Positions 1 through 64,000 of a stretch of 64,000 bases of DNA are shown piece by piece. Made by a program: the position numbers and the translations under genes. The stretch covers positions 1 to 64,000 of IMG/VR virus record IMGVR_UViG_3300023184_000072; one strand, written 5' to 3'. The DNA comes from a virus. Below the pieces are notes generated by a model that did no database searches, was not told the origin of the DNA, and saw nothing but the letters and a program-made list of their open reading frames with translations. Numbering within the stretch: position 1 is the stretch's first letter; every line of letters begins with the position of its first letter.

Positions 1-585
1 TTTAATCTAGATGAAACATTCTCTACTATAGGGGAAAAAGAAAACTATGCTATAGAGAGATGTTCTGGAGAATTGATAGCAGTGTGGGATGATGATGATG
101 TAGCTTTACCTAATCACCTATCTAACATAGCTAAGTTTTGGAGACCAGATGCTAATCTTTTACATTGGCAGAATGGTGTGTTCTATAATGAACCTAATAT
201 AACACAATTGATGGCTCTTGGTAACTCAGGTATTGTCTATAGCAAGAAAGCTTGGGAAGCAATTGGTAAGAGTCCAATAGAGAATGCTGGTGGAGATATG
301 ACATTAGTTGTAGCTCTACATAACTTAGGAAGAGATAAAGTGGTATTAGCTGATCCTCCTAATGAAGAATGTTCTTGGTTCTATATGTGGGGTGGTAGAG
401 GATACCATCAATCAGGTATGGGAACAGACACTGCAGAAAGACCTAGTGTTATAAAAAGACATAGTGATTATATAGAAAACTTAAGACAAAAAGGTCAAAT
501 ACCTACAGGAGATGTTCAATTGATGCCTCAATGGAATAAGAATTACACACAAATGTTAAAAGACTACATCAATGAACATAAATAG
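1..585 (+). CDS. GT2/GT-A family glycosyltransferase, 5'-truncated by the window edge
   Basis: Frame is open from position 1 (FNLDETFSTIGEKENYAIERCSGELIAVWDDDD), matching the GT2 G..N.A..A.GE.IA..DDDD pattern. Confidence 0.75.
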   Translation, partial: FNLDETFSTIGEKENYAIERCSGELIAVWDDDDVALPNHLSNIAKFWRPDANLLHWQNGVFYNEPNITQLMALGNSGIVYSKKAWEAIGKSPIENAGGDMTLVVALHNLGRDKVVLADPPNEECSWFYMWGGRGYHQSGMGTDTAERPSVIKRHSDYIENLRQKGQIPTGDVQLMPQWNKNYTQMLKDYINEHK

Positions 586-1228
586 TATATCAATAGATTC
601 AACTAATTCTATGACAGAATTATGTCTTCTTGGAGTGAAATATCCAACAGATAAATCTCCATATAACAATGATGGAAACTTGCACAAACATGCATACACA
701 TCTATTTACAATCTATTATTCTCTAATATTAGATATAACAATCTATGTATAGGAGAACTAGGTATATTAGAGAATCATTCTATGCTTTCTTGGAGAGAGT
801 TCTTTCCTAATGCTAAATTGTATGGGTTTGAATGGTTTGATAATAGATTAAATAAAGCTATTCAAGATAGTATACCTAATTGTTCATATTTTAAAATGGA
901 TGTTACTAATCCAGAATCTATTGAAGAAGGATTACTTTATTCAGGAGGTGAGTTTGATATACTTATGGATGATAGTACACATGTATTTGAAGACCAGATT
1001 AAGTTTATCAATGTAGCATATAAGTATTTAAAACCTGGAGGGTTTCTAATTATAGAAGATATATTTATTAATGCTAACGAAGAAGATTATTCAGAAGCAA
1101 TAAATCATTTATCAGATTATTTCTCTTCTGCTACATTTATATTTGCTAATCATGCATTAAAACATTCTCCTGGATGGAATAATGATAAACTACTTGTATT
1201 ACATAGAAACAATAAACCATGTTCTTAA
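572..1228 (+). CDS. Class I SAM-dependent methyltransferase, sugar O-methyltransferase-like
   Basis: H.YT.IY, ELGI (motif I), S...W.EFFPNA.LYGFE, FDILMDDSTH and LKPGGFLIIEDI motifs. Confidence 0.8.
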   Translation: MNINSISIDSTNSMTELCLLGVKYPTDKSPYNNDGNLHKHAYTSIYNLLFSNIRYNNLCIGELGILENHSMLSWREFFPNAKLYGFEWFDNRLNKAIQDSIPNCSYFKMDVTNPESIEEGLLYSGGEFDILMDDSTHVFEDQIKFINVAYKYLKPGGFLIIEDIFINANEEDYSEAINHLSDYFSSATFIFANHALKHSPGWNNDKLLVLHRNNKPCS

Positions 1229-1758
1229 ATATAATCACCCCTTGTTCTAGACCAGAAAATCTAGAAACTATCTCTAAAAGTATAAATATCCCTAGAGATC
1301 AATATAGATGGATAGTAGTATTTGATTTATTAGAAGCACCAGCTAACATTCCAGAGAACTGTGAATGGTATGCTATCAAAGATGCTAAAAGTATGTCTGG
1401 TAATGCTCAAAGAAACTTTGCTCTTGATCTTGTTACACATGGACATATATATTTCAATGATGATGACACTATCATGCAACCTAACTTATGGGATGAGATA
1501 AAAAATGAAGATGTTGAAGATTTTATATCTTTCATACAAGCTAATAAAGATGGAAGTATTAGATTAGAAGGAGATCATATATCTGTAGGAACTATAGATA
1601 GTCACAACTTTGTTGTAGCAAACAAAACAATAGGAAATACAAGATGGGTATTAAATAGATATGATGCTGATGGTGTATTTGCACGAGAGTGCTTTGAGAA
1701 AGCAAAAACTATATTATATATAGACAAAGTGTTATCTGTATATAATTCTCTTAAATAA
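1219..1758 (+). CDS. GT-A fold (GT2-like) glycosyltransferase
   Basis: IITPCSR start, GNAQRNFAL, YFNDDD (DxD), IDSHNF and YDADG motifs. Confidence 0.75.
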   Translation: MFLNIITPCSRPENLETISKSINIPRDQYRWIVVFDLLEAPANIPENCEWYAIKDAKSMSGNAQRNFALDLVTHGHIYFNDDDTIMQPNLWDEIKNEDVEDFISFIQANKDGSIRLEGDHISVGTIDSHNFVVANKTIGNTRWVLNRYDADGVFARECFEKAKTILYIDKVLSVYNSLK

Positions 1759-1783
1759 AAAAAGCTCCTTAATTGGAGCTTTA
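1759..1783. terminator. Intrinsic terminator between convergent genes, strongest for the minus strand
   Basis: aaagctcc-ttaatt-ggagcttt inverted repeat between stop codons at 1758 and 1784; T tract follows the hairpin on the minus strand. Confidence 0.75.
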
Positions 1784-2512
1784 TTAAAAAAGAAGTGAAT
1801 CTTTAATTATTTGAGGAAGTTTTTCTAAAGAACCTTTATGTTCTTCAAACACTTTTTTTACTACATTTTCATTATCAGTAGAATATCTCAAAAGTACACT
1901 TTGATATATTTTATTTGATTCTTGATTATTTTTTAACATAAGATCTTTACAACATTTACCTGTATCAATTAAATAGATGTTTGCATCAATTTTTAAATTG
2001 GTAGGTCTAGTGTGTCTACCAGGAAGCCACTCAAAGTCTTTTCTTAATATACATGTTTTAGAAAACCAATATGTATCCAACTTACCCCAACTCCTTTGTT
2101 CTAATATTTTCTTTGTTTCATCTAAAGGAGGTTCTGAATCATGTTGCAGTAATACTATACCTGTAGGTGCAATCCAATCGTTTAGTGTGTTAATAATATA
2201 ATTACGTAAATCTGGATGAAAAATCCTTTCATCTTGATCAGCATATAACACTATATATCCTTCATTAATAAATCTTTTTTTAATTTCGTTTTGTTTTTTA
2301 ATATTATTACCCCATCCATAAGATTTTGTAGAATACGTTTCAAAATTATTTATTCCATGAGATTGTAAATATGAAATTATGAGATTTTTGTTTACATCAT
2401 GAATAAGAAAATAAAACTCCTCTGGATGAAAGAAATTCTTATAATAATTGATAAAATTGTCTGAGAAGTAGTTAATCCTATCTATTTGTGTTATAACCTT
2501 AAGATTGTTCAT
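1784..2512 (-). CDS. GT2-like (Glyco_tranf_2_4-type) glycosyltransferase
   Basis: FINYY..., VLYADQDERIF (DxDE), SK.CI...W.PGRH. Confidence 0.6.
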   Translation of the reverse strand: MNNLKVITQIDRINYFSDNFINYYKNFFHPEEFYFLIHDVNKNLIISYLQSHGINNFETYSTKSYGWGNNIKKQNEIKKRFINEGYIVLYADQDERIFHPDLRNYIINTLNDWIAPTGIVLLQHDSEPPLDETKKILEQRSWGKLDTYWFSKTCILRKDFEWLPGRHTRPTNLKIDANIYLIDTGKCCKDLMLKNNQESNKIYQSVLLRYSTDNENVVKKVFEEHKGSLEKLPQIIKDSLLF

Positions 2513-3128
2513 ATATAGGAAATCTTGATAAATCTGGATATTCTAATTCCAAATCATCATTACTTATTGGTATTCCATTTTTATAAAACTGTGTCATTAA
2601 TAATAGTCCTCTTGTAGCTATTTCAGGCATCATATAAAAATTCCATCCTAACATATCAAAGTGATCATCATGGTATGAAACTTCATTTCTACCTGAAAAT
2701 CTTGCACGTTTAAACCAATTATAGGCTTGTTCATCATCTGTAAGAATAGCACCTCCTTTAGACAGCTTTAAATGTTTAAAAGGACCTGTAAAACTAATAC
2801 ACATGTGTGTTCCTGTAATGTACATATTGTTTGTAAATCTAAGAGCTGAATCCCATACCTTTGTAGGAATCAATTGATAGGCTCCCTTTAATGTTTTCTC
2901 ATCTGAATTCACCCATTTCACTTTTCCTCCAGCATGTATAATTTCACAAGGTACAGATGGATAGGTTCTACTAGGAATTGTTATCTCAAGACCTTTTACA
3001 TCTTCATACATTAAAGCTAGAAACAATGCATTAGTTTGATTATCTATAGCTACAGCAAATGGAGCTCCTGTATACTCACAAAGAGATTCTTCAAATTGTT
3101 CTGTCACTTTATAAACTCCTTCAGCCAT
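2499..3128 (-). CDS. DegT/DnrJ/EryC1/StrS-family PLP sugar aminotransferase, short form
   Basis: FEESLCEYTGAPFAVA..N.TNALFLAL, P.RTY.S, DSA, SF...KHL..KGGAILTDD, GWNFYM; 209 aa, lacking the usual C-terminal domain. Confidence 0.8.
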   Translation of the reverse strand: MAEGVYKVTEQFEESLCEYTGAPFAVAIDNQTNALFLALMYEDVKGLEITIPSRTYPSVPCEIIHAGGKVKWVNSDEKTLKGAYQLIPTKVWDSALRFTNNMYITGTHMCISFTGPFKHLKLSKGGAILTDDEQAYNWFKRARFSGRNEVSYHDDHFDMLGWNFYMMPEIATRGLLLMTQFYKNGIPISNDDLELEYPDLSRFPIYEQS

Positions 3129-3747
3129 TTTCTCTTATAATTTTACAAGGACTTCCGTAAGCAATCACATCATCAGGAATATCTTTTGTCACTATAGAAC
3201 CAGCTCCTATAACACAATTCTTTCCTATTTTAACATGATCTAACACCATAGCACCCATTCCTATCTTTGTACCTTCTCCAATTGAAACATGTCCTGCTAT
3301 AGCAGCATTTGGATTAATAGTTACAAAGTCTGCAATGATTGTATGATGACCTATTGAAGAGTTTCTATTAACACTTACAAACTTTCCAAGATGACTGTGT
3401 GCACTTATGGAAACATTACTATGTATAGTGCAACCTTTTTCTAAAGTTGTAGTGGATGATATAGAAGCAGTGTTGTGTATAAGGTTTATGAAGTTCATAT
3501 CCTCTCCGAAGGTGTTTAAAATCTTTCTCTTTATAGAAGAGTTAGAAACACCTAGAGCAAATGTATCACCACCTGTAAGTTTGTTGGTGATTTCCCATTT
3601 GAATTTAGGATTGTTGAACGTATGTTCTATTGGAAGATCTAAATTGTTTACAATTTTTATTTCTGGAAACATTCCTTTTGATTCAAGAACATCCATAATC
3701 ATAGAAATTGTAACATCACTTTTTCCCAATAAGGTTAGTGTTTGCAT
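3121..3747 (-). CDS. PglD/NeuD-family sugar N/O-acyltransferase (left-handed beta helix)
   Basis: NLIH.TA.IS, hexapeptide repeats, IGHH, IGAGSIVTKDIP...AYGSPCK. Confidence 0.85.
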   Translation of the reverse strand: MQTLTLLGKSDVTISMIMDVLESKGMFPEIKIVNNLDLPIEHTFNNPKFKWEITNKLTGGDTFALGVSNSSIKRKILNTFGEDMNFINLIHNTASISSTTTLEKGCTIHSNVSISAHSHLGKFVSVNRNSSIGHHTIIADFVTINPNAAIAGHVSIGEGTKIGMGAMVLDHVKIGKNCVIGAGSIVTKDIPDDVIAYGSPCKIIRENG

Positions 3748-4543
3748 AGCCTTGTTCTTTAAATTCTATAGGTGTAAGTAGTTGATGATCAAGCTCTTCC
3801 ATTATTCTATGTGCTCTTTTTAGAAGCTCTATGTTTGTAGTCTTTTCCTTGTCTTTATAGTATAGATTGTCTTCAAGACCCACTCTTATACCATCTGCAT
3901 AGAGAAAACCTAAAACATTTGATTTTAATTGATCTTTCCCTATACCACCAAAGCACATCACTGAATTAGAAGGTTTATTAGCAACAATATTTGCAACACT
4001 TGTAACATCAACTTGTGCATTGTAAATGTTTCCAAATATCATATTTATATAATGGGGACCTTTTAAAACACCCTTCTTTATAAGATAGTTGGTGTAATTT
4101 AACATTCCACTATCAAAGCATTCTATTTCTGGAACAACACCATATTCATCCATTTTTTCTATAAGCTTAATTATTGTTTCAGGTTCATTAATAGAAGCAG
4201 CTTTTGGAAAGTTTATAGAACTCATAGTAAGACTTCCCATATCTGGCATAAGCTCAAGAACAGCTGAACGTTTCTCAAATTCTGGAAAATGTCTTCCTGT
4301 TAAAGATACACATATAGAGAGGTTAGGGCAGTGTTTTCTAATACCCTCAATAATCTTTTGGTATACATCTTTTCTATAGGTATTCAACAGCTGTTCATCT
4401 CTAGCATGAATGTGCACCATTGTTATGCCCAGCTCAAAAGCAAAATGCACCTCTTCCACTATTTCATTTGGGGAGATAGGTGCATTTGAATTTTCTTTTG
4501 TTGTTTGAGTTCCTGTAGGTGTGAAGTTTATTATTTTATTCAT
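3716..4543 (-). CDS. Beta-keto acid cleavage enzyme (BKACE / 3-keto-5-aminohexanoate cleavage family, DUF849)
   Basis: INFTPTG, P.SP.EI.EE, VHIHARD (HxH), PDMGSL, PEIECFD.G, RVGLEDNLY. Confidence 0.88.
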   Translation of the reverse strand: MNKIINFTPTGTQTTKENSNAPISPNEIVEEVHFAFELGITMVHIHARDEQLLNTYRKDVYQKIIEGIRKHCPNLSICVSLTGRHFPEFEKRSAVLELMPDMGSLTMSSINFPKAASINEPETIIKLIEKMDEYGVVPEIECFDSGMLNYTNYLIKKGVLKGPHYINMIFGNIYNAQVDVTSVANIVANKPSNSVMCFGGIGKDQLKSNVLGFLYADGIRVGLEDNLYYKDKEKTTNIELLKRAHRIMEELDHQLLTPIEFKEQGYANTNLIGKK

Positions 4544-4556
4544 AAACTTTGTTGAT

Positions 4557-4718
4557 TTATTTTGATAATCTCTTTTGCTTCATTGGTTGCATAGGAGCTG
4601 TTCTTCTCACCTTATCATCCATAGACTTATTCTGAGAGAAAGGTTTGTCCTTCTTAGGTATAGGAACTTTAGGAGCCATTCTTGGTGCTCCAGATTTCTT
4701 AGCTTTACCAGAAGTCAT
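4557..4718 (-). CDS. Small basic protein, 53 aa, not in the ORF track
   Basis: Hand translation MTSGKAKKSGAPRMAPKVPIPKKDKPFSQNKSMDDKVRRTAPMQPMKQKRLSK*; fills the gap, starting 1 nt after the upstream stop. Confidence 0.65.
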   Translation of the reverse strand: MTSGKAKKSGAPRMAPKVPIPKKDKPFSQNKSMDDKVRRTAPMQPMKQKRLSK

Positions 4719-4719
4719 A

Positions 4720-5529
4720 TTAGCACCCACCTTTACAAGTTTTCATTTTACCACCAGACTTCATATTGAACTGGACATCACCATTCATTCTAGGATTTTC
4801 TGCTCCTCTTGCATTTCTTCTATCACTAATTCTATTAGCTACTTTATTAGCTCGATCTCTAGAAGTTTCATTAATTTTAGTAACTCTTTCATATTGACGT
4901 TTATTAAGATTTCTTGGAACAACGTTATTTCCATCTTGTGCTTTCTTAATTGCACCACCAGCTTTCATAGGTACCATAGAAGCAGCTTTACCACCATATT
5001 GCATTTTCTTAGGTGTCTTACCAGCTTTCTTCATAGCAATAGCTACAGCAGCTTGTTTAGCCATCTTACCACCCATTTTCATCTTAGCACCAGATTTAGC
5101 TTTTCCTTTACCAGCTACAATGATATCAGCTCTAGTTACACCAGGGTTTTTATCAAATCCAGCTTTAACAGATTTCATTCCTAAAGAACTACCACCTTGA
5201 GATTTTTTTACAGTTTTACCATTTTTACCCATTAATCCACCAAGAGCTTTTCCAGCTAATCCACCTATTAAGTTACCTCCCATTCCACTTAACATATCTC
5301 CTAATTGAGCTTTTTTAATCTTACTGCCAGTTTTAGCTTTTTTCATCACTTTACCACCATTCTTTTTTAACATGTTGTAATTTTGATCCTTAGCATCAAA
5401 GCCTTCACCACTTAGCATTTCACCTTTAGGTCCTTTGTACATTTGTACATCATTATTAGTTTTCTTCTTAGGAGTAACTTTTACAGTTGTTTTTTTCACT
5501 GCAACTACAGGTTTTTTTGGTTGTAACAT
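4720..5529 (-). CDS. Lys/Gly/Met-rich basic protein with repeated KAxxG / xxGG motifs
   Basis: KKNGG, KKAKTG, KKAQLG, KKSQGG, KAKSG, MKMGG, MQYGG, MKAGG, KKAQDG, MKSGG. Confidence 0.7.
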   Translation of the reverse strand: MLQPKKPVVAVKKTTVKVTPKKKTNNDVQMYKGPKGEMLSGEGFDAKDQNYNMLKKNGGKVMKKAKTGSKIKKAQLGDMLSGMGGNLIGGLAGKALGGLMGKNGKTVKKSQGGSSLGMKSVKAGFDKNPGVTRADIIVAGKGKAKSGAKMKMGGKMAKQAAVAIAMKKAGKTPKKMQYGGKAASMVPMKAGGAIKKAQDGNNVVPRNLNKRQYERVTKINETSRDRANKVANRISDRRNARGAENPRMNGDVQFNMKSGGKMKTCKGGC

Positions 5530-5606
5530 AATTTACATTATTAAGTTGTTAGTATTATTTATTGGTAAATAACCAAAGAAGTTATTCAGTTTGATTGCAA
5601 GGATTT

Positions 5607-5885
5607 TTAACAGTTCCATTTTCTCAAGCTTTTATTAATTCTTGAATTAGGATCGTGAGCTGTCTTAGCACTAGTAAGTTTCTTCTTCATACCTGACATT
5701 CTACTACAGAAGGATTTACGTCTTCCTGCAGCTTTACTTCCAGGTTTTAACTTAGAAGGTTTAGTGGTTACAGCTGTTTTAAGTTTGCTACCAGGATGTG
5801 ATTTTCTATATGAAGCCACACCTTTAGCATTTAATCCACCACTTGGATTCTTTCCAGATTTCTTTTGCCAAGCTTCTGATGCCAT
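5607..5885 (-). CDS. Conserved small basic phage protein (DUF6321-like)
   Basis: AWQ..GKNP.GGLNAKG.ASY...RRKSFC.RM.GMKK...DPNSRINKSLRKWNC pattern, recalled from other phage proteins. Confidence 0.7.
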   Translation of the reverse strand: MASEAWQKKSGKNPSGGLNAKGVASYRKSHPGSKLKTAVTTKPSKLKPGSKAAGRRKSFCSRMSGMKKKLTSAKTAHDPNSRINKSLRKWNC

Positions 5886-6856
5886 TATTTCTTAGTTTTA
5901 GCTTTAATTTTCTTTTCTTGTACTAACATTTGTTTAGTAGGTTTCTTTCCAGATCCTTTATTAGCACGAATGTTATCCCATAATCCTCTTTTAGACATAG
6001 AACCATCAGCACGTTTAATCATACCTCCAGCTTTAGCTTTCTTACTGTTCATTATAGACTGCTCATTTTTTAATTTACTTTTTAAATAATTCGTCTTAGA
6101 TTTAAACTTTTTTTCTTCAAGTTTAAACATAGCATTATCAAGAGAATCCTTACTTTTTTTTATTTTATCAAATATAGGTTTTGGATCAGAATACTGTGAT
6201 GTTCCATTCTGAGCTTTCTTTTTATCCATCATTTCTAATGCTCTAGCACTAAGCTTTGCTTTAGGAATAGAATCATTAATCTTACGTGCTTTATCAGAAG
6301 CTATTTCTCTAGAGAAAGACATACTAGAAGATTTTCCTTGATAGTATCTAGGACCATTATTAGTTTTTACCTTTTTAGTAGAAGTGTAATTACTTCCTTC
6401 TTTTGTAAGATATTCACCATCTTGAGCTTTCTTTATTGTACTACCAGTTTTAGATTTATTTAATCCTGTACATTTACCACCTTTACAAGGAGGAGGGTTA
6501 TTATTTTTTTTAGCATCAGTAGTTTCTAATCCTTCTAATTGAGCATCAGGTTTTCTTTTTTGTTTATCAAGTTGTTTGCTATATTGCCATCTTGTTAATC
6601 CACGTTTTTCAGCTTCACTAACAAATATTGAATCTTGTTTTCTCCAAAACTCAGATGATTTTTTTTCTTTCTCAACACGAGCAGCAATTCTATCTGCTCT
6701 TTCTTTATTTCTGACATCTCGTATAGAATCTCTTTGAATTGGTGTCATTACACCATTCTGTGCCTTTTTAATAGCACCACCAGATTTTAATGTACTTCCT
6801 TTATATGGACCCTTCTTCTTAACAAGAGGACCATTAGGAACTTTAGTAATTGCCAT
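5885..6856 (-). CDS. Lys-rich modular protein with KAQxG repeats
   Basis: KKAQNG (x2), KKAQDG and KKAKAGG separate unrelated segments; C-terminal RGLWDNIRA module. Confidence 0.7.
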   Translation of the reverse strand: MAITKVPNGPLVKKKGPYKGSTLKSGGAIKKAQNGVMTPIQRDSIRDVRNKERADRIAARVEKEKKSSEFWRKQDSIFVSEAEKRGLTRWQYSKQLDKQKRKPDAQLEGLETTDAKKNNNPPPCKGGKCTGLNKSKTGSTIKKAQDGEYLTKEGSNYTSTKKVKTNNGPRYYQGKSSSMSFSREIASDKARKINDSIPKAKLSARALEMMDKKKAQNGTSQYSDPKPIFDKIKKSKDSLDNAMFKLEEKKFKSKTNYLKSKLKNEQSIMNSKKAKAGGMIKRADGSMSKRGLWDNIRANKGSGKKPTKQMLVQEKKIKAKTKK

Positions 6857-6858
6857 GA

Positions 6859-7236
6859 TTATTTATTTTTAGATATTTTACGTAGTGTTTTAGCAAGAGC
6901 TTTGCGTTTAGGAGTGCATGTAGCTTTAGTCATAGGAGTGCAAAATCCCTTATGTGCAGGATTGATTGCTTTTTGTATCCACTTACCATCTTTAGCTTTT
7001 GTTATAGTAGTTCCTGATTTAGCTTTTTTCTTTTTAATAGAAGGAACATCAAATTTAACTCCACCATTAGGTTTAAATGTTGTTTCAGTCTTAGTATCTC
7101 CTCCAGGATATGTAGTTTTTTTAAGATCATAGTTCTTAGTACTATACATATCTATAGTAGGATATTTCTTTTTTAAAGTATCCCCTACTTGTGCTTTCTT
7201 AATAGCTTTCTTAATAGATTTTTTAACAGTAGCCAT
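6859..7236 (-). CDS. Lys-rich protein with KAxxG motifs
   Basis: KKAQVG, KKAKSG and KAKDG, followed by the module KWIQKAI..HKG...ALAKTL. Confidence 0.7.
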   Translation of the reverse strand: MATVKKSIKKAIKKAQVGDTLKKKYPTIDMYSTKNYDLKKTTYPGGDTKTETTFKPNGGVKFDVPSIKKKKAKSGTTITKAKDGKWIQKAINPAHKGFCTPMTKATCTPKRKALAKTLRKISKNK

Positions 7237-7238
7237 AA

Positions 7239-7721
7239 CTATTTCTTTTTCATCTTGGTAGCACCAAGTTGTTTATCTTTTACAAGCTTAGCTTTACCTT
7301 TAGCACCAGCTAATGTTTTGTTTTGTACTTTAGTCCAAGCACCTTTAGGATCTACAGGACCAACTCTTTTGTTGGAGGCTTTAAGTCCAGTTAGACTTCC
7401 ACCATTTTTCATTTTCTTTTTAGTTTTTACCACTTTACCACCGTTTTTTCTTTCATCTACAGTTGAATTTGGACCAAACTTTTTATCATGAGCAGCTTGT
7501 AAAGCATCTATTTGTTTTGAACGAGTACCACCAAAACCACCATTGTAGTAGTTATCTCTTGGACTGTTTCCACCTAATGTATCTTTAGATATATCATAAG
7601 TATCACTTAATCCTTCTTTTCCTTTGTATTTATTCAAATAGTCTAACATAGGTGTAGACTTTTTAGCTTTTACAGTAGCACTGTTTTGTGCCTTTTTAAT
7701 AGGTCTTTTAATTGTTGCCAT
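7239..7721 (-). CDS. Lys-rich protein with KAQ / KNGG motifs
   Basis: IKKAQNS, RKNGG, MKNGG. Confidence 0.7.
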   Translation of the reverse strand: MATIKRPIKKAQNSATVKAKKSTPMLDYLNKYKGKEGLSDTYDISKDTLGGNSPRDNYYNGGFGGTRSKQIDALQAAHDKKFGPNSTVDERKNGGKVVKTKKKMKNGGSLTGLKASNKRVGPVDPKGAWTKVQNKTLAGAKGKAKLVKDKQLGATKMKKK

Positions 7722-7911
7722 AGCGTTTAAATGTTATATTGGGTTTAACGATTATATCTTTGTGAGTGTATTGCCACATCTCACCTGTAGTGTTTATTAT
7801 AATTGTATAGATGGTGTCTGTTTCTGTTCCATAATCTGTAACAAGAAATATCACACCCTCTCCCTTTGGTGTTATAACATCTATTCTATTCTTTGGTTCG
7901 TATATTCTCAT
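7708..7911 (-). CDS. Small hypothetical phage protein, 67 aa
   Basis: ORF overlaps the next gene start; TPKGEG...DYG.E...GE.W pattern. Confidence 0.6.
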   Translation of the reverse strand: MRIYEPKNRIDVITPKGEGVIFLVTDYGTETDTIYTIIINTTGEMWQYTHKDIIVKPNITFKRYGNN

Positions 7912-7960
7912 AGAGAAGAGCTTTTATTCGGGTGTTATTCATCTCCCAACACCTAGATTT

Positions 7961-8209
7961 TTAAAGATCTTTAGAAGAAATTTCTTCTACTGGAGCTTCC
8001 ACTTCTTTAATGATATCAGTTTCTACACCTTTAATCATTAATTCTTCAATCACTTGATTAGCTTGCATCATTAATTGAAAACGTGCTGCTTCTTCAGAAG
8101 ATAAATAAGCTCTAACAGTGTTAAGGATTAATCCAAACTGTTGTCCTGTTAATTCAAATCTGTCTTCAGGAGTCCAAGTGTACCTTTTTGCAGGATCATA
8201 CTGTGCCAT
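7961..8209 (-). CDS. Hypothetical protein, 82 aa
   Basis: ATG start with A-rich leader; lies downstream of a putative promoter at 8238-8269. Confidence 0.65.
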   Translation of the reverse strand: MAQYDPAKRYTWTPEDRFELTGQQFGLILNTVRAYLSSEEAARFQLMMQANQVIEELMIKGVETDIIKEVEAPVEEISSKDL

Positions 8210-8237
8210 AATTTAATTGGTTTTTATTATTAATCTG

Positions 8238-8269
8238 TAAATGTAAATAATGTTTTTTAATTATCCAAA
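8238..8269 (-). promoter_or_regulatory. Putative Bacteroidota housekeeping-sigma promoter
   Basis: Minus strand TTTG (8266-8269), 20-nt spacer, TACATTTA (8238-8245; one mismatch to TAnnTTTG). Confidence 0.5.
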
Positions 8270-8544
8270 TTTATTTCAAACGTAATAACGCTTGTTGTTT
8301 TAATACTCTTGCTCATGTCCACTCTTATGTGAAACATATTACAAAACTTAAGAATTTCTTCTATAAGCATATTGTTATACTTAGGAAGACTTGCTGCTAT
8401 TCTGAATTTATATGAGTGAGAGTTCTTTGTAATCTCAAGACTACATAATTCATCAACAGAAGAAATAACACCTTCCAAGTGTGCAAGAAAAACTTCATCG
8501 TTATCTTGCATCACCTTTGGAAAATGTTTTCTGTTTACTTCCAT
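8257..8544 (-). CDS. Hypothetical protein, 95 aa
   Basis: ORF translationally coupled (TAATG) to the upstream ferritin-like gene. Confidence 0.65.
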   Translation of the reverse strand: MEVNRKHFPKVMQDNDEVFLAHLEGVISSVDELCSLEITKNSHSYKFRIAASLPKYNNMLIEEILKFCNMFHIRVDMSKSIKTTSVITFEINLDN

Positions 8545-8969
8545 TATGACAAAGTAAGTCTATAAAGGGTTTGAGCTGCTTCTCCACTTAATGATTGAGC
8601 AACATTCTCTATGTCTGGCATATTATTAGCTTCACCAAACTCTTCTAAGTCTTTAGCAAAGGTTACAAGTTCTCTTACCACCTGATTAGGCATACCAGAA
8701 GTGTAGTCTTTAAGAACATCTATCTTATATGCTCTAACTCTCTTACCTGAATATCCCATAATCTTTTCTACTATTTCATCTTGGAAGTCACCCACTTTAT
8801 CGTAAATAGTTCCTAATGCAGAATGTTCAGCAAAAGATGTAGTTTGAAAATGTAATAAATGGAGTTGTTCGTAGTAAAATGATAATTTTCCTGCAATAGT
8901 CTCTAATGTAAGAGAGCTACTTCCTGCGCTTTCCATCATTTCTTCTGGGAATAGAGATTTTAGTGCCAT
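8544..8969 (-). CDS. Ferritin/Dps-like four-helix protein (phage DUF5856-like)
   Basis: QLHLLHFQTTSFAEHSALG..YD....DEIVE..MG and Y.LTL motifs. Confidence 0.75.
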   Translation of the reverse strand: MALKSLFPEEMMESAGSSSLTLETIAGKLSFYYEQLHLLHFQTTSFAEHSALGTIYDKVGDFQDEIVEKIMGYSGKRVRAYKIDVLKDYTSGMPNQVVRELVTFAKDLEEFGEANNMPDIENVAQSLSGEAAQTLYRLTLS

Positions 8970-8986
8970 GTTGTTTAGTTTTTAAA

Positions 8987-9196
8987 TTAAGGAGCTGGTG
9001 TTGTAGTGGTGGTAGTAGTAGGTGCAACAGTAGTTGTTGTTGTAGTTGTAAAGTTACAACACTCTTTAGCATCTATTTCTTTCCAATTACCAACCTTCGG
9101 TTTAAATGCTTGTACAATTAAACTACTTGGTATAATACGTCCTGAACCATCAAAACGTACAAAAGCTTTAAGCTTATTATTGTTATTACTTCTCAT
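8987..9196 (-). CDS. RFDG-family paralog 4: conserved ~45-aa N-terminal module + poly-Thr tail
   Basis: LKAFVRFDGSGRIIPSSLIV...KPKVGNWKEIDAKECC then TTTTTTTVAPTTTTTTTPAP. Confidence 0.75.
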   Translation of the reverse strand: MRSNNNNKLKAFVRFDGSGRIIPSSLIVQAFKPKVGNWKEIDAKECCNFTTTTTTTVAPTTTTTTTPAP

Positions 9197-9198
9197 GA

Positions 9199-9402
9199 TT
9201 AAAGTGCTGTAGTTGTTGTACTAGTAGTTGGTGCTATAGTTGTTGTAGTGGTAGTAGTAAGGAAACAGCACTCATATGCATTTATTTCTTTCCACTTTCC
9301 TACCTTTGGCTTATTTTTTCTAAGGATTAAGCTTCCTGCAACTATTCTACCAGATCCATCGAATCTGACAAAAGCTCTTAAAGGTCTACTATTTAGGTTC
9401 AT
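9199..9402 (-). CDS. RFDG-family paralog 3: module + poly-Thr tail
   Basis: LRAFVRFDGSGRIVAGSLILRKNKPKVGKWKEINAYECC then a Thr run. Confidence 0.75.
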   Translation of the reverse strand: MNLNSRPLRAFVRFDGSGRIVAGSLILRKNKPKVGKWKEINAYECCFLTTTTTTTIAPTTSTTTTAL

Positions 9403-9520
9403 CTTCTATAATTGTATTAGTAGTTGTAGATGTTGTTGTTTCATCTACCACTATTGTTTCTTTACCAGTGATCTTACTCACTTTAGCCATTGTTTCTTTT
9501 AATTTTTCAAAATTTCCCAT
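9389..9520 (-). CDS. Small Thr-rich protein, 43 aa, not in the ORF track
   Basis: Hand translation MGNFEKLKETMAKVSKITGKETIVVDETTTSTTTNTIIEDEPK*; fills the gap between two paralogs. Confidence 0.5.
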   Translation of the reverse strand: MGNFEKLKETMAKVSKITGKETIVVDETTTSTTTNTIIEDEPK

Positions 9521-9534
9521 TAGTGTAATTTTAA

Positions 9535-9972
9535 TTAGTCAGCAAATGAATAAGCAACAAGTTCAGTTGAACCATTAGCAGCAAATAAAGCAGCTATAGT
9601 AGCATTAGGTGTATATGATAAACCTCCATCAATTGCTTTAAAACTACCAAGAAAATAATATCTACTATTATTGTATGCAGCTAACTCTTCAAAGCTATTC
9701 ACTGTAACATTATCATCAGATTGATTATACAAATACATATAAGGACTTGCATCATCATTTTCTACTACAAAATCTGGATAGCTAAAAGGAAAACTATCTT
9801 CTACAGCTACTACAATTGTTCTTTGATCTACATTACAGCATTCGTATGCTTGTGTTTCAATCCATTTACCCACTTTAGGTTTTTGACGTCTAAGTACAGT
9901 ACTTCCTGGTACAATTCTACCAGTTCCATCAAAGCGAGAATACGCTTTTAAGTCACGTTTGTTTGGTGTCAT
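9535..9972 (-). CDS. RFDG-family paralog 2: module + C-terminal domain of unknown function
   Basis: LKAYSRFDGTGRIVPGSTVLRRQKPKVGKWIETQAYECC followed by about 98 unrelated residues. Confidence 0.75.
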   Translation of the reverse strand: MTPNKRDLKAYSRFDGTGRIVPGSTVLRRQKPKVGKWIETQAYECCNVDQRTIVVAVEDSFPFSYPDFVVENDDASPYMYLYNQSDDNVTVNSFEELAAYNNSRYYFLGSFKAIDGGLSYTPNATIAALFAANGSTELVAYSFAD

Positions 9973-10002
9973 TTTTTTGTTTTTATTTATTATTAATTAA
10001 TT

Positions 10003-11262
10003 TTAACAAGGATTATTTAATGTTGTGAGTCCTACTTGCCAATAGTTTGTACCATCACAGTTTAATATTTTATTTGAGCTACCATTGCTAGTAGTTTTAT
10101 ATGTAATAGATGCTGGATCTACATAGCCTTTAGCTGTACCATCCCAAGCTTCTATACCTAGTTCTGCAGCAACTCTATCAATTCTACATGCATATCCATA
10201 ATAGAATATACCGCCAACTTGTCCTCCAGCAAATACCAATCCAATTATCTTTCTTACACCACCAAAATCAGCAATTAATGCAGATCCTGAATCACCAGAA
10301 TACACTGGATTAGCACAAATAGTAGATAGACTAGGATCATTTTCAGGTTTTACATATTTTATTGTATCAAGAAATGTAGCAGGTGTAGGAACTCCTTGTA
10401 ATTTATATGCTGGTGCTAGTGCTGTAAATAAAGCAAACACTCTTAATGCACAAGTTGCTCCACCTTTAGGTCCTGTAGTTCTTCCAGAACTATATAACAT
10501 TGGATTAGATGTCAATAAGTTATCTATTTCTGATGTAGAAGCAAATGGAAGAGGAAATGTATAATCATTCACTCCAGCTTGTTGATATGATGTTGCTATA
10601 TCTACATCTTCAGGATCTAAAGAGAATATTGCACCATCTACATAATTAAATCCATTTCCTGCTTTATGAATAGGTACATATCTTAATGATCTTCCAATTG
10701 TATAAGCAGGATCAGTAGGAATAGACCCACTTTCACCATTTTGATATATATAGTCTACTGGAGAATATTCATTTTGAATAACACCAGCTAGATTTTGTTC
10801 TGATGTATAGAATGCATCTTGTATAGTTACGTGGTTATTAGTAACACCTACTAATGTTTGTGTTTCTGTATGTACTGCTATGAATCCCATAGTTCCTACA
10901 CTATTTACATTGTTCTTTGATGTAATTGATAAACCACCTATTAACGGTCTTGTGAAAGCTCTATTATCAGCTGAGTTAGGTCCAGCTACTTGTCCACAAT
11001 AAGGATTACAAGCAAGTAATTCTGCTCTACTAACTTCATAAACATCTGTTCTTAACACTTGATCACCTATTACTATTTCATTAGGTAAGATTTCTTCTGG
11101 AGATAATTCAGATAGAGGTTTTTTCTCTTCTACACCATACATTATACAAAGCTCATCAGTTTGTTCTTTTCCAACAAACTTATATCCATAGGAAATACTA
11201 TTAACATTAGGAGTGGACAATGATAACTCTTGTACCTTTAATTTTATATCTTCAATATTCAT
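10003..11262 (-). CDS. Trypsin-like (S1, Nal1-like) serine protease with N-terminal prodomain
   Basis: Catalytic triad motifs TNNHV, VDGAI and GDSGS; GT.G, SGRTTG and IGLVFAG; prodomain G.K....T.E.CI..V..KKP...TDV.E. Confidence 0.8.
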   Translation of the reverse strand: MNIEDIKLKVQELSLSTPNVNSISYGYKFVGKEQTDELCIMYGVEEKKPLSELSPEEILPNEIVIGDQVLRTDVYEVSRAELLACNPYCGQVAGPNSADNRAFTRPLIGGLSITSKNNVNSVGTMGFIAVHTETQTLVGVTNNHVTIQDAFYTSEQNLAGVIQNEYSPVDYIYQNGESGSIPTDPAYTIGRSLRYVPIHKAGNGFNYVDGAIFSLDPEDVDIATSYQQAGVNDYTFPLPFASTSEIDNLLTSNPMLYSSGRTTGPKGGATCALRVFALFTALAPAYKLQGVPTPATFLDTIKYVKPENDPSLSTICANPVYSGDSGSALIADFGGVRKIIGLVFAGGQVGGIFYYGYACRIDRVAAELGIEAWDGTAKGYVDPASITYKTTSNGSSNKILNCDGTNYWQVGLTTLNNPC

Positions 11263-11264
11263 AA

Positions 11265-13247
11265 TTATAAAGATTCAAAGTGTGTGTAAATTGTATTAAA
11301 GCCTGATGGTGCTAATGTAGTAGTTGATGTTGTAGTTGCTGGTGTGTCAGAAATAAGACGTACAGATAAACCAACTTCTTTTCTAAAGTCTCCACCATAA
11401 GCATCATCATTGTTATAATCAAATCCTAAATTTTTAGCAGTTAATGGAGCAGTACCTGCAGTAGTTGTCCAAAAACCACCTCCAAAAGAAATATATGTAA
11501 AGTCTCCAACATAAGCATTACGAAGACCTCCTGGAAGAAATGTAAAACCAGTAGAATTAGTTGCACCAACATTTGGACTTGCCCAATGTACTGTTCCTGC
11601 TTCTTTCAATGGTCCTCCTGCAACTGACAATCCTCCTAAATAATTAACTAAAGTTGTACATTCAGCATCTGTTGGTATATGCCAACCTAAAGGAGCTATA
11701 TTTCTTGGGTCTGTAACTGCATACCAATTGTATAATTTACCATATGTACAACCATTATCATCATCATTATCATAGTAACACCATGCACCTGTTGTAAGAG
11801 CTGCCCATGCAGTAGGATCTTGAACTTGTGGTATCGGATCACCATTTTGATATGTATCTATATTTAAATTACATCCTGTCCATGTTTGAGTTCCAATAGT
11901 TACATCAGGTAAAGAACATGGTGGGCATGAATCTTTAATTAAGCGTACTGAGTTTCCGCTTCTTTTGTAATATCCTTTTTGTTCAAATAATTCCGATATT
12001 GTTAAATCATTCCAATTATATAATTCCCAATAGTATAAGGCATCAGTATATGCATCTGGGTAGAAGGGGGTGGTAGTCCAAAAAACGCCAAATAAGCCTA
12101 ACCCAGAAAATGTTCCATTTTCATTACTCCCACCAGGTAATCCTGTCCAACCAGAACTATTAGTAGCACCTAAATTATTAGGAAACCAATGATTAAATCC
12201 TGTTTCTTTTAATTTACCGCCAGCATCATTAACAGCTCCCGTACCTCCAGGGCTAAGGTAAGTCATTAATGTATAAAAATCACTATCAGTAGGAACATGG
12301 TATCCAGCTGGTGCTAATCCTCTTGGATCAGTTATAGCATATCCATTATATAATTTACCATAAACACAACCATTTAATGGATCATTATCATAATAACACC
12401 AAGCTCCAGTTGTTAAAGCAGCAAATTCTGCTGGGTCTTGTACTTGTGGTATTTCATCACCATCATTAGTAGTAAATGTATAATATTCTATATAAGGAGG
12501 ACCAGGTGCAACACCACCACCAGCAAATAACAATTTAATATTATTAACAGGTTTATTAAAATTTAAAGTGTATGTAAAATCTCCAACATTATTTCCTAAT
12601 ATAAGACAAGGAAGAGGAGTAGTTTTACCAGTACATGTAATAAAATCACCTGCATTATTTAAAGTGGGTCCAGAATATGTTGTATTAATAATTAAATCTC
12701 CATAAGTTACAGTACCAATACCACCAACAATAGCATTAGGTAATGCTACTACATTACATGAAGTGCAATCTAGAGGTGGTGTAACATCATCTAAACATAG
12801 AGAAATTGTTGATCCATCACCTCCTCCAGGTCCTGTTATTGTTATTTGAGTATAAGAATTAGTTGATCCCACTTGAACTAAACTAGCTCCTCCATTAGGG
12901 TTAGCATATGTAACTTCTAATACATTACCATTTAAAGTGGTTCCACATGATTCACCACACAAAGAAAGTGTAGGTGTTCCAGTTTGATACTTTGTAACAT
13001 CTAAATTACATCCAGTCCAAGTTTGATCACCTATTACTATATCGCCTAATGCACATATAGTTGGGCAAGGATAACCTGTAGTAGTGGTAGTAGATGTTGG
13101 AGTGATACAACATTCATATGAATTAACCTCTCTCCATTTCCCAACTGTAGGTTTGTTTTTTCTATATATAAGACTGCTTGGAACATCTCTCCCAGATCCA
13201 TCTATTCTAATATAAGCTTTTAAAAACTTTGCAGTTGGATTATTCAT
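11265..13247 (-). CDS. RFDG-family paralog 1: module + Thr linker + two FISUMP (Fibrobacter succinogenes major paralogous) domains + Thr tail
   Basis: N-terminal LKAYIRIDGSGR...KPTVGKWREVNSYECC; two copies of IG.QTW..NL, GAWCYYDND..NG..YGKLYN.YA, AGG.LKE.G..HW, GATNS.G...LPGG, FWTTT, SVRL. Confidence 0.85.
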   Translation of the reverse strand: MNNPTAKFLKAYIRIDGSGRDVPSSLIYRKNKPTVGKWREVNSYECCITPTSTTTTTGYPCPTICALGDIVIGDQTWTGCNLDVTKYQTGTPTLSLCGESCGTTLNGNVLEVTYANPNGGASLVQVGSTNSYTQITITGPGGGDGSTISLCLDDVTPPLDCTSCNVVALPNAIVGGIGTVTYGDLIINTTYSGPTLNNAGDFITCTGKTTPLPCLILGNNVGDFTYTLNFNKPVNNIKLLFAGGGVAPGPPYIEYYTFTTNDGDEIPQVQDPAEFAALTTGAWCYYDNDPLNGCVYGKLYNGYAITDPRGLAPAGYHVPTDSDFYTLMTYLSPGGTGAVNDAGGKLKETGFNHWFPNNLGATNSSGWTGLPGGSNENGTFSGLGLFGVFWTTTPFYPDAYTDALYYWELYNWNDLTISELFEQKGYYKRSGNSVRLIKDSCPPCSLPDVTIGTQTWTGCNLNIDTYQNGDPIPQVQDPTAWAALTTGAWCYYDNDDDNGCTYGKLYNWYAVTDPRNIAPLGWHIPTDAECTTLVNYLGGLSVAGGPLKEAGTVHWASPNVGATNSTGFTFLPGGLRNAYVGDFTYISFGGGFWTTTAGTAPLTAKNLGFDYNNDDAYGGDFRKEVGLSVRLISDTPATTTSTTTLAPSGFNTIYTHFESL

Positions 13248-13248
13248 A

Positions 13249-14265
13249 TTAATAGTCTAATTTATATTTTTCTTTTATTTCGTTTAGCTTAGTGGCATAA
13301 AACCACGTACAAAACTTTTTAGAATTCTCATTATTAAGAATCATGTCTAAGCTAGCATCTTTTGTAGGATCAGTTCCCATGTGATATTTGCCTTTATAGA
13401 AAGCTGGGTAACCATTTCCTGTTTCAGAAACTATTCCTGCATTATGAAAGATTGTGTGTGTGTCTAATTTTATAAGAGGATCTGTTGCCCAAGCAAAAGC
13501 TAGTTCAGGAACCACCTTTGTTTCTTGTTCTCTAAACCATAAGTTCCAAAGAACAGCCCACATATCAGCACACCAACTTTGATATCCTGAGTTTTCATCT
13601 TTAAAGAACTCTCTATTTATCTTCTGTAAATAAGTTCTTATAAGAATACAATCATTCATCACCTTACTCCAGAAATCACCATCTATATTCTTTAATAGAT
13701 ATTGTGCTCCTCCTGAATGATCATTGTTAGCTTCACAAACTTCTCTACTTATTCCTATTACACTTGCAATCTCTGCAAGGATGTCTCTAGATTTATATTC
13801 TTCTAGTTTCTCTGGTAACACTTGATGTATCTTACTATCAAAATACTTAGCATTGATATAACTGTTTGTATCTGATAGATAGTTTACATCATCTTCCAAA
13901 AATTGATCCACATTGAAATCTTTCATAAAAAGAATGTCAGAGTCACAATAGAAGATTGCTTTTTCTTTTAGTTCTGGATGTTTCTTGAAATGTTTCCAAA
14001 GAACATAAGGACGTAATACAGGAATGTATATTCCAATCAATTGATTTAGATTATCCTCATCTTCATAGAAGTGAAACTCAGCTTCTGGATATAGGTCTTC
14101 TATTTGTTTCCATTTATCTCTATTCTCTCTTCCTTTAGCAGCGAATATAAGATTGATTGCTTTGTCAGAATGTCCTATCTCTTTAAGACTTTCCATCCAA
14201 AGATTCACTTGCCATGTATAATAAATATCGCTTGGGCAAGCTTGGATAAACTTTAAATCTTTCAT
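13249..14265 (-). CDS. GT-A glycosyltransferase resembling plant hydroxyproline O-arabinosyltransferase / peptidyl-serine galactosyltransferase (GT95/GT96-like)
   Basis: YYTWQ, YIPVLRPY.L, YCDSD (DxD), GGAQY, WCADMWA and IFHN motifs. Confidence 0.6.
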   Translation of the reverse strand: MKDLKFIQACPSDIYYTWQVNLWMESLKEIGHSDKAINLIFAAKGRENRDKWKQIEDLYPEAEFHFYEDEDNLNQLIGIYIPVLRPYVLWKHFKKHPELKEKAIFYCDSDILFMKDFNVDQFLEDDVNYLSDTNSYINAKYFDSKIHQVLPEKLEEYKSRDILAEIASVIGISREVCEANNDHSGGAQYLLKNIDGDFWSKVMNDCILIRTYLQKINREFFKDENSGYQSWCADMWAVLWNLWFREQETKVVPELAFAWATDPLIKLDTHTIFHNAGIVSETGNGYPAFYKGKYHMGTDPTKDASLDMILNNENSKKFCTWFYATKLNEIKEKYKLDY

Positions 14266-14297
14266 AATGTAGTTGGTTTTAATTTTTGTTTTTTATA

Positions 14298-15125
14298 TTA
14301 AGAAATAGCTGTTACTACTCCATCTTTTATTTCTATACATCCTGTATTAATATTATAATTTCCATTAGGAAATGGTGTTGTTGCATTTTGATCTAACCAC
14401 ACTTCACATCCAATAGTTGGCCAAGAGTCTATACATGCTTGTGTCATCCAAACATCAAAATAATCAACTAAAGCACAAGAACTACCACCACATGATATAG
14501 GACAATTAACAAATGTATAATTAGTATTAACTAAACAATCTCCTAGATTTGTTACAATTAATCCTTCTGAATAAGTTAATGATCCTACAACCATACAATC
14601 TGTTAGTGATTGTCCACCACTTTCTAACCTACCTTGTATAAATATTCCATCACAACTTACATATGAATAATCCCAGTTAACACCTGGAGGATCTGCAGGA
14701 GGTTCAACATTATAAAAATTACAAGAATAATTACAAACATCTCCACATACACCATCATCTAATATTAAACCTCTAGTAAAAATAATTGAACCAGGAGAAG
14801 TACATAAATTTATAGTTATACCACTATCTATTGAAACATCCTTTATTTCATTTCCTAAACAATCTATATATGAATATGTTAAAGTATCATTTGTATTATT
14901 TATTAGTGTATAACAATTACAATTTATTGTAGTAGTGGTAGTAGTAGTTGTCGTAGGTGCAACTGTTGTGGTTGTAGTTGTTGTTGGAGCTACCGTAGTG
15001 GTGGTTGTAGTTGTTGTTACACATCCACAAGATCTAACACATATCAATCTTTCAAGTTGTTTTGATATCTGCCAAAGAAGATTTGTTGTTGTACTAGCAC
15101 CTATTTGTCTGCTTGGTATAGCCAT
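14298..15125 (-). CDS. MAIPSRQIG-family paralog 3: N-terminal module + long Thr stalk + Cys-containing repeat modules
   Basis: MAIPSRQIG..NLLWQISKQL, CxxxCxC, (T)9VAP(T)8VAP(T)10, then C..Y....Y..C.G...C modules. Confidence 0.8.
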   Translation of the reverse strand: MAIPSRQIGASTTTNLLWQISKQLERLICVRSCGCVTTTTTTTTVAPTTTTTTTVAPTTTTTTTTTINCNCYTLINNTNDTLTYSYIDCLGNEIKDVSIDSGITINLCTSPGSIIFTRGLILDDGVCGDVCNYSCNFYNVEPPADPPGVNWDYSYVSCDGIFIQGRLESGGQSLTDCMVVGSLTYSEGLIVTNLGDCLVNTNYTFVNCPISCGGSSCALVDYFDVWMTQACIDSWPTIGCEVWLDQNATTPFPNGNYNINTGCIEIKDGVVTAIS

Positions 15126-15135
15126 TGTTTATTTT

Positions 15136-15273
15136 TTATGATGTTGTTGTAGTAGTTGTGGTTGTTGAACATCCACAAGCACTTACACATTTTAAATATT
15201 GTAACTGCTTAGATATCTGCCAAAGTAAGTTAGCTTTAGTGCTCCATCCAATCTGTCTACTAGGTATAGCCAT
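15136..15273 (-). CDS. MAIPSRQIG-family paralog 2, 45 aa, not in the ORF track
   Basis: Hand translation MAIPSRQIGWSTKANLLWQISKQLQYLKCVSACGCSTTTTTTTTS*. Confidence 0.8.
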   Translation of the reverse strand: MAIPSRQIGWSTKANLLWQISKQLQYLKCVSACGCSTTTTTTTTS

Positions 15274-15280
15274 TGTTCTT

Positions 15281-15433
15281 TTATATTATAGGTAAAGTGG
15301 TTGTACTAGTAGTGGTTGTACAATTTGCACAAGCCTGAGCTGTAACATTAATAAGTTGCTCTAATTGCTTAGAGATTTGCCATAATAGGTTATCTTCTGT
15401 GCTCCAGCCTATTTGTCTAGATGGTATAGCCAT
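15281..15433 (-). CDS. MAIPSRQIG-family paralog 1, 50 aa, not in the ORF track
   Basis: Hand translation MAIPSRQIGWSTEDNLLWQISKQLEQLINVTAQACANCTTTTSTTTLPII*. Confidence 0.8.
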   Translation of the reverse strand: MAIPSRQIGWSTEDNLLWQISKQLEQLINVTAQACANCTTTTSTTTLPII

Positions 15434-15454
15434 AGTGTTTTTATTTTAATTATA

Positions 15455-15487
15455 CAAATGTATTAATAATTATTTTAATATTCCTAA
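15455..15487 (-). promoter_or_regulatory. Putative Bacteroidota promoter driving the Thr-rich paralog cluster
   Basis: TACATTTG (-7 consensus) at 15455-15462, with TTAG 21 nt upstream. Confidence 0.55.
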
Positions 15488-15505
15488 TATTTTTTAATAT
15501 CTTTT

Positions 15506-16330
15506 TTAAAAAGAGATTATTATAACTAATCCATCTCCTCCTTTGCCTCCATTTCCTCCTCCTAAAACTCCTGCTCCTCCATTACCTCCTCCTGAACCTA
15601 TACCTCCATTACCACCTATTCCACCAAATCCTACTGTAGAACCTCCTCCTCCAGCACCTCCTAAAGAGTAAAAAGGTTTCCAAGACATTATTCCATTTGC
15701 TCCATCACCTCCATTACCTACAGTTACAGCTGAACCACCTTGTATTAATGGAGATATGCTTGTAGCTAATATTGAACCTCCAGCAGCAGTTGTTAATCCA
15801 TTTTGCCAAGATCCAGGACATGTTATTTGAGATGTTAAAGGTGTTACATCAGAATTAGGTTGTGCTATTCCTTGTGTTGATGCAAAATTAGATAAGTTTA
15901 TAAAAGTAGCTCCTGTAGATGTAAGTACTGTTTCTCCAGCACTAGAAGAGGCTGCTATATTTCCTGATGCCATTATAATATTTTGTGCAGTAGTATTATT
16001 TGGTAATAAACTAACAAAACTTCTTGTGCCACTACCTCCTGATACTACAGTAGTAGTACCTATTGCTCCTGCACCTCCAAGTCCTACTTGAACATATAAT
16101 GAATCAGATAATAAAGAAGCATTAAATAATGCTCTAGTTACAGCTCCAGCTCCACCTCCATTAGTATAAGTACCTCCAAAAGGACTTGAACCACCAGCTC
16201 CACCACCAATACATATTATATAAACATAATTGCATTTTCTAGGTTTTTGCCATGTCTGCCATGCTCCACCACCACCATAATATATTTTTATGTCTTGTTG
16301 ATTATTTGGTATATGAGATAAATCTAACAT
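15506..16330 (-). CDS. Glycine-rich adhesin-like protein, paralog 3
   Basis: MLDLS start, WQTW.KPR, CIGGGAGG, poly-Gly repeats, GGDGLVIII end. Confidence 0.75.
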   Translation of the reverse strand: MLDLSHIPNNQQDIKIYYGGGGAWQTWQKPRKCNYVYIICIGGGAGGSSPFGGTYTNGGGAGAVTRALFNASLLSDSLYVQVGLGGAGAIGTTTVVSGGSGTRSFVSLLPNNTTAQNIIMASGNIAASSSAGETVLTSTGATFINLSNFASTQGIAQPNSDVTPLTSQITCPGSWQNGLTTAAGGSILATSISPLIQGGSAVTVGNGGDGANGIMSWKPFYSLGGAGGGGSTVGFGGIGGNGGIGSGGGNGGAGVLGGGNGGKGGDGLVIIISF

Positions 16331-16331
16331 A

Positions 16332-17213
16332 TTATAAACTTGTTGTTATTATTATAAAACCATCACCACCTCTTCCACCATTACCTGCATTCACTCCTGT
16401 GTTAGTAGAAGCTCCACCCCCCCCTCCACCAGTTCCTGATGCTCCATTACCTCCATTTCCTCCATTTGTACTTGCAGCAGAAGAACCCCCTCCTCCTAGA
16501 CCACCAAAAAGCATAAGTATTGGTTTATAAAAAATAGGACCATTAATTCCATTTGTATTTAATGCAGATGCTGCAATTCCTGGAAATACTCCTTGTGTTA
16601 TAAAAGCTCCACCAGCACCTGTACCTCCTCCTCCTGTTGCTCCAACTATAGGAGTTGCAGGAGTGATATTTGTACCTGCAGCAGTACCCCCTGCAGCTCC
16701 TGCAGCTCCTGCTTGAAAAGTAAATGTTCCTAAATTAGCAAAAATATTATTTGCAATTAATGATATTGTTTCTCCTGCTCCTGCTGTTCCTCCTGCTGTT
16801 GTACCTCCTCCTCCTGCTGTTGCAGGTGTAGTTCCTGAGCGTAAAACTACATTTGATACTGATGATGTATCAGGTATAAGACATACAAAACTACTTTGCC
16901 CTGAAGAGCCTGCTGTTGCAGTTGTTCCACCTAATCCTCCTGTTCCACCTATTCCAGGTAGTATGTAAAGTATATTTGGAAGTAAGTTTGCATCTATGGT
17001 TAATCTTGCAGTAGCTCCTGTACCTCCACCACCTCCACCACCTCTTGGTGTAGAAGCTGATTGTAATCCACCACCACCTCCAGCACCTGAACCTTGACAA
17101 ATAATACTGACAAATTTAGCACCTCTTGGTTTTATCCATGTTTGCCAAGTTCCTCCATTGAAGAAACCTTGTACATTTGAATTTTGATTTTGAAAATATG
17201 ATAGGTCTAACAT
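16332..17213 (-). CDS. Glycine-rich adhesin-like protein, paralog 2
   Basis: MLDLS...WQTWIKPRGAKF...GGDGFIIIT. Confidence 0.75.
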   Translation of the reverse strand: MLDLSYFQNQNSNVQGFFNGGTWQTWIKPRGAKFVSIICQGSGAGGGGGLQSASTPRGGGGGGGTGATARLTIDANLLPNILYILPGIGGTGGLGGTTATAGSSGQSSFVCLIPDTSSVSNVVLRSGTTPATAGGGGTTAGGTAGAGETISLIANNIFANLGTFTFQAGAAGAAGGTAAGTNITPATPIVGATGGGGTGAGGAFITQGVFPGIAASALNTNGINGPIFYKPILMLFGGLGGGGSSAASTNGGNGGNGASGTGGGGGGASTNTGVNAGNGGRGGDGFIIITTSL

Positions 17214-18106
17214 ATCACTGTAATTATAACTAATCCATCTCCACCTCTACCACCAACACCACCAGAAACTGAACCAGCACCTCCTCCACCTCCACCAGAA
17301 CCATACCATGCATTTCCACCTCTACCTCCTGCACCTGTTGTTCCTAACTTTCCAGCACCTCCAGCACCTCCAGTTCCACAAAGTGGTTGAAATAAACCAT
17401 ATCCACTATCCCCATTTGCACCATCTGTTGAACCACCATTAACTTGATTAGTTAATATGGCAGTTGCTGCTGTTATATTTCCTCCTGTAGCACTACTAAT
17501 TGAGGTTTTTCCTCCACCACCAGCTCCACCTGTAAATAAACCTGTTCCTAAAGCAGCTTGATTACTTCCTGCTGTAGGTGTTATAGTACCTCCTGCAGAA
17601 CCATTAACTCCTGCAATTGAAGTGAATATTCCTAAATTTCCAAAAGCACTTAAAGTAGCACTTGTTGCTAATCCTTGTTGACCTCCATTACCACCAGCTA
17701 ACACTGTACCAGCTACTCCTGATACTGCCCATCCACCAGCATTTGCTGATGATTGTATTAATAATGTTTGAGCATTATTTGATGGTACTAAAGCTATAGA
17801 ACTTACACCATTCATATTACTGGGATTAGCTTGACCAACTTGTATGTATAAAGTATCAGGAAGTAAAAAAGCAGGAAATATTCCCCTTGTATAACCACTT
17901 GAACCTCCACCACCACCTCCTCCAGCATTTCCTGTACCAACAAAACCATTTCCCCCTGCACCTCCTCCACCAATTAAAAATACAACTAAAAATTTAGCAC
18001 CACGAGGTTTATTCCATGTCTGCCAACCAACAGTAGTATTTGAACTATTTACATAAAATGTATAAGTTTGTTGTTGTTGAGAAGGTATATGAGATAGGTC
18101 TAACAT
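17207..18106 (-). CDS. Glycine-rich adhesin-like protein, paralog 1 (start re-called to 18106)
   Basis: The paralogous MLDLSHIP start is at ATG 18104-18106; the longer call would overlap the upstream small gene. Confidence 0.75.
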   Translation of the reverse strand: MLDLSHIPSQQQQTYTFYVNSSNTTVGWQTWNKPRGAKFLVVFLIGGGGAGGNGFVGTGNAGGGGGGGSSGYTRGIFPAFLLPDTLYIQVGQANPSNMNGVSSIALVPSNNAQTLLIQSSANAGGWAVSGVAGTVLAGGNGGQQGLATSATLSAFGNLGIFTSIAGVNGSAGGTITPTAGSNQAALGTGLFTGGAGGGGKTSISSATGGNITAATAILTNQVNGGSTDGANGDSGYGLFQPLCGTGGAGGAGKLGTTGAGGRGGNAWYGSGGGGGGAGSVSGGVGGRGGDGLVIITVIC

Positions 18107-18107
18107 A

Positions 18108-18287
18108 TTATTTTGCCCATGTTGGTTTTGGTGGGTTTGCATCTATAACATGACTCTCAACAGGAAAACTTGGGTATTCCAATGTATTTCCTTCTAAGTC
18201 AGTTATTCTTATTACGTTTCCATTACTTACTTCTTGATACGCTTGGAAATCCCATCCAAACGTAAACTCTATTAATATATATTCCAT
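18108..18287 (-). CDS. Small protein, 59 aa, not in the ORF track; possible fibre chaperone/adaptor
   Basis: Hand translation MEYILIEFTFGWDFQAYQEVSNGNVIRITDLEGNTLEYPSFPVESHVIDANPPKPTWAK*; TAATG coupling upstream; C-terminal P..P.W. Confidence 0.6.
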   Translation of the reverse strand: MEYILIEFTFGWDFQAYQEVSNGNVIRITDLEGNTLEYPSFPVESHVIDANPPKPTWAK

Positions 18288-18703
18288 TAGTATTTTCCAG
18301 CTATAGTTGTAACATAGTATCCAGCCGCTACAGTTGTTCCTAATGTTATATTAAGTTTGTATCCAGGAGGCAGAGCAAAGTTTAATGGTAGTTCATAAAC
18401 AGGCAATGCTGCTACCTCTGATAATGTTGTTGCTGAAAGAGTAATCTCATCCCATAAAACATTATTAGCTGCTGTAGCATTTGTAGATCCATTATTTATA
18501 AAAACTCTAGCTACTGTTGCTACATTTGTTCCAGCTGCTCTGAATCTTATTCTTTGAACAAAACCTCCGTTTGTAGCATCTGCTGTAAAAGAAGTTAAAA
18601 CTGTTCCTGTTCCATCCTTTGCTACGTTAGCTGTTGTAATTGCTGTTGCTCCCCATTGAACATCTCCTGCTATTGAAAATATTGGTTGTGTATTTACTGC
18701 CAT
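18287..18703 (-). CDS. Putative structural beta-rich protein of the fibre module
   Basis: MA.NT.PIF, RIF.NNG, LPPGY.L pattern; lies between the fibre and adhesin genes. Confidence 0.55.
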   Translation of the reverse strand: MAVNTQPIFSIAGDVQWGATAITTANVAKDGTGTVLTSFTADATNGGFVQRIRFRAAGTNVATVARVFINNGSTNATAANNVLWDEITLSATTLSEVAALPVYELPLNFALPPGYKLNITLGTTVAAGYYVTTIAGKY

Positions 18704-18716
18704 TGGTTATTTATTT

Positions 18717-20702
18717 TTAAAATATATTTTGTAATCCTTGTGTCATTGCTTGTACTAATCCTAAATTTGGTTTAGCGTTAAATGTAGTCCAGTTTGCTGA
18801 ACTTAATGCTCCTCTATTTGTAGCAGATGCTGTTGGTAGATTAAATGTATGTGTTGTTCCTGTAGAAGATATTGCAAAATCAGTTCCTGTTGTTCCTGTA
18901 GTTAGTGTTTGAGAGGATCCTGTTAAACTATTAATAGCTGTAATTCCTGTACCAGCCATTATACCACTCTGTTGTGTAACAGTTAATATAACTGAAGCAG
19001 CAGATGGTGGTGGACTTCCAGCAGCATAATACTGCATTTGAACATTTGTATGGTCTGTTGTACTCCAAACTAATTCATAATACTGACCAGCTACAACACT
19101 TAAAACATAGTTCCATCCAGCAACAATATGATAAGGATCTCCAGGATTTTTTCTTGCTTCTAATCCTATAACTCCAGCACTACCAGGAACATCAACACCA
19201 TTTAATCGTAACCATATAGTTACATCTTGTGGTGAGTTAGCAAGATTTTGAAATTGAGAACTAAACTGTAAGTTATATATTCCTGTATTAGCAAATGTTA
19301 TTCTTGTTAGATTAGTACCATTAGTAACAACAGATACACCATTAGCTAAATCTATTGTTCTGAATATCATCGCATACCCAGTGTTGTCAACAGCAGCAGT
19401 TTGAGTTACATTATCTTGCCAAGCTCCATAATAACCTGTTGGTGTAGCAGCAGTATTAGTTCCCCATTTTAAACCTGTGGATGCTGTACTATCAGCTATC
19501 AGTATTTGGGTATCTAATCCTACTGGTAGTCTTGCATTTGTTGAATTAAATGTAAATAAATCTCCCTTAGTTGTAAGAGGAGATGTGAATGTTGCAGGAG
19601 TAGGTATATTTAATACATTAGATATTAATGTAGCAGCACCTGTACCAGTAGTTGTAAGACTTGTAATTCTATTTGTATAAGCTGTATTCCAATTACTAGC
19701 ACTCGTTATTCTTGAATCTGCTAATGTTCCAGTCCAACCTAATGTTAATGATGTAGCTTGTAATAAAGCTGTTGAAGGACTACCACCAAGAGTTAGTGTT
19801 ACATTTGTATCATCTGTTTTTGTTAGAGCAGCAGGTGTTACTGATGCAGTAGCATTTAATGTTGTTCCTGAAAATGATAACCCTGTACCTAGTGTTATCT
19901 CTTCCATTACCCCTGTACCTGCTGTACTTCTACCAATAAGTTTATTAGTAGCCATTGATGTAGAAATATCAGGAGTTGTTCCTCCACTTGAAACTATTGG
20001 AGAAGTTCCTGTAACAGATGTAACAGTTCCACTTGGTATTGTTGGATATGCAATTTGTTTTACATTTCCTGAACTATCTCTTAATAATAAATAATCAGAT
20101 GTAGTTCCTGTGTCTGGAGTTTGTGTAAAGATTAATTTACCTGTAGTGGCTACATTTATACCTTCTGTATAAGAACTTCCAGCTTTTAAACTTAAAGATC
20201 CCTTTGATTTTAATTCTAATCCTGATGTATTATCACTTATTATAGTACTAACTTGAGAGATACCTGGATTCCCTAATGAAACGTCAATTTGAGATTGTGC
20301 TCTTTGAATAGATAAATATGAATTTCCATCTAATAAAGATCTTGCTGAATAATTTATATATGTAGTTCCTGCTGATTCTAGAATATTTGAGTCACCTATA
20401 GAGTTAGTCCCTGTAAACTTTGGTATGTAGTTAGTTGTTCCTGATATAGGAAGTGTGGCAGAAGTTAAATAACCTGCAGGGTTTGTAGATAGAGGATAAT
20501 ATACAAGATCATACACTAATTCTCCATTAGCCCATACAACAGTGGGATTTGGATAGGTACCAGATAAATCACCACCAGCAGGACCAGTGGGAGAACCACC
20601 ACCTCCACTACCAACTCTCTTTATGTTCCCATTTTTATCTAAAACAAGAACTCTAGCATCATCGGTAGATGTGTTTCCATATTTATCTAATATCTGTACC
20701 AT
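18717..20702 (-). CDS. Tail fibre-like protein, 661 aa
   Basis: GPAGGDLSGTYPNPTV, GTTNYIPKFT, GTVTSV, LTTKGDL and ASATNRGALSS fibre repeats; beta-rich head ITF..TGIYNLQFS.Q. Confidence 0.7.
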   Translation of the reverse strand: MVQILDKYGNTSTDDARVLVLDKNGNIKRVGSGGGGSPTGPAGGDLSGTYPNPTVVWANGELVYDLVYYPLSTNPAGYLTSATLPISGTTNYIPKFTGTNSIGDSNILESAGTTYINYSARSLLDGNSYLSIQRAQSQIDVSLGNPGISQVSTIISDNTSGLELKSKGSLSLKAGSSYTEGINVATTGKLIFTQTPDTGTTSDYLLLRDSSGNVKQIAYPTIPSGTVTSVTGTSPIVSSGGTTPDISTSMATNKLIGRSTAGTGVMEEITLGTGLSFSGTTLNATASVTPAALTKTDDTNVTLTLGGSPSTALLQATSLTLGWTGTLADSRITSASNWNTAYTNRITSLTTTGTGAATLISNVLNIPTPATFTSPLTTKGDLFTFNSTNARLPVGLDTQILIADSTASTGLKWGTNTAATPTGYYGAWQDNVTQTAAVDNTGYAMIFRTIDLANGVSVVTNGTNLTRITFANTGIYNLQFSSQFQNLANSPQDVTIWLRLNGVDVPGSAGVIGLEARKNPGDPYHIVAGWNYVLSVVAGQYYELVWSTTDHTNVQMQYYAAGSPPPSAASVILTVTQQSGIMAGTGITAINSLTGSSQTLTTGTTGTDFAISSTGTTHTFNLPTASATNRGALSSANWTTFNAKPNLGLVQAMTQGLQNIF

Positions 20703-21001
20703 TATGATTGTGTAGCACTAATATAAAATGTTGTACCAGGAACATCAGAAATTAGTTGCAAATAGTTTCCATTCTCAAGAGTGTATGTTTCAAGATCTCT
20801 TACTGAATCTCCTGCATCTAATGTGAATTCATATATAGGCACTTCATGTATACCAGGACCTGTCATGTATCTATTTAGATTAAACACATAAGCAGTGTCT
20901 AGATTATTAATTATAATACTATTTATAACCAAAGAAGTGGTGGTACAAGTTATTTTTGTACTACCATCAGTTGCTACATGTCCTTGAAATATTACAGTCA
21001 T
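20702..21001 (-). CDS. Hypothetical beta-rich protein, 99 aa, probably structural
   Basis: Coupled to the fibre gene by TAATG. Confidence 0.55.
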   Translation of the reverse strand: MTVIFQGHVATDGSTKITCTTTSLVINSIIINNLDTAYVFNLNRYMTGPGIHEVPIYEFTLDAGDSVRDLETYTLENGNYLQLISDVPGTTFYISATQS

Positions 21002-21004
21002 AGT

Positions 21005-21142
21005 TTATCTACCTTGACCTCTATAAAGTTTCTTATAATTCTTAGAACTCTTTAAAGAAGATGTTTGTGATTTAGCATGTACACCAGGACGTTTTATGTT
21101 TGGTTTAACTAGCTTTTCTACTGTGTTGGTTAATTTTGCCAT
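21005..21142 (-). CDS. Small basic phage protein ending YRGQGR, 45 aa, not in the ORF track
   Basis: Hand translation MAKLTNTVEKLVKPNIKRPGVHAKSQTSSLKSSKNYKKLYRGQGR*; the G.HAKS...K.YRGQG pattern is recalled as widespread in phages. Confidence 0.7.
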   Translation of the reverse strand: MAKLTNTVEKLVKPNIKRPGVHAKSQTSSLKSSKNYKKLYRGQGR

Positions 21143-21144
21143 TA

Positions 21145-21606
21145 TTATATAATTACATACCCAGATTTATCTCTAGGTTTAGTTTGTAATGTTCTCCAAT
21201 TATTAAAACCTATTTTATCAAAATGAGGCATATCTTTAAAGCTTGTCCAATTTCCTCCCCAGCTCCATCCATGTTTAGCAAATATCTTTACACATTCATC
21301 CCAGTCTGATATTTTATCACCATCCCAATCTTTATGTGTATCCCAGCTAGCATCTTTACCATCTATAATCAATACAATGTCTACAGCAAAACCATAATTA
21401 TGAACTGACTGTCCACCTTTAGCATTAGTCACTTTTGGTCTTTGGTTAAATAAAGCATCTTGCTCTGCAAATGTTCTTAGTCCTTGTGATATTCTAACTT
21501 GTGATCTTCCTGTAAGAGCTTTATTACATTCATTAATAATGTCTTCCATTTCTTTTCTTACAGAAGGATGTAATAAATTAATTCTATCTAATGTTGTTTT
21601 GTCCAT
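21145..21606 (-). CDS. Endolysin, M15-family (L-Ala-D-Glu-type) peptidase
   Basis: GLRT..EQ..L, NAKGGQS.HNYG.AVD, WGG.W.SF.D.PHF. Confidence 0.9.
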   Translation of the reverse strand: MDKTTLDRINLLHPSVRKEMEDIINECNKALTGRSQVRISQGLRTFAEQDALFNQRPKVTNAKGGQSVHNYGFAVDIVLIIDGKDASWDTHKDWDGDKISDWDECVKIFAKHGWSWGGNWTSFKDMPHFDKIGFNNWRTLQTKPRDKSGYVII

Positions 21607-21612
21607 GGTTTA

Positions 21613-22086
21613 TTAAAATAAGTTATATTCTAGTATTACACCATAACCTGGAGGGTTATTTGGTTGTACAAAATATAATGCTCCTATACTAAATCTTATA
21701 AATTCAAGCATTAGGTTTGTATATAATGTAGGTTCTTTTAATGTAAATTGTGTTGTTTGAACACCAGCATATCCATGCACCTCAAAAGGTCTTTTGTTCT
21801 TGATAATCTGTTTATTGATATCAATAATCTCCTTTTGGTATGTTATAATAGAATCTTTTATATCTAATTGATTCTTGAATTGAATCTCCTTCTTCTCAAA
21901 GTTTTTGATTCTGCATTCTTGTTCTTCTATGATTTGATTAGCAGCATCTAAATGTACAAGATCTTTAGCTATAGCTCTAGCTTGTTTTTCTGTTAGAACA
22001 ACAACACTATCTTTCTTGGTATCTATCTGAGAAAAACTTTTGAAGCCCACTAATAGGAAGACTATCAATAACTTTAACTTGTACAT
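21613..22086 (-). CDS. Putative outer spanin-like secreted protein
   Basis: Signal peptide ending SFS|Q, coiled coil, amphipathic C-terminal strands ending YNLF; overlaps the upstream gene by 80 nt within the lysis cassette. Confidence 0.5.
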   Translation of the reverse strand: MYKLKLLIVFLLVGFKSFSQIDTKKDSVVVLTEKQARAIAKDLVHLDAANQIIEEQECRIKNFEKKEIQFKNQLDIKDSIITYQKEIIDINKQIIKNKRPFEVHGYAGVQTTQFTLKEPTLYTNLMLEFIRFSIGALYFVQPNNPPGYGVILEYNLF

Positions 22087-22336
22087 ATTCTTTTTGTTTT
22101 ATAGTTTTAATCTTAGTGACTATTAATGTATCTATCTTAGAAAGACTATCAATCATCTTAATAGATCTGTGGTCTTTCTTTTCAAGTTGATACACCTTGG
22201 TTTCTAACTCTTTAGTTTGATTAATTAAGTTAGAATTCTTTTCTTGGGAAACAGTGTAACTAAATAGCCACAATGCAGCAATCACTACAGCAAGCCATTG
22301 TTTTTCTAAACTATCAAGAAACTTATTTAGTATCAT
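22007..22336 (-). CDS. Putative inner-membrane spanin (Rz-like)
   Basis: N-terminal TM helix WLAVVIAALWLFSY followed by a coiled coil; ATG start at 22336. Confidence 0.55.
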   Translation of the reverse strand: MILNKFLDSLEKQWLAVVIAALWLFSYTVSQEKNSNLINQTKELETKVYQLEKKDHRSIKMIDSLSKIDTLIVTKIKTIKQKEYVQVKVIDSLPISGLQKFFSDRYQER

Positions 22337-22337
22337 T

Positions 22338-22517
22338 TTATACACCTGTTACGTCATGATCTTTAGACAAATATCCAAATACAGCAATACCAATAGCTAG
22401 AACAAATTTAAACCAGTCTTTCTTTAGATCTAGTCCATCTGTTGCTAATGGTTGTAAAGCTATCATTGAAGCTAATAAAAGTCCTGTTAGAGTGGTCTTC
22501 CAGTTTTTCACTATCAT
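22338..22517 (-). CDS. Holin-like two-TM protein, 59 aa, not in the ORF track
   Basis: Hand translation MIVKNWKTTLTGLLLASMIALQPLATDGLDLKKDWFKFVLAIGIAVFGYLSKDHDVTGV*; ATGA overlap with the upstream gene. Confidence 0.7.
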   Translation of the reverse strand: MIVKNWKTTLTGLLLASMIALQPLATDGLDLKKDWFKFVLAIGIAVFGYLSKDHDVTGV

Positions 22518-22831
22518 TTTATATTTTTATACACTACAGATAGATATTGAATCAATGCTCCAATAGCTATAATTATACCTACAGTCCAGGTAAATCTTTT
22601 CTTAAACTCCTCTTGTTTCTGAAGCTTGTTTTCTAATTCTTTAATTTTCTCTTTAAGCTCAGCTATGTCTGCAACAAACCCACCAGTTTTTGTTAGAGCA
22701 TTACCTAATATTGCATCCACTACTTGTGTTAGCTTAGTATCTATAGAGGTCATTTTCTCTTCTAGATCATACAGTCGTTGGTCCATGCTTTTTAATTCTT
22801 TTTCCACTTGTTTTTCAAATGCGTTTTCCAT
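22514..22831 (-). CDS. Coiled-coil protein with C-terminal TM helix (XhlA-like lysis accessory); start uncertain, 22831 or 22867
   Basis: Heptad-rich body; C-terminal WTVGIIIAIGALIQYL; first gene of the lysis cassette. Confidence 0.55.
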   Translation of the reverse strand: MENAFEKQVEKELKSMDQRLYDLEEKMTSIDTKLTQVVDAILGNALTKTGGFVADIAELKEKIKELENKLQKQEEFKKRFTWTVGIIIAIGALIQYLSVVYKNIK

Positions 22832-22905
22832 ATGGGTGAGGGGAGTTAGTATAGCATACGCATACATAGATTGTAACGATGCAATGATTATACCATTATA
22901 TCTAG

Positions 22906-22913
22906 CAAATATA
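22906..22913 (-). promoter_or_regulatory. Putative -7 element upstream of the lysis cassette
   Basis: TATATTTG matches TAnnTTTG in an AT-rich intergenic gap. Confidence 0.5.
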
Positions 22914-22989
22914 AAATTTATATTTGGAATAATGAAATTGTTAAAATAGATTTATAACATAATATAGCATAAGAGAAATATATTTTTCT

Positions 22990-25900
22990 TTATCTAATAC
23001 CTGATTGTGATTGCATTTTTATTTTAAGATCTTTAGCAAGTGAAGGATAGAACATTGGAAGCATTCCAGCAGCTTGATTAGTTATTGGATTAGTTTTCAT
23101 CCAATATTTGATAACACTAGTTTTTTCAACAAGATCATCATCTCCTGTAGCTAAACCATATGATTCTTTCAAAAACCCTTCCAATCCTTTTTCATAGTTA
23201 TTTAATAATCCCATTGCAGGGAATATTCCTTTTTCTGGTATACTTAATAAACTTCCAGGATTATAGAAGTATCCAATCTCATCTTTAAACTTATCTGTAG
23301 CTTTAAGAGCAAACTTCCATTGGTTCTTAACCATTGGATCTTCATCATCATCTGGAGCCATAGCTTTAAGTCCTAAGAATAAAGCCCATAATGCAGCATA
23401 GAATAATACATCTATTAACTGATTCTTAATGTTTGCTCTAACAAGATCAATGAATTCATCTTCTGTCATTTCAAGTTCTTTATCAGTATCAGCTTTATAA
23501 TCTGCTCTCTTTTTATCATATAACTGTCTAATGTAATCCATACCTTTATCATTACCCATCAATGAGTTTTTAAGATTGGCAATAGATCCTCTAAAGTCAT
23601 CTGATATAATTCTAGCAATCATTCTAGTTCTTCCCCATTCATAAGCATCTGATGCAGCATTATATTTAATGTTACCCATACGTACATCAACAAGTCTAGG
23701 AATCCAGTTCTTAAATACCATGAAAGAGTTTCCATATATATTTAAGTTCATTAGACGTTTGTTTTCTTCTGTCATAGATCCTAATGCATCAGCTGTAAAA
23801 CTTTGCACCTTTCTTCTTAATTCTAATACAGAATCAGATTTTCTATCTATACCAGGGATAACAAGTTTTCCATCTACTACATTACTAACATTCAACACTC
23901 CTTTTTCTTTGATAAGTTCTTCTACAGCTTTTTCATATTTTTCAGCTCTAGCATCTCTTTCTGATTGTGTTCCTTCATAGAAGTTTTTAAACTCATCTGT
24001 AGTTTTTAAATACTCTCTAACATTAACTACTTGGCCATCTAAAACAATTGTATTCTTTAAGAAAGAAAAGAAGTTTAATCTTTGTACAGCTAAATCTCCT
24101 TCTATCATCATTATCATTAGCCAATCTTGTAATGCTTGATCATCTAATTTATTTATAGATAGTTTTGTTGCAGCATGTTTATTATAACTTTCTGTAAATG
24201 GTATAAAGTAATCAAGAGCAGCAAGTATTTTTTGTTTATCTTCACCACCCATTTTATTACCTAACAACCATTGTTCTGTAGATACATAATCTTTTTTAGT
24301 AAAATATTTACCAGCATTAATAAATCCTTGTGCTGTACCTCCAAAGTAGTTAGAAGATGATGATAATATATTAAGACCAAGTGCTGTCACTTGGAATGTA
24401 TTATTCATCTGTGTAATAGCTTTGTTAATACTTATTTGTCTTCCGTCTAAGTTCTCTGGTAATAATTTGAATCCAAGAGTTTTATTAATTGTTGTTCCAA
24501 AGTTTCCAAACTTACCAAGTAATTGGTCATATGCTTCACTCTCTATATACTTCTGTTGGTATATAATTGCTTTAATCATATCCTCTATAAGTTTAGAGTT
24601 TTCATCATTATTGTTTATGTATATCAAATCACCATTAGCATCCTTTTGTGTTTTATTAAACATTGATGTAGCAATAGCTTGTTTATTTTTCTCAAGTCTC
24701 AATAATGCTAATGCTTGATCTTCTATACTTGATAGATATTGAAACTTAATAGCAAACTCATTATACATAGCCATTGTTTTGAAAAGATCTTCAGAATGTT
24801 GTCCTTCAAATTCTCTAGTTAAATATTTAGGAATCTTATTAACTACATTACCATTTATTGGATCATATTTTCCCATTCCCACTTCATCTTCATCAACAGA
24901 AATGTTTTTAAGAAATTGTTCTCCAATAGTTATTTTTCCACCAAATATAAGTTTTTCAGAAAGCCCTTTTCTTAACCAAGGAAGAAATGTTCTAGCTTGA
25001 CCATTTGATATATATCCTATAGCAGCGTATGCTTCATTTCTTTCTATAATGTAATTATAGAAATCAAGAGCAGGTTTGTTTAAATAGTTACCAGAAGCAT
25101 CTTTTTTATGTAACTCTTTCCATTCTTCAGATTGCCATTTATCTTTAGGAAATTGTTTAGCTTCTCTATATAATAACCAACCAAGAGAATTATCTGCAGT
25201 GATACTATATAGTGATGCCACTTTAGCTTTTTCTGCAGCTATATCATATTCATTTTGTTCTTGAGTACCAAGTCTAGGAAGATTATCTATTCTATTATAT
25301 TCTTCTTCTCTTTTATTCTCAAGATATTTTTTATAAGCTTCTACATCAATATTATCTTTGATCCATTTAACATCTTTAACATTCTTATCTGTAGCTTTTT
25401 TTAATTCATTATAGAATTCAGGTTTGTATTCATCAATTAATTCATTAGATCCTTTCTTCTTAATCATATTAAACATGTTCTTAGCTGATAATCCTTTAGC
25501 AGAAGCCCATGCTTGATATTCATTTTTCAATTTAGTTAATCTTGCCACTTCAGTTTGTGTATCCATACCAGCACGTCCAAAAGCAGCATTAGCTTTTTGA
25601 AATAATGCAGCCATTCCTTTTAACTGAATAGTAGATGTTGTACCTAACCATTTAGAAAATAATCCTTTTACAACTTTTTCTCCTTTTTCTGTACCACCAA
25701 TTTGTTCAACAGTGAACTCAGTGAATATATCAGATAGATTAGAATTTAGTTTTCTTGATTGATATGCTGTATCTCTAAGTTCTTCTTTTAATTCTTTATC
25801 TTCATCTGATAATTTTCCTTCAAATAAGAAGTCAAGATCTGTATCTAATGTTATATAATGTTGTAATGCATCTTCAGCAAGTCTTAATGATTTAACAAAG

Positions 25901-28056
25901 TCTGATATTTCTTGTTCAGAAAATCCTTCTTTACTTTTAAACTTTTCATTATATGTATTAATAAGACTTTGTATCTGTACATTTAATATTTTAGATTGGT
26001 ATAATAAAGGACCAATATCTTGTTTCATTTGCAATTGTCTAATTGCAGAATAAAGAGCATTCAATTGTTCAGCTTTATTTAATCTTTCTGATGGTAATGC
26101 TTTCTGTTCAGATAGCTTTGCATATATGTCATTTAGTTTATCTAAAAGAACATTTATCTTCTTAGTTGCTTCTGTATCATTTTCAATAATAACTTTCTCA
26201 CCAGCTACACCAACAGGAATTAAATAGTCTTGTTTAATGTTTTTAATATTAACATCTCCTATTTCTATTTGCAATAGTTTAGGAAGCACCTTTGTTTTTG
26301 GATTTGCTTCAGAATAAACTGCTCTGATAGGAATCATTCTAGTTTGTCCAAAGTCTTTTATATCTACACCATAATTATCTTTGATGATAGTTTTATATTG
26401 TTTCATCTGTCTATCCCAAGAAGCAACATTGTACCAAGGAACATCTTGATATCTTTGTGTATCAAGTCCAATAAACTTCCAGTCAAGAATATTAACCTTT
26501 CCTTCAGGAGTGACCGCTAAGAAATCCACTGTACCAGCAACACTTCTTTTAGGATCATATATTGTCATCTCTGACATAAACACTGTATCTTTATCAAATG
26601 ATTCAAGACGTGATCTAAGATTATCTCTTAGTAGCTCATAGATAGTGTTATCATTTGGATCAATGAATGATACATGATTATCATTTAATACAGCAGCATC
26701 CATCTCATCACTACTTTTTCTTTTACCATTCTCATCTGTAAACAAACTAAATGCATGCTCAAAGTCTTTGTGACCTGCAGTACCCTTATCAGCTTTTAAT
26801 GTATTGATTGCTTTCTTGTATTCAGAATCAGTTAGTGCATCTTGTGCACGTATTTCATCATACCAAGTTTTAATAATATTACTAACTCTATTTTTTATTT
26901 CTTTACCATCAATAAAATACTTTTCCTCTTCACCACCAAGTTCATTCTTAACAGCTTTCTTTTCAATTCTACTAGCCACTTCTTTAATACCATTAACAAC
27001 TTTTTGTTGTTTAGATAATTGGAAGAACATTTCTCCTGCATTCTCTCTAATATCTTCAACTGTACCTATTGCTTCACCTCTAATAATTTTCATAGCAGCC
27101 ATATCAAAGCCACTCTTAGTAAATAAGTTTTTTAAATAATTAACAATCTGTTCCCACCATCCTTCAGCATTTGCAATGCGTTCTGGTTTCTCTGTATTGT
27201 TCTCATTATTATTAATGATAGTTTCAACTAACACCTTAGCAATAGCTTCTTCTTTAAGTTTGATTACATTTGGTTTACCATCTATTTGATAAGCAGGATT
27301 ATTTCCATATGATTCAAATACCTCATTCATTATAGCATAACTATTAATTTCACTCATCAACTTTTTATACAAAGCTGGATTAGTTTGTTTAATAATAGCA
27401 ACAGCAAAGTGCATAGCTTCTTCAGGAAGAGCTGTTGCTTCTTTACCATCTATCACTTGAATAAGTTTTTGTGTAAGTAGTGCAACAGCATTAGCATCTT
27501 GCTTAATACCATTCACTACAATATTATCCATTGATTTTACATCTACACCAATGTTCTTAAGAAAGTCTTTTATTAGAGATAAAGTTTGCGGAGAAGCAGA
27601 TGTTGGTATAGCTTCTTCTTCTTTTTGAAACATTAAATCTTGTTCTTTATATCCTTGACCAAATGCATTTTTATATTGTTCATAATCAAAAGTTTTACCT
27701 GTTTTAGTAAAACCATTTTGTAAAAGAGCAGTAAGAGAAATATCAAAAATTGGATGACTGTCTATTTCTTCATCTAATGTTCCATCAGGATTTAAATTAT
27801 ATACAGATTCTATTTGAACAGGATCTAAATTATAAAATGGAATTTGATCAGCAGTTGAAATTGCTTCATATTGTGTATCATAAGATTCTTCTGAAAGAGC
27901 TTCCTGATTTAAAAACTGAGAACCTACACGATTAGAATCATGAACCATATATTCAACTCCATCATATTCTATAATCTCACCTTGTTTAGGAATATATTTT
28001 TCAGCAAATGCTTCTTCAGTCATTTGTTGATTATTATATGTTATTATACAACTCAT
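22990..28056 (-). CDS. Large putative ejected virion protein with degenerate zincin-like and PD-(D/E)XK nuclease domains
   Basis: LPEEAMHF; GTAGH..FE...SE..IYD....AGTVDFL....G..NILDWK; directly follows the virion RNAP gene, as in crAss-like phages. Confidence 0.7.
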   Translation of the reverse strand: MSCIITYNNQQMTEEAFAEKYIPKQGEIIEYDGVEYMVHDSNRVGSQFLNQEALSEESYDTQYEAISTADQIPFYNLDPVQIESVYNLNPDGTLDEEIDSHPIFDISLTALLQNGFTKTGKTFDYEQYKNAFGQGYKEQDLMFQKEEEAIPTSASPQTLSLIKDFLKNIGVDVKSMDNIVVNGIKQDANAVALLTQKLIQVIDGKEATALPEEAMHFAVAIIKQTNPALYKKLMSEINSYAIMNEVFESYGNNPAYQIDGKPNVIKLKEEAIAKVLVETIINNNENNTEKPERIANAEGWWEQIVNYLKNLFTKSGFDMAAMKIIRGEAIGTVEDIRENAGEMFFQLSKQQKVVNGIKEVASRIEKKAVKNELGGEEEKYFIDGKEIKNRVSNIIKTWYDEIRAQDALTDSEYKKAINTLKADKGTAGHKDFEHAFSLFTDENGKRKSSDEMDAAVLNDNHVSFIDPNDNTIYELLRDNLRSRLESFDKDTVFMSEMTIYDPKRSVAGTVDFLAVTPEGKVNILDWKFIGLDTQRYQDVPWYNVASWDRQMKQYKTIIKDNYGVDIKDFGQTRMIPIRAVYSEANPKTKVLPKLLQIEIGDVNIKNIKQDYLIPVGVAGEKVIIENDTEATKKINVLLDKLNDIYAKLSEQKALPSERLNKAEQLNALYSAIRQLQMKQDIGPLLYQSKILNVQIQSLINTYNEKFKSKEGFSEQEISDFVKSLRLAEDALQHYITLDTDLDFLFEGKLSDEDKELKEELRDTAYQSRKLNSNLSDIFTEFTVEQIGGTEKGEKVVKGLFSKWLGTTSTIQLKGMAALFQKANAAFGRAGMDTQTEVARLTKLKNEYQAWASAKGLSAKNMFNMIKKKGSNELIDEYKPEFYNELKKATDKNVKDVKWIKDNIDVEAYKKYLENKREEEYNRIDNLPRLGTQEQNEYDIAAEKAKVASLYSITADNSLGWLLYREAKQFPKDKWQSEEWKELHKKDASGNYLNKPALDFYNYIIERNEAYAAIGYISNGQARTFLPWLRKGLSEKLIFGGKITIGEQFLKNISVDEDEVGMGKYDPINGNVVNKIPKYLTREFEGQHSEDLFKTMAMYNEFAIKFQYLSSIEDQALALLRLEKNKQAIATSMFNKTQKDANGDLIYINNNDENSKLIEDMIKAIIYQQKYIESEAYDQLLGKFGNFGTTINKTLGFKLLPENLDGRQISINKAITQMNNTFQVTALGLNILSSSSNYFGGTAQGFINAGKYFTKKDYVSTEQWLLGNKMGGEDKQKILAALDYFIPFTESYNKHAATKLSINKLDDQALQDWLMIMMIEGDLAVQRLNFFSFLKNTIVLDGQVVNVREYLKTTDEFKNFYEGTQSERDARAEKYEKAVEELIKEKGVLNVSNVVDGKLVIPGIDRKSDSVLELRRKVQSFTADALGSMTEENKRLMNLNIYGNSFMVFKNWIPRLVDVRMGNIKYNAASDAYEWGRTRMIARIISDDFRGSIANLKNSLMGNDKGMDYIRQLYDKKRADYKADTDKELEMTEDEFIDLVRANIKNQLIDVLFYAALWALFLGLKAMAPDDDEDPMVKNQWKFALKATDKFKDEIGYFYNPGSLLSIPEKGIFPAMGLLNNYEKGLEGFLKESYGLATGDDDLVEKTSVIKYWMKTNPITNQAAGMLPMFYPSLAKDLKIKMQSQSGIR

Positions 28057-31000
28057 GATTTACAATTTTTATCTATTATGTTATTTTCTTTAAGTGCATT
28101 TACAATATCTGTTGTATTAGATTTTGTAAGTATTTCTGTTGGTAAAGATACAACTTCTTCTTGAATTTCACCACCATAAAAGCTAACAATATCTGCATCA
28201 TTTAACTCTCTTGTTGTTTTCAATGTACCATTATCAATTACAGAAGGTCTGAAGTCTGTGTAGTTCTCTGTAGCTCTATTACCATCCCCATAAAGATTTA
28301 CTAGTTTGTATACAGATTGTGGAAATCCTTTTTTATCTAGTATTCTTAATGGTTCTCCTGTAGATAAAAACACTCTCTTATATCCAAGTACATCATTTAA
28401 AGAGTAGTCTCCTTTTTTCTTTCTAGCAGCATAGTTAGCACCAGTAACAGTGTTACCAGTTAGTACATCAACTCTCACACCACTTTTCAATTTCACCACT
28501 CTAGGTACAGCAACATAGTCACTATTCATAGCTTTTTGATTATACTTATCTCCAATCACTAACACTTGTCTATCTATTGATTGAAGATTCATTGAATCAA
28601 TCTTTGGAAAAGAAGGAGAGTAATAACCAGTAGTGCTAGGAAGTCCTAGTATCTCAGCAGCATAATCTACACTCTTAGGTTTAAAGAATGGTGTAACTCT
28701 AGGCATAATCAATGCATCATTAAAATTATTTCTTTGGAACATTCCATCAGCAAATGCTTTTAATGTTTCATCAGAAGAAATAGAATTAACAACAGGAGCC
28801 ACTATAGTAGAATAATCTTCTATAGGAATAATGTTCTTAATAGATATAGCTGATTGATAACTTCCTTGTAGAATAGATAGAGCAATTAAATGTCTATATA
28901 ACACTTTTGTGTCAGCATTATAATCTCTAAGTTCTCTCATCATATCTGTATAGAGATCTTCATCATATGCATCTTTGATGTTAGCTCTAAGCTCTACACT
29001 CTTAGCTCCATTCTCTCTTTCAGAAGGAACAACTTGTAAGTCTTTTAGTATTTGTAAATCAGGATATTTTTGTTTTGCTATCTCTAATCTATTAGCAACA
29101 GATGTTTTTGCATTAACAAGAAGATTTTCTGTTCTACTATTAATACCAGTTTTAGTTTGTATAATGTAATCTAAGAATGCCATTTTAGCTTTGTTAGATA
29201 TCTTATTGAAGTTATCAATACTAAGGTATTTATTCTTAGCATAAGTTTTCATTATATCTTCTGTAATGATTCTAAGATTGTCTTGCTCTAATTTGAATAT
29301 AGCTCCCATTGCTTGCATGGATGCAGAAAGAAGCTTAGCTTGATTTCCAAGGAATGTATTATCAAGAATTTCTTTTGCAGAAGAAATAATGTTTATATCA
29401 TTAGCTTTCTGCGTTTGTAATTCTTTTCTTGCAAACATATCTCCAGATCCAAATCTACTTGTATCATAGTTTGTAGCTTGTGTGAAATCAAAATTAAATT
29501 CAGCCATCTTGGCATATTTCAAGAACTCTTTGAGAATAGCTTGTTGTTCACCATTCTCTTTTGTATTAAATTTACTAGCGGCATATTTAGATATATTTCC
29601 TTTTAATCCATCTACATTTATATTAGCATTATCAATTTCTTCTTGTGTTGAAGGAAACAATGATTTAGCATAATTAATATTATCTTCATAGAAAAGATTA
29701 GAAGAATTATTAGCATTTACAATTCTTAAATATTCTGAAATGATTGGTTGATTCAAAAAGTATATAGATTGTTCTCCTGCACCAATATTCTCTAAGAACA
29801 TGAATGTTCCAATAACAAGATTTGATTGAATGATTCTTGTAATAAAGTCATCCTTAGCTACATCCACTACAGCTGTTGCATATCCAGAAAGTCTATTAGA
29901 GATTAATTGATTAGTTCCATCAGCAGTTCTTGTTCCACCTAAAGATATTCTATCTACACCATTCACCTTTGTAGTGTTATGTTTCAATACAATACTTCCA
30001 TCACCTAATAATTCTTGGTCTTCTTTAGATAAACCATCAAACTTAGCAGGATCAATATAAGCTTGTATCTTTTGTCTTAATGAAAGATTTGTAATATTTA
30101 CAGCTACAACACCAACCCATCTTTTACCCATAAGAAATGAGTTTCTCAAATTGGTCATGTAGTTTCTATTAAGAATTCTATTTGGAATTTTGTTCTCATC
30201 AATTCCTCTTAACTTATCTAATTCTCCAGCAGCATCTTTTAATCCAGCATCATCTACAGGAGATACAAGTCTTTCAAAGTTTTCAGGAAGCGTGATAAGT
30301 TTTTCAAGACTATCATAGTATTCATTCTCAAGAGCTTTCTTATACATATCTTTTACATACTCAATACGCAATTCAGCTTGTAAGTTTTTATCTGTTAACT
30401 TATTAAGATCTTTCTCAATCAATTCTCTGAACTCATATGGGTTTTCATATTGTTCTTCTTTAGCTTTGATATAATCTCCATAGATATTAAGTAGTCCTTT
30501 TGGATCTTCTAATCCATAAACAACAATATCTAATGCTTCTATAAGATCAGCTTTCTTCATTTGTTTAACACCAAGAGTATCATCAAACACTTTACCATAG
30601 AAGTCTTTTGTATTCTGTTCATCACCTTGTAATCTAACAAGTTTAATATTACCTGTTCTATCTACATACACAGATTTAAGGTACATGTTCAACTTATCAA
30701 TATCAAAATCCGATCCAGCTTTAGTAGTAATCTCTGAAGGTACTACAACTGTTGCTCCCATATATTGTGGAAGGAATCCTTTCACTCTAAACACCTCAGC
30801 AGAAGAAAGAGCTTGTGTAGGAATTCTAAATCCAATACCAGAAAGAATTGATCTTCCTTCTTCTGTACCATTTAAATATTTCAATAACTCGTTATCTGTT
30901 TTAAATTTGTTTTTGAATTTATCTTTAAACCAATGAGGAAGTAACACTTCACAATATGGTTGTTCTTTAGTATAGAATTTAAGACTCTCATCTGTAAGCA

Positions 31001-34000
31001 TTACACCAGCTTTTTCTTCATCAGTTAATGTTTCATACTTCTCTTTAGTTATCTTCTCCCATATGCCTTCCTTGTTCTTCATAACAATACTTCTACCTTT
31101 TGTAAAAGACTCAAGCATTGTTGCAGGCATTTGTACATGTGCTCCTCCATTCATTTTAGGAGAAACAATTGCTTTATCAATCATTGAGTAAACAATACTT
31201 CTAATCTGTACATAAGAAGGAGAAGCTTCAAATGGAATCATAAACTGATTCTCATCATTAAGTTTGATTGTTTGTTTTGTATTAGTAGAAACTTCTCTTC
31301 TCATCATCTCTCTCATTAATGTTTCAGATACACTTTTACCATCTTTCATTACAAATCCATTACCAAGATCTTCTATACCTAATCTGTTAAGAAGTTCATT
31401 GTATGCATTTTGATGCATTGCATTAAGAATGTCTGTATTACGTTTATATTCTTCTGCAGCTCTAGGACTTGTTGGAATACCATTATCAAATAAATCTATA
31501 CTTGCAATCTTAGTAATCTGAGAACCTCTAGTTTGTGATTTGTTATCACTACTAGCTGTCTCCACTTGAATACCATAAGCTTTCCAAGGAACTTGTACAA
31601 TAGATTCATCAGAGAAAGCTTCAGTGTTAAATGAACCATCTCCATTGTAAAGACTATGTAACTCTTGTGCTCCCACCTTTCTACCTGATTCAACAATAGC
31701 ATAACCTATATTTTGATTCTTCATTTGAACATATAGCTTCTCAAGGTTAGTTCCTTTCACCATACTATAGTAGATAGGCACTTGAGAGAACTTATCTAAT
31801 ATAAGATCAAAATTGTTTTTATTAAACTTGTTTCCAGATACAATAGGTTTTAATATCTCTGTTGTATATTTAGGACGTGGAGTTTCCATAAGCTTAACAT
31901 CATGTGCTCTTAAAGCTTCACTAGTATATTCATATCCAGGAAGATTTTGTCTTGTAAAAGCCATTTCCCATTGGAACCATTTTTCTTCTGGTCCTTGTAA
32001 ATCCCATTGTCCATTCTTAAGTTTAATCTCTCTGTGTGTTGTATCCATTAACCATGAAACAGCATCTGCCTCATTTGTTTTTGAATATAATGAATTAATA
32101 GCAGAAAGACTACCTGCAGTGATAACATCTTTTACAGTGATAGTATTAGTATGAGATTTATGTAAGTGATATCCAGGATCATTCTCTGTTAACTTAATAC
32201 CATCAGCATTGTTTATATTATTATTCAAATATGTATTATATTCAGCACTATCAAATGTTGTTCTTCTTGGAGATAGAAAAGATTTAATACGTTTAGTTTC
32301 ATCTAATGCTCCTCCTTTTTTAACAGCAAATTGATATGGATCTCCAAATAATATTTTGTGATATTCTATGTTAGCAATAATATAATTAACATTAGCATAT
32401 GTTATAATATGATTTATATCATCAGCAGATAAAGAATTTTTCTTTAATGATTCAGCTTTAAGGAAGTTATCATCAAGATCTTGGTAAGCATATGTATCTT
32501 TTCCTACTGGATTAATTTTATCATTTGCTTTAAGAACATTTGTTGTGTCTACAACCATAGTATCAATAAATTCTTTTACAGAGTTATTAATATCAGATAT
32601 GTTATCATTTACATATGCTGTGATTTCTTCAAGAGTGCGACCATCTTCAATCATTTCATTGATTGCTTCTAAATTCTTAGGTGCAAGAATATCTTTAAAG
32701 AATCTAAGTTGTTTAGGTCTATTTACTATTTCATCTATTTCTTCAGCTAGATCAGATAGTTTTTTTCTATCTTCTTCTGTTTTATTTTTCTTAGTAAATA
32801 GAGCAGCAAACTCTTTATTAAGTTGTTCAATTTTTTGTAGATTACCAACATTATTTAACTTCTCTCTATTTGTATAATCTAGAGCTAAATTAATGTCATC
32901 CATTAAATATCCTTTGAATATAGAATTAACATCTGTATAAGAGTTTCTTGCTATAGAATCAAATGAAACATTGTTACCAATATTCATCATCCATTCTGTA
33001 GATCCATCTGCAGGAATAAGGATGTAATATTTACCATTAAGGTTTTGATTAATTTCCATTGTAAATCTATCACCTATTGTTAATTTAGATGTAGAAGTAC
33101 CTTTATCATCATCTTGATTTTCTTCTCCTTGTATAACAGAAACTTTGAAATCTTTTATTTTGTTTCCATCCTTATCATAGAACAATCCACCTTTTTTCAA
33201 GACTTGACTACCTGTAGAGAACACATCATTTAATTCAGGTCTTGATTGTTTTAATTGATCAATAGTTGCTGATTCATTAAATTCATTCTCAAATACAGAT
33301 GGTGTATTGTTTTCAGAGAAAGCACCAATACGTTGTCCCTCTACACCAAAGTATGTACTCTCTTGTGAAGGATTGTTCACTTTATTATATAGTTCAGCTA
33401 ATGTAGATAATGGCCCACCAATATCTAATGTTTTACCAGAGATGCTCATTAAATCATTGTTACTTCCAAAGTAACCATATATACTTTCTACTTGGTCAGT
33501 AAAACTATTTTTACCTACTTTATCACTAGGTTTAAGTTTAACATATGTATCATAATCAAACGTAACTCCAATAGCATTTAACATTGCTATCATGGCTTTA
33601 GGTTTTCTTATAGGCATATCTTTAAGTGCATCCTGATCTATTACATATTTATTATTTATATATTTAACAATAGTTCCATCTCCTTTAGCTAAAGTTTGAA
33701 TGTTTGTCATCCATTCTTTTTCTGTTTGTTGAGTAGCTGTAAATAAATTAGCAGCTCCTGTATGAACACTATCAGCAGATTTATATTGTATTAATGCATT
33801 TGGTTTTTGTCTAGCAAATGTTTGTATAAATTGAACAAATAATCTCCAGTCATTATCATTAAACTCACCAAATGGAACCACCTTATCTTTACCACCCACC
33901 TTTTGGAATACACTAACATAGTTAGAATCATCCTGTGCTAGGTTGAATAATTTATTTGTAAATGCACCAACACTAGATGTATTAGAAAGTTTATCTAATA

Positions 34001-37000
34001 ATGTAGAAAACACTCTACTAAAGTTTAAAAGTTTATATCCTTCAATCTCATTACCTTCAATAGTCATTTTAGAATACTTATTCTTAAGAGGAGTGCTTAA
34101 TGTAATAGCACTTTCTTGATTGCTAGGTTCTCTTTCAATCACTGTAGAACATAAAAACTTAACTGCAGGAGCAGAATTCTTCTTAGTATCTAATGTGAAT
34201 GGCTCAGCAGCATAATCATTTTTATTTGATTCTTCATTATTAATGCTTTGTACATCTTCATCATTAAAGTTGATACCTCTTGTACGCAATTGATCTCTTA
34301 CTTCTTGTTTAAGATCTTCCCATGTTTTATCACTTAGTAATTGTCTTCTACCTTCTTCAATAAGCATATCCTCAATCTTACCAAACATTTCTGTTCCAGT
34401 AATTCTTTCAGGATTAAATAAAAGACTCTTATCTCCTTCTCTAAATAATATACCAGCAGCTCTTGCTGTCATATCCTGTACAAAGTTATTAGCTTGTTGT
34501 GCAGTTAGCTGAGATACTCTACTATATTCAGAGAATGGATTATTATTTACAAAGTTTTTAAATCCTTCTACGTCTTGCTTACCACCTAGTATGTGAATTT
34601 GTTCTGGCTCAAATACTATATATTCTGAATCATTTCCATAATAATCCTCTACAATAATACCATTTCCTGAACCTTCAAATTTTTTTCTTAAGTCTCTAGC
34701 ATAACTCTCAACTGATTTAGGAGTCTCTCCTTCTATAGTTAAATCGTCTATTAAATTATTATGACTTTCAAAATCTATACGTGTGCTTATTTTTGGTATA
34801 TTAATTAAGTATGAGTTTGCTTTATAAAAATTACCTTCATAATCCTCTCCATAATCCCTAGCATCTTTTTCGTTTTTAGCAAAAAAACCACCAAGATATG
34901 CAGAAATATTAGTTATAAATTTTTCTTTTCTTGTATTTGGTAATATTTTCTCACCAGAAGGATTAGCATGATAAACAATATCTTTAACTTGACTATCAGG
35001 AAATATAGAATCAATATATTGAGAATATTGTTGAGGTGTTCCTATATTAGTTAACTCTGGACTAGAGTCAAATATTTCTTGCACACCTTCTTTAACTACA
35101 GGAGTAGCTAATGTTCTTTCTTTAAACTTACCTGATTCAATTGCTTTAAAGAATTCTTCTTTCAAAGATGGTTTAACTACAAATGATTTAAAGAAATCCA
35201 TTATAGCTTTAAAGAATCTACGAACTTTTTCTCCTAATGATCTAGCAGGTAATTTACCTTTTCTAAACTCAGAGAAGTCATCCATTATTCTTTCTTCAGC
35301 TTGAAGATCTGTAGCATCTGCATAAGCAATCTTTTTACGAGAAGCTCTATCAGTAAATGTACCAGACTTAGATTTGAACTCATCTAGTAAAGCTCTTTGC
35401 TCTTCAGGAGATAACATACCTTTAAATATAGCATGGCCTATCTCATGATACTCTGTACCTCTTAATCCTCCACGAACAAACTTAGCTACACCATCTTCAA
35501 ATGCACCCCAAGCTTTTTCTCCATCATATGTATCAATAAGATTTTCTAACACTTCAAAAGGAATGTTAGGAACATTTTCTGCATGCCATTCTTTGAACAA
35601 TTCTAATTCAGCCTCTGTCATTCTTTCATTCTCATCAAGCCCCACCTTTCTGAAATCACCACCTGGTTTTTTCTGAACAGGAACAACTGGTTTTTCTGTT
35701 GGAGTTTCTAAAGCAGCTTGTTCTGCATCATATTTAGCATTGATTTCATTAAATAAATTTATAAATTTAGTTGCTATTCCTTCATTGAATTGATGTATTC
35801 TATCTATTACAGAATAACTATTTGCTTTTAGTAAATCTAAACTTTGTTCAAAACTTATAGATGCAGCAGGACTTCCTTTTTTAAAATTAGTTAATTTGTC
35901 TTTTAATTCTTCTTGTCTTCTTTTTTCTATATCAGCTTTCTTATCATCTATATCAGAAACTTCTTCTACTACTTCTTCAGCTACAGGAGCTTCTTGTGCA
36001 GGAGCTGCTGCTTTTAACTTATCTAACTCTGCTGAAATTCTAAGAGCTAAATAATCTGTAATATATTTCTCTTCTTCTTCTAAAGGAATAGAAGCATCAA
36101 ATCTATTAGCTGCTTTTAGTGCTCCTTTAATCTTTTCAAATGTAGGTTTATCTGCAAAAAGTTTTGCAGTTGTTTCATTACTCTCTACCTCTACATTAAA
36201 GTTACTATCAGCATCTTCTATTGCTGTAAACTGTACAGGACCAGCATCAATAATATATGGATTTGATGTTGTACCATCTATTACATATTCTCCTAATGTA
36301 GGAACTTCCACACCAGCAGGTGCTTCTTCTTTAGCTTTTTGTACAGGTGTAATTATTTGTACATTAAAACTATCTGGTTCTGCTATTGTAGAATATCTTT
36401 GTTTAAAAGAATAAGGTCTTCCTGGAATAGGTTTAGCTATAGATGTAGACAAAGGAGTATCACCAGAAGGTCTAGCTTTACCACTAGGATATGTTTTAGC
36501 CAATAAGAATGTTTGGTAGTTTGTCCATTTACTAGATGTAAACTGACCATCTTTATTAATGTACCACTCTTCAAATGGAGCTTGTGCAAAATCAGTTAAT
36601 GTTTTATTATTAACGCTTATAAATGCTTTCTCAGTTAAGTGTTCTTTTATATCTGCTTCATGTTGAGCTATGTCTGATAAAGGATAACTCTTATTACCAA
36701 GTTTCAAACTCATTGATTCAATATCAATACGTATTTGATTAGGAGAAGTTGTATCATCTTTTGATTTCCAATATAATACATTCTGTAAGAATGTTGTAAA
36801 CTGTCTATTTAAAGTTACTCTTTGTCCTGTGTTAGCTTGTTCTACAGCAGTGTTTGCAAGTCTTTTAATCACTTCATATGTACCAGCTGCTTCTCTATCA
36901 TTAAATGTTCTATTGTTTAAGAATGCAATAGTATCTCCATATTGTAATACAGGAACTCCAGGAGGTGTTTTTTGTATCTCACCTTTACTATTAACAATAG

Positions 37001-40000
37001 TTCCTGTTGTAGGAATAACAATTAAGTTTGCTTGGTTAGCAATAAGAGACTCATCAATTAATACATCACCAACATGGTTTTTTTCTTTAAGACCATTAGC
37101 ATCTTTTAATTCAATAGGAATACCATTTGATACAGAAAATTCAAATGTAGGAAACTCTGTAGCTCCTGCATTGAATAATGTTTTTCTATATTCACCCCAA
37201 GCTTTTGAGTAAGCTTCAGCTTCAGCTTGTTGGTCTTTTCTATATCTAGGATCACCTGATCTATTAAGTAAAGATGTTGTACGCATTGTTTGGAATATAA
37301 TCTTATTAAGATCAGTTCCTGGTTCACCCACTTTACCAATTCTCTCACCATTTTTGTTTACAAAGAATAAACCATCTACATCTTGTTCTACAAATACTTG
37401 TGCAACCCATCCAGAGTTAACATCATTAACTCCTTCAATAGAATCAATACTAGTAGAAGGATCTTTCTCATAAGACATCTGAACTATTCCATCAAGTTGT
37501 AATCCTTCAGCTTGTTTAGATGTAATTAATATAGATCTTAGTTTAGATCTATTAGGCATACCTGCAACATTGTTTAAAAACTCTCTTGAGTTTGTAATAA
37601 ATGGAGCAACTGCTACTGTAGGATTATCTTCTTCTGATGCTGATGAACTAGAAAGAAATAATATTGAAGCATCTGGAAGACGTGATTCTTTAACATTCTC
37701 TGCTGCTTCTGAATTAACTGAAGCAATAGTTCCTGACTTATGTTCAAGTTCTGTTTGTTCTTTAGCTATGTCTTCTTTATTCTTTTGTAATTTCTCTTGG
37801 TCTGTCTCAAGTTTTTTATATCCTGTTAATCTTTTTGGATCAATATTTAATATATCTCCATTAACATCTTCCACCTTAACTGTACCATTTTCATTAACAT
37901 TTAAAACTTTCACCTTAGATAAGTTAGTACTCTCATCAGTTAAGTCTTTAGCTTCTTCTTTAGCTTGTTCCTCAGTTTTATGAAAAGATATAGTTCCATC
38001 AGGAGCTGTCACTTGGTATCTACCATCAGCAATCTTTTTAATAGAAGCTTTCTTTGTAGCTCTCACTTCATAATCTCTACCTACTTCTAATTTTTCTTTT
38101 TGCTTATCTTTATTAACAAATGTAGGTTCAACTACATCTTTAGCATTTTCAGTTACAACTTCTTCTTTAGCAATATCTTCTGCTTGTTTGAAATATTTAT
38201 TAAATCCTTTTTCTGTAGCTAATTCATCAAATGCAACAGCAGCTTTTTTCTTATGTTCATTTAATTCATTTATACCAGCTCCATAATTATATAATTCTGT
38301 TGAATTTTCAAGACCTACAACATCATCTTTTGTACCATCTTGATTGTTTAATTCAAAGTTTAATAATGAATGAAATGTTTTTAAATCTAATTGTCCATTA
38401 TTTAAAGCTATTGTAATTTTTTCAGATGCTGTACGTAAAGCTTTAACTTGTTCTCTAGTAGCTTTTTTATCAGCAGGTGTAGTGTAATCAGTAATTGTAT
38501 TCATTAACTGATTAGCTTGCTCCTCATATGATTTAGATAGTTCTTGTAATGATTCTTTATTAGTAACATTAGCTAATGTACTATTAGTTACAAGAGGATT
38601 TACTGAAGATACTTTTTCTTGTATAGAATTAAGTCTTTCATTTACATCATCTTTTATTGTTCCATAATATGTAATGTCTTCTTTCCAATCTTCAAAAGTA
38701 GAATGGTTAAAAGCTTCAAGAGATTCTTCACCTGGTTTTGGATCTACAATATATCTAAATGGATTTTTAAATGTATTGTTGACAGCATTAGTTGTTTCTT
38801 TTATAGAATTAGCTTTGTTTATTAATGAGTCTACATACTCATTCACTGTATTCTTATTAGATGCATTGAAATCCATTCCAAAAGATTTTTGAAAATCTTC
38901 TTTAGTAAGATCTTTCAACATATTCAATTGTTCTATTGTAACATCATGCATCCCTGATGGAATACGTGATTGTACAAAATTAAAGAACATGTCATGTTTA
39001 AGATTTTTATATTTAAATACATTTCCAGTTGCAGCAGCATCTTTCATTTCTTTTGCTATAGCTGAAGAACTTAATGTATTATCATATTTATTAGAAAGAA
39101 TACCTGTCATTCCATATCTATTAAGAATGTTTATAGAAGAATTTAATCTTTTATCTTGACCGTTTCCTTTTTTATAATCATAAAATTGTTTAGCTCCTCC
39201 AGTTAATACAGCAGTAAGTCCACCAATAATCATATTATCAATACCTTCTGTTGTATTAAATTGTTGAGAAAGTCCATAAGTGGTTGAGCTCATTGCTTCA
39301 CTTAACCATTTACCATTCTCATAGTTTTTTTTATTATTTGGATCTTTATACTTTCTTGTATAATAATCATATGTTCCTTTCTCAGCAGCAAACTGTCCAC
39401 CTTCTTGATATACACCTTCAGATAATACATCAGCTAATTTAGGTTTAACAAAATCCCAAACTTTATTACCAACACCTGTAACAGCTTTCTTTTCAAATGT
39501 ATCAAGACTTCCTTCTTTAAGAGTTATTTTACCAGCTTCTTCAAGTTTTTTTGTAAGACTTCCTTGAATTCCTTTTTCTGCTGTTGTAAAAGATTTAAAT
39601 AAGTTATCAAACTGTATAGCATTTGATACAGTTAAAAGAGCCATGTTAATACCAAATCTAGTATTCATTGCATTAGTAGCATAGTCTTCTATTTCTTTAG
39701 ATGCTTCTGCTGTTAACTCTTCACCTGGATGATCTAATTCATATTGTTTTAATAATTCTTCTTTAACTTGTCTATATCCATCTCTACCTTCAACACCAGC
39801 TTCTGTCATAGAAGAACCTATAAGTCCTGCACCATATCTAAAACTATTTGTTAGTTTTGTATAAGCAGCTCCTTGTGCAAGTTTTTCAGCAGATAATAAA
39901 CTTTTTCCAACAACACCAGCTTCATTAGCTATGTCTAGCACTTTATCTACTTCATTAGATCCAGCAAATATTTTGTTTAAATATAAAGCAGCTTTACCTA

Positions 40001-40721
40001 TTTGTGCACCTATTAATGGAAGTTCTCCTATACCTTCTGTTATTGCTCCTATAGCAAGATCTTGTGCAGCTGCTCCTAACATAGCTCCTCCCATAAACCC
40101 AAGATTTTTAATAACAGATTCTCCCCAGAAGTTTGCTGATCCAGCAAATCCAGGAATCATTGCTAAATGAGGATGTTCTTTTTCATATCTTGTGTAATAG
40201 TTTGGAAAAACATTTTCCATGTTTTTTATCCAATTATCTATACTACCTTCATATCCATTTGGATCTCCAGATAGTTTTGAAAAATCTGCATTCTTTGCAG
40301 CTATATAAGTATTAGGAACATTAGAAAGCGATTGTGCAAATGTACCTACAGCTGTTACTCCTGCTTTAACAAGACTATGTCCTAGTTGAGAGAAAGCATT
40401 TTGTTGTAATCCATATACATTCTCAAGATCTTTATCTCTTTGAAACAATGGATACTTTTGATTTTCAATTAACTCTCCTCTTGTAACTACACCCATAGGT
40501 GAACTAAATGTAGGAGTTTTAATTGGAGCATTTGCAAGACTTGAAATTTCTTCAATACTGTTTCCTTTTCTACTAATTGTATTAGCTCCTAAATCTCCTC
40601 CAATAACAGGATTAAGACTTACATCAACTTCTCTTGTAGCAAGAGATGTTAGATCTGGTCTTCTTGGTGCTTCACCTCTATTAGAAACATTATCTATAAG
40701 TTCATTGTCAAAAATTGGCAT
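28053..40721 (-). CDS. Virion-packaged DNA-dependent RNA polymerase, crAss-like, multidomain (4222 aa)
   Basis: Catalytic GSDFDIDKL (DFDID at 30696-30710) preceded by GFRIPTQ; HEIGH zincin motif at 35433-35447; ART-like insert at about 34550-35100. Confidence 0.9.
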   Translation of the reverse strand: MPIFDNELIDNVSNRGEAPRRPDLTSLATREVDVSLNPVIGGDLGANTISRKGNSIEEISSLANAPIKTPTFSSPMGVVTRGELIENQKYPLFQRDKDLENVYGLQQNAFSQLGHSLVKAGVTAVGTFAQSLSNVPNTYIAAKNADFSKLSGDPNGYEGSIDNWIKNMENVFPNYYTRYEKEHPHLAMIPGFAGSANFWGESVIKNLGFMGGAMLGAAAQDLAIGAITEGIGELPLIGAQIGKAALYLNKIFAGSNEVDKVLDIANEAGVVGKSLLSAEKLAQGAAYTKLTNSFRYGAGLIGSSMTEAGVEGRDGYRQVKEELLKQYELDHPGEELTAEASKEIEDYATNAMNTRFGINMALLTVSNAIQFDNLFKSFTTAEKGIQGSLTKKLEEAGKITLKEGSLDTFEKKAVTGVGNKVWDFVKPKLADVLSEGVYQEGGQFAAEKGTYDYYTRKYKDPNNKKNYENGKWLSEAMSSTTYGLSQQFNTTEGIDNMIIGGLTAVLTGGAKQFYDYKKGNGQDKRLNSSINILNRYGMTGILSNKYDNTLSSSAIAKEMKDAAATGNVFKYKNLKHDMFFNFVQSRIPSGMHDVTIEQLNMLKDLTKEDFQKSFGMDFNASNKNTVNEYVDSLINKANSIKETTNAVNNTFKNPFRYIVDPKPGEESLEAFNHSTFEDWKEDITYYGTIKDDVNERLNSIQEKVSSVNPLVTNSTLANVTNKESLQELSKSYEEQANQLMNTITDYTTPADKKATREQVKALRTASEKITIALNNGQLDLKTFHSLLNFELNNQDGTKDDVVGLENSTELYNYGAGINELNEHKKKAAVAFDELATEKGFNKYFKQAEDIAKEEVVTENAKDVVEPTFVNKDKQKEKLEVGRDYEVRATKKASIKKIADGRYQVTAPDGTISFHKTEEQAKEEAKDLTDESTNLSKVKVLNVNENGTVKVEDVNGDILNIDPKRLTGYKKLETDQEKLQKNKEDIAKEQTELEHKSGTIASVNSEAAENVKESRLPDASILFLSSSSASEEDNPTVAVAPFITNSREFLNNVAGMPNRSKLRSILITSKQAEGLQLDGIVQMSYEKDPSTSIDSIEGVNDVNSGWVAQVFVEQDVDGLFFVNKNGERIGKVGEPGTDLNKIIFQTMRTTSLLNRSGDPRYRKDQQAEAEAYSKAWGEYRKTLFNAGATEFPTFEFSVSNGIPIELKDANGLKEKNHVGDVLIDESLIANQANLIVIPTTGTIVNSKGEIQKTPPGVPVLQYGDTIAFLNNRTFNDREAAGTYEVIKRLANTAVEQANTGQRVTLNRQFTTFLQNVLYWKSKDDTTSPNQIRIDIESMSLKLGNKSYPLSDIAQHEADIKEHLTEKAFISVNNKTLTDFAQAPFEEWYINKDGQFTSSKWTNYQTFLLAKTYPSGKARPSGDTPLSTSIAKPIPGRPYSFKQRYSTIAEPDSFNVQIITPVQKAKEEAPAGVEVPTLGEYVIDGTTSNPYIIDAGPVQFTAIEDADSNFNVEVESNETTAKLFADKPTFEKIKGALKAANRFDASIPLEEEEKYITDYLALRISAELDKLKAAAPAQEAPVAEEVVEEVSDIDDKKADIEKRRQEELKDKLTNFKKGSPAASISFEQSLDLLKANSYSVIDRIHQFNEGIATKFINLFNEINAKYDAEQAALETPTEKPVVPVQKKPGGDFRKVGLDENERMTEAELELFKEWHAENVPNIPFEVLENLIDTYDGEKAWGAFEDGVAKFVRGGLRGTEYHEIGHAIFKGMLSPEEQRALLDEFKSKSGTFTDRASRKKIAYADATDLQAEERIMDDFSEFRKGKLPARSLGEKVRRFFKAIMDFFKSFVVKPSLKEEFFKAIESGKFKERTLATPVVKEGVQEIFDSSPELTNIGTPQQYSQYIDSIFPDSQVKDIVYHANPSGEKILPNTRKEKFITNISAYLGGFFAKNEKDARDYGEDYEGNFYKANSYLINIPKISTRIDFESHNNLIDDLTIEGETPKSVESYARDLRKKFEGSGNGIIVEDYYGNDSEYIVFEPEQIHILGGKQDVEGFKNFVNNNPFSEYSRVSQLTAQQANNFVQDMTARAAGILFREGDKSLLFNPERITGTEMFGKIEDMLIEEGRRQLLSDKTWEDLKQEVRDQLRTRGINFNDEDVQSINNEESNKNDYAAEPFTLDTKKNSAPAVKFLCSTVIEREPSNQESAITLSTPLKNKYSKMTIEGNEIEGYKLLNFSRVFSTLLDKLSNTSSVGAFTNKLFNLAQDDSNYVSVFQKVGGKDKVVPFGEFNDNDWRLFVQFIQTFARQKPNALIQYKSADSVHTGAANLFTATQQTEKEWMTNIQTLAKGDGTIVKYINNKYVIDQDALKDMPIRKPKAMIAMLNAIGVTFDYDTYVKLKPSDKVGKNSFTDQVESIYGYFGSNNDLMSISGKTLDIGGPLSTLAELYNKVNNPSQESTYFGVEGQRIGAFSENNTPSVFENEFNESATIDQLKQSRPELNDVFSTGSQVLKKGGLFYDKDGNKIKDFKVSVIQGEENQDDDKGTSTSKLTIGDRFTMEINQNLNGKYYILIPADGSTEWMMNIGNNVSFDSIARNSYTDVNSIFKGYLMDDINLALDYTNREKLNNVGNLQKIEQLNKEFAALFTKKNKTEEDRKKLSDLAEEIDEIVNRPKQLRFFKDILAPKNLEAINEMIEDGRTLEEITAYVNDNISDINNSVKEFIDTMVVDTTNVLKANDKINPVGKDTYAYQDLDDNFLKAESLKKNSLSADDINHIITYANVNYIIANIEYHKILFGDPYQFAVKKGGALDETKRIKSFLSPRRTTFDSAEYNTYLNNNINNADGIKLTENDPGYHLHKSHTNTITVKDVITAGSLSAINSLYSKTNEADAVSWLMDTTHREIKLKNGQWDLQGPEEKWFQWEMAFTRQNLPGYEYTSEALRAHDVKLMETPRPKYTTEILKPIVSGNKFNKNNFDLILDKFSQVPIYYSMVKGTNLEKLYVQMKNQNIGYAIVESGRKVGAQELHSLYNGDGSFNTEAFSDESIVQVPWKAYGIQVETASSDNKSQTRGSQITKIASIDLFDNGIPTSPRAAEEYKRNTDILNAMHQNAYNELLNRLGIEDLGNGFVMKDGKSVSETLMREMMRREVSTNTKQTIKLNDENQFMIPFEASPSYVQIRSIVYSMIDKAIVSPKMNGGAHVQMPATMLESFTKGRSIVMKNKEGIWEKITKEKYETLTDEEKAGVMLTDESLKFYTKEQPYCEVLLPHWFKDKFKNKFKTDNELLKYLNGTEEGRSILSGIGFRIPTQALSSAEVFRVKGFLPQYMGATVVVPSEITTKAGSDFDIDKLNMYLKSVYVDRTGNIKLVRLQGDEQNTKDFYGKVFDDTLGVKQMKKADLIEALDIVVYGLEDPKGLLNIYGDYIKAKEEQYENPYEFRELIEKDLNKLTDKNLQAELRIEYVKDMYKKALENEYYDSLEKLITLPENFERLVSPVDDAGLKDAAGELDKLRGIDENKIPNRILNRNYMTNLRNSFLMGKRWVGVVAVNITNLSLRQKIQAYIDPAKFDGLSKEDQELLGDGSIVLKHNTTKVNGVDRISLGGTRTADGTNQLISNRLSGYATAVVDVAKDDFITRIIQSNLVIGTFMFLENIGAGEQSIYFLNQPIISEYLRIVNANNSSNLFYEDNINYAKSLFPSTQEEIDNANINVDGLKGNISKYAASKFNTKENGEQQAILKEFLKYAKMAEFNFDFTQATNYDTSRFGSGDMFARKELQTQKANDINIISSAKEILDNTFLGNQAKLLSASMQAMGAIFKLEQDNLRIITEDIMKTYAKNKYLSIDNFNKISNKAKMAFLDYIIQTKTGINSRTENLLVNAKTSVANRLEIAKQKYPDLQILKDLQVVPSERENGAKSVELRANIKDAYDEDLYTDMMRELRDYNADTKVLYRHLIALSILQGSYQSAISIKNIIPIEDYSTIVAPVVNSISSDETLKAFADGMFQRNNFNDALIMPRVTPFFKPKSVDYAAEILGLPSTTGYYSPSFPKIDSMNLQSIDRQVLVIGDKYNQKAMNSDYVAVPRVVKLKSGVRVDVLTGNTVTGANYAARKKKGDYSLNDVLGYKRVFLSTGEPLRILDKKGFPQSVYKLVNLYGDGNRATENYTDFRPSVIDNGTLKTTRELNDADIVSFYGGEIQEEVVSLPTEILTKSNTTDIVNALKENNIIDKNCKS

Positions 40722-40723
40722 AT

Positions 40724-43333
40724 CTATTGTTTTAATGTATAATTAACTGCATCCATCCCAATACCATTAATAGCATCTTGAATAGACTCTTCTCCTATAT
40801 ATCCTTGTTGGTTCACAACTGTGTTGTGCCATATCTTTCCATCAAATGCATATAATCTAATTTGGTAACTATCAGTTTTTCCTCCACGATTACTACTAGC
40901 TCCTTCAACATCATATCTTACATTTTTAGCTTGTGTTGTTCCATTTAATAAAGGAATATTATATCCTGTATATTGAGCTCCAATAGCATCTCCTCTTTTA
41001 TTAATATTTGTTGTTTTTCCTGGAGAAGCCATTATCATAGATTTAATTTGTGTAACAGGATTTGTTGCAGCATATCTAGGATAGTAAGCTTGAAAGGTTT
41101 GTGCACTCATTGGTATAATCTGTCTTTCTGTACCTTTTTGAATAACTAGTTCTCCAGACCCATCATAGTTTTTAACTATCTGATAATCTAATACAGTTTT
41201 AGGATCTTCTCTCCATTTTTGAACAGTGTCAGGATCATAATCTTTTGTTTTATTAAGATCTAATATACCAAGTTCTGGATTCATAGAATCAGAAATCAAT
41301 GCATCTGTATGTTGCATATCTACTTCATTCTTTTTATTTAATGATCCAGCCATTGTCATGTTCTCAGGCATGTGAGCATTTAAATATTTAGATTCAGCAT
41401 CAAGTTTTCTTTTATTCATAGATGATGCAACGTTATCAAATTGAGAATGTATTACCTTTGCTCTATCAACTATTAATTTTTCACTATATGACATTGGTTG
41501 ATTATGAAAATATTTAACAAGTGCTCTAGCTACATTTTCATTTTTAGTTCCTTTAAATCTATTTATAAGATTATTTTCATTTAATGTAACTGCTGGAACA
41601 GCACCTGGTCTAACTGAAACTCCTGTTGATTTAATTGAATTTTGATATTGTTTCATTACAGAGAATAAATCTTTTGAACTATACATCTCTTTACCATTCT
41701 TATCTACAACTCCTCCAAACTGTTTGAATGTTTTATCTAACTCAGCATCTATATTTGTTGTAAAACTTTTAGCACCTTTTAATAAATTATAATTATGTAG
41801 GTTGTCATGATCAAGTTGTCTTCTTTGTGTAAGGTAAACTCTTAAGTCATTATCTTTTAAATTAAGACTGCTTGGATCTTGATCATACTTAGAAGCAAGA
41901 TCGTCTAATGTATCTTTTGTATATCCTTTGTTTGATCTAATAAATTCAGAATCCAATAAACTAATTTGATACTTATTTGAATTAATTTTATTATTTATAT
42001 CAACAACTGTTGTATTAGGAACATCTGTTTTTTGTGCACCTTCATGAGTAATAGGTTCTGCTCCTAATTTCTCTTTTTCCTTTTCTGCTCTTTCTAAAGC
42101 TTTATCCTGTCTTTCAGTTTTCCATTTAAGAAGATCAAATGCATGATCTGCATTCCATTCATTAATTCTAGTGTTTTCTTTATTAACATCAAACTGAAAC
42201 TTCTTTTTTTCCATAGCTGCTTGAGCATATGGATTATTCATAAGTTCTTCTGTATAGGATTCTGTTGATTTATCTTGAGCAAGATTAGTTAAATACTTTT
42301 GTGTATAAACTTTAGTTTTATATTGTTCTACTACATCAGGATTATTTAATGCTTCTAAAGAAGCTTGTAATTCTTTTTCAGCAGCACCACTTTCTATTTT
42401 TGAATTAATATCATTTAACTTAGCTTGTAGTAAAGCTTTATCAGCATCTGGTAATTTTGGACTTCTTAATGCAACATTTAATTCTGTTGCGTATTGTGTA
42501 ATTTGTTTTTTCTGAAGTTCAAATGTATTAACTAAATCTTGTTTTATAGAATCTGCAGATTTGTTTCTATAGTGATAGTCAGCATCAATAGCTAATTGCT
42601 GTTGATCATTTTCTGTTGTAGTATCATAAAATGTATTAAGGATAGTTTTAGCAGATTTACCTTTAGTAGTAATTCTTTTCATTGCATCATCATATTGTGC
42701 TACTCCTTTTGTAGGATCTAATGAAGCATTACCCTTAGCATCAAAATATAATGTCTTACCCTCAGAGTTTGTTTTATATGGTTGATCATAACTATATTCA
42801 ATAGCTTCTACATCTTTTGCAACATCACCATATTTTTTTGAAAGGTCTGTGTATGGGACATATTTTCCTGTAAAACTAGCATTAAGATCTTTATTATTTA
42901 CATAACTACTAACTTGTTTATTTAAATAAAGTTCATTTTGTGGAGATGACTTTCCTTCTTTTCTAGCTGTTTCTAAAAGAGATTGTTCTTTTCTAACTTT
43001 AGCTGTAGAAGATACAGCATTTAAAATATGTTTATCTTTAGTAATTTGATTAGTCATTCCATTAACAGAATTAACAAGTTGGAAGTCTGAAAAATCTCCA
43101 GCTCCAACCCATCTTAAATCGTTACCAAGTTGATTAAGTTTAGATTGAAGATATTTTTGTTGAGTACCATTTGCAATATCTAATCCTGCAACATTATCAA
43201 TATTTGATTGTATCTTTTCTATACCTTGTTCATACTTCTGTTGTTTGTCCATACCGACTTTCAACATAAGATCATTTGGGATCTCTGATACGTAAGGAGC
43301 AAATTGTGGTATAGAATCAGTGAATGAGGCCAT
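40724..43333 (-). CDS. Putative ejected/cargo virion protein, 869 aa
   Basis: Helical protein directly upstream of the virion RNAP gene; PYV..P...M.K.G..KQ.KYE.G N-terminus recalled for this position in crAss-like genomes. Confidence 0.55.
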   Translation of the reverse strand: MASFTDSIPQFAPYVSEIPNDLMLKVGMDKQQKYEQGIEKIQSNIDNVAGLDIANGTQQKYLQSKLNQLGNDLRWVGAGDFSDFQLVNSVNGMTNQITKDKHILNAVSSTAKVRKEQSLLETARKEGKSSPQNELYLNKQVSSYVNNKDLNASFTGKYVPYTDLSKKYGDVAKDVEAIEYSYDQPYKTNSEGKTLYFDAKGNASLDPTKGVAQYDDAMKRITTKGKSAKTILNTFYDTTTENDQQQLAIDADYHYRNKSADSIKQDLVNTFELQKKQITQYATELNVALRSPKLPDADKALLQAKLNDINSKIESGAAEKELQASLEALNNPDVVEQYKTKVYTQKYLTNLAQDKSTESYTEELMNNPYAQAAMEKKKFQFDVNKENTRINEWNADHAFDLLKWKTERQDKALERAEKEKEKLGAEPITHEGAQKTDVPNTTVVDINNKINSNKYQISLLDSEFIRSNKGYTKDTLDDLASKYDQDPSSLNLKDNDLRVYLTQRRQLDHDNLHNYNLLKGAKSFTTNIDAELDKTFKQFGGVVDKNGKEMYSSKDLFSVMKQYQNSIKSTGVSVRPGAVPAVTLNENNLINRFKGTKNENVARALVKYFHNQPMSYSEKLIVDRAKVIHSQFDNVASSMNKRKLDAESKYLNAHMPENMTMAGSLNKKNEVDMQHTDALISDSMNPELGILDLNKTKDYDPDTVQKWREDPKTVLDYQIVKNYDGSGELVIQKGTERQIIPMSAQTFQAYYPRYAATNPVTQIKSMIMASPGKTTNINKRGDAIGAQYTGYNIPLLNGTTQAKNVRYDVEGASSNRGGKTDSYQIRLYAFDGKIWHNTVVNQQGYIGEESIQDAINGIGMDAVNYTLKQ

Positions 43334-43369
43334 ATTCTTTTATTTTATTATGTACTATGTACATGTTAG

Positions 43370-43400
43370 CAAATTTAATGTAAATTATTATATATACAAA
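43370..43400 (-). promoter_or_regulatory. Consensus Bacteroidota promoter upstream of the cargo/RNAP genes
   Basis: TTTG (43397-43400), 19-nt spacer, TAAATTTG (43370-43377): exact match to TTTG-N19-TAnnTTTG. Confidence 0.7.
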
Positions 43401-43431
43401 CTTTTATAGTTAATTAAAATAACTAAGAAAG

Positions 43432-46400
43432 TTATAGATTTTTAAAAGCTTTAACTATGTTACTATTTAAGTTTTTATTCTTAATAGTTTTTCCATCTCT
43501 AGCAGTACTCTTTTTTCCTTTAGAGTGTACACCTATAATATTTCCTTCAGAATCATATGAGAATTCTTTACCAGCTGCAAGTCCTTTACCTTTAGTACCA
43601 GATGCTACACCTTTTCCTGTTGTATCAAAATCTATATATCTAGGAAGTTTAATAATTCTACCATCAGGACCAAATGTATAATCTGGATGTTCAGCCATTC
43701 CAATATTATACTCCATGTTCTCTTTTTTGTTAGCAGCTTCTTTAGCATATAATGATGTTAATGCAGCTTCTGTAGTAGCTTTAGTATTAGATTTAGCTTG
43801 TGCTAGTTTATTAGCTGCATCCATATCTATTCCTAAGTTTCTAGCTCTATCTTGATTAACAGTGTTTATGTTATCATTATATACTCCTTGGTATCCTTGT
43901 TGGTTAATCTCAAATTCTTTAGAACCTATTTGATTCATAGCATCTGCTACACTAGCCATTATAGCTGATTGTGCTGCAGGATTATTTCCAGAATTCTTTA
44001 CAGCTTCTCTAGCTTGAGAAAGAACTGCATTTCTATCCTTATCTGCAGAATATTTATATGGGGTTTTTAACATAGAATACATATGATTTTCAGCTAATCC
44101 TTCAACTTGATTATTTGCAAGAGCATATAACTCAGGATTGATTTGATTACCTAATGGCATATTGAATGCAGGATACAATCCTCTAATTAAACTACTAGCT
44201 GCAGATGCCCAAGGAAATCCTTTCTTAGGAGTTTCTTCTATTGCTTCAAGTTCAGTAGCAGCTGGTTTAGTTGGTGTTGGAGTGATAGTTGGTGCTACTG
44301 CAGGTGTTGCATTTTTATCAATAATAGAATTTAATATTGTATGATAAGGTCCCACTTTTTTATCAGAAGCTAATTCATAAGCTTTAGCTATTTTTCCTGA
44401 CATAGTTTTTTCTTTATTTAAAACAGCTTTGACATCTTCTGCATCTTGTCCAGAATAGTTTTCAAGATCACTTATTAATTGTTTAGCTATTGTAGGATCA
44501 GAAAATGCTTTATCTCTTTTAGGTCCCCATTGTGTTTCATAATTTGAACCTTTAAAAATATCTCCTGCTGTATCTGGTGCATTATAATCTATTGAACCAG
44601 GAAGAGTTCCTTTTACTGCATATGTACCATCTTGAGCTTTTATTGTTTTACCATTTTTAGCAACTTGAGAAAGTTCTCCTTTAGCTAATGTATGACTCAC
44701 TTCTCCATTCTTAGCAAACTTCTCTTGAGAAACTTCTTTACCTAATAGGTTAGTTAAAAAATCAGTTGTTTGATGAATATGATCTTGGTAAGCAGCAAGA
44801 TTTTCTTTGTCTTTTGCTAGTTGTTTTAATTTCATATTAAGTCCTAGTGTTTGCACTTCTTTTGTTTTATCTCCTAATGCTCCTATTGCTGTATTAGATT
44901 TAGGAACATCACTTGTTATTTTTTCTAACTCACCTGTATATTTTTTTTCTTGAGGAACAATTATATTATTTACAACATGTTTAACTTTTTTGTTAGCATA
45001 TTTTTCAGGTAATTGGAATTGTTCTAACAAATCTTTATTAGTATTAAGATTACCATATACAACAGCACCATCATTTGTTATAGAAATAGGTTCATTAGTT
45101 TCTATTTCTACATCTGGTTCATCTCCCATGTCTCCACCATCTTTCATTATAGAAAGTCCTATACCTGTTCTTCCTTGTTCATCTTTTTGGAAATGAGAAT
45201 TACCATATGCATTATATGTAAGTCCTTCTCCTTCTGAATAAGGATTGTATGATACAGGTTTTACACCTTCCCCTCCAGGAAGATTTCCACCCCAATGAGT
45301 TTTTAATTCTCCACCATCAGCATAAGTTTCCATAGCTCTTTCACTTGGAGGAGTGTATTCTTTTAAATGTCCACCAGCTCTATATTTATGTGCATAGTCA
45401 GCAAAGTCTTCTGCAGTGTGATCACCAAACATTGCAATCACTTGAGGATTCCAATCATTACTAACCCAACCACCTTCTTTTCTAACACTTCCAAATTGTC
45501 CCATATTTTTCCACATAGAATTATCCATTATTCTTTGTTGTGTGTTAGCATTGCTTTGAGTTAATTTATTTATTTTTCCAGCATCACCAAATGCTTGATC
45601 AAGTCCTCCTCCTACTAATTGTAAAGCTAATCCTGCTCCTGGGAATGCCATATCTGCTAATGGAGCAAGTGCTCCTGCTGCTTGAAAACCAGCATTATTA
45701 TTATATCCAGCTCCTATTAAATTACTACCTAAACTATTGATAGGTCCCATTATATCCATTCCACCACCAGCTGCTCCTTCAAGATCTCCACCATCAGCAT
45801 ATTGTTTAACTTGATCAAGATCATCATATAATGTACCAGGAGCAAATGTATTAGAAATTTCTCCACCATCTTTATACATAACAAAGTTAGGAGTGAATGG
45901 TTGATTTAACATTCTAGGTGCAGCTTGTCCTAATTGTTTAGCTCCTTGTCCTAAATATCCTGCAGCTCTAGATCCTGCACCTTCTCCAATAGCAGTAGGA
46001 AATGCTTCATAAGAAACTTCAGGTAAACCTGATAATAATGTAGCAGCATTTAATGCAGCTTTAGGAGTAAGTTTTAATCCTTTCTTAATATGACTAAGGA
46101 TTCTTTGTTTATCTGTTTTGTTTGGATTATATCTATTAGCCATAACTTCTTTTCTGAATGCTTCAGAAGTTTCATCTTCTCTAGTTCCACTAGGATTAAG
46201 CACACTCTTAAAATCTCCAAATGCTTTACTAGGATGAGCCATGTAATATAAAGGTCTTTCTCCTAATAAATAATCATCATATTCTGCTTGAGATCTTTTA
46301 GCTTCTTCTTCTCTTTGTGTTTGATTTCTTTTATCAGTAGATAACATTGCATCACTACCCTTGTATTTAGGTTTACCTTTAAAGAAGTCTTCATAAGATT

Positions 46401-47481
46401 GTATAGGTTTTTTAATAGGTGCAAGTCTTCCTGTAGGAGTTTCTCTATGTTGTACAGGTGTACGTGATTGAGAACTATTTTTAGGAGGAGTACTTCTTAA
46501 GTTTTCTTTTTTGAATCTAGGATCATTTAATTCACTTAATAGTTTTGTGTTATCTTTAGCAGATCCTGTTGTATATCCAAGTCTTTTAGCTTCACTCCAT
46601 GGAAGTCCTGTTTTTGCAACCCAGTTATCTCTAGCAGATTTACTATCAATTTTAGGTGATTGTTTGATTGGTTGAATATCACTATCAGTCATATCATAAT
46701 AATCATATCCTTCAGAATCTTTTCCCATTCCTTCTACAAATCCTTCTTGAGCTTTTTGAATGTTTAAACCATCTCTACCCACTCCTCTTAATATATCATA
46801 TCCTGTACCTTGAGAAGGATAGAACATATTTGTAGAAGCAGTATAGTTTTCTGGTCTATCTAATACATGTTTTTGATAACGATCATTTACATCAGTAGAT
46901 TTACTTAATTCTTCCATAGGTTTAAGTAAAGCTTCTTGCTGTTGAAGAGATTTTTTTTGTTTTCTTTCTGCTGCAAAAGCATTAAAAATTCCTGGAATAG
47001 CACCTGCTATACCTGCAACCATTTGAGGAGATATAGCACTTGAACCTTCACCTTTATAATCTTTACCACCAAGTCCACCTGTTACAGATTTATCTTCACC
47101 AAATACACCATTAGAAATTTTTCCAATTCCTTTTTGTATTGCTGGATTATTTTGCATAAACTGTTGTCCATAGTTTTGCATAGCAAAAGGATTACCTGAA
47201 GATTGAAAAGTATTACCAGCCATCTGTTGTGTACTAGGTGCACCAAATGATGGAGTGGATGACATATTACTACCAAAGTTCCATTGGTTCTGTGGACCAA
47301 ATGATTGTCCAAAATAATTTGGACTACCAGGAGTATTTGTTGCATTGTAGTATCCTGATTGTGCTTTCTTAATAGACTTAGCTTCAGGGTGAGCTTTAAA
47401 GAAAGCTGCTTCTGTTGGATACTTCTTGTAAAATGCTGCTTCAGATTTTACTCCTGCAATTTTTAAAATTTGTGACTTCAT
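43432..47481 (-). CDS. Low-complexity modular cargo-like virion protein with KAQxG / xxGG motifs (1349 aa)
   Basis: KKAQSG, QKAQEG, YKDGG, YADGG (x2), RKEGG, YRAGG, MKDGG, AKNG (x2), KAQDG, ARDG; Gly/Ala-rich hydrophobic segments. Confidence 0.65.
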   Translation of the reverse strand: MKSQILKIAGVKSEAAFYKKYPTEAAFFKAHPEAKSIKKAQSGYYNATNTPGSPNYFGQSFGPQNQWNFGSNMSSTPSFGAPSTQQMAGNTFQSSGNPFAMQNYGQQFMQNNPAIQKGIGKISNGVFGEDKSVTGGLGGKDYKGEGSSAISPQMVAGIAGAIPGIFNAFAAERKQKKSLQQQEALLKPMEELSKSTDVNDRYQKHVLDRPENYTASTNMFYPSQGTGYDILRGVGRDGLNIQKAQEGFVEGMGKDSEGYDYYDMTDSDIQPIKQSPKIDSKSARDNWVAKTGLPWSEAKRLGYTTGSAKDNTKLLSELNDPRFKKENLRSTPPKNSSQSRTPVQHRETPTGRLAPIKKPIQSYEDFFKGKPKYKGSDAMLSTDKRNQTQREEEAKRSQAEYDDYLLGERPLYYMAHPSKAFGDFKSVLNPSGTREDETSEAFRKEVMANRYNPNKTDKQRILSHIKKGLKLTPKAALNAATLLSGLPEVSYEAFPTAIGEGAGSRAAGYLGQGAKQLGQAAPRMLNQPFTPNFVMYKDGGEISNTFAPGTLYDDLDQVKQYADGGDLEGAAGGGMDIMGPINSLGSNLIGAGYNNNAGFQAAGALAPLADMAFPGAGLALQLVGGGLDQAFGDAGKINKLTQSNANTQQRIMDNSMWKNMGQFGSVRKEGGWVSNDWNPQVIAMFGDHTAEDFADYAHKYRAGGHLKEYTPPSERAMETYADGGELKTHWGGNLPGGEGVKPVSYNPYSEGEGLTYNAYGNSHFQKDEQGRTGIGLSIMKDGGDMGDEPDVEIETNEPISITNDGAVVYGNLNTNKDLLEQFQLPEKYANKKVKHVVNNIIVPQEKKYTGELEKITSDVPKSNTAIGALGDKTKEVQTLGLNMKLKQLAKDKENLAAYQDHIHQTTDFLTNLLGKEVSQEKFAKNGEVSHTLAKGELSQVAKNGKTIKAQDGTYAVKGTLPGSIDYNAPDTAGDIFKGSNYETQWGPKRDKAFSDPTIAKQLISDLENYSGQDAEDVKAVLNKEKTMSGKIAKAYELASDKKVGPYHTILNSIIDKNATPAVAPTITPTPTKPAATELEAIEETPKKGFPWASAASSLIRGLYPAFNMPLGNQINPELYALANNQVEGLAENHMYSMLKTPYKYSADKDRNAVLSQAREAVKNSGNNPAAQSAIMASVADAMNQIGSKEFEINQQGYQGVYNDNINTVNQDRARNLGIDMDAANKLAQAKSNTKATTEAALTSLYAKEAANKKENMEYNIGMAEHPDYTFGPDGRIIKLPRYIDFDTTGKGVASGTKGKGLAAGKEFSYDSEGNIIGVHSKGKKSTARDGKTIKNKNLNSNIVKAFKNL

Positions 47482-47487
47482 AATATA

Positions 47488-50202
47488 TTAGTATTGGTCC
47501 AACCATCCACCTGGTTGTTTTGTGTTATAGTTTGTAAAGTTAGTTAATTGATCTAGATTAACCAAACCTTTTTGTTCTTGTCTTAATCCATTTTTAGCCA
47601 TAGGAAACTCTGTAACTTTCTTTCCTTTAAACTTATAGTTTTTTCCTGGCTTCATTAGTTTAGTATCTCCTTCATCTGATATACCAAGAACAGGATAAGG
47701 AACTCCTTCCATTGTTATATCATTAGAACCTATTTCTGTTATCTCTCCTGGATGATCCCATTGTCCTCTATCATCTTTAATGATTCCTCCATCTCTTTGT
47801 TTAATATATTCTCCTTTATTTTTTATAATAGTAGGTATATTTTCATTACCTGAATAATATGATAATGTAGCTCTATGGTGACCATCATTTATTTGATAAC
47901 TTCCATCTGGTAATTCGCTAATGTTAATTGGTTCTTTTTCTAAAAATTTTTGATATTTTGCAGCGTCATTAGGATTATTTTTTAAATGTTCAACCATCTC
48001 TTTAAGAGTAGGTTGACCTGGTTTTGCACTTTCTACTTCAATACCAATGCTTTTCAAAATATCTCTTGCTCCTTCTGATGTAGCACCTTGATTACCAATA
48101 CTACCACTTGGTTTACGAACATTGTTTAAATCAAATAATTCAAAATTATTATTAGGTAAATCATTAATATCTATAACAGATGAACTTCTTAATATAGAAC
48201 GAGGATCTTGTACAGGTGTGCTAGGATTCATTCTAGCTTTCTGTTCATTAAACCATTTTATATATTCATCTTCTTGATGTGGTATATACTCACCTATTTG
48301 AGATTCACCTATACGTGAGAAATATGGTTCTAAACCTTGTTCAGCCTCTGCAACATATGGTTTGTAATTACCTATTGATTCAGCAATTGTAGGAACTTTA
48401 TAATCTCCTACAATAGGTAAAACTCTTTTTGAATTTATAAAGTTTTTACCAGCATTTAATCCTTTTGAAATGTATGGTGCTAAAATTTCTTCACCTGCAC
48501 CAAATGCTAAAGGTTCTGCAAAAGCCATAGCAGCTTGTCCATAATTACCTCTATTAATATTATCTGGAAATGCACCTAGTTTATTAGCCATTGAACCTAA
48601 CCATGCAGCAGGATTTATATAATCATCAAATACATTATCATTTAAAGATAATCTCATATGTGTATCTATAGCACCATTAGCATCTTTAAAATCTTGTGTA
48701 GAATTAAATTGTCCTCTACCTTGAGCAAGTATCTCTTTACGCATTCTTGCTTTTCTTTCTAACTCTTTATCAGACAATCTTGCATCAGTTTCTCTTTCTG
48801 ACTGAGTTCTTTTATCAGTAGATAGCATTGCTTGATTAAGTGTGTTACCATAACCTGCAGCTTTACTTTTAGCTATAGCTGCTTTAAACTCTGCTAAAGA
48901 ATCTCTTGTACCTCCACCTACTTTTGTACCTCCTTGAGCTACATCATAACTATTTAACCATTCACCATCTTTTGCACTAGCCATTGTTTTCTTTGCATAT
49001 GGACCATTACTAGGAGCAGGAGATTGTGTACGTGCATAGGAGAAACCTACAGCTCCTGGAATAGAACCACCCATTGCATGTTTTTTATACATATTATCTT
49101 TATCTCTATATCCATCTGGAATTAGATTATTATCAGATAAATATTTTATTGTTTCACTTTTTTGTTTTTTAGACATAAAAGGAGTTGATCCAATAGTTGC
49201 TCCAACCATATTATTCAATTGATCTTCTGCTCCTTCTTTAATTGTATCCCACATACTATAAGGACGTTTAACTGTACCTCTGTTAGGTTCAATTAATTCA
49301 TGACCAAGTCCTGCTGCACTACCTCCTAAAAATCCTGCTGCTTGTGGTATTCCTATATATTGCATCCATGAAGGAAATTTATTTTGAATAGCTTCAGATG
49401 TAAATCTACCAGCCATTGGATGTCTAATATTATCTGTTTGATCTTCTCCTGGATCTGTATATTCATCAGCAGCTTGTTCAGCTTTTTGCATAGGATGATC
49501 TAACCAATCTTCTACTTTATCTTGAATATTTTTCTTTTTATTATTTTTCTTACCATTCTGTGCTTGAGGAACATAATTAACTGGATAGACAGATCCACCC
49601 ATTTGTTGTTTAAGAGCTGCTGGTTTTTTACGTAAAGGTTTTCTATCACCCATGTCTGAAAGCACACCATGTTTTTGAGCTTTTATTAAAAGATCATGTT
49701 GATTCTCTTCTGAGATAGGTAATGTTCCTACAATACTTCCTATAAAATTATTATACAAATCAGATCCATGTTCTTTCCAACTATTTGGTGCATTAAGTTC
49801 ATGAGCTGCTCCTGCAATATTAGTACCTATAATTTTCAATGGTGCAACCCCAGGAATAAAGTTTGTCCATCCAGGTAATGCAGAAGACATAGCAGCAGCA
49901 CTTGATGAATGTCTTATAGCATCTAATCCTCCATTATGTGAACCTGTATTAATTCCTTGTTGCTGAGCTCTTCTAGAAGCTCTTTCTTTTACTGGATCTA
50001 TATATTCTTTTAAAAGTTCTTTTTCTGTGTTACTAAATTTCTTTTTTAAATAACCACCAGTTTGAAACTGTCCACCCCATGCAGGAGAATAGTTTCTACC
50101 TACATTGCTATATCCATCTCCTTGAAAACCTTCAGGAGCAGAAGCTTGTGAATCATTGTAATTATCTTCTTCACCGTAATTATCTAACCAACCTTTTGCC
50201 AT
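47488..50202 (-). CDS. Modular cargo-like protein with two D..RH/HE/NN helical domains and a ParB/Srx-like domain (904 aa)
   Basis: DAIRH...HE...DLYNN.IG and DNIRH...HE...DQLNN.VG; PI.....DG.Y.I.DGHHR; segments delimited by QTGG, QMGG, AQNG, AMGG, AKDG, RDGG and AKNG. Confidence 0.65.
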   Translation of the reverse strand: MAKGWLDNYGEEDNYNDSQASAPEGFQGDGYSNVGRNYSPAWGGQFQTGGYLKKKFSNTEKELLKEYIDPVKERASRRAQQQGINTGSHNGGLDAIRHSSSAAAMSSALPGWTNFIPGVAPLKIIGTNIAGAAHELNAPNSWKEHGSDLYNNFIGSIVGTLPISEENQHDLLIKAQKHGVLSDMGDRKPLRKKPAALKQQMGGSVYPVNYVPQAQNGKKNNKKKNIQDKVEDWLDHPMQKAEQAADEYTDPGEDQTDNIRHPMAGRFTSEAIQNKFPSWMQYIGIPQAAGFLGGSAAGLGHELIEPNRGTVKRPYSMWDTIKEGAEDQLNNMVGATIGSTPFMSKKQKSETIKYLSDNNLIPDGYRDKDNMYKKHAMGGSIPGAVGFSYARTQSPAPSNGPYAKKTMASAKDGEWLNSYDVAQGGTKVGGGTRDSLAEFKAAIAKSKAAGYGNTLNQAMLSTDKRTQSERETDARLSDKELERKARMRKEILAQGRGQFNSTQDFKDANGAIDTHMRLSLNDNVFDDYINPAAWLGSMANKLGAFPDNINRGNYGQAAMAFAEPLAFGAGEEILAPYISKGLNAGKNFINSKRVLPIVGDYKVPTIAESIGNYKPYVAEAEQGLEPYFSRIGESQIGEYIPHQEDEYIKWFNEQKARMNPSTPVQDPRSILRSSSVIDINDLPNNNFELFDLNNVRKPSGSIGNQGATSEGARDILKSIGIEVESAKPGQPTLKEMVEHLKNNPNDAAKYQKFLEKEPINISELPDGSYQINDGHHRATLSYYSGNENIPTIIKNKGEYIKQRDGGIIKDDRGQWDHPGEITEIGSNDITMEGVPYPVLGISDEGDTKLMKPGKNYKFKGKKVTEFPMAKNGLRQEQKGLVNLDQLTNFTNYNTKQPGGWLDQY

Positions 50203-51068
50203 TACTTATAAGATATTTGAGATGGGGTTACTATGAATTGACTAACTAAATGTATATCAGCTCTATTATCAAGAATGTGTCTCACCTTTAAATCTTTTGC
50301 TCTTAGAGGAGATTTCTTAAAACTTCTAGGACCATAATCCATATTGGCTTGATTAACTGCTTTATCCACTGAAAGACTCTCACATGATGTATAGAACAAT
50401 GGAACTTGAGAACTTTTCTCTAATGCCCAGAATGTATTATACTGATAGAAGTTATCACTCTTAGTGTAAGTGATAGTTTTACTTTCAGCGTTAAAGATAG
50501 GGTATTGATTGTAAGCTTGCAAGTTATGCATTGGTTTTGCAACTAACTCAAGAACACCAGAACTCTGTTGTCCATTATATAGAATAGCTTTATTAAACCA
50601 TTTGTTGTTTGTTTCTATTCTTACATTATCATTAAAGACACCATCAGGTATAGGAAGATATTCATATGCCTTTGTATAGTCTTTTACATTCTGTAAGATT
50701 TCATCTTGATAGTTGTAAGCAAATGGATATTCAATAACATATGGTTCTATGTTTCCATAGAATATATTGTATATCTCTATGTTAGTTAAATGTCTCCATA
50801 CACATCCTGTAACAGATTGTGTGTATTTTATATTTGCATATTCTGCAATATTAAAATCTTTCAATTGTATAGTGAAAGATGTTTTACATTTACCTAAAGA
50901 TACTAATATCACTGCATATACACTACTATCTACAACATAACTCACTCCTTGTATTAATGCTTTCTTAGGAACATTCTCAGCTATAATGTTTCCATATATA
51001 TCCGTAATGTTAAATGGTCCAACATTTGGTCCAGTCTGTACTAACTTTATGGTTATAACTTTTGTCAT
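50202..51068 (-). CDS. Tail stabilization protein, C-terminal part, with N-terminal GPF beta module
   Basis: WRH....Y..FYG...PY.IE, FNKAILYN.QQ.SG.L.L and R.K...VR.I.DN resemble the C-terminus of crAss-like stabilization proteins. Confidence 0.55.
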   Translation of the reverse strand: MTKVITIKLVQTGPNVGPFNITDIYGNIIAENVPKKALIQGVSYVVDSSVYAVILVSLGKCKTSFTIQLKDFNIAEYANIKYTQSVTGCVWRHLTNIEIYNIFYGNIEPYVIEYPFAYNYQDEILQNVKDYTKAYEYLPIPDGVFNDNVRIETNNKWFNKAILYNGQQSSGVLELVAKPMHNLQAYNQYPIFNAESKTITYTKSDNFYQYNTFWALEKSSQVPLFYTSCESLSVDKAVNQANMDYGPRSFKKSPLRAKDLKVRHILDNRADIHLVSQFIVTPSQISYK

Positions 51069-51069
51069 A

Positions 51070-52578
51070 TTAAGGGGTAGTTGTAGTGGTAGTTGTTGTA
51101 GAAGAAGAACTAGATGTAGTGGTAGTAGTTAATGGTATCTCAGCAGAGAAACAAGATGAAACTTGTGTAATTGAAATTGGATTATAAGTAAATGTTTCTG
51201 CAGGTAATAAATCATATGGATTAGTTTTATCTAATAACCAAGATGCACCTTCTGTATCTACAATAAATAACCAACAATTACATTCGTATAAGTTAGCAGG
51301 AGTAATTGCAGTTATTTCTATATCATATTCTATTGTTCCTAATGGATAATCATATTGTGTTAAATAGTAACTACTAGTCATACTATCTTGATTGATCAAT
51401 AATAATTTACTATTACTTGTAAGAATTAAATTACCAATAGCTATTCTATTTGTAATTAAAGTAAATATAGATGTTAATGCTTCTGTATCCATATTTATTT
51501 CAACCACTTCATTAGTTGTATCATTCACTGCTATTACTACATCATCATTTTTAGCAGTGATTCCAGAGTTGATTGTAAATCCTACAGGAAATGCAATATT
51601 TTTATTATATGTAGCATCAAAAGGAATAAGTGTTATATCCCATTGATGGAACTCTGTATCAACACTCCATAAATAATTTTTAGTCATTGCTATTCCTATT
51701 CCAGGAGTGTAGTTAGGAACATTAAGTAATTCCATAGGTTGTCCTAAATTATGATAATATATATTTGTTCCTGAACTAATTAGTGCTGTACAACAATTAT
51801 CTATATATGGAGCAGTGGTTGTACTAGTTGTTGTAGCATTACAATCACAATCTACAATTTCTAATATAACACCACCTGATACACGATATGCAAATTTACC
51901 ATATACACTTTCTTCAGTGTAATACCATCCATCAGGAACAAATGTACAATCTGTTAAAGTGGAATCGTAATAAACAATTTGATTAACTTCATAAGAAGCA
52001 GCTTGTGTACTAAATCCTGTTACTGTAACACCTAAAGGTTGTAAAATTAAAAATGAAACTGCATTACAAACATCTTGTAAACTATTTGATGAAACTACTG
52101 CTGGTTCTGTTCCAACTTGATAACCTGTACCAAAATTATTAGATTGTAAATTAGAAGGTCTTTGGCATATAGTGGTAGTAGTTGTAGCAGGAACTGTAAT
52201 AATTGCTGTACCATCCATGTTACAATCTGTTATAATTATTCTTCCATCTATACCACAATCTAATGTTGTTGTACTTGTAGTGGTAGAAGGAGAAGGATAG
52301 TATGTTGTAGTGGTACTAGTCATAGGTGGATTCTTATCCATCACTCCAGCAATAGCTTGAAACCCACCAGCTAACCCATCATCACAACATCCATTAAGTC
52401 CTGAATAGAAGAAGTTATTCTCTCCTATATAGAAGTTAGGAATATAGCTATGAAAGGATATCCATTTTTGAGTGTTTAAATTATACGACATAGTCCAACT
52501 CTTATTACAAAAGTATTCGGGATCTTCAAGATAAACTTGTGTACGTATAACTACTTTATTTATATTATCTTCAGCCAT
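51070..52578 (-). CDS. Tail stabilization protein, middle part, fused to Thr/Cys-rich modules
   Basis: N-terminal L.D..YF.NKSWT.SY.....WISFHSY.P.FY; then Thr runs, Cys modules, a beta-rich domain and a poly-Thr end. Confidence 0.6.
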   Translation of the reverse strand: MAEDNINKVVIRTQVYLEDPEYFCNKSWTMSYNLNTQKWISFHSYIPNFYIGENNFFYSGLNGCCDDGLAGGFQAIAGVMDKNPPMTSTTTTYYPSPSTTTSTTTLDCGIDGRIIITDCNMDGTAIITVPATTTTTICQRPSNLQSNNFGTGYQVGTEPAVVSSNSLQDVCNAVSFLILQPLGVTVTGFSTQAASYEVNQIVYYDSTLTDCTFVPDGWYYTEESVYGKFAYRVSGGVILEIVDCDCNATTTSTTTAPYIDNCCTALISSGTNIYYHNLGQPMELLNVPNYTPGIGIAMTKNYLWSVDTEFHQWDITLIPFDATYNKNIAFPVGFTINSGITAKNDDVVIAVNDTTNEVVEINMDTEALTSIFTLITNRIAIGNLILTSNSKLLLINQDSMTSSYYLTQYDYPLGTIEYDIEITAITPANLYECNCWLFIVDTEGASWLLDKTNPYDLLPAETFTYNPISITQVSSCFSAEIPLTTTTTSSSSSTTTTTTTTP

Positions 52579-52589
52579 TGGATTAATCT

Positions 52590-55500
52590 TTATGAAGTTG
52601 TGGTAGTTGTTGTAGTAGGTTGAATTATATCATATACTGTCTCAATATAAAACTCTCTTTTTACAGGATCATATTTAACATCTTTATCAATAGGAATATA
52701 ATCTAGTTTAGTAATAATAACTCTTTCAAATTTACTATCATATACTCCATGTAATCCAATACCATTAAAATTATTATCTATATCTACTTTTGGAAAGTAT
52801 CTTTGTATTTCAAATGATAAATGATCTGTCATAAATCTATTTACACCAGAACCAAATCCCCCTATCTCATTAATCTTTACACCTTCAATTAAAAATATCT
52901 GTCCTCTTTTAGCATCTACTGTAACTTGTCCTTGTGGAATTTTAAGAAAGAATTTATTTTGACTTCCTACAAATCCAAGATCTGTTTCAGCAAAATCAAT
53001 AGGTGGAGTTTCTCCAAATAATTTAGTTCCTCCTAAATAAGCAGCTTTTGGATTTGTAGAATTCATTGTTAATAAGTTATTATATAACAATGATTTATTT
53101 TCAAATCTAGCAAGTACAGCTTTGTTTTGAATACCATCTAATGATATAAGATTTCCATAGTTTTGAGGAAAATCAAATAAAGCTGTTGGAGAATATCTTA
53201 ACCAATTATTAACTCTTACATCTACATTCTGTTCTTGTGCATCAGAGTAAATAGCTCTAAATGGATAGTTTGTAAAACATAATTGATTAGTCCAATCTGC
53301 AGGAAGATGACTGAAATAATTTTCTTTATTCTGTTTAGAATATGTTGGATTATAATGATATGTATTATCAAATGTAATAGGTACAAATGTTTCTTGTACC
53401 CAGTTATCAGGAATACCTGTTGTTACATGTGGCCAAAAATCACCTTCTCTATTATTAAATGCTTGTCTTAAATCTGTATTATAAGAACTCTCGCAATAGA
53501 AGTTAGGAATACCATATGCAAATAAATAAAAGTATCCATCATAATAAGTTCTATATGTTCCATTTATCCCATCAATTCCTTCAGAAATTTTAGCAGGGTC
53601 TGTAGGACAATCAAAACTATGTGCTTTAACTGATATTATATTTTTAAAATTACGACCATCTCTATTGAAGTCATATAATATAGATCTAGATGAATGCCAA
53701 TATTTAGGATAGGCAATATTACCTAACTCATCATAAAATATTTCTGAATCATCTGGAGAATTAACTCTATTATCTATAAAGAATGGAAGCTTAGTTTTGA
53801 ATGCAAAACGAGAGATGAATGTATCACCACCAAATACAGTGAATGATGATTTATAATTTGGAGAATTAAATATTTGTTGTGCTCCAGTATCAACAGTTTG
53901 ATATGAATATATTTGTCCCCATTGATTAGTTATTACATTTTTTAAAGATGCATAATAAGAAACAACTGTTATATCTTTTTGATTTTCTGGAGAGTTACAA
54001 TTATCAAAATCTGTTATTGTTTTTCTAGATATATCTGTTATATAAGGAATTGTTCCATTTAATAAAGATGGTGTTTCACTAGGAAACAATAATGGATCTA
54101 CAACATTACTATTTCTTTTTTCTAATGTCTTTAAGTATATAGATGTTTCTCTTTGATAATTGTTTATACTAATTCCACTTGGTTCCCCAACAGATTGAAC
54201 AACAGGAATTAAATATTGTTTTAAGTCAAGTTCTCTTTGTTTAATACCAGTGCTATTCCCAACAGTAACATTATTATCTATATCTGCAGAATAATCATAA
54301 CTAGCTATAGAGTTATATGAATAAGCATAATTTTTTCTTAATATACCATTTATAAAAAGTTGTAAATAAGTTTGGTATCCTGTAAACATTGCTATTGCAT
54401 TGAAAGGATCAGTAATTGCTGCAATATTATAAGAACTGTTTAAAGCATCTTTTTGAGCTTCATATGAAAGAAGTCTATATTTTGCATTACTTCTAACATT
54501 AACATGATGAGCAGTTCCTGCACCATACATTACATTCTCTAGTTTAAGAATACTTCCTAAGAAAGGTTGTCCAAAAGATGTTTCTGGAGAATTAAATACT
54601 TGTCTATATTTAAGATCTTTTTTTGCAGGATTAAAAGAATCTATAGGAATTTCTTTTCCACAGTCTTTTGTGCTTCTTCTTCCAATTGTAGGATTATAAA
54701 TATCACCACCTGGACCAAAATCAAATACACCTGGAGCACTTGTTACATTACCTTGTTTTTGTTTACTATAAGCACATTGACATCCAACAGGACTCCAATC
54801 ACCATTTATACCTCTATTACTACAATCATCACCTGGAGCATCATCAACATTTACTCTTGAATACACATCACCTCCTCCTGCAAACCAACCATTACCTTTT
54901 ACCCAAGGATCTTTATAAATATATGTAGAATTATTATTTGTAAAAGGATCATTCCATTGTACATGAAATCCTCTACAACCTATAGATTCTGTATTCCATA
55001 CATCATAATTTGCAGGACCTATATACATAGTATCTGGATAATTAGCAAATGGTCTTGTTCCAGAACATATTTCTATCATCTCACCAACTGGTACTTCTAT
55101 AGTTGTAGGTCTTCCTGTTTCTAAACTTGTATATACATATGTAGGAACTTTAGTTAGATCATTAGTCACTCCTTTATAACAATATATAATCCATGGTTTA
55201 GCTTCTTGAATCCATGCATTATTTGTTTCATCTATAAATGGATCTACATTAAGATCATTATATGGATAGTTTGGATAATAGTAGTCTTGATTTTCTCTTT
55301 TATAAGATCCAACATTTCTAAGAATACCTTTTGCTATAATTGATTTATTGGTTGATCTATCTCCTCTTATTATTTTAAATCCAACAATATTATCTTTCTG
55401 CTCTTGTGTAAGAGAAGATGTTTGTATTAGTGAATGAATTTGATAAGAATCTACATTAATACCTAATGGATATACTGAATCATTTTGCATTACCACTTTA

Positions 55501-57104
55501 TACTTACCATTTTCTATTGTAGGAGTAGCACTTTCAAATGCTGGACTTACAAGAATGTCAGGAAACTTATGGTGTCTAATAGGTTTATTTGCTAGGTCTC
55601 CCCACAAAGCTACATTACAAGGATAGGTTTCTTCTGATTCCCAATAAGCAAATTCGCCATATTCATGTGGTGTTGCATTACCAATTGGAAGTCCAGTAGC
55701 TTGCCCTATTACAGTTGCTGTATTATATATCTTCCAATAAGGACTATATCCAATCCCTGTTGAAGGATCTATAGTGGTAGGTTCACCTATGAAGTCAGCA
55801 TTAGTAGTTGGAATATCTGGAAGCTGTAAATCATTATAATTTAATACTCTTCCAGGAATATGAAAACCATCTGTTTGTTTACCATTAGCTAATAAAAATA
55901 CTATTTCAATTGCATATATTTCATCACGTAGATATCCACGTAAGTTTGTAGCATTCACTTCATCAGCATAACTTTCTGTTGCAGGTAATTTATATGTTTG
56001 CCATTTAAGATCTATTTGACTAGCAATAGATTGGTAATTAATTCTATCTATAGATGTAAGATTATCCCATACAAGAATATCTTGTACAGCTGTAAGATCT
56101 TGTGCTATTTCATAATAAGGATATTTTTCAAATATATCTCCAATACTTAATGTTGCAGTGGTTACATCTTCTCCTGTGTACGTAATCTTTTTAGTTGAAG
56201 AACTAATAGAATAAGTTCCTACTAAATTAACAGATGTGGATGCATTCACTGTTTTTACAACAGCTAAGTTAAAATATCTAAATTCTCCTGAAACATCTAA
56301 ATTACTAACTTGTACTACAACAGATTTACCAACTTCATAATCAAAATTAAAATCTGTAATATGTGTATCAACTATAGGACAAGGATTTGTAACAGAATAA
56401 TAAGATGTATATCCATTACCAGAAACATCACAATATTGAATTGCAAATTGAACTGTTCCTGCTTTTAAATTTCCACCACTAATAACTTTTGTAATACTTA
56501 AATCAGGAATGTTAAAATTAGGTTGTAATTTTATTCTATTACAATCTAAATTACCTACATCATATACAGGATCACATAAAGAAGTTCCAGATAATAATTT
56601 CCAAGGAATATTTTCAAGAGTGATATCCATATATCTTCTTGGATTATATCCATCTGTCCAATATATTTCTGTTGTACAATTTGTAATTTTATGTACCACC
56701 TTATGTATAGGATAGTGTATATTAAAATTTAAACATGGAGCATTTGTCAATGTATTATAAATACAATCATTGTTTTCCATATATCCTATTTCAGAACCTC
56801 CTGTTGTAGGATTTGCTAAAAAGAATATATGTTTGTTTTTTTCATTAATAAAATAAGTTCCTATTAAAGCATATCCTGAAGGAAACTGTACACAGAATTC
56901 ATTACCTTGTTCATTCTGATAATTAACTGAACTAGAATCAAAGTTTTCTAAAGCTGCATTTAATGCATAGGTTAATTCTCCTGGCTTAACTTGGTTTATT
57001 GTATTATCCATGTTAAGTCCAGAAACAGCAACACCATATTCCATTTTGATATTGCTTTTATCTCCATCAAGTATTTTTTTAATTTGATCTAATTCGTCTG
57101 CCAT
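52590..57104 (-). CDS. Tail stabilization (muzzle-like) protein, main part (1504 aa)
   Basis: GLN.D....Q......YALNA.....NE.GN, IYWTDG.NP.R, GY.RDEIYA..I, IRHHKFP, RGDR..NKS..AKG, FGGDTFI.RF; downstream of the ring/IHF/Ttub genes. Confidence 0.75.
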   Translation of the reverse strand: MADELDQIKKILDGDKSNIKMEYGVAVSGLNMDNTINQVKPGELTYALNAALENFDSSSVNYQNEQGNEFCVQFPSGYALIGTYFINEKNKHIFFLANPTTGGSEIGYMENNDCIYNTLTNAPCLNFNIHYPIHKVVHKITNCTTEIYWTDGYNPRRYMDITLENIPWKLLSGTSLCDPVYDVGNLDCNRIKLQPNFNIPDLSITKVISGGNLKAGTVQFAIQYCDVSGNGYTSYYSVTNPCPIVDTHITDFNFDYEVGKSVVVQVSNLDVSGEFRYFNLAVVKTVNASTSVNLVGTYSISSSTKKITYTGEDVTTATLSIGDIFEKYPYYEIAQDLTAVQDILVWDNLTSIDRINYQSIASQIDLKWQTYKLPATESYADEVNATNLRGYLRDEIYAIEIVFLLANGKQTDGFHIPGRVLNYNDLQLPDIPTTNADFIGEPTTIDPSTGIGYSPYWKIYNTATVIGQATGLPIGNATPHEYGEFAYWESEETYPCNVALWGDLANKPIRHHKFPDILVSPAFESATPTIENGKYKVVMQNDSVYPLGINVDSYQIHSLIQTSSLTQEQKDNIVGFKIIRGDRSTNKSIIAKGILRNVGSYKRENQDYYYPNYPYNDLNVDPFIDETNNAWIQEAKPWIIYCYKGVTNDLTKVPTYVYTSLETGRPTTIEVPVGEMIEICSGTRPFANYPDTMYIGPANYDVWNTESIGCRGFHVQWNDPFTNNNSTYIYKDPWVKGNGWFAGGGDVYSRVNVDDAPGDDCSNRGINGDWSPVGCQCAYSKQKQGNVTSAPGVFDFGPGGDIYNPTIGRRSTKDCGKEIPIDSFNPAKKDLKYRQVFNSPETSFGQPFLGSILKLENVMYGAGTAHHVNVRSNAKYRLLSYEAQKDALNSSYNIAAITDPFNAIAMFTGYQTYLQLFINGILRKNYAYSYNSIASYDYSADIDNNVTVGNSTGIKQRELDLKQYLIPVVQSVGEPSGISINNYQRETSIYLKTLEKRNSNVVDPLLFPSETPSLLNGTIPYITDISRKTITDFDNCNSPENQKDITVVSYYASLKNVITNQWGQIYSYQTVDTGAQQIFNSPNYKSSFTVFGGDTFISRFAFKTKLPFFIDNRVNSPDDSEIFYDELGNIAYPKYWHSSRSILYDFNRDGRNFKNIISVKAHSFDCPTDPAKISEGIDGINGTYRTYYDGYFYLFAYGIPNFYCESSYNTDLRQAFNNREGDFWPHVTTGIPDNWVQETFVPITFDNTYHYNPTYSKQNKENYFSHLPADWTNQLCFTNYPFRAIYSDAQEQNVDVRVNNWLRYSPTALFDFPQNYGNLISLDGIQNKAVLARFENKSLLYNNLLTMNSTNPKAAYLGGTKLFGETPPIDFAETDLGFVGSQNKFFLKIPQGQVTVDAKRGQIFLIEGVKINEIGGFGSGVNRFMTDHLSFEIQRYFPKVDIDNNFNGIGLHGVYDSKFERVIITKLDYIPIDKDVKYDPVKREFYIETVYDIIQPTTTTTTTS

Positions 57105-57109
57105 AGTGA

Positions 57110-58084
57110 TTAGTTATTACGTCTTCTACCATATCTATTAGTACGGTTAGGAAGTTCATACATATTAAATCTATTCAAATCGTTTTTGATTCTTCTTTGT
57201 TTCTCCCAAGGAGTTTGTTTCTTAATTTCTATATCAGCCATAATGAATGATTCTTCATATGCTTGTTTATGATATACGAGTTTTTGTTGTAACTGATTGA
57301 AAGTTTCATCATTAGTTTGGTTAGTAAGCATTTCAAACACTTTAAACTTAATAAATGCTTCTACATATTCTCTTATACGATAGTTATCAGGAATCATTTG
57401 ATTTCCTATTTCATCATATTCTGTAGAATAGAATAATAAGTGAACTGTTCCATTTCTGAAATTTGTAACAAACTTATTATCTCTAATATCAAAACTATCA
57501 TAGCTAGCAGCTCCAGGAGTGAATTCATGAATAGGAGGAGCTTGAGCATACATTTCCCAATTGTTTGTATAGTCTACACCACAGTTTTGTCTTGCAGATA
57601 TATTTCCAGGTTTTAATAAATACTCATGAGTAAATTGTCTAGCTGTACTATTATTTGTTTTATAAACAGCTTGTACTAATTCTGGCATACATGTACCATC
57701 ACATTGTGGAACTTGACAACCAGGTCTGTTACAAGGTGTACCTCCAATAGTTAATGGAGCAATTTGTATAGTGGTTGCACTAGCTGCTTGAGAATAAAAT
57801 GAGTTAGCATCTTGATATGGAAAACCATTCACTGCTGTACACATCCAAGCTTCTCTTACAGCATAGAAGTTATCAGGAAGTCTAGCTTGAAAATCTTCTA
57901 TATAAAGAATCTCTTCACTTATAACAAATGTAGTTCTTCCTAACTTCTTTAGAGCTTTGTCTAAGTAAGTAGGAAATAAAAGATCATCTATTGCACCAGT
58001 ATCAAAATAACTTTTCAGTTCTTCTTTTACAGTTGAATAAATAGGTTCAGGCGATATAAAATTATATTTATAGTAGTAACTCAT
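57110..58084 (-). CDS. Tail tubular / ring protein (crAss Ttub-like)
   Basis: Position between the IHF-like and stabilization genes; A.LP..F, TNF..G.V.L.Y......G..MIPD pattern. Confidence 0.6.
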   Translation of the reverse strand: MSYYYKYNFISPEPIYSTVKEELKSYFDTGAIDDLLFPTYLDKALKKLGRTTFVISEEILYIEDFQARLPDNFYAVREAWMCTAVNGFPYQDANSFYSQAASATTIQIAPLTIGGTPCNRPGCQVPQCDGTCMPELVQAVYKTNNSTARQFTHEYLLKPGNISARQNCGVDYTNNWEMYAQAPPIHEFTPGAASYDSFDIRDNKFVTNFRNGTVHLLFYSTEYDEIGNQMIPDNYRIREYVEAFIKFKVFEMLTNQTNDETFNQLQQKLVYHKQAYEESFIMADIEIKKQTPWEKQRRIKNDLNRFNMYELPNRTNRYGRRRNN

Positions 58085-58090
58085 AATTTA

Positions 58091-58570
58091 TTATTTTTTC
58101 CATTCATGGTAAATATGTTGATACTTATCGCTGGTTTTTAAGTAGTGTGATAATAGTCTTGATGTAAGTCTAGAAGGTTTGAAATACCAAAGATCAGAAT
58201 GTTTAAATCTTGCTGTGTTTTTAAACCACATCCAACCAAAAAAGAATCCTTCTGTATGGTAATTGAAGTTATATATTACCTTTCCCTTCTCTTTAGTTTT
58301 TTGCCAATCTATTGGAAGATTAATAAACTCTTTCCCATCAGCATTTGTAATCTTTCTTCTTTTCTTTTTATTTATAGAGAACTCTCCAAACCCATAAGGT
58401 AGTTTTGCTTTATCACCTGTCTCTAATATATATTCTTTAAAAGATTCATTATAAGTGTAGGTAATGTTTCTCCATTCATCATATGTAAGTTTTATAGATG
58501 GATGTTTTTTACAAAACAAGTTGTAATTATCCTTACTTGAAGATCTCCATTCCACTTTAACTCTTGCCAT
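58091..58570 (-). CDS. IHF/HU-like protein (crAss structural-module type)
   Basis: I.ETG....LP.GFG.F.I.K, IDW.KT....K....N.HT.G, FKP.R; conserved position in crAss-like tail modules. Confidence 0.6.
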   Translation of the reverse strand: MARVKVEWRSSSKDNYNLFCKKHPSIKLTYDEWRNITYTYNESFKEYILETGDKAKLPYGFGEFSINKKKRRKITNADGKEFINLPIDWQKTKEKGKVIYNFNYHTEGFFFGWMWFKNTARFKHSDLWYFKPSRLTSRLLSHYLKTSDKYQHIYHEWKK

Positions 58571-58573
58571 TTA

Positions 58574-59302
58574 TTATGTGGTTGGTCCAGAATTAGGTGC
58601 TTGACCATCTAATCCTTGTTCAGTTTGATCTGTTTTAATATTGAAATATGTTTGCAATAGTTTCTTAGATGTTAACTCAAGGACTTGTTGTTCTAGATAT
58701 CCAGGAAGAGGAAACTCTTTATCTAATGGATTCATACATAATTGTTCATTTGTATAATCTGGAGTTCCACATCCACATTCTGGATATAAGATTTCATTAT
58801 CTACATCTTCTTCAAAAAATGCTACTAATCTAATTGATTTAATCATAGGATTATTTACATATAGATACTCATTAGTTATCCAGAAATATTCCTCATTTTT
58901 GATTATAGGAAGTTTTAAAAGATTGATATATCTATTGACAGTGATTTCTTTTAACTTCTTTCCTCTACCACTTAATGCATTAATAGAATAAACTCCTTGT
59001 ATTACATATTGGTAATTACCTTCTGATACACGTGGAAGTTTAAATTTAGTTCTAGCTATTGTGCATTCATCTACATAATTACAACATTCAGAAATAGGTA
59101 CTTCTACCATCTCTAAACAAGGAATGGTAGTAAATAATGTGTCAGTTGCCCAAAGCTTTCTTAGATTGGTTTCTCTCTTTATAAGTAATAAAGAATTGTT
59201 TCTTATTTCAGATGCAATTGCTCTATCGGTTATCAAAGAGTCAGTCGAAAGTATCTTGTGGACACTTCTAACATCTGATACTAATTTTCTTAATGTTGCC
59301 AT
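58574..59302 (-). CDS. Tail ring/neck structural protein (crAss gene73-like)
   Basis: LE.V...ECC...C.I.RT..KLP, YLY, D.EFP.P pattern; position upstream of the IHF-like gene. Confidence 0.55.
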   Translation of the reverse strand: MATLRKLVSDVRSVHKILSTDSLITDRAIASEIRNNSLLLIKRETNLRKLWATDTLFTTIPCLEMVEVPISECCNYVDECTIARTKFKLPRVSEGNYQYVIQGVYSINALSGRGKKLKEITVNRYINLLKLPIIKNEEYFWITNEYLYVNNPMIKSIRLVAFFEEDVDNEILYPECGCGTPDYTNEQLCMNPLDKEFPLPGYLEQQVLELTSKKLLQTYFNIKTDQTEQGLDGQAPNSGPTT

Positions 59303-59304
59303 AA

Positions 59305-60510
59305 TTATATTCGTTGTTCGAATTCAGCTATTTTACCAAGCTCCATATCATATACTAATGCTAGAGCAGCTCTTACTGAATGTACAAAATTATTATCTAA
59401 GTGCCATCTATCAGTTCCTGAAAGACTAGGCATTTGTTGTATTCTCACTCCTTTAACTTCTTTAGCCATATAGTGATGTTTATCACCTGTATGTACTTCT
59501 CTATATTTAGCATTACCAAATGCTTGACTATACTGAGGATGTGTTGCAAACAATAATGGTAAATCTTCTAACTTACAATTACCATGGTGCCAACCAATGA
59601 ATGTATTTCCTAATGTGATTCCTTTAATAACACTATGCTCTCTTATAAAATCTACATCAATAGCTTCTTTAAAGAATACATCTAATGCATGTGCTAAATA
59701 AAAAGATTTAGTTCTGTCATGATTACCTTGTACTAACACTACCACCACTTGACTTGCATATTGTCTTAACATATTAATAGTCTTAACTAAAATATCAAAA
59801 CCTAATTCATATTCTTCTGAATAATCCATTATAGTATCTTGTGGTGTACCATTTGTAGTTTGGTGTTGATAGTTATCAGTGTGGAAGAAATCATTTGATA
59901 TAGGTAACACTACAGTGTCTATATGATAATTAGATACCACTTTGTTAATCAAAGATTGAGCCACATCAAAATATCTTTGAGCTCTTGCTTGTGGACTGTT
60001 ATCACCATCTATTGTTTTCTTAGCTAAATGGTAATCAGCTATAGAGATTTCTACATTTACAACATCTTTAAAGTTTGGTACCTTATCAACTGTTATATTG
60101 TTTGGTTTGTAGTTTTGTAAAAACTTAGCAAAGTCTTCAGGAGAATAATCTTTTGCTTGTTTTAGTTTTGAAAAGACTGAGGAAGTAAACTTCCCACTTG
60201 GTAACATCTTAGACCAGTAGTTGGTTATGATGTATTTATCTAAGTTTATCTTATGTAGCTTGGCTAGTTCAATATCATCTTTAGGTTCAAAGTCTGATAT
60301 AATTGTACTTTCTATTGTACCTTTTTCAACATTCACTTTACGTTCTCCTGTATAATTTATTACAGGTTCACTATCTTTTTCTTTAAGCTCTTTCATGAGC
60401 TCATTCACTTCGTATTCACTTATTCCTAATTTCTCAGCATAGAATTTTTTACTTTTCTTCTGCGTTAACAACTCTTCTAATCTGTACAATAAACTTTGAT
60501 TTTCAGACAT
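59305..60510 (-). CDS. HTH + calcineurin-like metallophosphoesterase (Mre11/SbcD-like)
   Basis: N-terminal AEKLGISE HTH; D.H, NDFF, GNHD, HHG and GD.HH metal-binding motifs. Confidence 0.8.
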   Translation of the reverse strand: MSENQSLLYRLEELLTQKKSKKFYAEKLGISEYEVNELMKELKEKDSEPVINYTGERKVNVEKGTIESTIISDFEPKDDIELAKLHKINLDKYIITNYWSKMLPSGKFTSSVFSKLKQAKDYSPEDFAKFLQNYKPNNITVDKVPNFKDVVNVEISIADYHLAKKTIDGDNSPQARAQRYFDVAQSLINKVVSNYHIDTVVLPISNDFFHTDNYQHQTTNGTPQDTIMDYSEEYELGFDILVKTINMLRQYASQVVVVLVQGNHDRTKSFYLAHALDVFFKEAIDVDFIREHSVIKGITLGNTFIGWHHGNCKLEDLPLLFATHPQYSQAFGNAKYREVHTGDKHHYMAKEVKGVRIQQMPSLSGTDRWHLDNNFVHSVRAALALVYDMELGKIAEFEQRI

Positions 60511-60538
60511 ATGTATTTATATTAGTTAAAAAATATCG

Positions 60539-60571
60539 TAAAGATAAACAATAGTTTTTATATAATCCAAA
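60539..60571 (-). promoter_or_regulatory. Putative Bacteroidota promoter
   Basis: TTTG (60568-60571), 21-nt spacer, TATCTTTA (60539-60546). Confidence 0.5.
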
Positions 60572-60614
60572 TAATTTTAGTTAGAGAGTTAATTATTTAT
60601 AATTAAATTAGTTA

Positions 60615-60648
60615 TAAAACAAAAACTCCCCAAGAAGATCTTGAGGAG
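60615..60648 (-). terminator. Intrinsic terminator
   Basis: Minus strand CTCCTCAAGA-TCT-TCTTGGGGAG stem (one G-U pair) followed by TTTTTGTTTT. Confidence 0.75.
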
Positions 60649-60684
60649 AAACCTTGTAAAACCAACAAAACAAGGTTTTTTAAT

Positions 60685-60972
60685 TTATTCAGGTACTGTT
60701 GTAGATGTAGTAGTTGTACTTCTACTAAATGTAGTGGTTGTTGTAGTTGTTGGTTCAATTAGTACTATGTCAAAATAGTTATTACACTCTCCAGTAGAAA
60801 GTAATCTAATAGTTGTTGTACCATCAGGTACTAAATCTGAAGCATATCCACTTGTTAAATCTACTGTAGCAACAGCTGTTTCAAATGCTGTTGTATATAA
60901 ATCAACATTTGAATACAGATTAAATGGGCCTACATTAGCTCCAGCTAATGTTAATGTTATGAATACTGTCAT
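60685..60972 (-). CDS. Small GPF beta-module protein with Thr tail (95 aa)
   Basis: ITLT.AG..VGPFNLYS...V....L..GY....VPDGTT.IRL.S.G.C, then PTTTTTTT..STTTTSTT. Confidence 0.7.
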   Translation of the reverse strand: MTVFITLTLAGANVGPFNLYSNVDLYTTAFETAVATVDLTSGYASDLVPDGTTTIRLLSTGECNNYFDIVLIEPTTTTTTTFSRSTTTTSTTVPE

Positions 60973-60992
60973 TTTATTTTATTTTATTGATT

Positions 60993-62450
60993 TTAACCAA
61001 ATTTATAAACTTGTCCATCACCTTCACCAATATTTAATTGTTGTCCAGCAAAGAATTGACAAGTTCCAATTGCACGAACTGCTGACCAATCAGAATCTGT
61101 TCCACAAGATATTTTAACAAATGTAGTTGTACCTGCATATATTATCCAAACACCTCCAACATAACCTGGTGTTTTTTCACCAACACAAATTATATCTCCA
61201 TTAGGTGATGCTGATAAACTAGTCCAATATCCTGGTGATGTAGATAATGAAACAAATGCTCCAGTTCCTCCTGTTTGTTTCCAAACATTATAAGGACCAC
61301 ATATATACACATCTCCATTTGGTGCTACAGTGATATCTCTTGCTCCACTATATGCTGTACCATGATATGTAAATCCAGTTGCAGATACTACTCTTGTATA
61401 AATATTTCCAGAAGTATCAAGTGTCCATAATGTATCATATTGATCTACATATAATCCTGTCCAGTTAGCATTTCCAGCAAATGGAAAAATAGGAGTGAAT
61501 GAAGATGCACTAACAGTTTTTACATATAATGTACCACCATATCTTGCAGCATATATATTACCTAAAGAATCTGCAGCTATTGCAGCATCTAAACTATTTG
61601 ATGCTGGTACAGTAGACCAAGGACCACCTACAGGATATTTATAAACTGTACCACCTAGAGTACATCCATATAATGTACCATCTGTTGTTGTAGTTAATCC
61701 TTTCCATGTATTTACATTTGTAGAAAGCATGTTAACTGGACAATATTCACATGTTGTAGTGGTAGTAGTTGTACTACTTGTACTACTTGTAGATGTTGTA
61801 CTTGTAGAAGTTGTACTTGTAGTTGATGTACTAGAACTACTTGTAGTTGTAGTAGTTGATGGTGGTATAGTAGTGGTAGTAGTTGTTGTTTGACAAACTC
61901 CTAAAATACATGCAGGACCATTTGTAACTGTTACTAATGGTGCATGTGTCACTCCACAACATCCACAATAACTATTTGTAGCACCTACTTGTATTATAGT
62001 GTATTCAATTTGTCCTAAACAATTATTATATTCTATTTCTTGTATTGTTGGCTCTCCATTATAAAAAGTGACACAATTACAAGCTATTGTTGTACTTGTA
62101 CTAGTTGTTGTTGATGTAGAAGAAGATGAAGTTGTTGTAGTTGTAGGACAACAACAATTACAAGCTATTGTTGTAGTGGTTGTTGTTGTGGGACAACATA
62201 TATTTAATTGATCATTAATATTAATTATCTCTTCTGAAATAATCATCACCTCTTCAGTGATGTTTGTTACATCATCTATAAGTTCATTAATACTATTTGT
62301 TGCATTACATATAATACTATCAAATTTAACAAGAATATCATTTAATCCATCACATGGTTGTACACCTGTACAAGGAAGTGGAGTGCTATCATATCCAATA
62401 GCACTCGTTCCTATTATTGTTGTATTATTTATTTGAGGACAATTAGCCAT
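60993..62450 (-). CDS. Thr/Cys-rich fibre-like protein: coiled coil, Thr/Ser stalks, Cys module, C-terminal beta-propeller-like domain
   Basis: Heptad region, CCPTTTTTT repeats, long T/S run, repeated W..L....G.LY blades. Confidence 0.7.
   Translation of the reverse strand: MANCPQINNTTIIGTSAIGYDSTPLPCTGVQPCDGLNDILVKFDSIICNATNSINELIDDVTNITEEVMIISEEIININDQLNICCPTTTTTTTIACNCCCPTTTTTSSSSTSTTTSTSTTIACNCVTFYNGEPTIQEIEYNNCLGQIEYTIIQVGATNSYCGCCGVTHAPLVTVTNGPACILGVCQTTTTTTTIPPSTTTTTSSSSTSTTSTTSTSTTSTSSTSSTTTTTTTCEYCPVNMLSTNVNTWKGLTTTTDGTLYGCTLGGTVYKYPVGGPWSTVPASNSLDAAIAADSLGNIYAARYGGTLYVKTVSASSFTPIFPFAGNANWTGLYVDQYDTLWTLDTSGNIYTRVVSATGFTYHGTAYSGARDITVAPNGDVYICGPYNVWKQTGGTGAFVSLSTSPGYWTSLSASPNGDIICVGEKTPGYVGGVWIIYAGTTTFVKISCGTDSDWSAVRAIGTCQFFAGQQLNIGEGDGQVYKFG
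62073..62175. repeat. 22-nt exact direct repeat (acaattacaagctattgttgta) encoding TTIACNC
   Basis: Copies at 62073-62094 and 62154-62175. Confidence 0.8.
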
Positions 62451-62459
62451 GTTTTATAT

Positions 62460-64000
62460 TTATAATGCTGTTGTTGTTGTTGTTGTAGTACAAGGTGTAG
62501 AATCTTTAATATATGCATTGCTAAGAACTAATGTTGATGCATTCATACATCCTGTTGGTTCTGTACCTCCTCCTGTAACTGTTCCAGATATAGGAGCTCC
62601 ATTACAATCAAATCCTGTCCAAGACCCTGATGGAGAATTTCCTTGTACTAAATAATTAATACAATCTACAACAGTTGTGGTTGTAGTGGTAGTTATACAA
62701 GAAGGGAAGTCAACAATCACACTATTAATAATTTGAACTACAACCCATATACCATCGTAATCAATTTGGTAATATCCATCAAGTCCTGCTAATGTACATC
62801 CAGTAGATCCTGCATAAGCTACATCGCCTAATTCTGGATATTCCTGATTCCAATGTACTATATAAGATGAGGTTATTGTACAACTAGCATCTTGTAAACA
62901 AGCAGCAGCATCACATGCATCAACTAAGAAACTACCTGAATCAGGAATAGTGTTAGTACCATTCACCACTGTACCAGTAAATGGATGAGGGATAGCAGCA
63001 TTACATGTAGTTGATGTAGTAGTTGTAGATGTTGATGATGTTGATGTGCTAGTTGAACTAGAACTAGTAGTTGTTGTTGATGTACAATCAGGACAATAGT
63101 TTTGAACAAATCCTGTACCAAGAGTTGCAATATTTGTTAATTCAGTATATGCATACAATTTAATTTTAATTTGCCAATATTCAAAAAGAGTGTTGCATTC
63201 AAAATTATCTCTTGTCATTAACATAGGATATTGCCAAGTATATAATCCTGTAGGATATATTTTAAGACTAGGTGCAACAATTGTTCCATTATATTCTATT
63301 TGCAATCCTGCAACAGGTGTAACACTAAAAATTTCTACATATTCAATTTCACTCCATAAAATAGTTGGAATAAACATACCAGTAATAATTTGAGGGGAAG
63401 GAAGAGGATATGAGAATGGATAATCTAATACACTACATCCATCTTCTACAGTAGCTTGATATTCTGATGATATATTACGTATTGGAGGAGGAACTGAAGT
63501 GGTAGTAGTAGATGTAGTAGAACTTGATGTACTAGTTGTTGTTGATGTAGAACTAGTTGTAGTAGATGTTGTTACTGGATCACAATGTCCAACACGACAA
63601 TCTACTCCCACTGTAATTAATACAAGTGGATCACTAGCAAATCCTTGAGATCCACAAATTTTTATAACTTCATTAGAGAATATTTCTACAGGACCACTAG
63701 GATCGTTGTTACAATCTATGTAAGTTATTATATGAGTATCAACATCTCTATTGTTAAATGTTAAACATTCACATGGATATAATACTGTTGTTGTAGATGT
63801 TGTAGTTGAACTACTAGTAGATGTTGTTGTAGAAGTGCCACAAGGACCATTTGGTGTTACAATCACTGTACCTGGAACTGTAAGAGGACTATCTGTTACA
63901 ACACAAATATTTGTGTCTCCTGGTAATAATACAACAGCTTCTTGTAAATGTGTAATACAATCAGTAATAATTATACCTACTGCTATATCTCCTGTATTAT
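62460..64000 (-). CDS. Mucin-like Thr/Ser- and Cys-rich modular protein, 5'-truncated by the window edge
   Basis: Frame stays open from 63866 to the window end (NTGDIAVGIIITDC...); five Thr/Ser runs separate Cys-bounded modules. Confidence 0.75.
   Translation of the reverse strand, partial: NTGDIAVGIIITDCITHLQEAVVLLPGDTNICVVTDSPLTVPGTVIVTPNGPCGTSTTTSTSSSTTTSTTTVLYPCECLTFNNRDVDTHIITYIDCNNDPSGPVEIFSNEVIKICGSQGFASDPLVLITVGVDCRVGHCDPVTTSTTTSSTSTTTSTSSSTTSTTTTSVPPPIRNISSEYQATVEDGCSVLDYPFSYPLPSPQIITGMFIPTILWSEIEYVEIFSVTPVAGLQIEYNGTIVAPSLKIYPTGLYTWQYPMLMTRDNFECNTLFEYWQIKIKLYAYTELTNIATLGTGFVQNYCPDCTSTTTTSSSSTSTSTSSTSTTTTSTTCNAAIPHPFTGTVVNGTNTIPDSGSFLVDACDAAACLQDASCTITSSYIVHWNQEYPELGDVAYAGSTGCTLAGLDGYYQIDYDGIWVVVQIINSVIVDFPSCITTTTTTTVVDCINYLVQGNSPSGSWTGFDCNGAPISGTVTGGGTEPTGCMNASTLVLSNAYIKDSTPCTTTTTTTAL

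Follow-up and report, generated by a model that had tools for sequence, protein, structure and literature searches.

Two large proteins of a freshwater (lake) crAss-like phage are best explained, and probably rightly, as virion cargo proteins in which swappable cassettes are set between conserved peptide joints. crAss-like phages rank with the most abundant viruses known, yet little is understood of what they inject into the host apart from DNA and RNA polymerase. The window analysed, a stretch of 64,000 nucleotides, encodes both proteins in minus-strand open reading frames, at the positions given in a preliminary description of the sequence:

43432..47481, minus strand: P0001, 1349-aa cargo protein, putative counterpart of crAss001 gp45 (C1) from its slot, fold and weak profile matches; 119 homologs
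47488..50202, minus strand: P0002, 904-aa modular protein of the cargo slot, from the ORF and its translation; slot kept in related loci

The P0002 slot, between a conserved 288-aa gene and the C1-like gene, is kept in all 15 related loci, with a constant gene order and homologs of 528-1515 aa filling it. Upstream lies a muzzle-like 1504-aa protein (phrog_37948; crAss001 gp44 at E 4e-5) and downstream a 4222-aa protein that matches crAss001 gp47 and gp50 and, weakly, ART-PolyVal. The portal is encoded at 73523-76108 of the genome. The slot of the P0001 gene is of the gp45 type, with the muzzle gene on one side and the virion RNA polymerase genes on the other, and the earlier claim that P0001 and P0002 are encoded directly upstream of this polymerase block is confirmed. 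Gene position and likeness to gp45 suggest that both proteins are probably carried in the virion and ejected; P0002 would be packaged and delivered with the DNA, to judge from the place of its gene in the run from tail genes to virion RNA polymerase genes. crAss001 has no counterpart of P0002 between its muzzle gene and gp45, and P0002 would fill an extra, lineage-specific cargo slot. The protein p869 was considered as crAss001 C2 (gp46), but this was dropped and the C2 assignment withheld because it has no similarity to gp46. Searches of INPHARED phages by tblastn with P0001 and P0002 gave zero matches, PHROGs returned no family for either protein or for four small basic proteins of the same phage, Foldseek comparison of the whole models of both proteins, which are long and half low-confidence, found nothing in the PDB at E<=0.001, and a PDB sequence search with P0002 found nothing at E<=1.

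Throughout the P0002 family three joints and a C-terminal beta domain are constant, and unrelated cassettes lie between them. The protein divides as follows:

50053..50202, minus strand: joint J1, residues 1-50, MAKG-WLDNYG to SPAWGGQFQTGG, predicted to be disordered (pLDDT <50)
49609..50052, minus strand: cassette A, residues 51-198, a helical domain resembling DUF6973 and carrying DAIRH, folded block 62-185
49552..49608, minus strand: joint J2, residues 199-217, QQMGG-SVYPVNYVP-QAQNG, from HSP edges and DNA identity
49081..49551, minus strand: cassette B, residues 218-374, another domain of DUF6973-like type, carrying DNIRH, folded block 221-366
48928..49080, minus strand: joint J3, residues 375-425, HAMGG...SAKDG...VAQGG, predicted to be disordered (pLDDT <50)
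47800..48927, minus strand: cassette region C, residues 426-801, contains a DGHHR stretch and is made up of helical and low-confidence parts
47491..47799, minus strand: C-terminal module, residues 802-904, QRDGG, beta domain (805-871), MAKNG and the tail QPGGWLDQY

J1, J3 and the C-terminal module recur in 113-117 of the 119 homologs, compared with 41-68 for the cassettes (A in only 43-64, B in about 51-57, C in 41-68). J1 is common to 113-116 of them, 33 HSPs stop exactly at its G50, and in most homologs a zinc-ribbon leader and NMKNGG precede WLDNYG. At J2, residue 200 is the starting point of 17 HSPs and residue 217 the end point of 12. Residues 381-400 of J3, 13 of them nearly invariant, are common to 115-116 homologs, and HSP ends concentrate at 413-414 and 419-425; the sequence that follows J3 is highly diverse, with 57 distinct 8-mers in 75 occurrences. 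The C-terminal module (pLDDT 91-96) is common to 117 homologs and is matched at E<=1e-3 by 3401 cluster representatives, the top 150 of which span 156-1720 aa; in some P0002 homologs insertions of 800-1100 aa follow MAKNG. In all, 252 of 501 internal HSP boundaries fall within 6 aa of one of the eight motifs, against 57+-31 expected for random positions and a mean of 34 for other glycines, used as a control, with 252 reached in 0 of 5000 trials in each case, although such counts are not independent events because the homologs are related.

The spacing and order of the motifs are equally regular. Gaps from GG to NG are short (median 34 aa; at most 45 aa in 179 of 302) and those from NG to GG are long (median 172 aa; at least 80 in 170 of 203), and GG stands directly before the core of J2 in 71 of 72 occurrences, before J3 in 52 of 58 and before the C-terminal domain in 57 of 64. 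The two types of motif represent a single junction seen from two sides, roughly hydrophobic-[KQA]-x-G-G-x-hydrophobic, that marks module ends; a cassette inserts inside the junction and brings its own junction copy, and what reads AQNG, cassette B and AMGG in P0002 is an unbroken AQMGG in most homologs. By single-linkage clustering, which is crude, P0002 and its 119 homologs fall into 67 architectures among 120 proteins. The earlier picture of beads on a string, with cassettes gained, lost and swapped and motifs at their edges, is borne out by the HSP boundaries, the architectures and the contigs, and a check of orthologs for cassette exchange found those of P0002 not to be colinear.

Each of the motif strings listed in the preliminary description is present in P0001 or P0002. 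A loose regular expression derived from that list, and hence post hoc, finds 14 sites in P0001 (3.6 in shuffles; reached by 0 of 300) and eight in P0002 (2.2 in shuffles; reached by 2 of 300), and over 44 ORFs comparable enrichment occurs elsewhere only in 4720-5529, 5885-6856 and 6859-7236. Two strict patterns, A ([FMYLIVW][KQAR]xGGx[ILVFM]) and B ([KQ]A[QK][DENSQ]G), were scored on 66 non-nested ORFs of the 86-kb genome. Pattern A has 11 sites in six proteins (3130 aa) and 6 in the remaining 60 (23,067 aa), and pattern B has 11 and 0 respectively. P0001 carries 8 strict sites where 0.26 are expected, a count equalled by 0 of 2000 shuffles, and P0002 carries 2 where 0.17 are expected (23 of 2000 shuffles equal), a weak enrichment; the motifs of P0002 are looser and their significance therefore depends on the comparison of homologs. 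The looseness of the motif as first described and the weak result for P0002 give some room for an explanation by chance combined with metagenome assembly chimeras at repeated sequence, and conserved joints of 47-300 nt could mislead assemblers. Such an explanation is nevertheless highly improbable given the shuffles of P0001, the conservation of the motifs in homologs, the finding of several architectures on 4-17 contigs each, and the occurrence of joint-to-joint junctions in many proteins and in one contig from an unrelated run. That contig, from run X5, joins J2 to J3 in frame and omits 483 nt (161 codons) at cassette B. In a comparison that took in four metagenome runs, the depth of contigs from other lakes' runs was heaped on J1, J2, J3 and the C-terminal module and was about zero on cassettes A and B and most of C. 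Run shares across 22 metagenome runs were 0.09-0.18. Chimerism at conserved joints is conceivable for some of the metagenome contigs.

The AlphaFold2 model of P0002 contains five folded blocks (62-185, 221-366, 436-493, 707-756 and 805-871) with pLDDT below 50 between them, and all eight motifs lie in or at the edge of these low-scoring segments, as do 8 of 10 in the modelled part of P0001, where they lie within them. The exceptions are MKDGG (779-783), in a beta-domain loop, and FAKNG (922-926), at the end of a helix, both within insertions missing from 70-78% of homologs. The claim that domains fall cleanly between motifs therefore holds for P0002 and for most of P0001 but fails at these two motifs, which are in or at folded parts. 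Low pLDDT is no proof of disorder, but the motif segments are probably disordered. It could be argued that the motifs are generic flexible linkers made of Gly, Asn-Gly and Asp-Gly turn formers, which carry no particular signal and bind no particular partner, with cassette edges that coincide since breaks elsewhere ruin folds, and the low pLDDT, the variable motif codons with no fixed DNA site and a synonymous divergence of most joints near that of the backbone would all accord with this. Generic linkers drift, however, whereas for the KKAQ and GG positions of P0001 and the residues around the glycines conservation at most sites is 88-100% among 119 homologs that are only ~30-70% identical overall, joints of 20-50 aa are 80-94% identical between proteins that otherwise share nothing, and the junction recurs in three unrelated protein families and is nearly absent from the rest of the genome. 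We consider the linker explanation quite unlikely.

The contents of the cassettes are less easily named. Residues 72-161 of cassette A match Pfam DUF6973 (PF22322) at E 4.2e-4 and 20.3 bits, under the 27-bit cut-off, but the predicted fold matches DUF6973 proteins in BFVD (prob 1.00, TMt 0.55-0.57) and cassette A is therefore likely to be a distant member of that family. Fold likenesses of cassette A to BteO (Z 10.6) and Wnt (Z 10.1) are merely a lead because, as the tool itself notes, helical bundles reach such Z values by chance. The folded block of cassette B has a pLDDT of 74-95. A ParB-like label previously given to part of region C does not stand: there is no Pfam match at E<=0.1, none of the 5 PDB sequence matches at E<=10 is to ParB, pLDDT is below 50 over the DGHHR stretch, and the label derives solely from that string. 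Among 39 long homologs Pfam names just DUF6973 (8 of 39) and ART-PolyVal (2 of 39), and the proposal that the cassettes are effectors is accordingly plausible but thin.

P0001 is built on a different balance. It is a largely colinear, conserved ejection protein with one variable cassette and no free string of cassettes, and its 119 homologs are mostly colinear with it. Its principal parts are:

47353..47481, minus strand: N-terminal module, residues 1-43, ending IKKAQSG
45877..46740, minus strand: variable cassette, residues 248-535, flanked by QKAQEG (242-247) and YKDGG (536-540)
45310..45876, minus strand: conserved GG-motif region, residues 536-724, with five [Y/R]xxGG sites, mostly pLDDT <50
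44746..45309, minus strand: portal-binding-like domain, about residues 725-912, from a fold match to 7qog_M; pLDDT 80-96
44626..44661, minus strand: doublet AKNG-KT-IKAQDG, residues 941-952, in a low-pLDDT segment after the helical domain

The variable cassette is covered by about 50 of the 119 homologs, compared with 106-119 on both flanks, and 25 HSPs begin at residue 541. K38, K39, A40 and Q41 are 88-95% conserved, and the residues of the doublet 88-100% (A941 93%, G944 100%, K948 91%, G952 88%). The sites of the GG-motif region surround a Gly/Ala-rich hydrophobic stretch, and the pairs 564/565, 670/671, 703/704 and 723/724 are 97-100% conserved; at 539/540 the figures are 99% for G539 and 62% for G540. 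Residues 592-763 of the P0001 model superimpose on residues 425-552 of 7qog_M with Z 8.0, an rmsd of 3.5, 118 of 126 residues aligned and 14% identity, and 7qog_M ranked second of 48,161 chains, although a Z of about 8 is rated middling by the tool. Profile comparison by hhalign gave a weak similarity of P0001 to gp45 (E 1.1e-4, probability 57%) and a sub-profile matched gp45 residues 408-500 at E 0.0085 and probability 4.7%, colinear with the other hit; pairwise BLASTP of P0001 against gp45 gave nothing significant. Slot and fold together give moderate support for P0001 being the counterpart of the crAss001 cargo protein C1 (gp45). Like P0001, gp45 of crAss001 (PMC10172136) has Gly-rich hydrophobic stretches and a gene after the muzzle and before the RNA polymerase genes, but P0001 is longer (1349 aa, gp45 having 842 aa) and contains a swappable cassette.

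The same joints occur in a third family, at the other end of the window:

4720..7721, minus strand: four small lysine-rich proteins (269, 323, 125 and 160 aa) and a 92-aa ORF, with LKSGG-AIKK-AQNG-like motifs

Homologs of the 323-aa protein have cassettes inserted between an N-module and a C-module that are both bounded by motifs. Of 23 unique homologs of the small basic proteins, 5 have the two modules abutting at K[AS]GG, and most of the others carry inserts of 50-210 aa with motif edges. At one locus (L101) an N-module of the P0001 type is fused at KKAQTG to a C-module of the small basic proteins. Cassettes are thus gained, lost and swapped precisely at the motifs in three protein families.

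Alternatively, a protease acting in maturation or after ejection might use the motifs as its cleavage sites, cutting after GG or A[QK]xG and freeing the cassettes, the small basic proteins also being cut, with adenovirus core precursors and T4 internal proteins as parallels. The sites are conserved, exposed and glycine-rich, with hydrophobic residues upstream and at P2', and they are confined to probable internal proteins, the very basic small ones included. P0002 terminates five residues beyond a GG, and in 18 occurrences among the 120 proteins WLDxY follows the start MAKG directly, where others carry a 37-aa zinc-ribbon leader and NMKNGG. A corollary, also improbable, is that the junction (hydrophobic-K/Q/A-x-G-G, with its KAQxG form) serves all internal proteins of this lineage as a common recognition code, read by an unrecognised virion-associated or host protease. 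If this were true the code would be a phage counterpart of adenovirus and asfarvirus polyprotein maturation that doubles as an in-frame exchange point, and cargo polyproteins and small basic DNA-associated proteins would be cut into separate payloads after assembly or ejection.

Several observations tell against cleavage, which is possible but unsupported. In the 86-kb record, which is about 75% complete, there were no matches to MPTase-PolyVal (PF18818), Peptidase_C39 (PF03412), C48 (PF02902) or S78 (PF04586), nor to the crAss001 'aspartyl protease' gp66, and another 39 of its ORFs, scanned with Pfam, gave only an M15 cell-wall peptidase and no maturation protease; as the search was made without PF00770 (Peptidase_C5) and on an incomplete record, it does not show that a protease is absent. 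The adenovirus protease adenain cuts core and capsid precursors at (M/I/L)XGG|X, as described in the available text of PMC4246237. At 919 GG sites in the 120 proteins the hydrophobic peak (F/M/Y) is at P5, with Q/A/K at P4, one position further upstream than the hydrophobic residue of adenain sites at P4, although the likeness to adenovirus and T4 extends to internal, partly very basic virion proteins with repeated hydrophobic-x-GG motifs. T4 internal proteins are cleaved behind a capsid-targeting leader. Conservation of the joints over 20-50 residues exceeds what a cleavage site needs, which makes cleavage doubtful. In crAss001, residues 425-552 of gp45, which open with AFGG, are reported as one resolved portal-bound segment, the two gp45 segments reported as resolved begin at or just past [FY]GG motifs, and the available text of that study contains no word beginning 'cleav' or 'proteoly' (PMC10172136). 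With no protease found, long conserved joints and an intact gp45 segment, the earlier proposal that the motifs are processing sites is so far not upheld, and we consider protease cleavage unlikely.

Joined cassettes between peptide joints recall two known kinds of protein. In polymorphic toxins a conserved carrier meets variable cassettes at a junction motif (VENN in CdiA, PxxxxDPxGL in Rhs), the conserved coding sequence of which is thought to permit cassette replacement by recombination; there is a single junction, a variable C-terminal toxin and an immunity gene. The present proteins differ in having several junctions per chain, a conserved C-terminus, no evident immunity genes and a phage virion setting. 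The concept overlaps more closely with that of the polyvalent proteins, single polypeptides of phages or conjugative elements with two to 15 distinct domains, which are large, encoded beside virion genes, thought to enter the host with the DNA and subject to heavy domain shuffling (PMC5512222). P0002, with five folded blocks, and its family, with the 67 architectures noted above, share the multidomain character. The characteristic domain set comprises ART-PolyVal, MPTase-PolyVal, DdrB-like ParB and others; the only hit of P0002 is the sub-threshold one to DUF6973, and ART-PolyVal is found in the two long homologs already mentioned. Processing of polyvalent proteins by a zincin-like MPTase has been proposed (PMC5512222), for which the 86-kb record has no MPTase-PolyVal match, and the available text of that paper does not describe a conserved junction motif, disordered joints or a shared C-terminal anchor, nor contain the words 'linker' or 'crAss'. 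No description of the junction motif was found in the openly available main-text literature on Crassvirales or crAss-like cargo, polyvalent proteins or phage Gly-Gly cleavage, and the joint grammar thus appears to be undescribed in the literature searched.

Such a building plan would let related phages vary what enters the host. A grammar of anchor modules, joints and free cassettes would allow payload domains to be picked automatically from thousands of metagenomic proteins, and the 3401 representatives of the anchor module could yield a catalogue of candidate early host-takeover or envelope-breaching factors. In phage engineering, foreign payloads could plausibly be placed at such a natural in-frame cassette site of an ejected protein. 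The system offers experimental handles: the joints are open to mutation or replacement, the anchor domain to use as a probe of cargo tethering, and the GG sites to a proteomic test for cleavage.

The mechanism that we favour, of cassettes exchanged between conserved peptide joints, would run as follows. P0001 comprises a conserved N-terminal module, one swappable cassette and an extended GG region leading to a portal-binding-type domain and a helical C-terminal part, and P0002 is a string of independently folding cassettes set between three joints and closed by the C-terminal beta domain. The joints may act as peptides, either as flexible tethers or as docking segments, and may allow the payload chain to be kept in the portal and tail and to thread through them, in the way proposed for gp45. 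Joint-coding DNA is 80-98% identical between phages that share no cassette DNA, J2 DNA being 87-100% identical in 23 loci, and at least 70% of the cassette DNA is matched in only 3 of 74 loci for A, 1 of 74 for B and 0 of 74 for C. Since the joint DNA stays this similar among phages, it could provide an in-frame place for homologous recombination to exchange cassettes, although the same boundaries could arise from selection against breaks within domains.

The synonymous differences, counted at identical residues, are 0.278 for J1, 0.149 for J2, 0.242 for J3 and 0.306 for the C-terminal domain, compared with 0.307-0.372 for backbone genes; an earlier estimate from blastn matches was biased by the detection of short matches. 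J2, of 19 codons, has the lowest value of all regions. Strong synonymous homogenisation of the joints was rejected save for J2 (joints and C-modules 0.15-0.31, backbone 0.31-0.37), and recent recombination at the joints is not demonstrated because, J2 excepted, these differences lie near those of backbone genes. The suggestion that the motifs are recombination joints thus survives in that exchange points fall at motifs in DNA that remains highly similar, but gains little from synonymous divergence, which is only modestly below the backbone outside J2. A fixed DNA recombination site at the motif was rejected as well, codons varying over 38 listed instances, and with codons so varied and synonymous divergence so near that of the backbone it follows that the joints are conserved mainly as peptides. 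The sole codon bias at the motifs is in the first Gly, where GGT:GGA is 30:12 compared with 160:152 overall, and in our view this may reflect avoidance of GGAGG.

The window derives from a crAss-like phage and spans the initial 64 kb of a viral record that comprises 86,304 bases and is about 75% complete (CheckV). The features considered are as follows.

4720-7721, minus strand: four lysine-rich proteins (269, 323, 125 and 160 aa) carrying LKSGG-AIKK-AQNG and similar strings
43432-47481, minus strand: P0001, a 1349-aa protein
47488-50202, minus strand: P0002, a 904-aa protein
57110-58084: CrAss_Ring_1 (Pfam)
58574-59302: CrAss_Ring_2 (Pfam)

Pfam also detects Crass_capsid, a P22-like portal and, weakly, Ring_3/4. 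The minus-strand genes run ring 1, muzzle, a 502-aa protein, a 288-aa protein, P0002, P0001, an 869-aa protein and the RNA polymerase proteins, and in crAss001 the slot from muzzle to polymerase is reported to be occupied by the cargo proteins gp45 and gp46 (PMC10172136; crAss001 annotation). A 1504-aa protein matches phrog_37948 and the crAss001 muzzle protein gp44, a 1688-aa protein matches gp49 (E 1e-4) and a 4222-aa protein matches both gp47 (E 2e-23) and gp50 (E 8e-21). The last of these (28053-40721, minus strand) resembles gp47 at residues 98-704 and 1734-1866 and gp50 at 2879-3811, with a weak, sub-threshold ART-PolyVal match (E 0.0019) at 1940-2043, and would appear to be a fusion of two crAss001 polymerase-associated genes. 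The muzzle-like 1504-aa protein and the 502-aa protein (51070-57104, minus strand) are separate genes in the window and in the related loci L035 and L037; a single ORF of 1576-2028 aa spans the former and part or all of the latter in 13 of 15 related loci examined within L001-L051.

Every motif string that the preliminary description had listed for P0001 and P0002 was found in its place. When a loose regular expression derived from that same list was tested against shuffled sequences, P0001 had 14 sites against 3.6 in the shuffles (none of 300 as high) and P0002 had 8 against 2.2 (2 of 300 as high), and among 44 ORFs enrichment of a similar degree was seen only in three small ORFs at 4.7-7.2 kb. 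Stricter patterns, A ([FMYLIVW][KQAR]xGGx[ILVFM]) and B ([KQ]A[QK][DENSQ]G), were drawn from the logo of 919 GG sites in 120 proteins (P0002 and 119 homologs) and tested on 66 non-nested ORFs of the genome. For pattern A, six proteins (3130 aa) contain 11 sites and the remaining 60 (23,067 aa) contain 6, an odds ratio of 13.6; for pattern B the six contain 11 and the remaining 60 none. P0001 carries 8 strict sites against 0.26 expected (0/2000 shuffles as high), and P0002 only 2 against 0.17 (23/2000). These counts indicate that the motif is real and specific to a small number of proteins. Its form in P0002 is degenerate, its weight there deriving from the comparison of homologs. The glycines of the GG motifs are encoded by GGT in 30 cases and GGA in 12, compared to 160 and 152 for all glycines of these genes, a preference that might arise if GGAGG is avoided within genes.

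Of 8000 proteins scored against P0002, 1039 matched at E<=1e-3; in the best 120 of these its coverage by the 119 homologs is a mosaic. Residues 21-40, 381-400 and 821-860 are covered in 113-116, 115-116 and 117 of the 119 respectively, while residues 61-340 and 421-780 are common to only 41-77. In the homolog P0004 residues 6-50 are fused straight to 370-904, and three others (P0022, P0025 and P0026) have some 800-1100 additional residues directly after MAKNG. The internal HSP boundaries fall within six residues of the eight motif glycines in 252 of 501 cases, against 57+-31 for eight random positions and a mean of 34 for eight other glycines, and in neither control did any of 5000 trials reach 252. 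The structural model (63-row alignment, mean pLDDT 56.8) has folded blocks at 62-185, 221-366, 436-493, 707-756 and 805-871, all eight motifs lying inside or at the edge of low-confidence segments. The two D..RH blocks show a fold-level likeness to phage DUF6973 proteins, with a sub-threshold Pfam match; the ParB-like domain previously proposed for P0002 was not confirmed. Cassette A (residues 54-191; 49609-50052, minus strand) resembles BteO, a Bacteroides fragilis T6SS effector (9uu0_B, Z 10.6, rmsd 3.8, 121 aligned), and Wnt8A as well (Z 10.1), but helical folds reach such Z by chance and the likeness is therefore a lead only. BteO is reported to bind OmpA C-terminal domains, its key residues including an Arg-His pair (PMC12541434), and by analogy the D..RH cassettes might serve envelope targeting. 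With the C-terminal 105 residues of P0002 as query, 3401 cluster representatives (50% identity) match at E<=1e-3, 416 of them at <=1e-30; in the best 150 of the 3401 the module is 64-100% identical, lies nearly always at the C-terminus and is found in proteins of 156-1720 aa.

The junctions of the P0002 family follow a grammar in which a GG-type site is separated by a short gap (median 34 aa) from the NG-type site that follows it, and an NG-type site by a long one (median 172) from the following GG-type site. GG precedes the core of the joint J2 (residues 199-217) in 71 of 72 cases, that of J3 (375-425) in 52 of 58 and the C-domain (within the C-terminal module, 802-904) in 57 of 64, and of 285 occurrences of WLDxY, 207 follow GG and 32 a single G. 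Sequence downstream of joints is highly diverse and direct joint-to-joint fusion is frequent. The homolog consensus ...YPVNYVPxAxMGGSxPGAVGF... indicates that in most relatives J2 and J3 form one uninterrupted joint; in the window the AQ-MGG junction is split by cassette B (218-374), which is preceded by AQNG and followed by AMGG. The GG-type and NG-type motifs are two sides of a single junction. Most homologs begin with a zinc-ribbon leader and NMKNGG ahead of WLDNYG; P0002 starts at MAKG-WLDNYG, and MAKG precedes 18 occurrences of WLDxY in the 120 proteins.

Gene order is identical in all 15 loci examined of 74 viral loci, and in each the 288-aa neighbour is full length at 63-75% identity; their P0002 homologs range from 528 to 1515 aa and cover only 158-781 of the 904 query residues. 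Cutting the 120 proteins at motifs gave 437 segments of at least 60 aa, which crude single-linkage clustering placed in 31 families, giving 67 architectures. Across the 74 loci median DNA identity was 76% for J1 (residues 1-50; 49 loci), 94% for J2 (23), 81% for J3 (39) and 87% for the C-domain (52), whereas the loci that matched at least 70% of the length of cassettes A, B and C numbered only 3, 1 and 0. Codon differences counted at identical residues, which are free of the detection bias from short matches, were 0.149 for J2, 0.242 for J3 and 0.278 for J1, compared to 0.306 for the C-domain, 0.307 for ring 1, 0.344 for the muzzle and 0.372 for the 288-aa gene, and the motif codons are variable. 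It follows that the joints are conserved chiefly as peptides. Joint DNA is alike enough for homologous recombination, but recent exchange is indicated only at J2. One metagenomic run contained 96% of the sampled words of the P0002 gene and may be the source sample; 22 others contained 9-18%. In contigs from four runs of four studies (>=90% identity) summed depth concentrates on the C-module, J3, J2 and the end of J1, and is zero or near zero on cassettes A, B and most of C. A contig of 2129 nt from run X5 jumps from 49557 to 49073 and so omits 483 nt (161 codons), with J2 fused to J3 without cassette B, and others connect J1 or J3 with distant joints across intervening sequence.

P0001 retrieved 262 proteins at E<=1e-3, and the best 119 of these are mostly colinear. 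Residues 1-250 are covered in 97-113 of the 119 and 551-1325 in 114-119 (mostly all), with only about 50 covering 280-500, a variable cassette edged by QKAQEG (242-247) and YKDGG (536-540); 25 HSPs begin at residue 541. In this set the motif residues rank among the best conserved, both at the N-terminus (K38 91%, K39 94%, A40 95%, Q41 88%) and at the GG sites (G539 99%; G564/G565 97%; G670/G671 100%; G703/G704 99%; G723 97%, G724 100%) and the doublet (G944 100%, K948 91%, G952 88%), while MKDGG (779-783) and FAKNG (922-926) lie within insertions absent from 70-78% of homologs. Of the 10 motifs covered by an AlphaFold2 model (residues 150-1349; 108-row alignment, mean pLDDT 60), 8 fall in segments of pLDDT <50. 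Pairwise BLASTP revealed no significant similarity between P0001 and crAss001 gp45. In a fold search independent of Foldseek, residues 741-912 of the P0001 model matched chain 7qog_M, portal-bound gp45 residues 425-552, at rank 2 of 48,161 chains (Z 8.0, rmsd 3.5, 118 of 126 residues aligned), and two weak profile matches (P0001 1160-1206 to gp45 679-729, E 1e-4; 712-825 to 408-500, E 0.0085) are colinear and agree with it. From fold, profiles and gene position we read P0001 as the counterpart of C1 (gp45).

In gp45 itself [FY]GG motifs occur at 209, 332, 427 and 562, and the segments reported as resolved are 214-245 and 425-552 (PMC10172136), the former beginning just past such a motif and the latter at one, so that it contains AFGG. 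This bears on the main alternative, that the motifs are cleavage sites, as the preliminary description had it in part. The appearance of the sites and an alternative N-terminus located at a junction are compatible with cleavage, but AFGG lies inside one of the segments that are reported to be resolved in the virion, the hydrophobic residue occupies P5 and not, as described for adenain sites (PMC4246237), P4, and profile and Pfam searches of the approximately 75%-complete record found no protease. Conservation of the motifs, their location and exchange at the junctions are matters of observation. In the mechanism proposed, the joints would act as tethers or docking peptides and the conserved joint-coding sequence would provide in-frame recombination points. 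The general concept of phage proteins that are multidomain and co-injected is already covered by the polyvalent proteins (PMC5512222); the text of that paper makes no mention of linkers or crAss phages, and a literature search found no description of the junction motif.

For none of the four lysine-rich proteins was a match obtained in PHROGs or Pfam. Homologs of the 323-aa protein occur in 27 loci (23 unique sequences), and in 5 of the 23 an N-module ending STLK[AS]GG abuts directly a C-module starting M[IL]KRADGS and containing ...KRADGSxSKRGLWDNIRANKGSGKKPT; most others have inserts of about 50-210 aa, again with motifs at the edges. In one related locus (L101) a P0001-type N-module (...FKKAQTG) is fused to this C-module. 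P0001 378-402 and P0002 458-482, each inside a variable cassette, share 14 of 25 residues (AMLSTDKRxQxxRE..., E 2e-4), which hints at exchange between these adjacent genes. A 92-aa ORF (5607-5885, minus strand) aligns with the C-terminal ends of eight PHROG families that lack an assigned function, among them phrog_727 (E 1.6e-35, profile positions 350-430 of 450), and this conserved C-terminal module is elsewhere fused to far longer proteins. The left part of the window (1784-4543 and 11265-18142, minus strand) has genes for a fragment of a DegT-type aminotransferase, a hexapeptide-repeat transferase and a BKACE enzyme, as well as for a 660-aa protein that contains a Fib_succ_major domain and three Gly_rich_2 paralogs arranged in tandem where G+C is raised (0.41).
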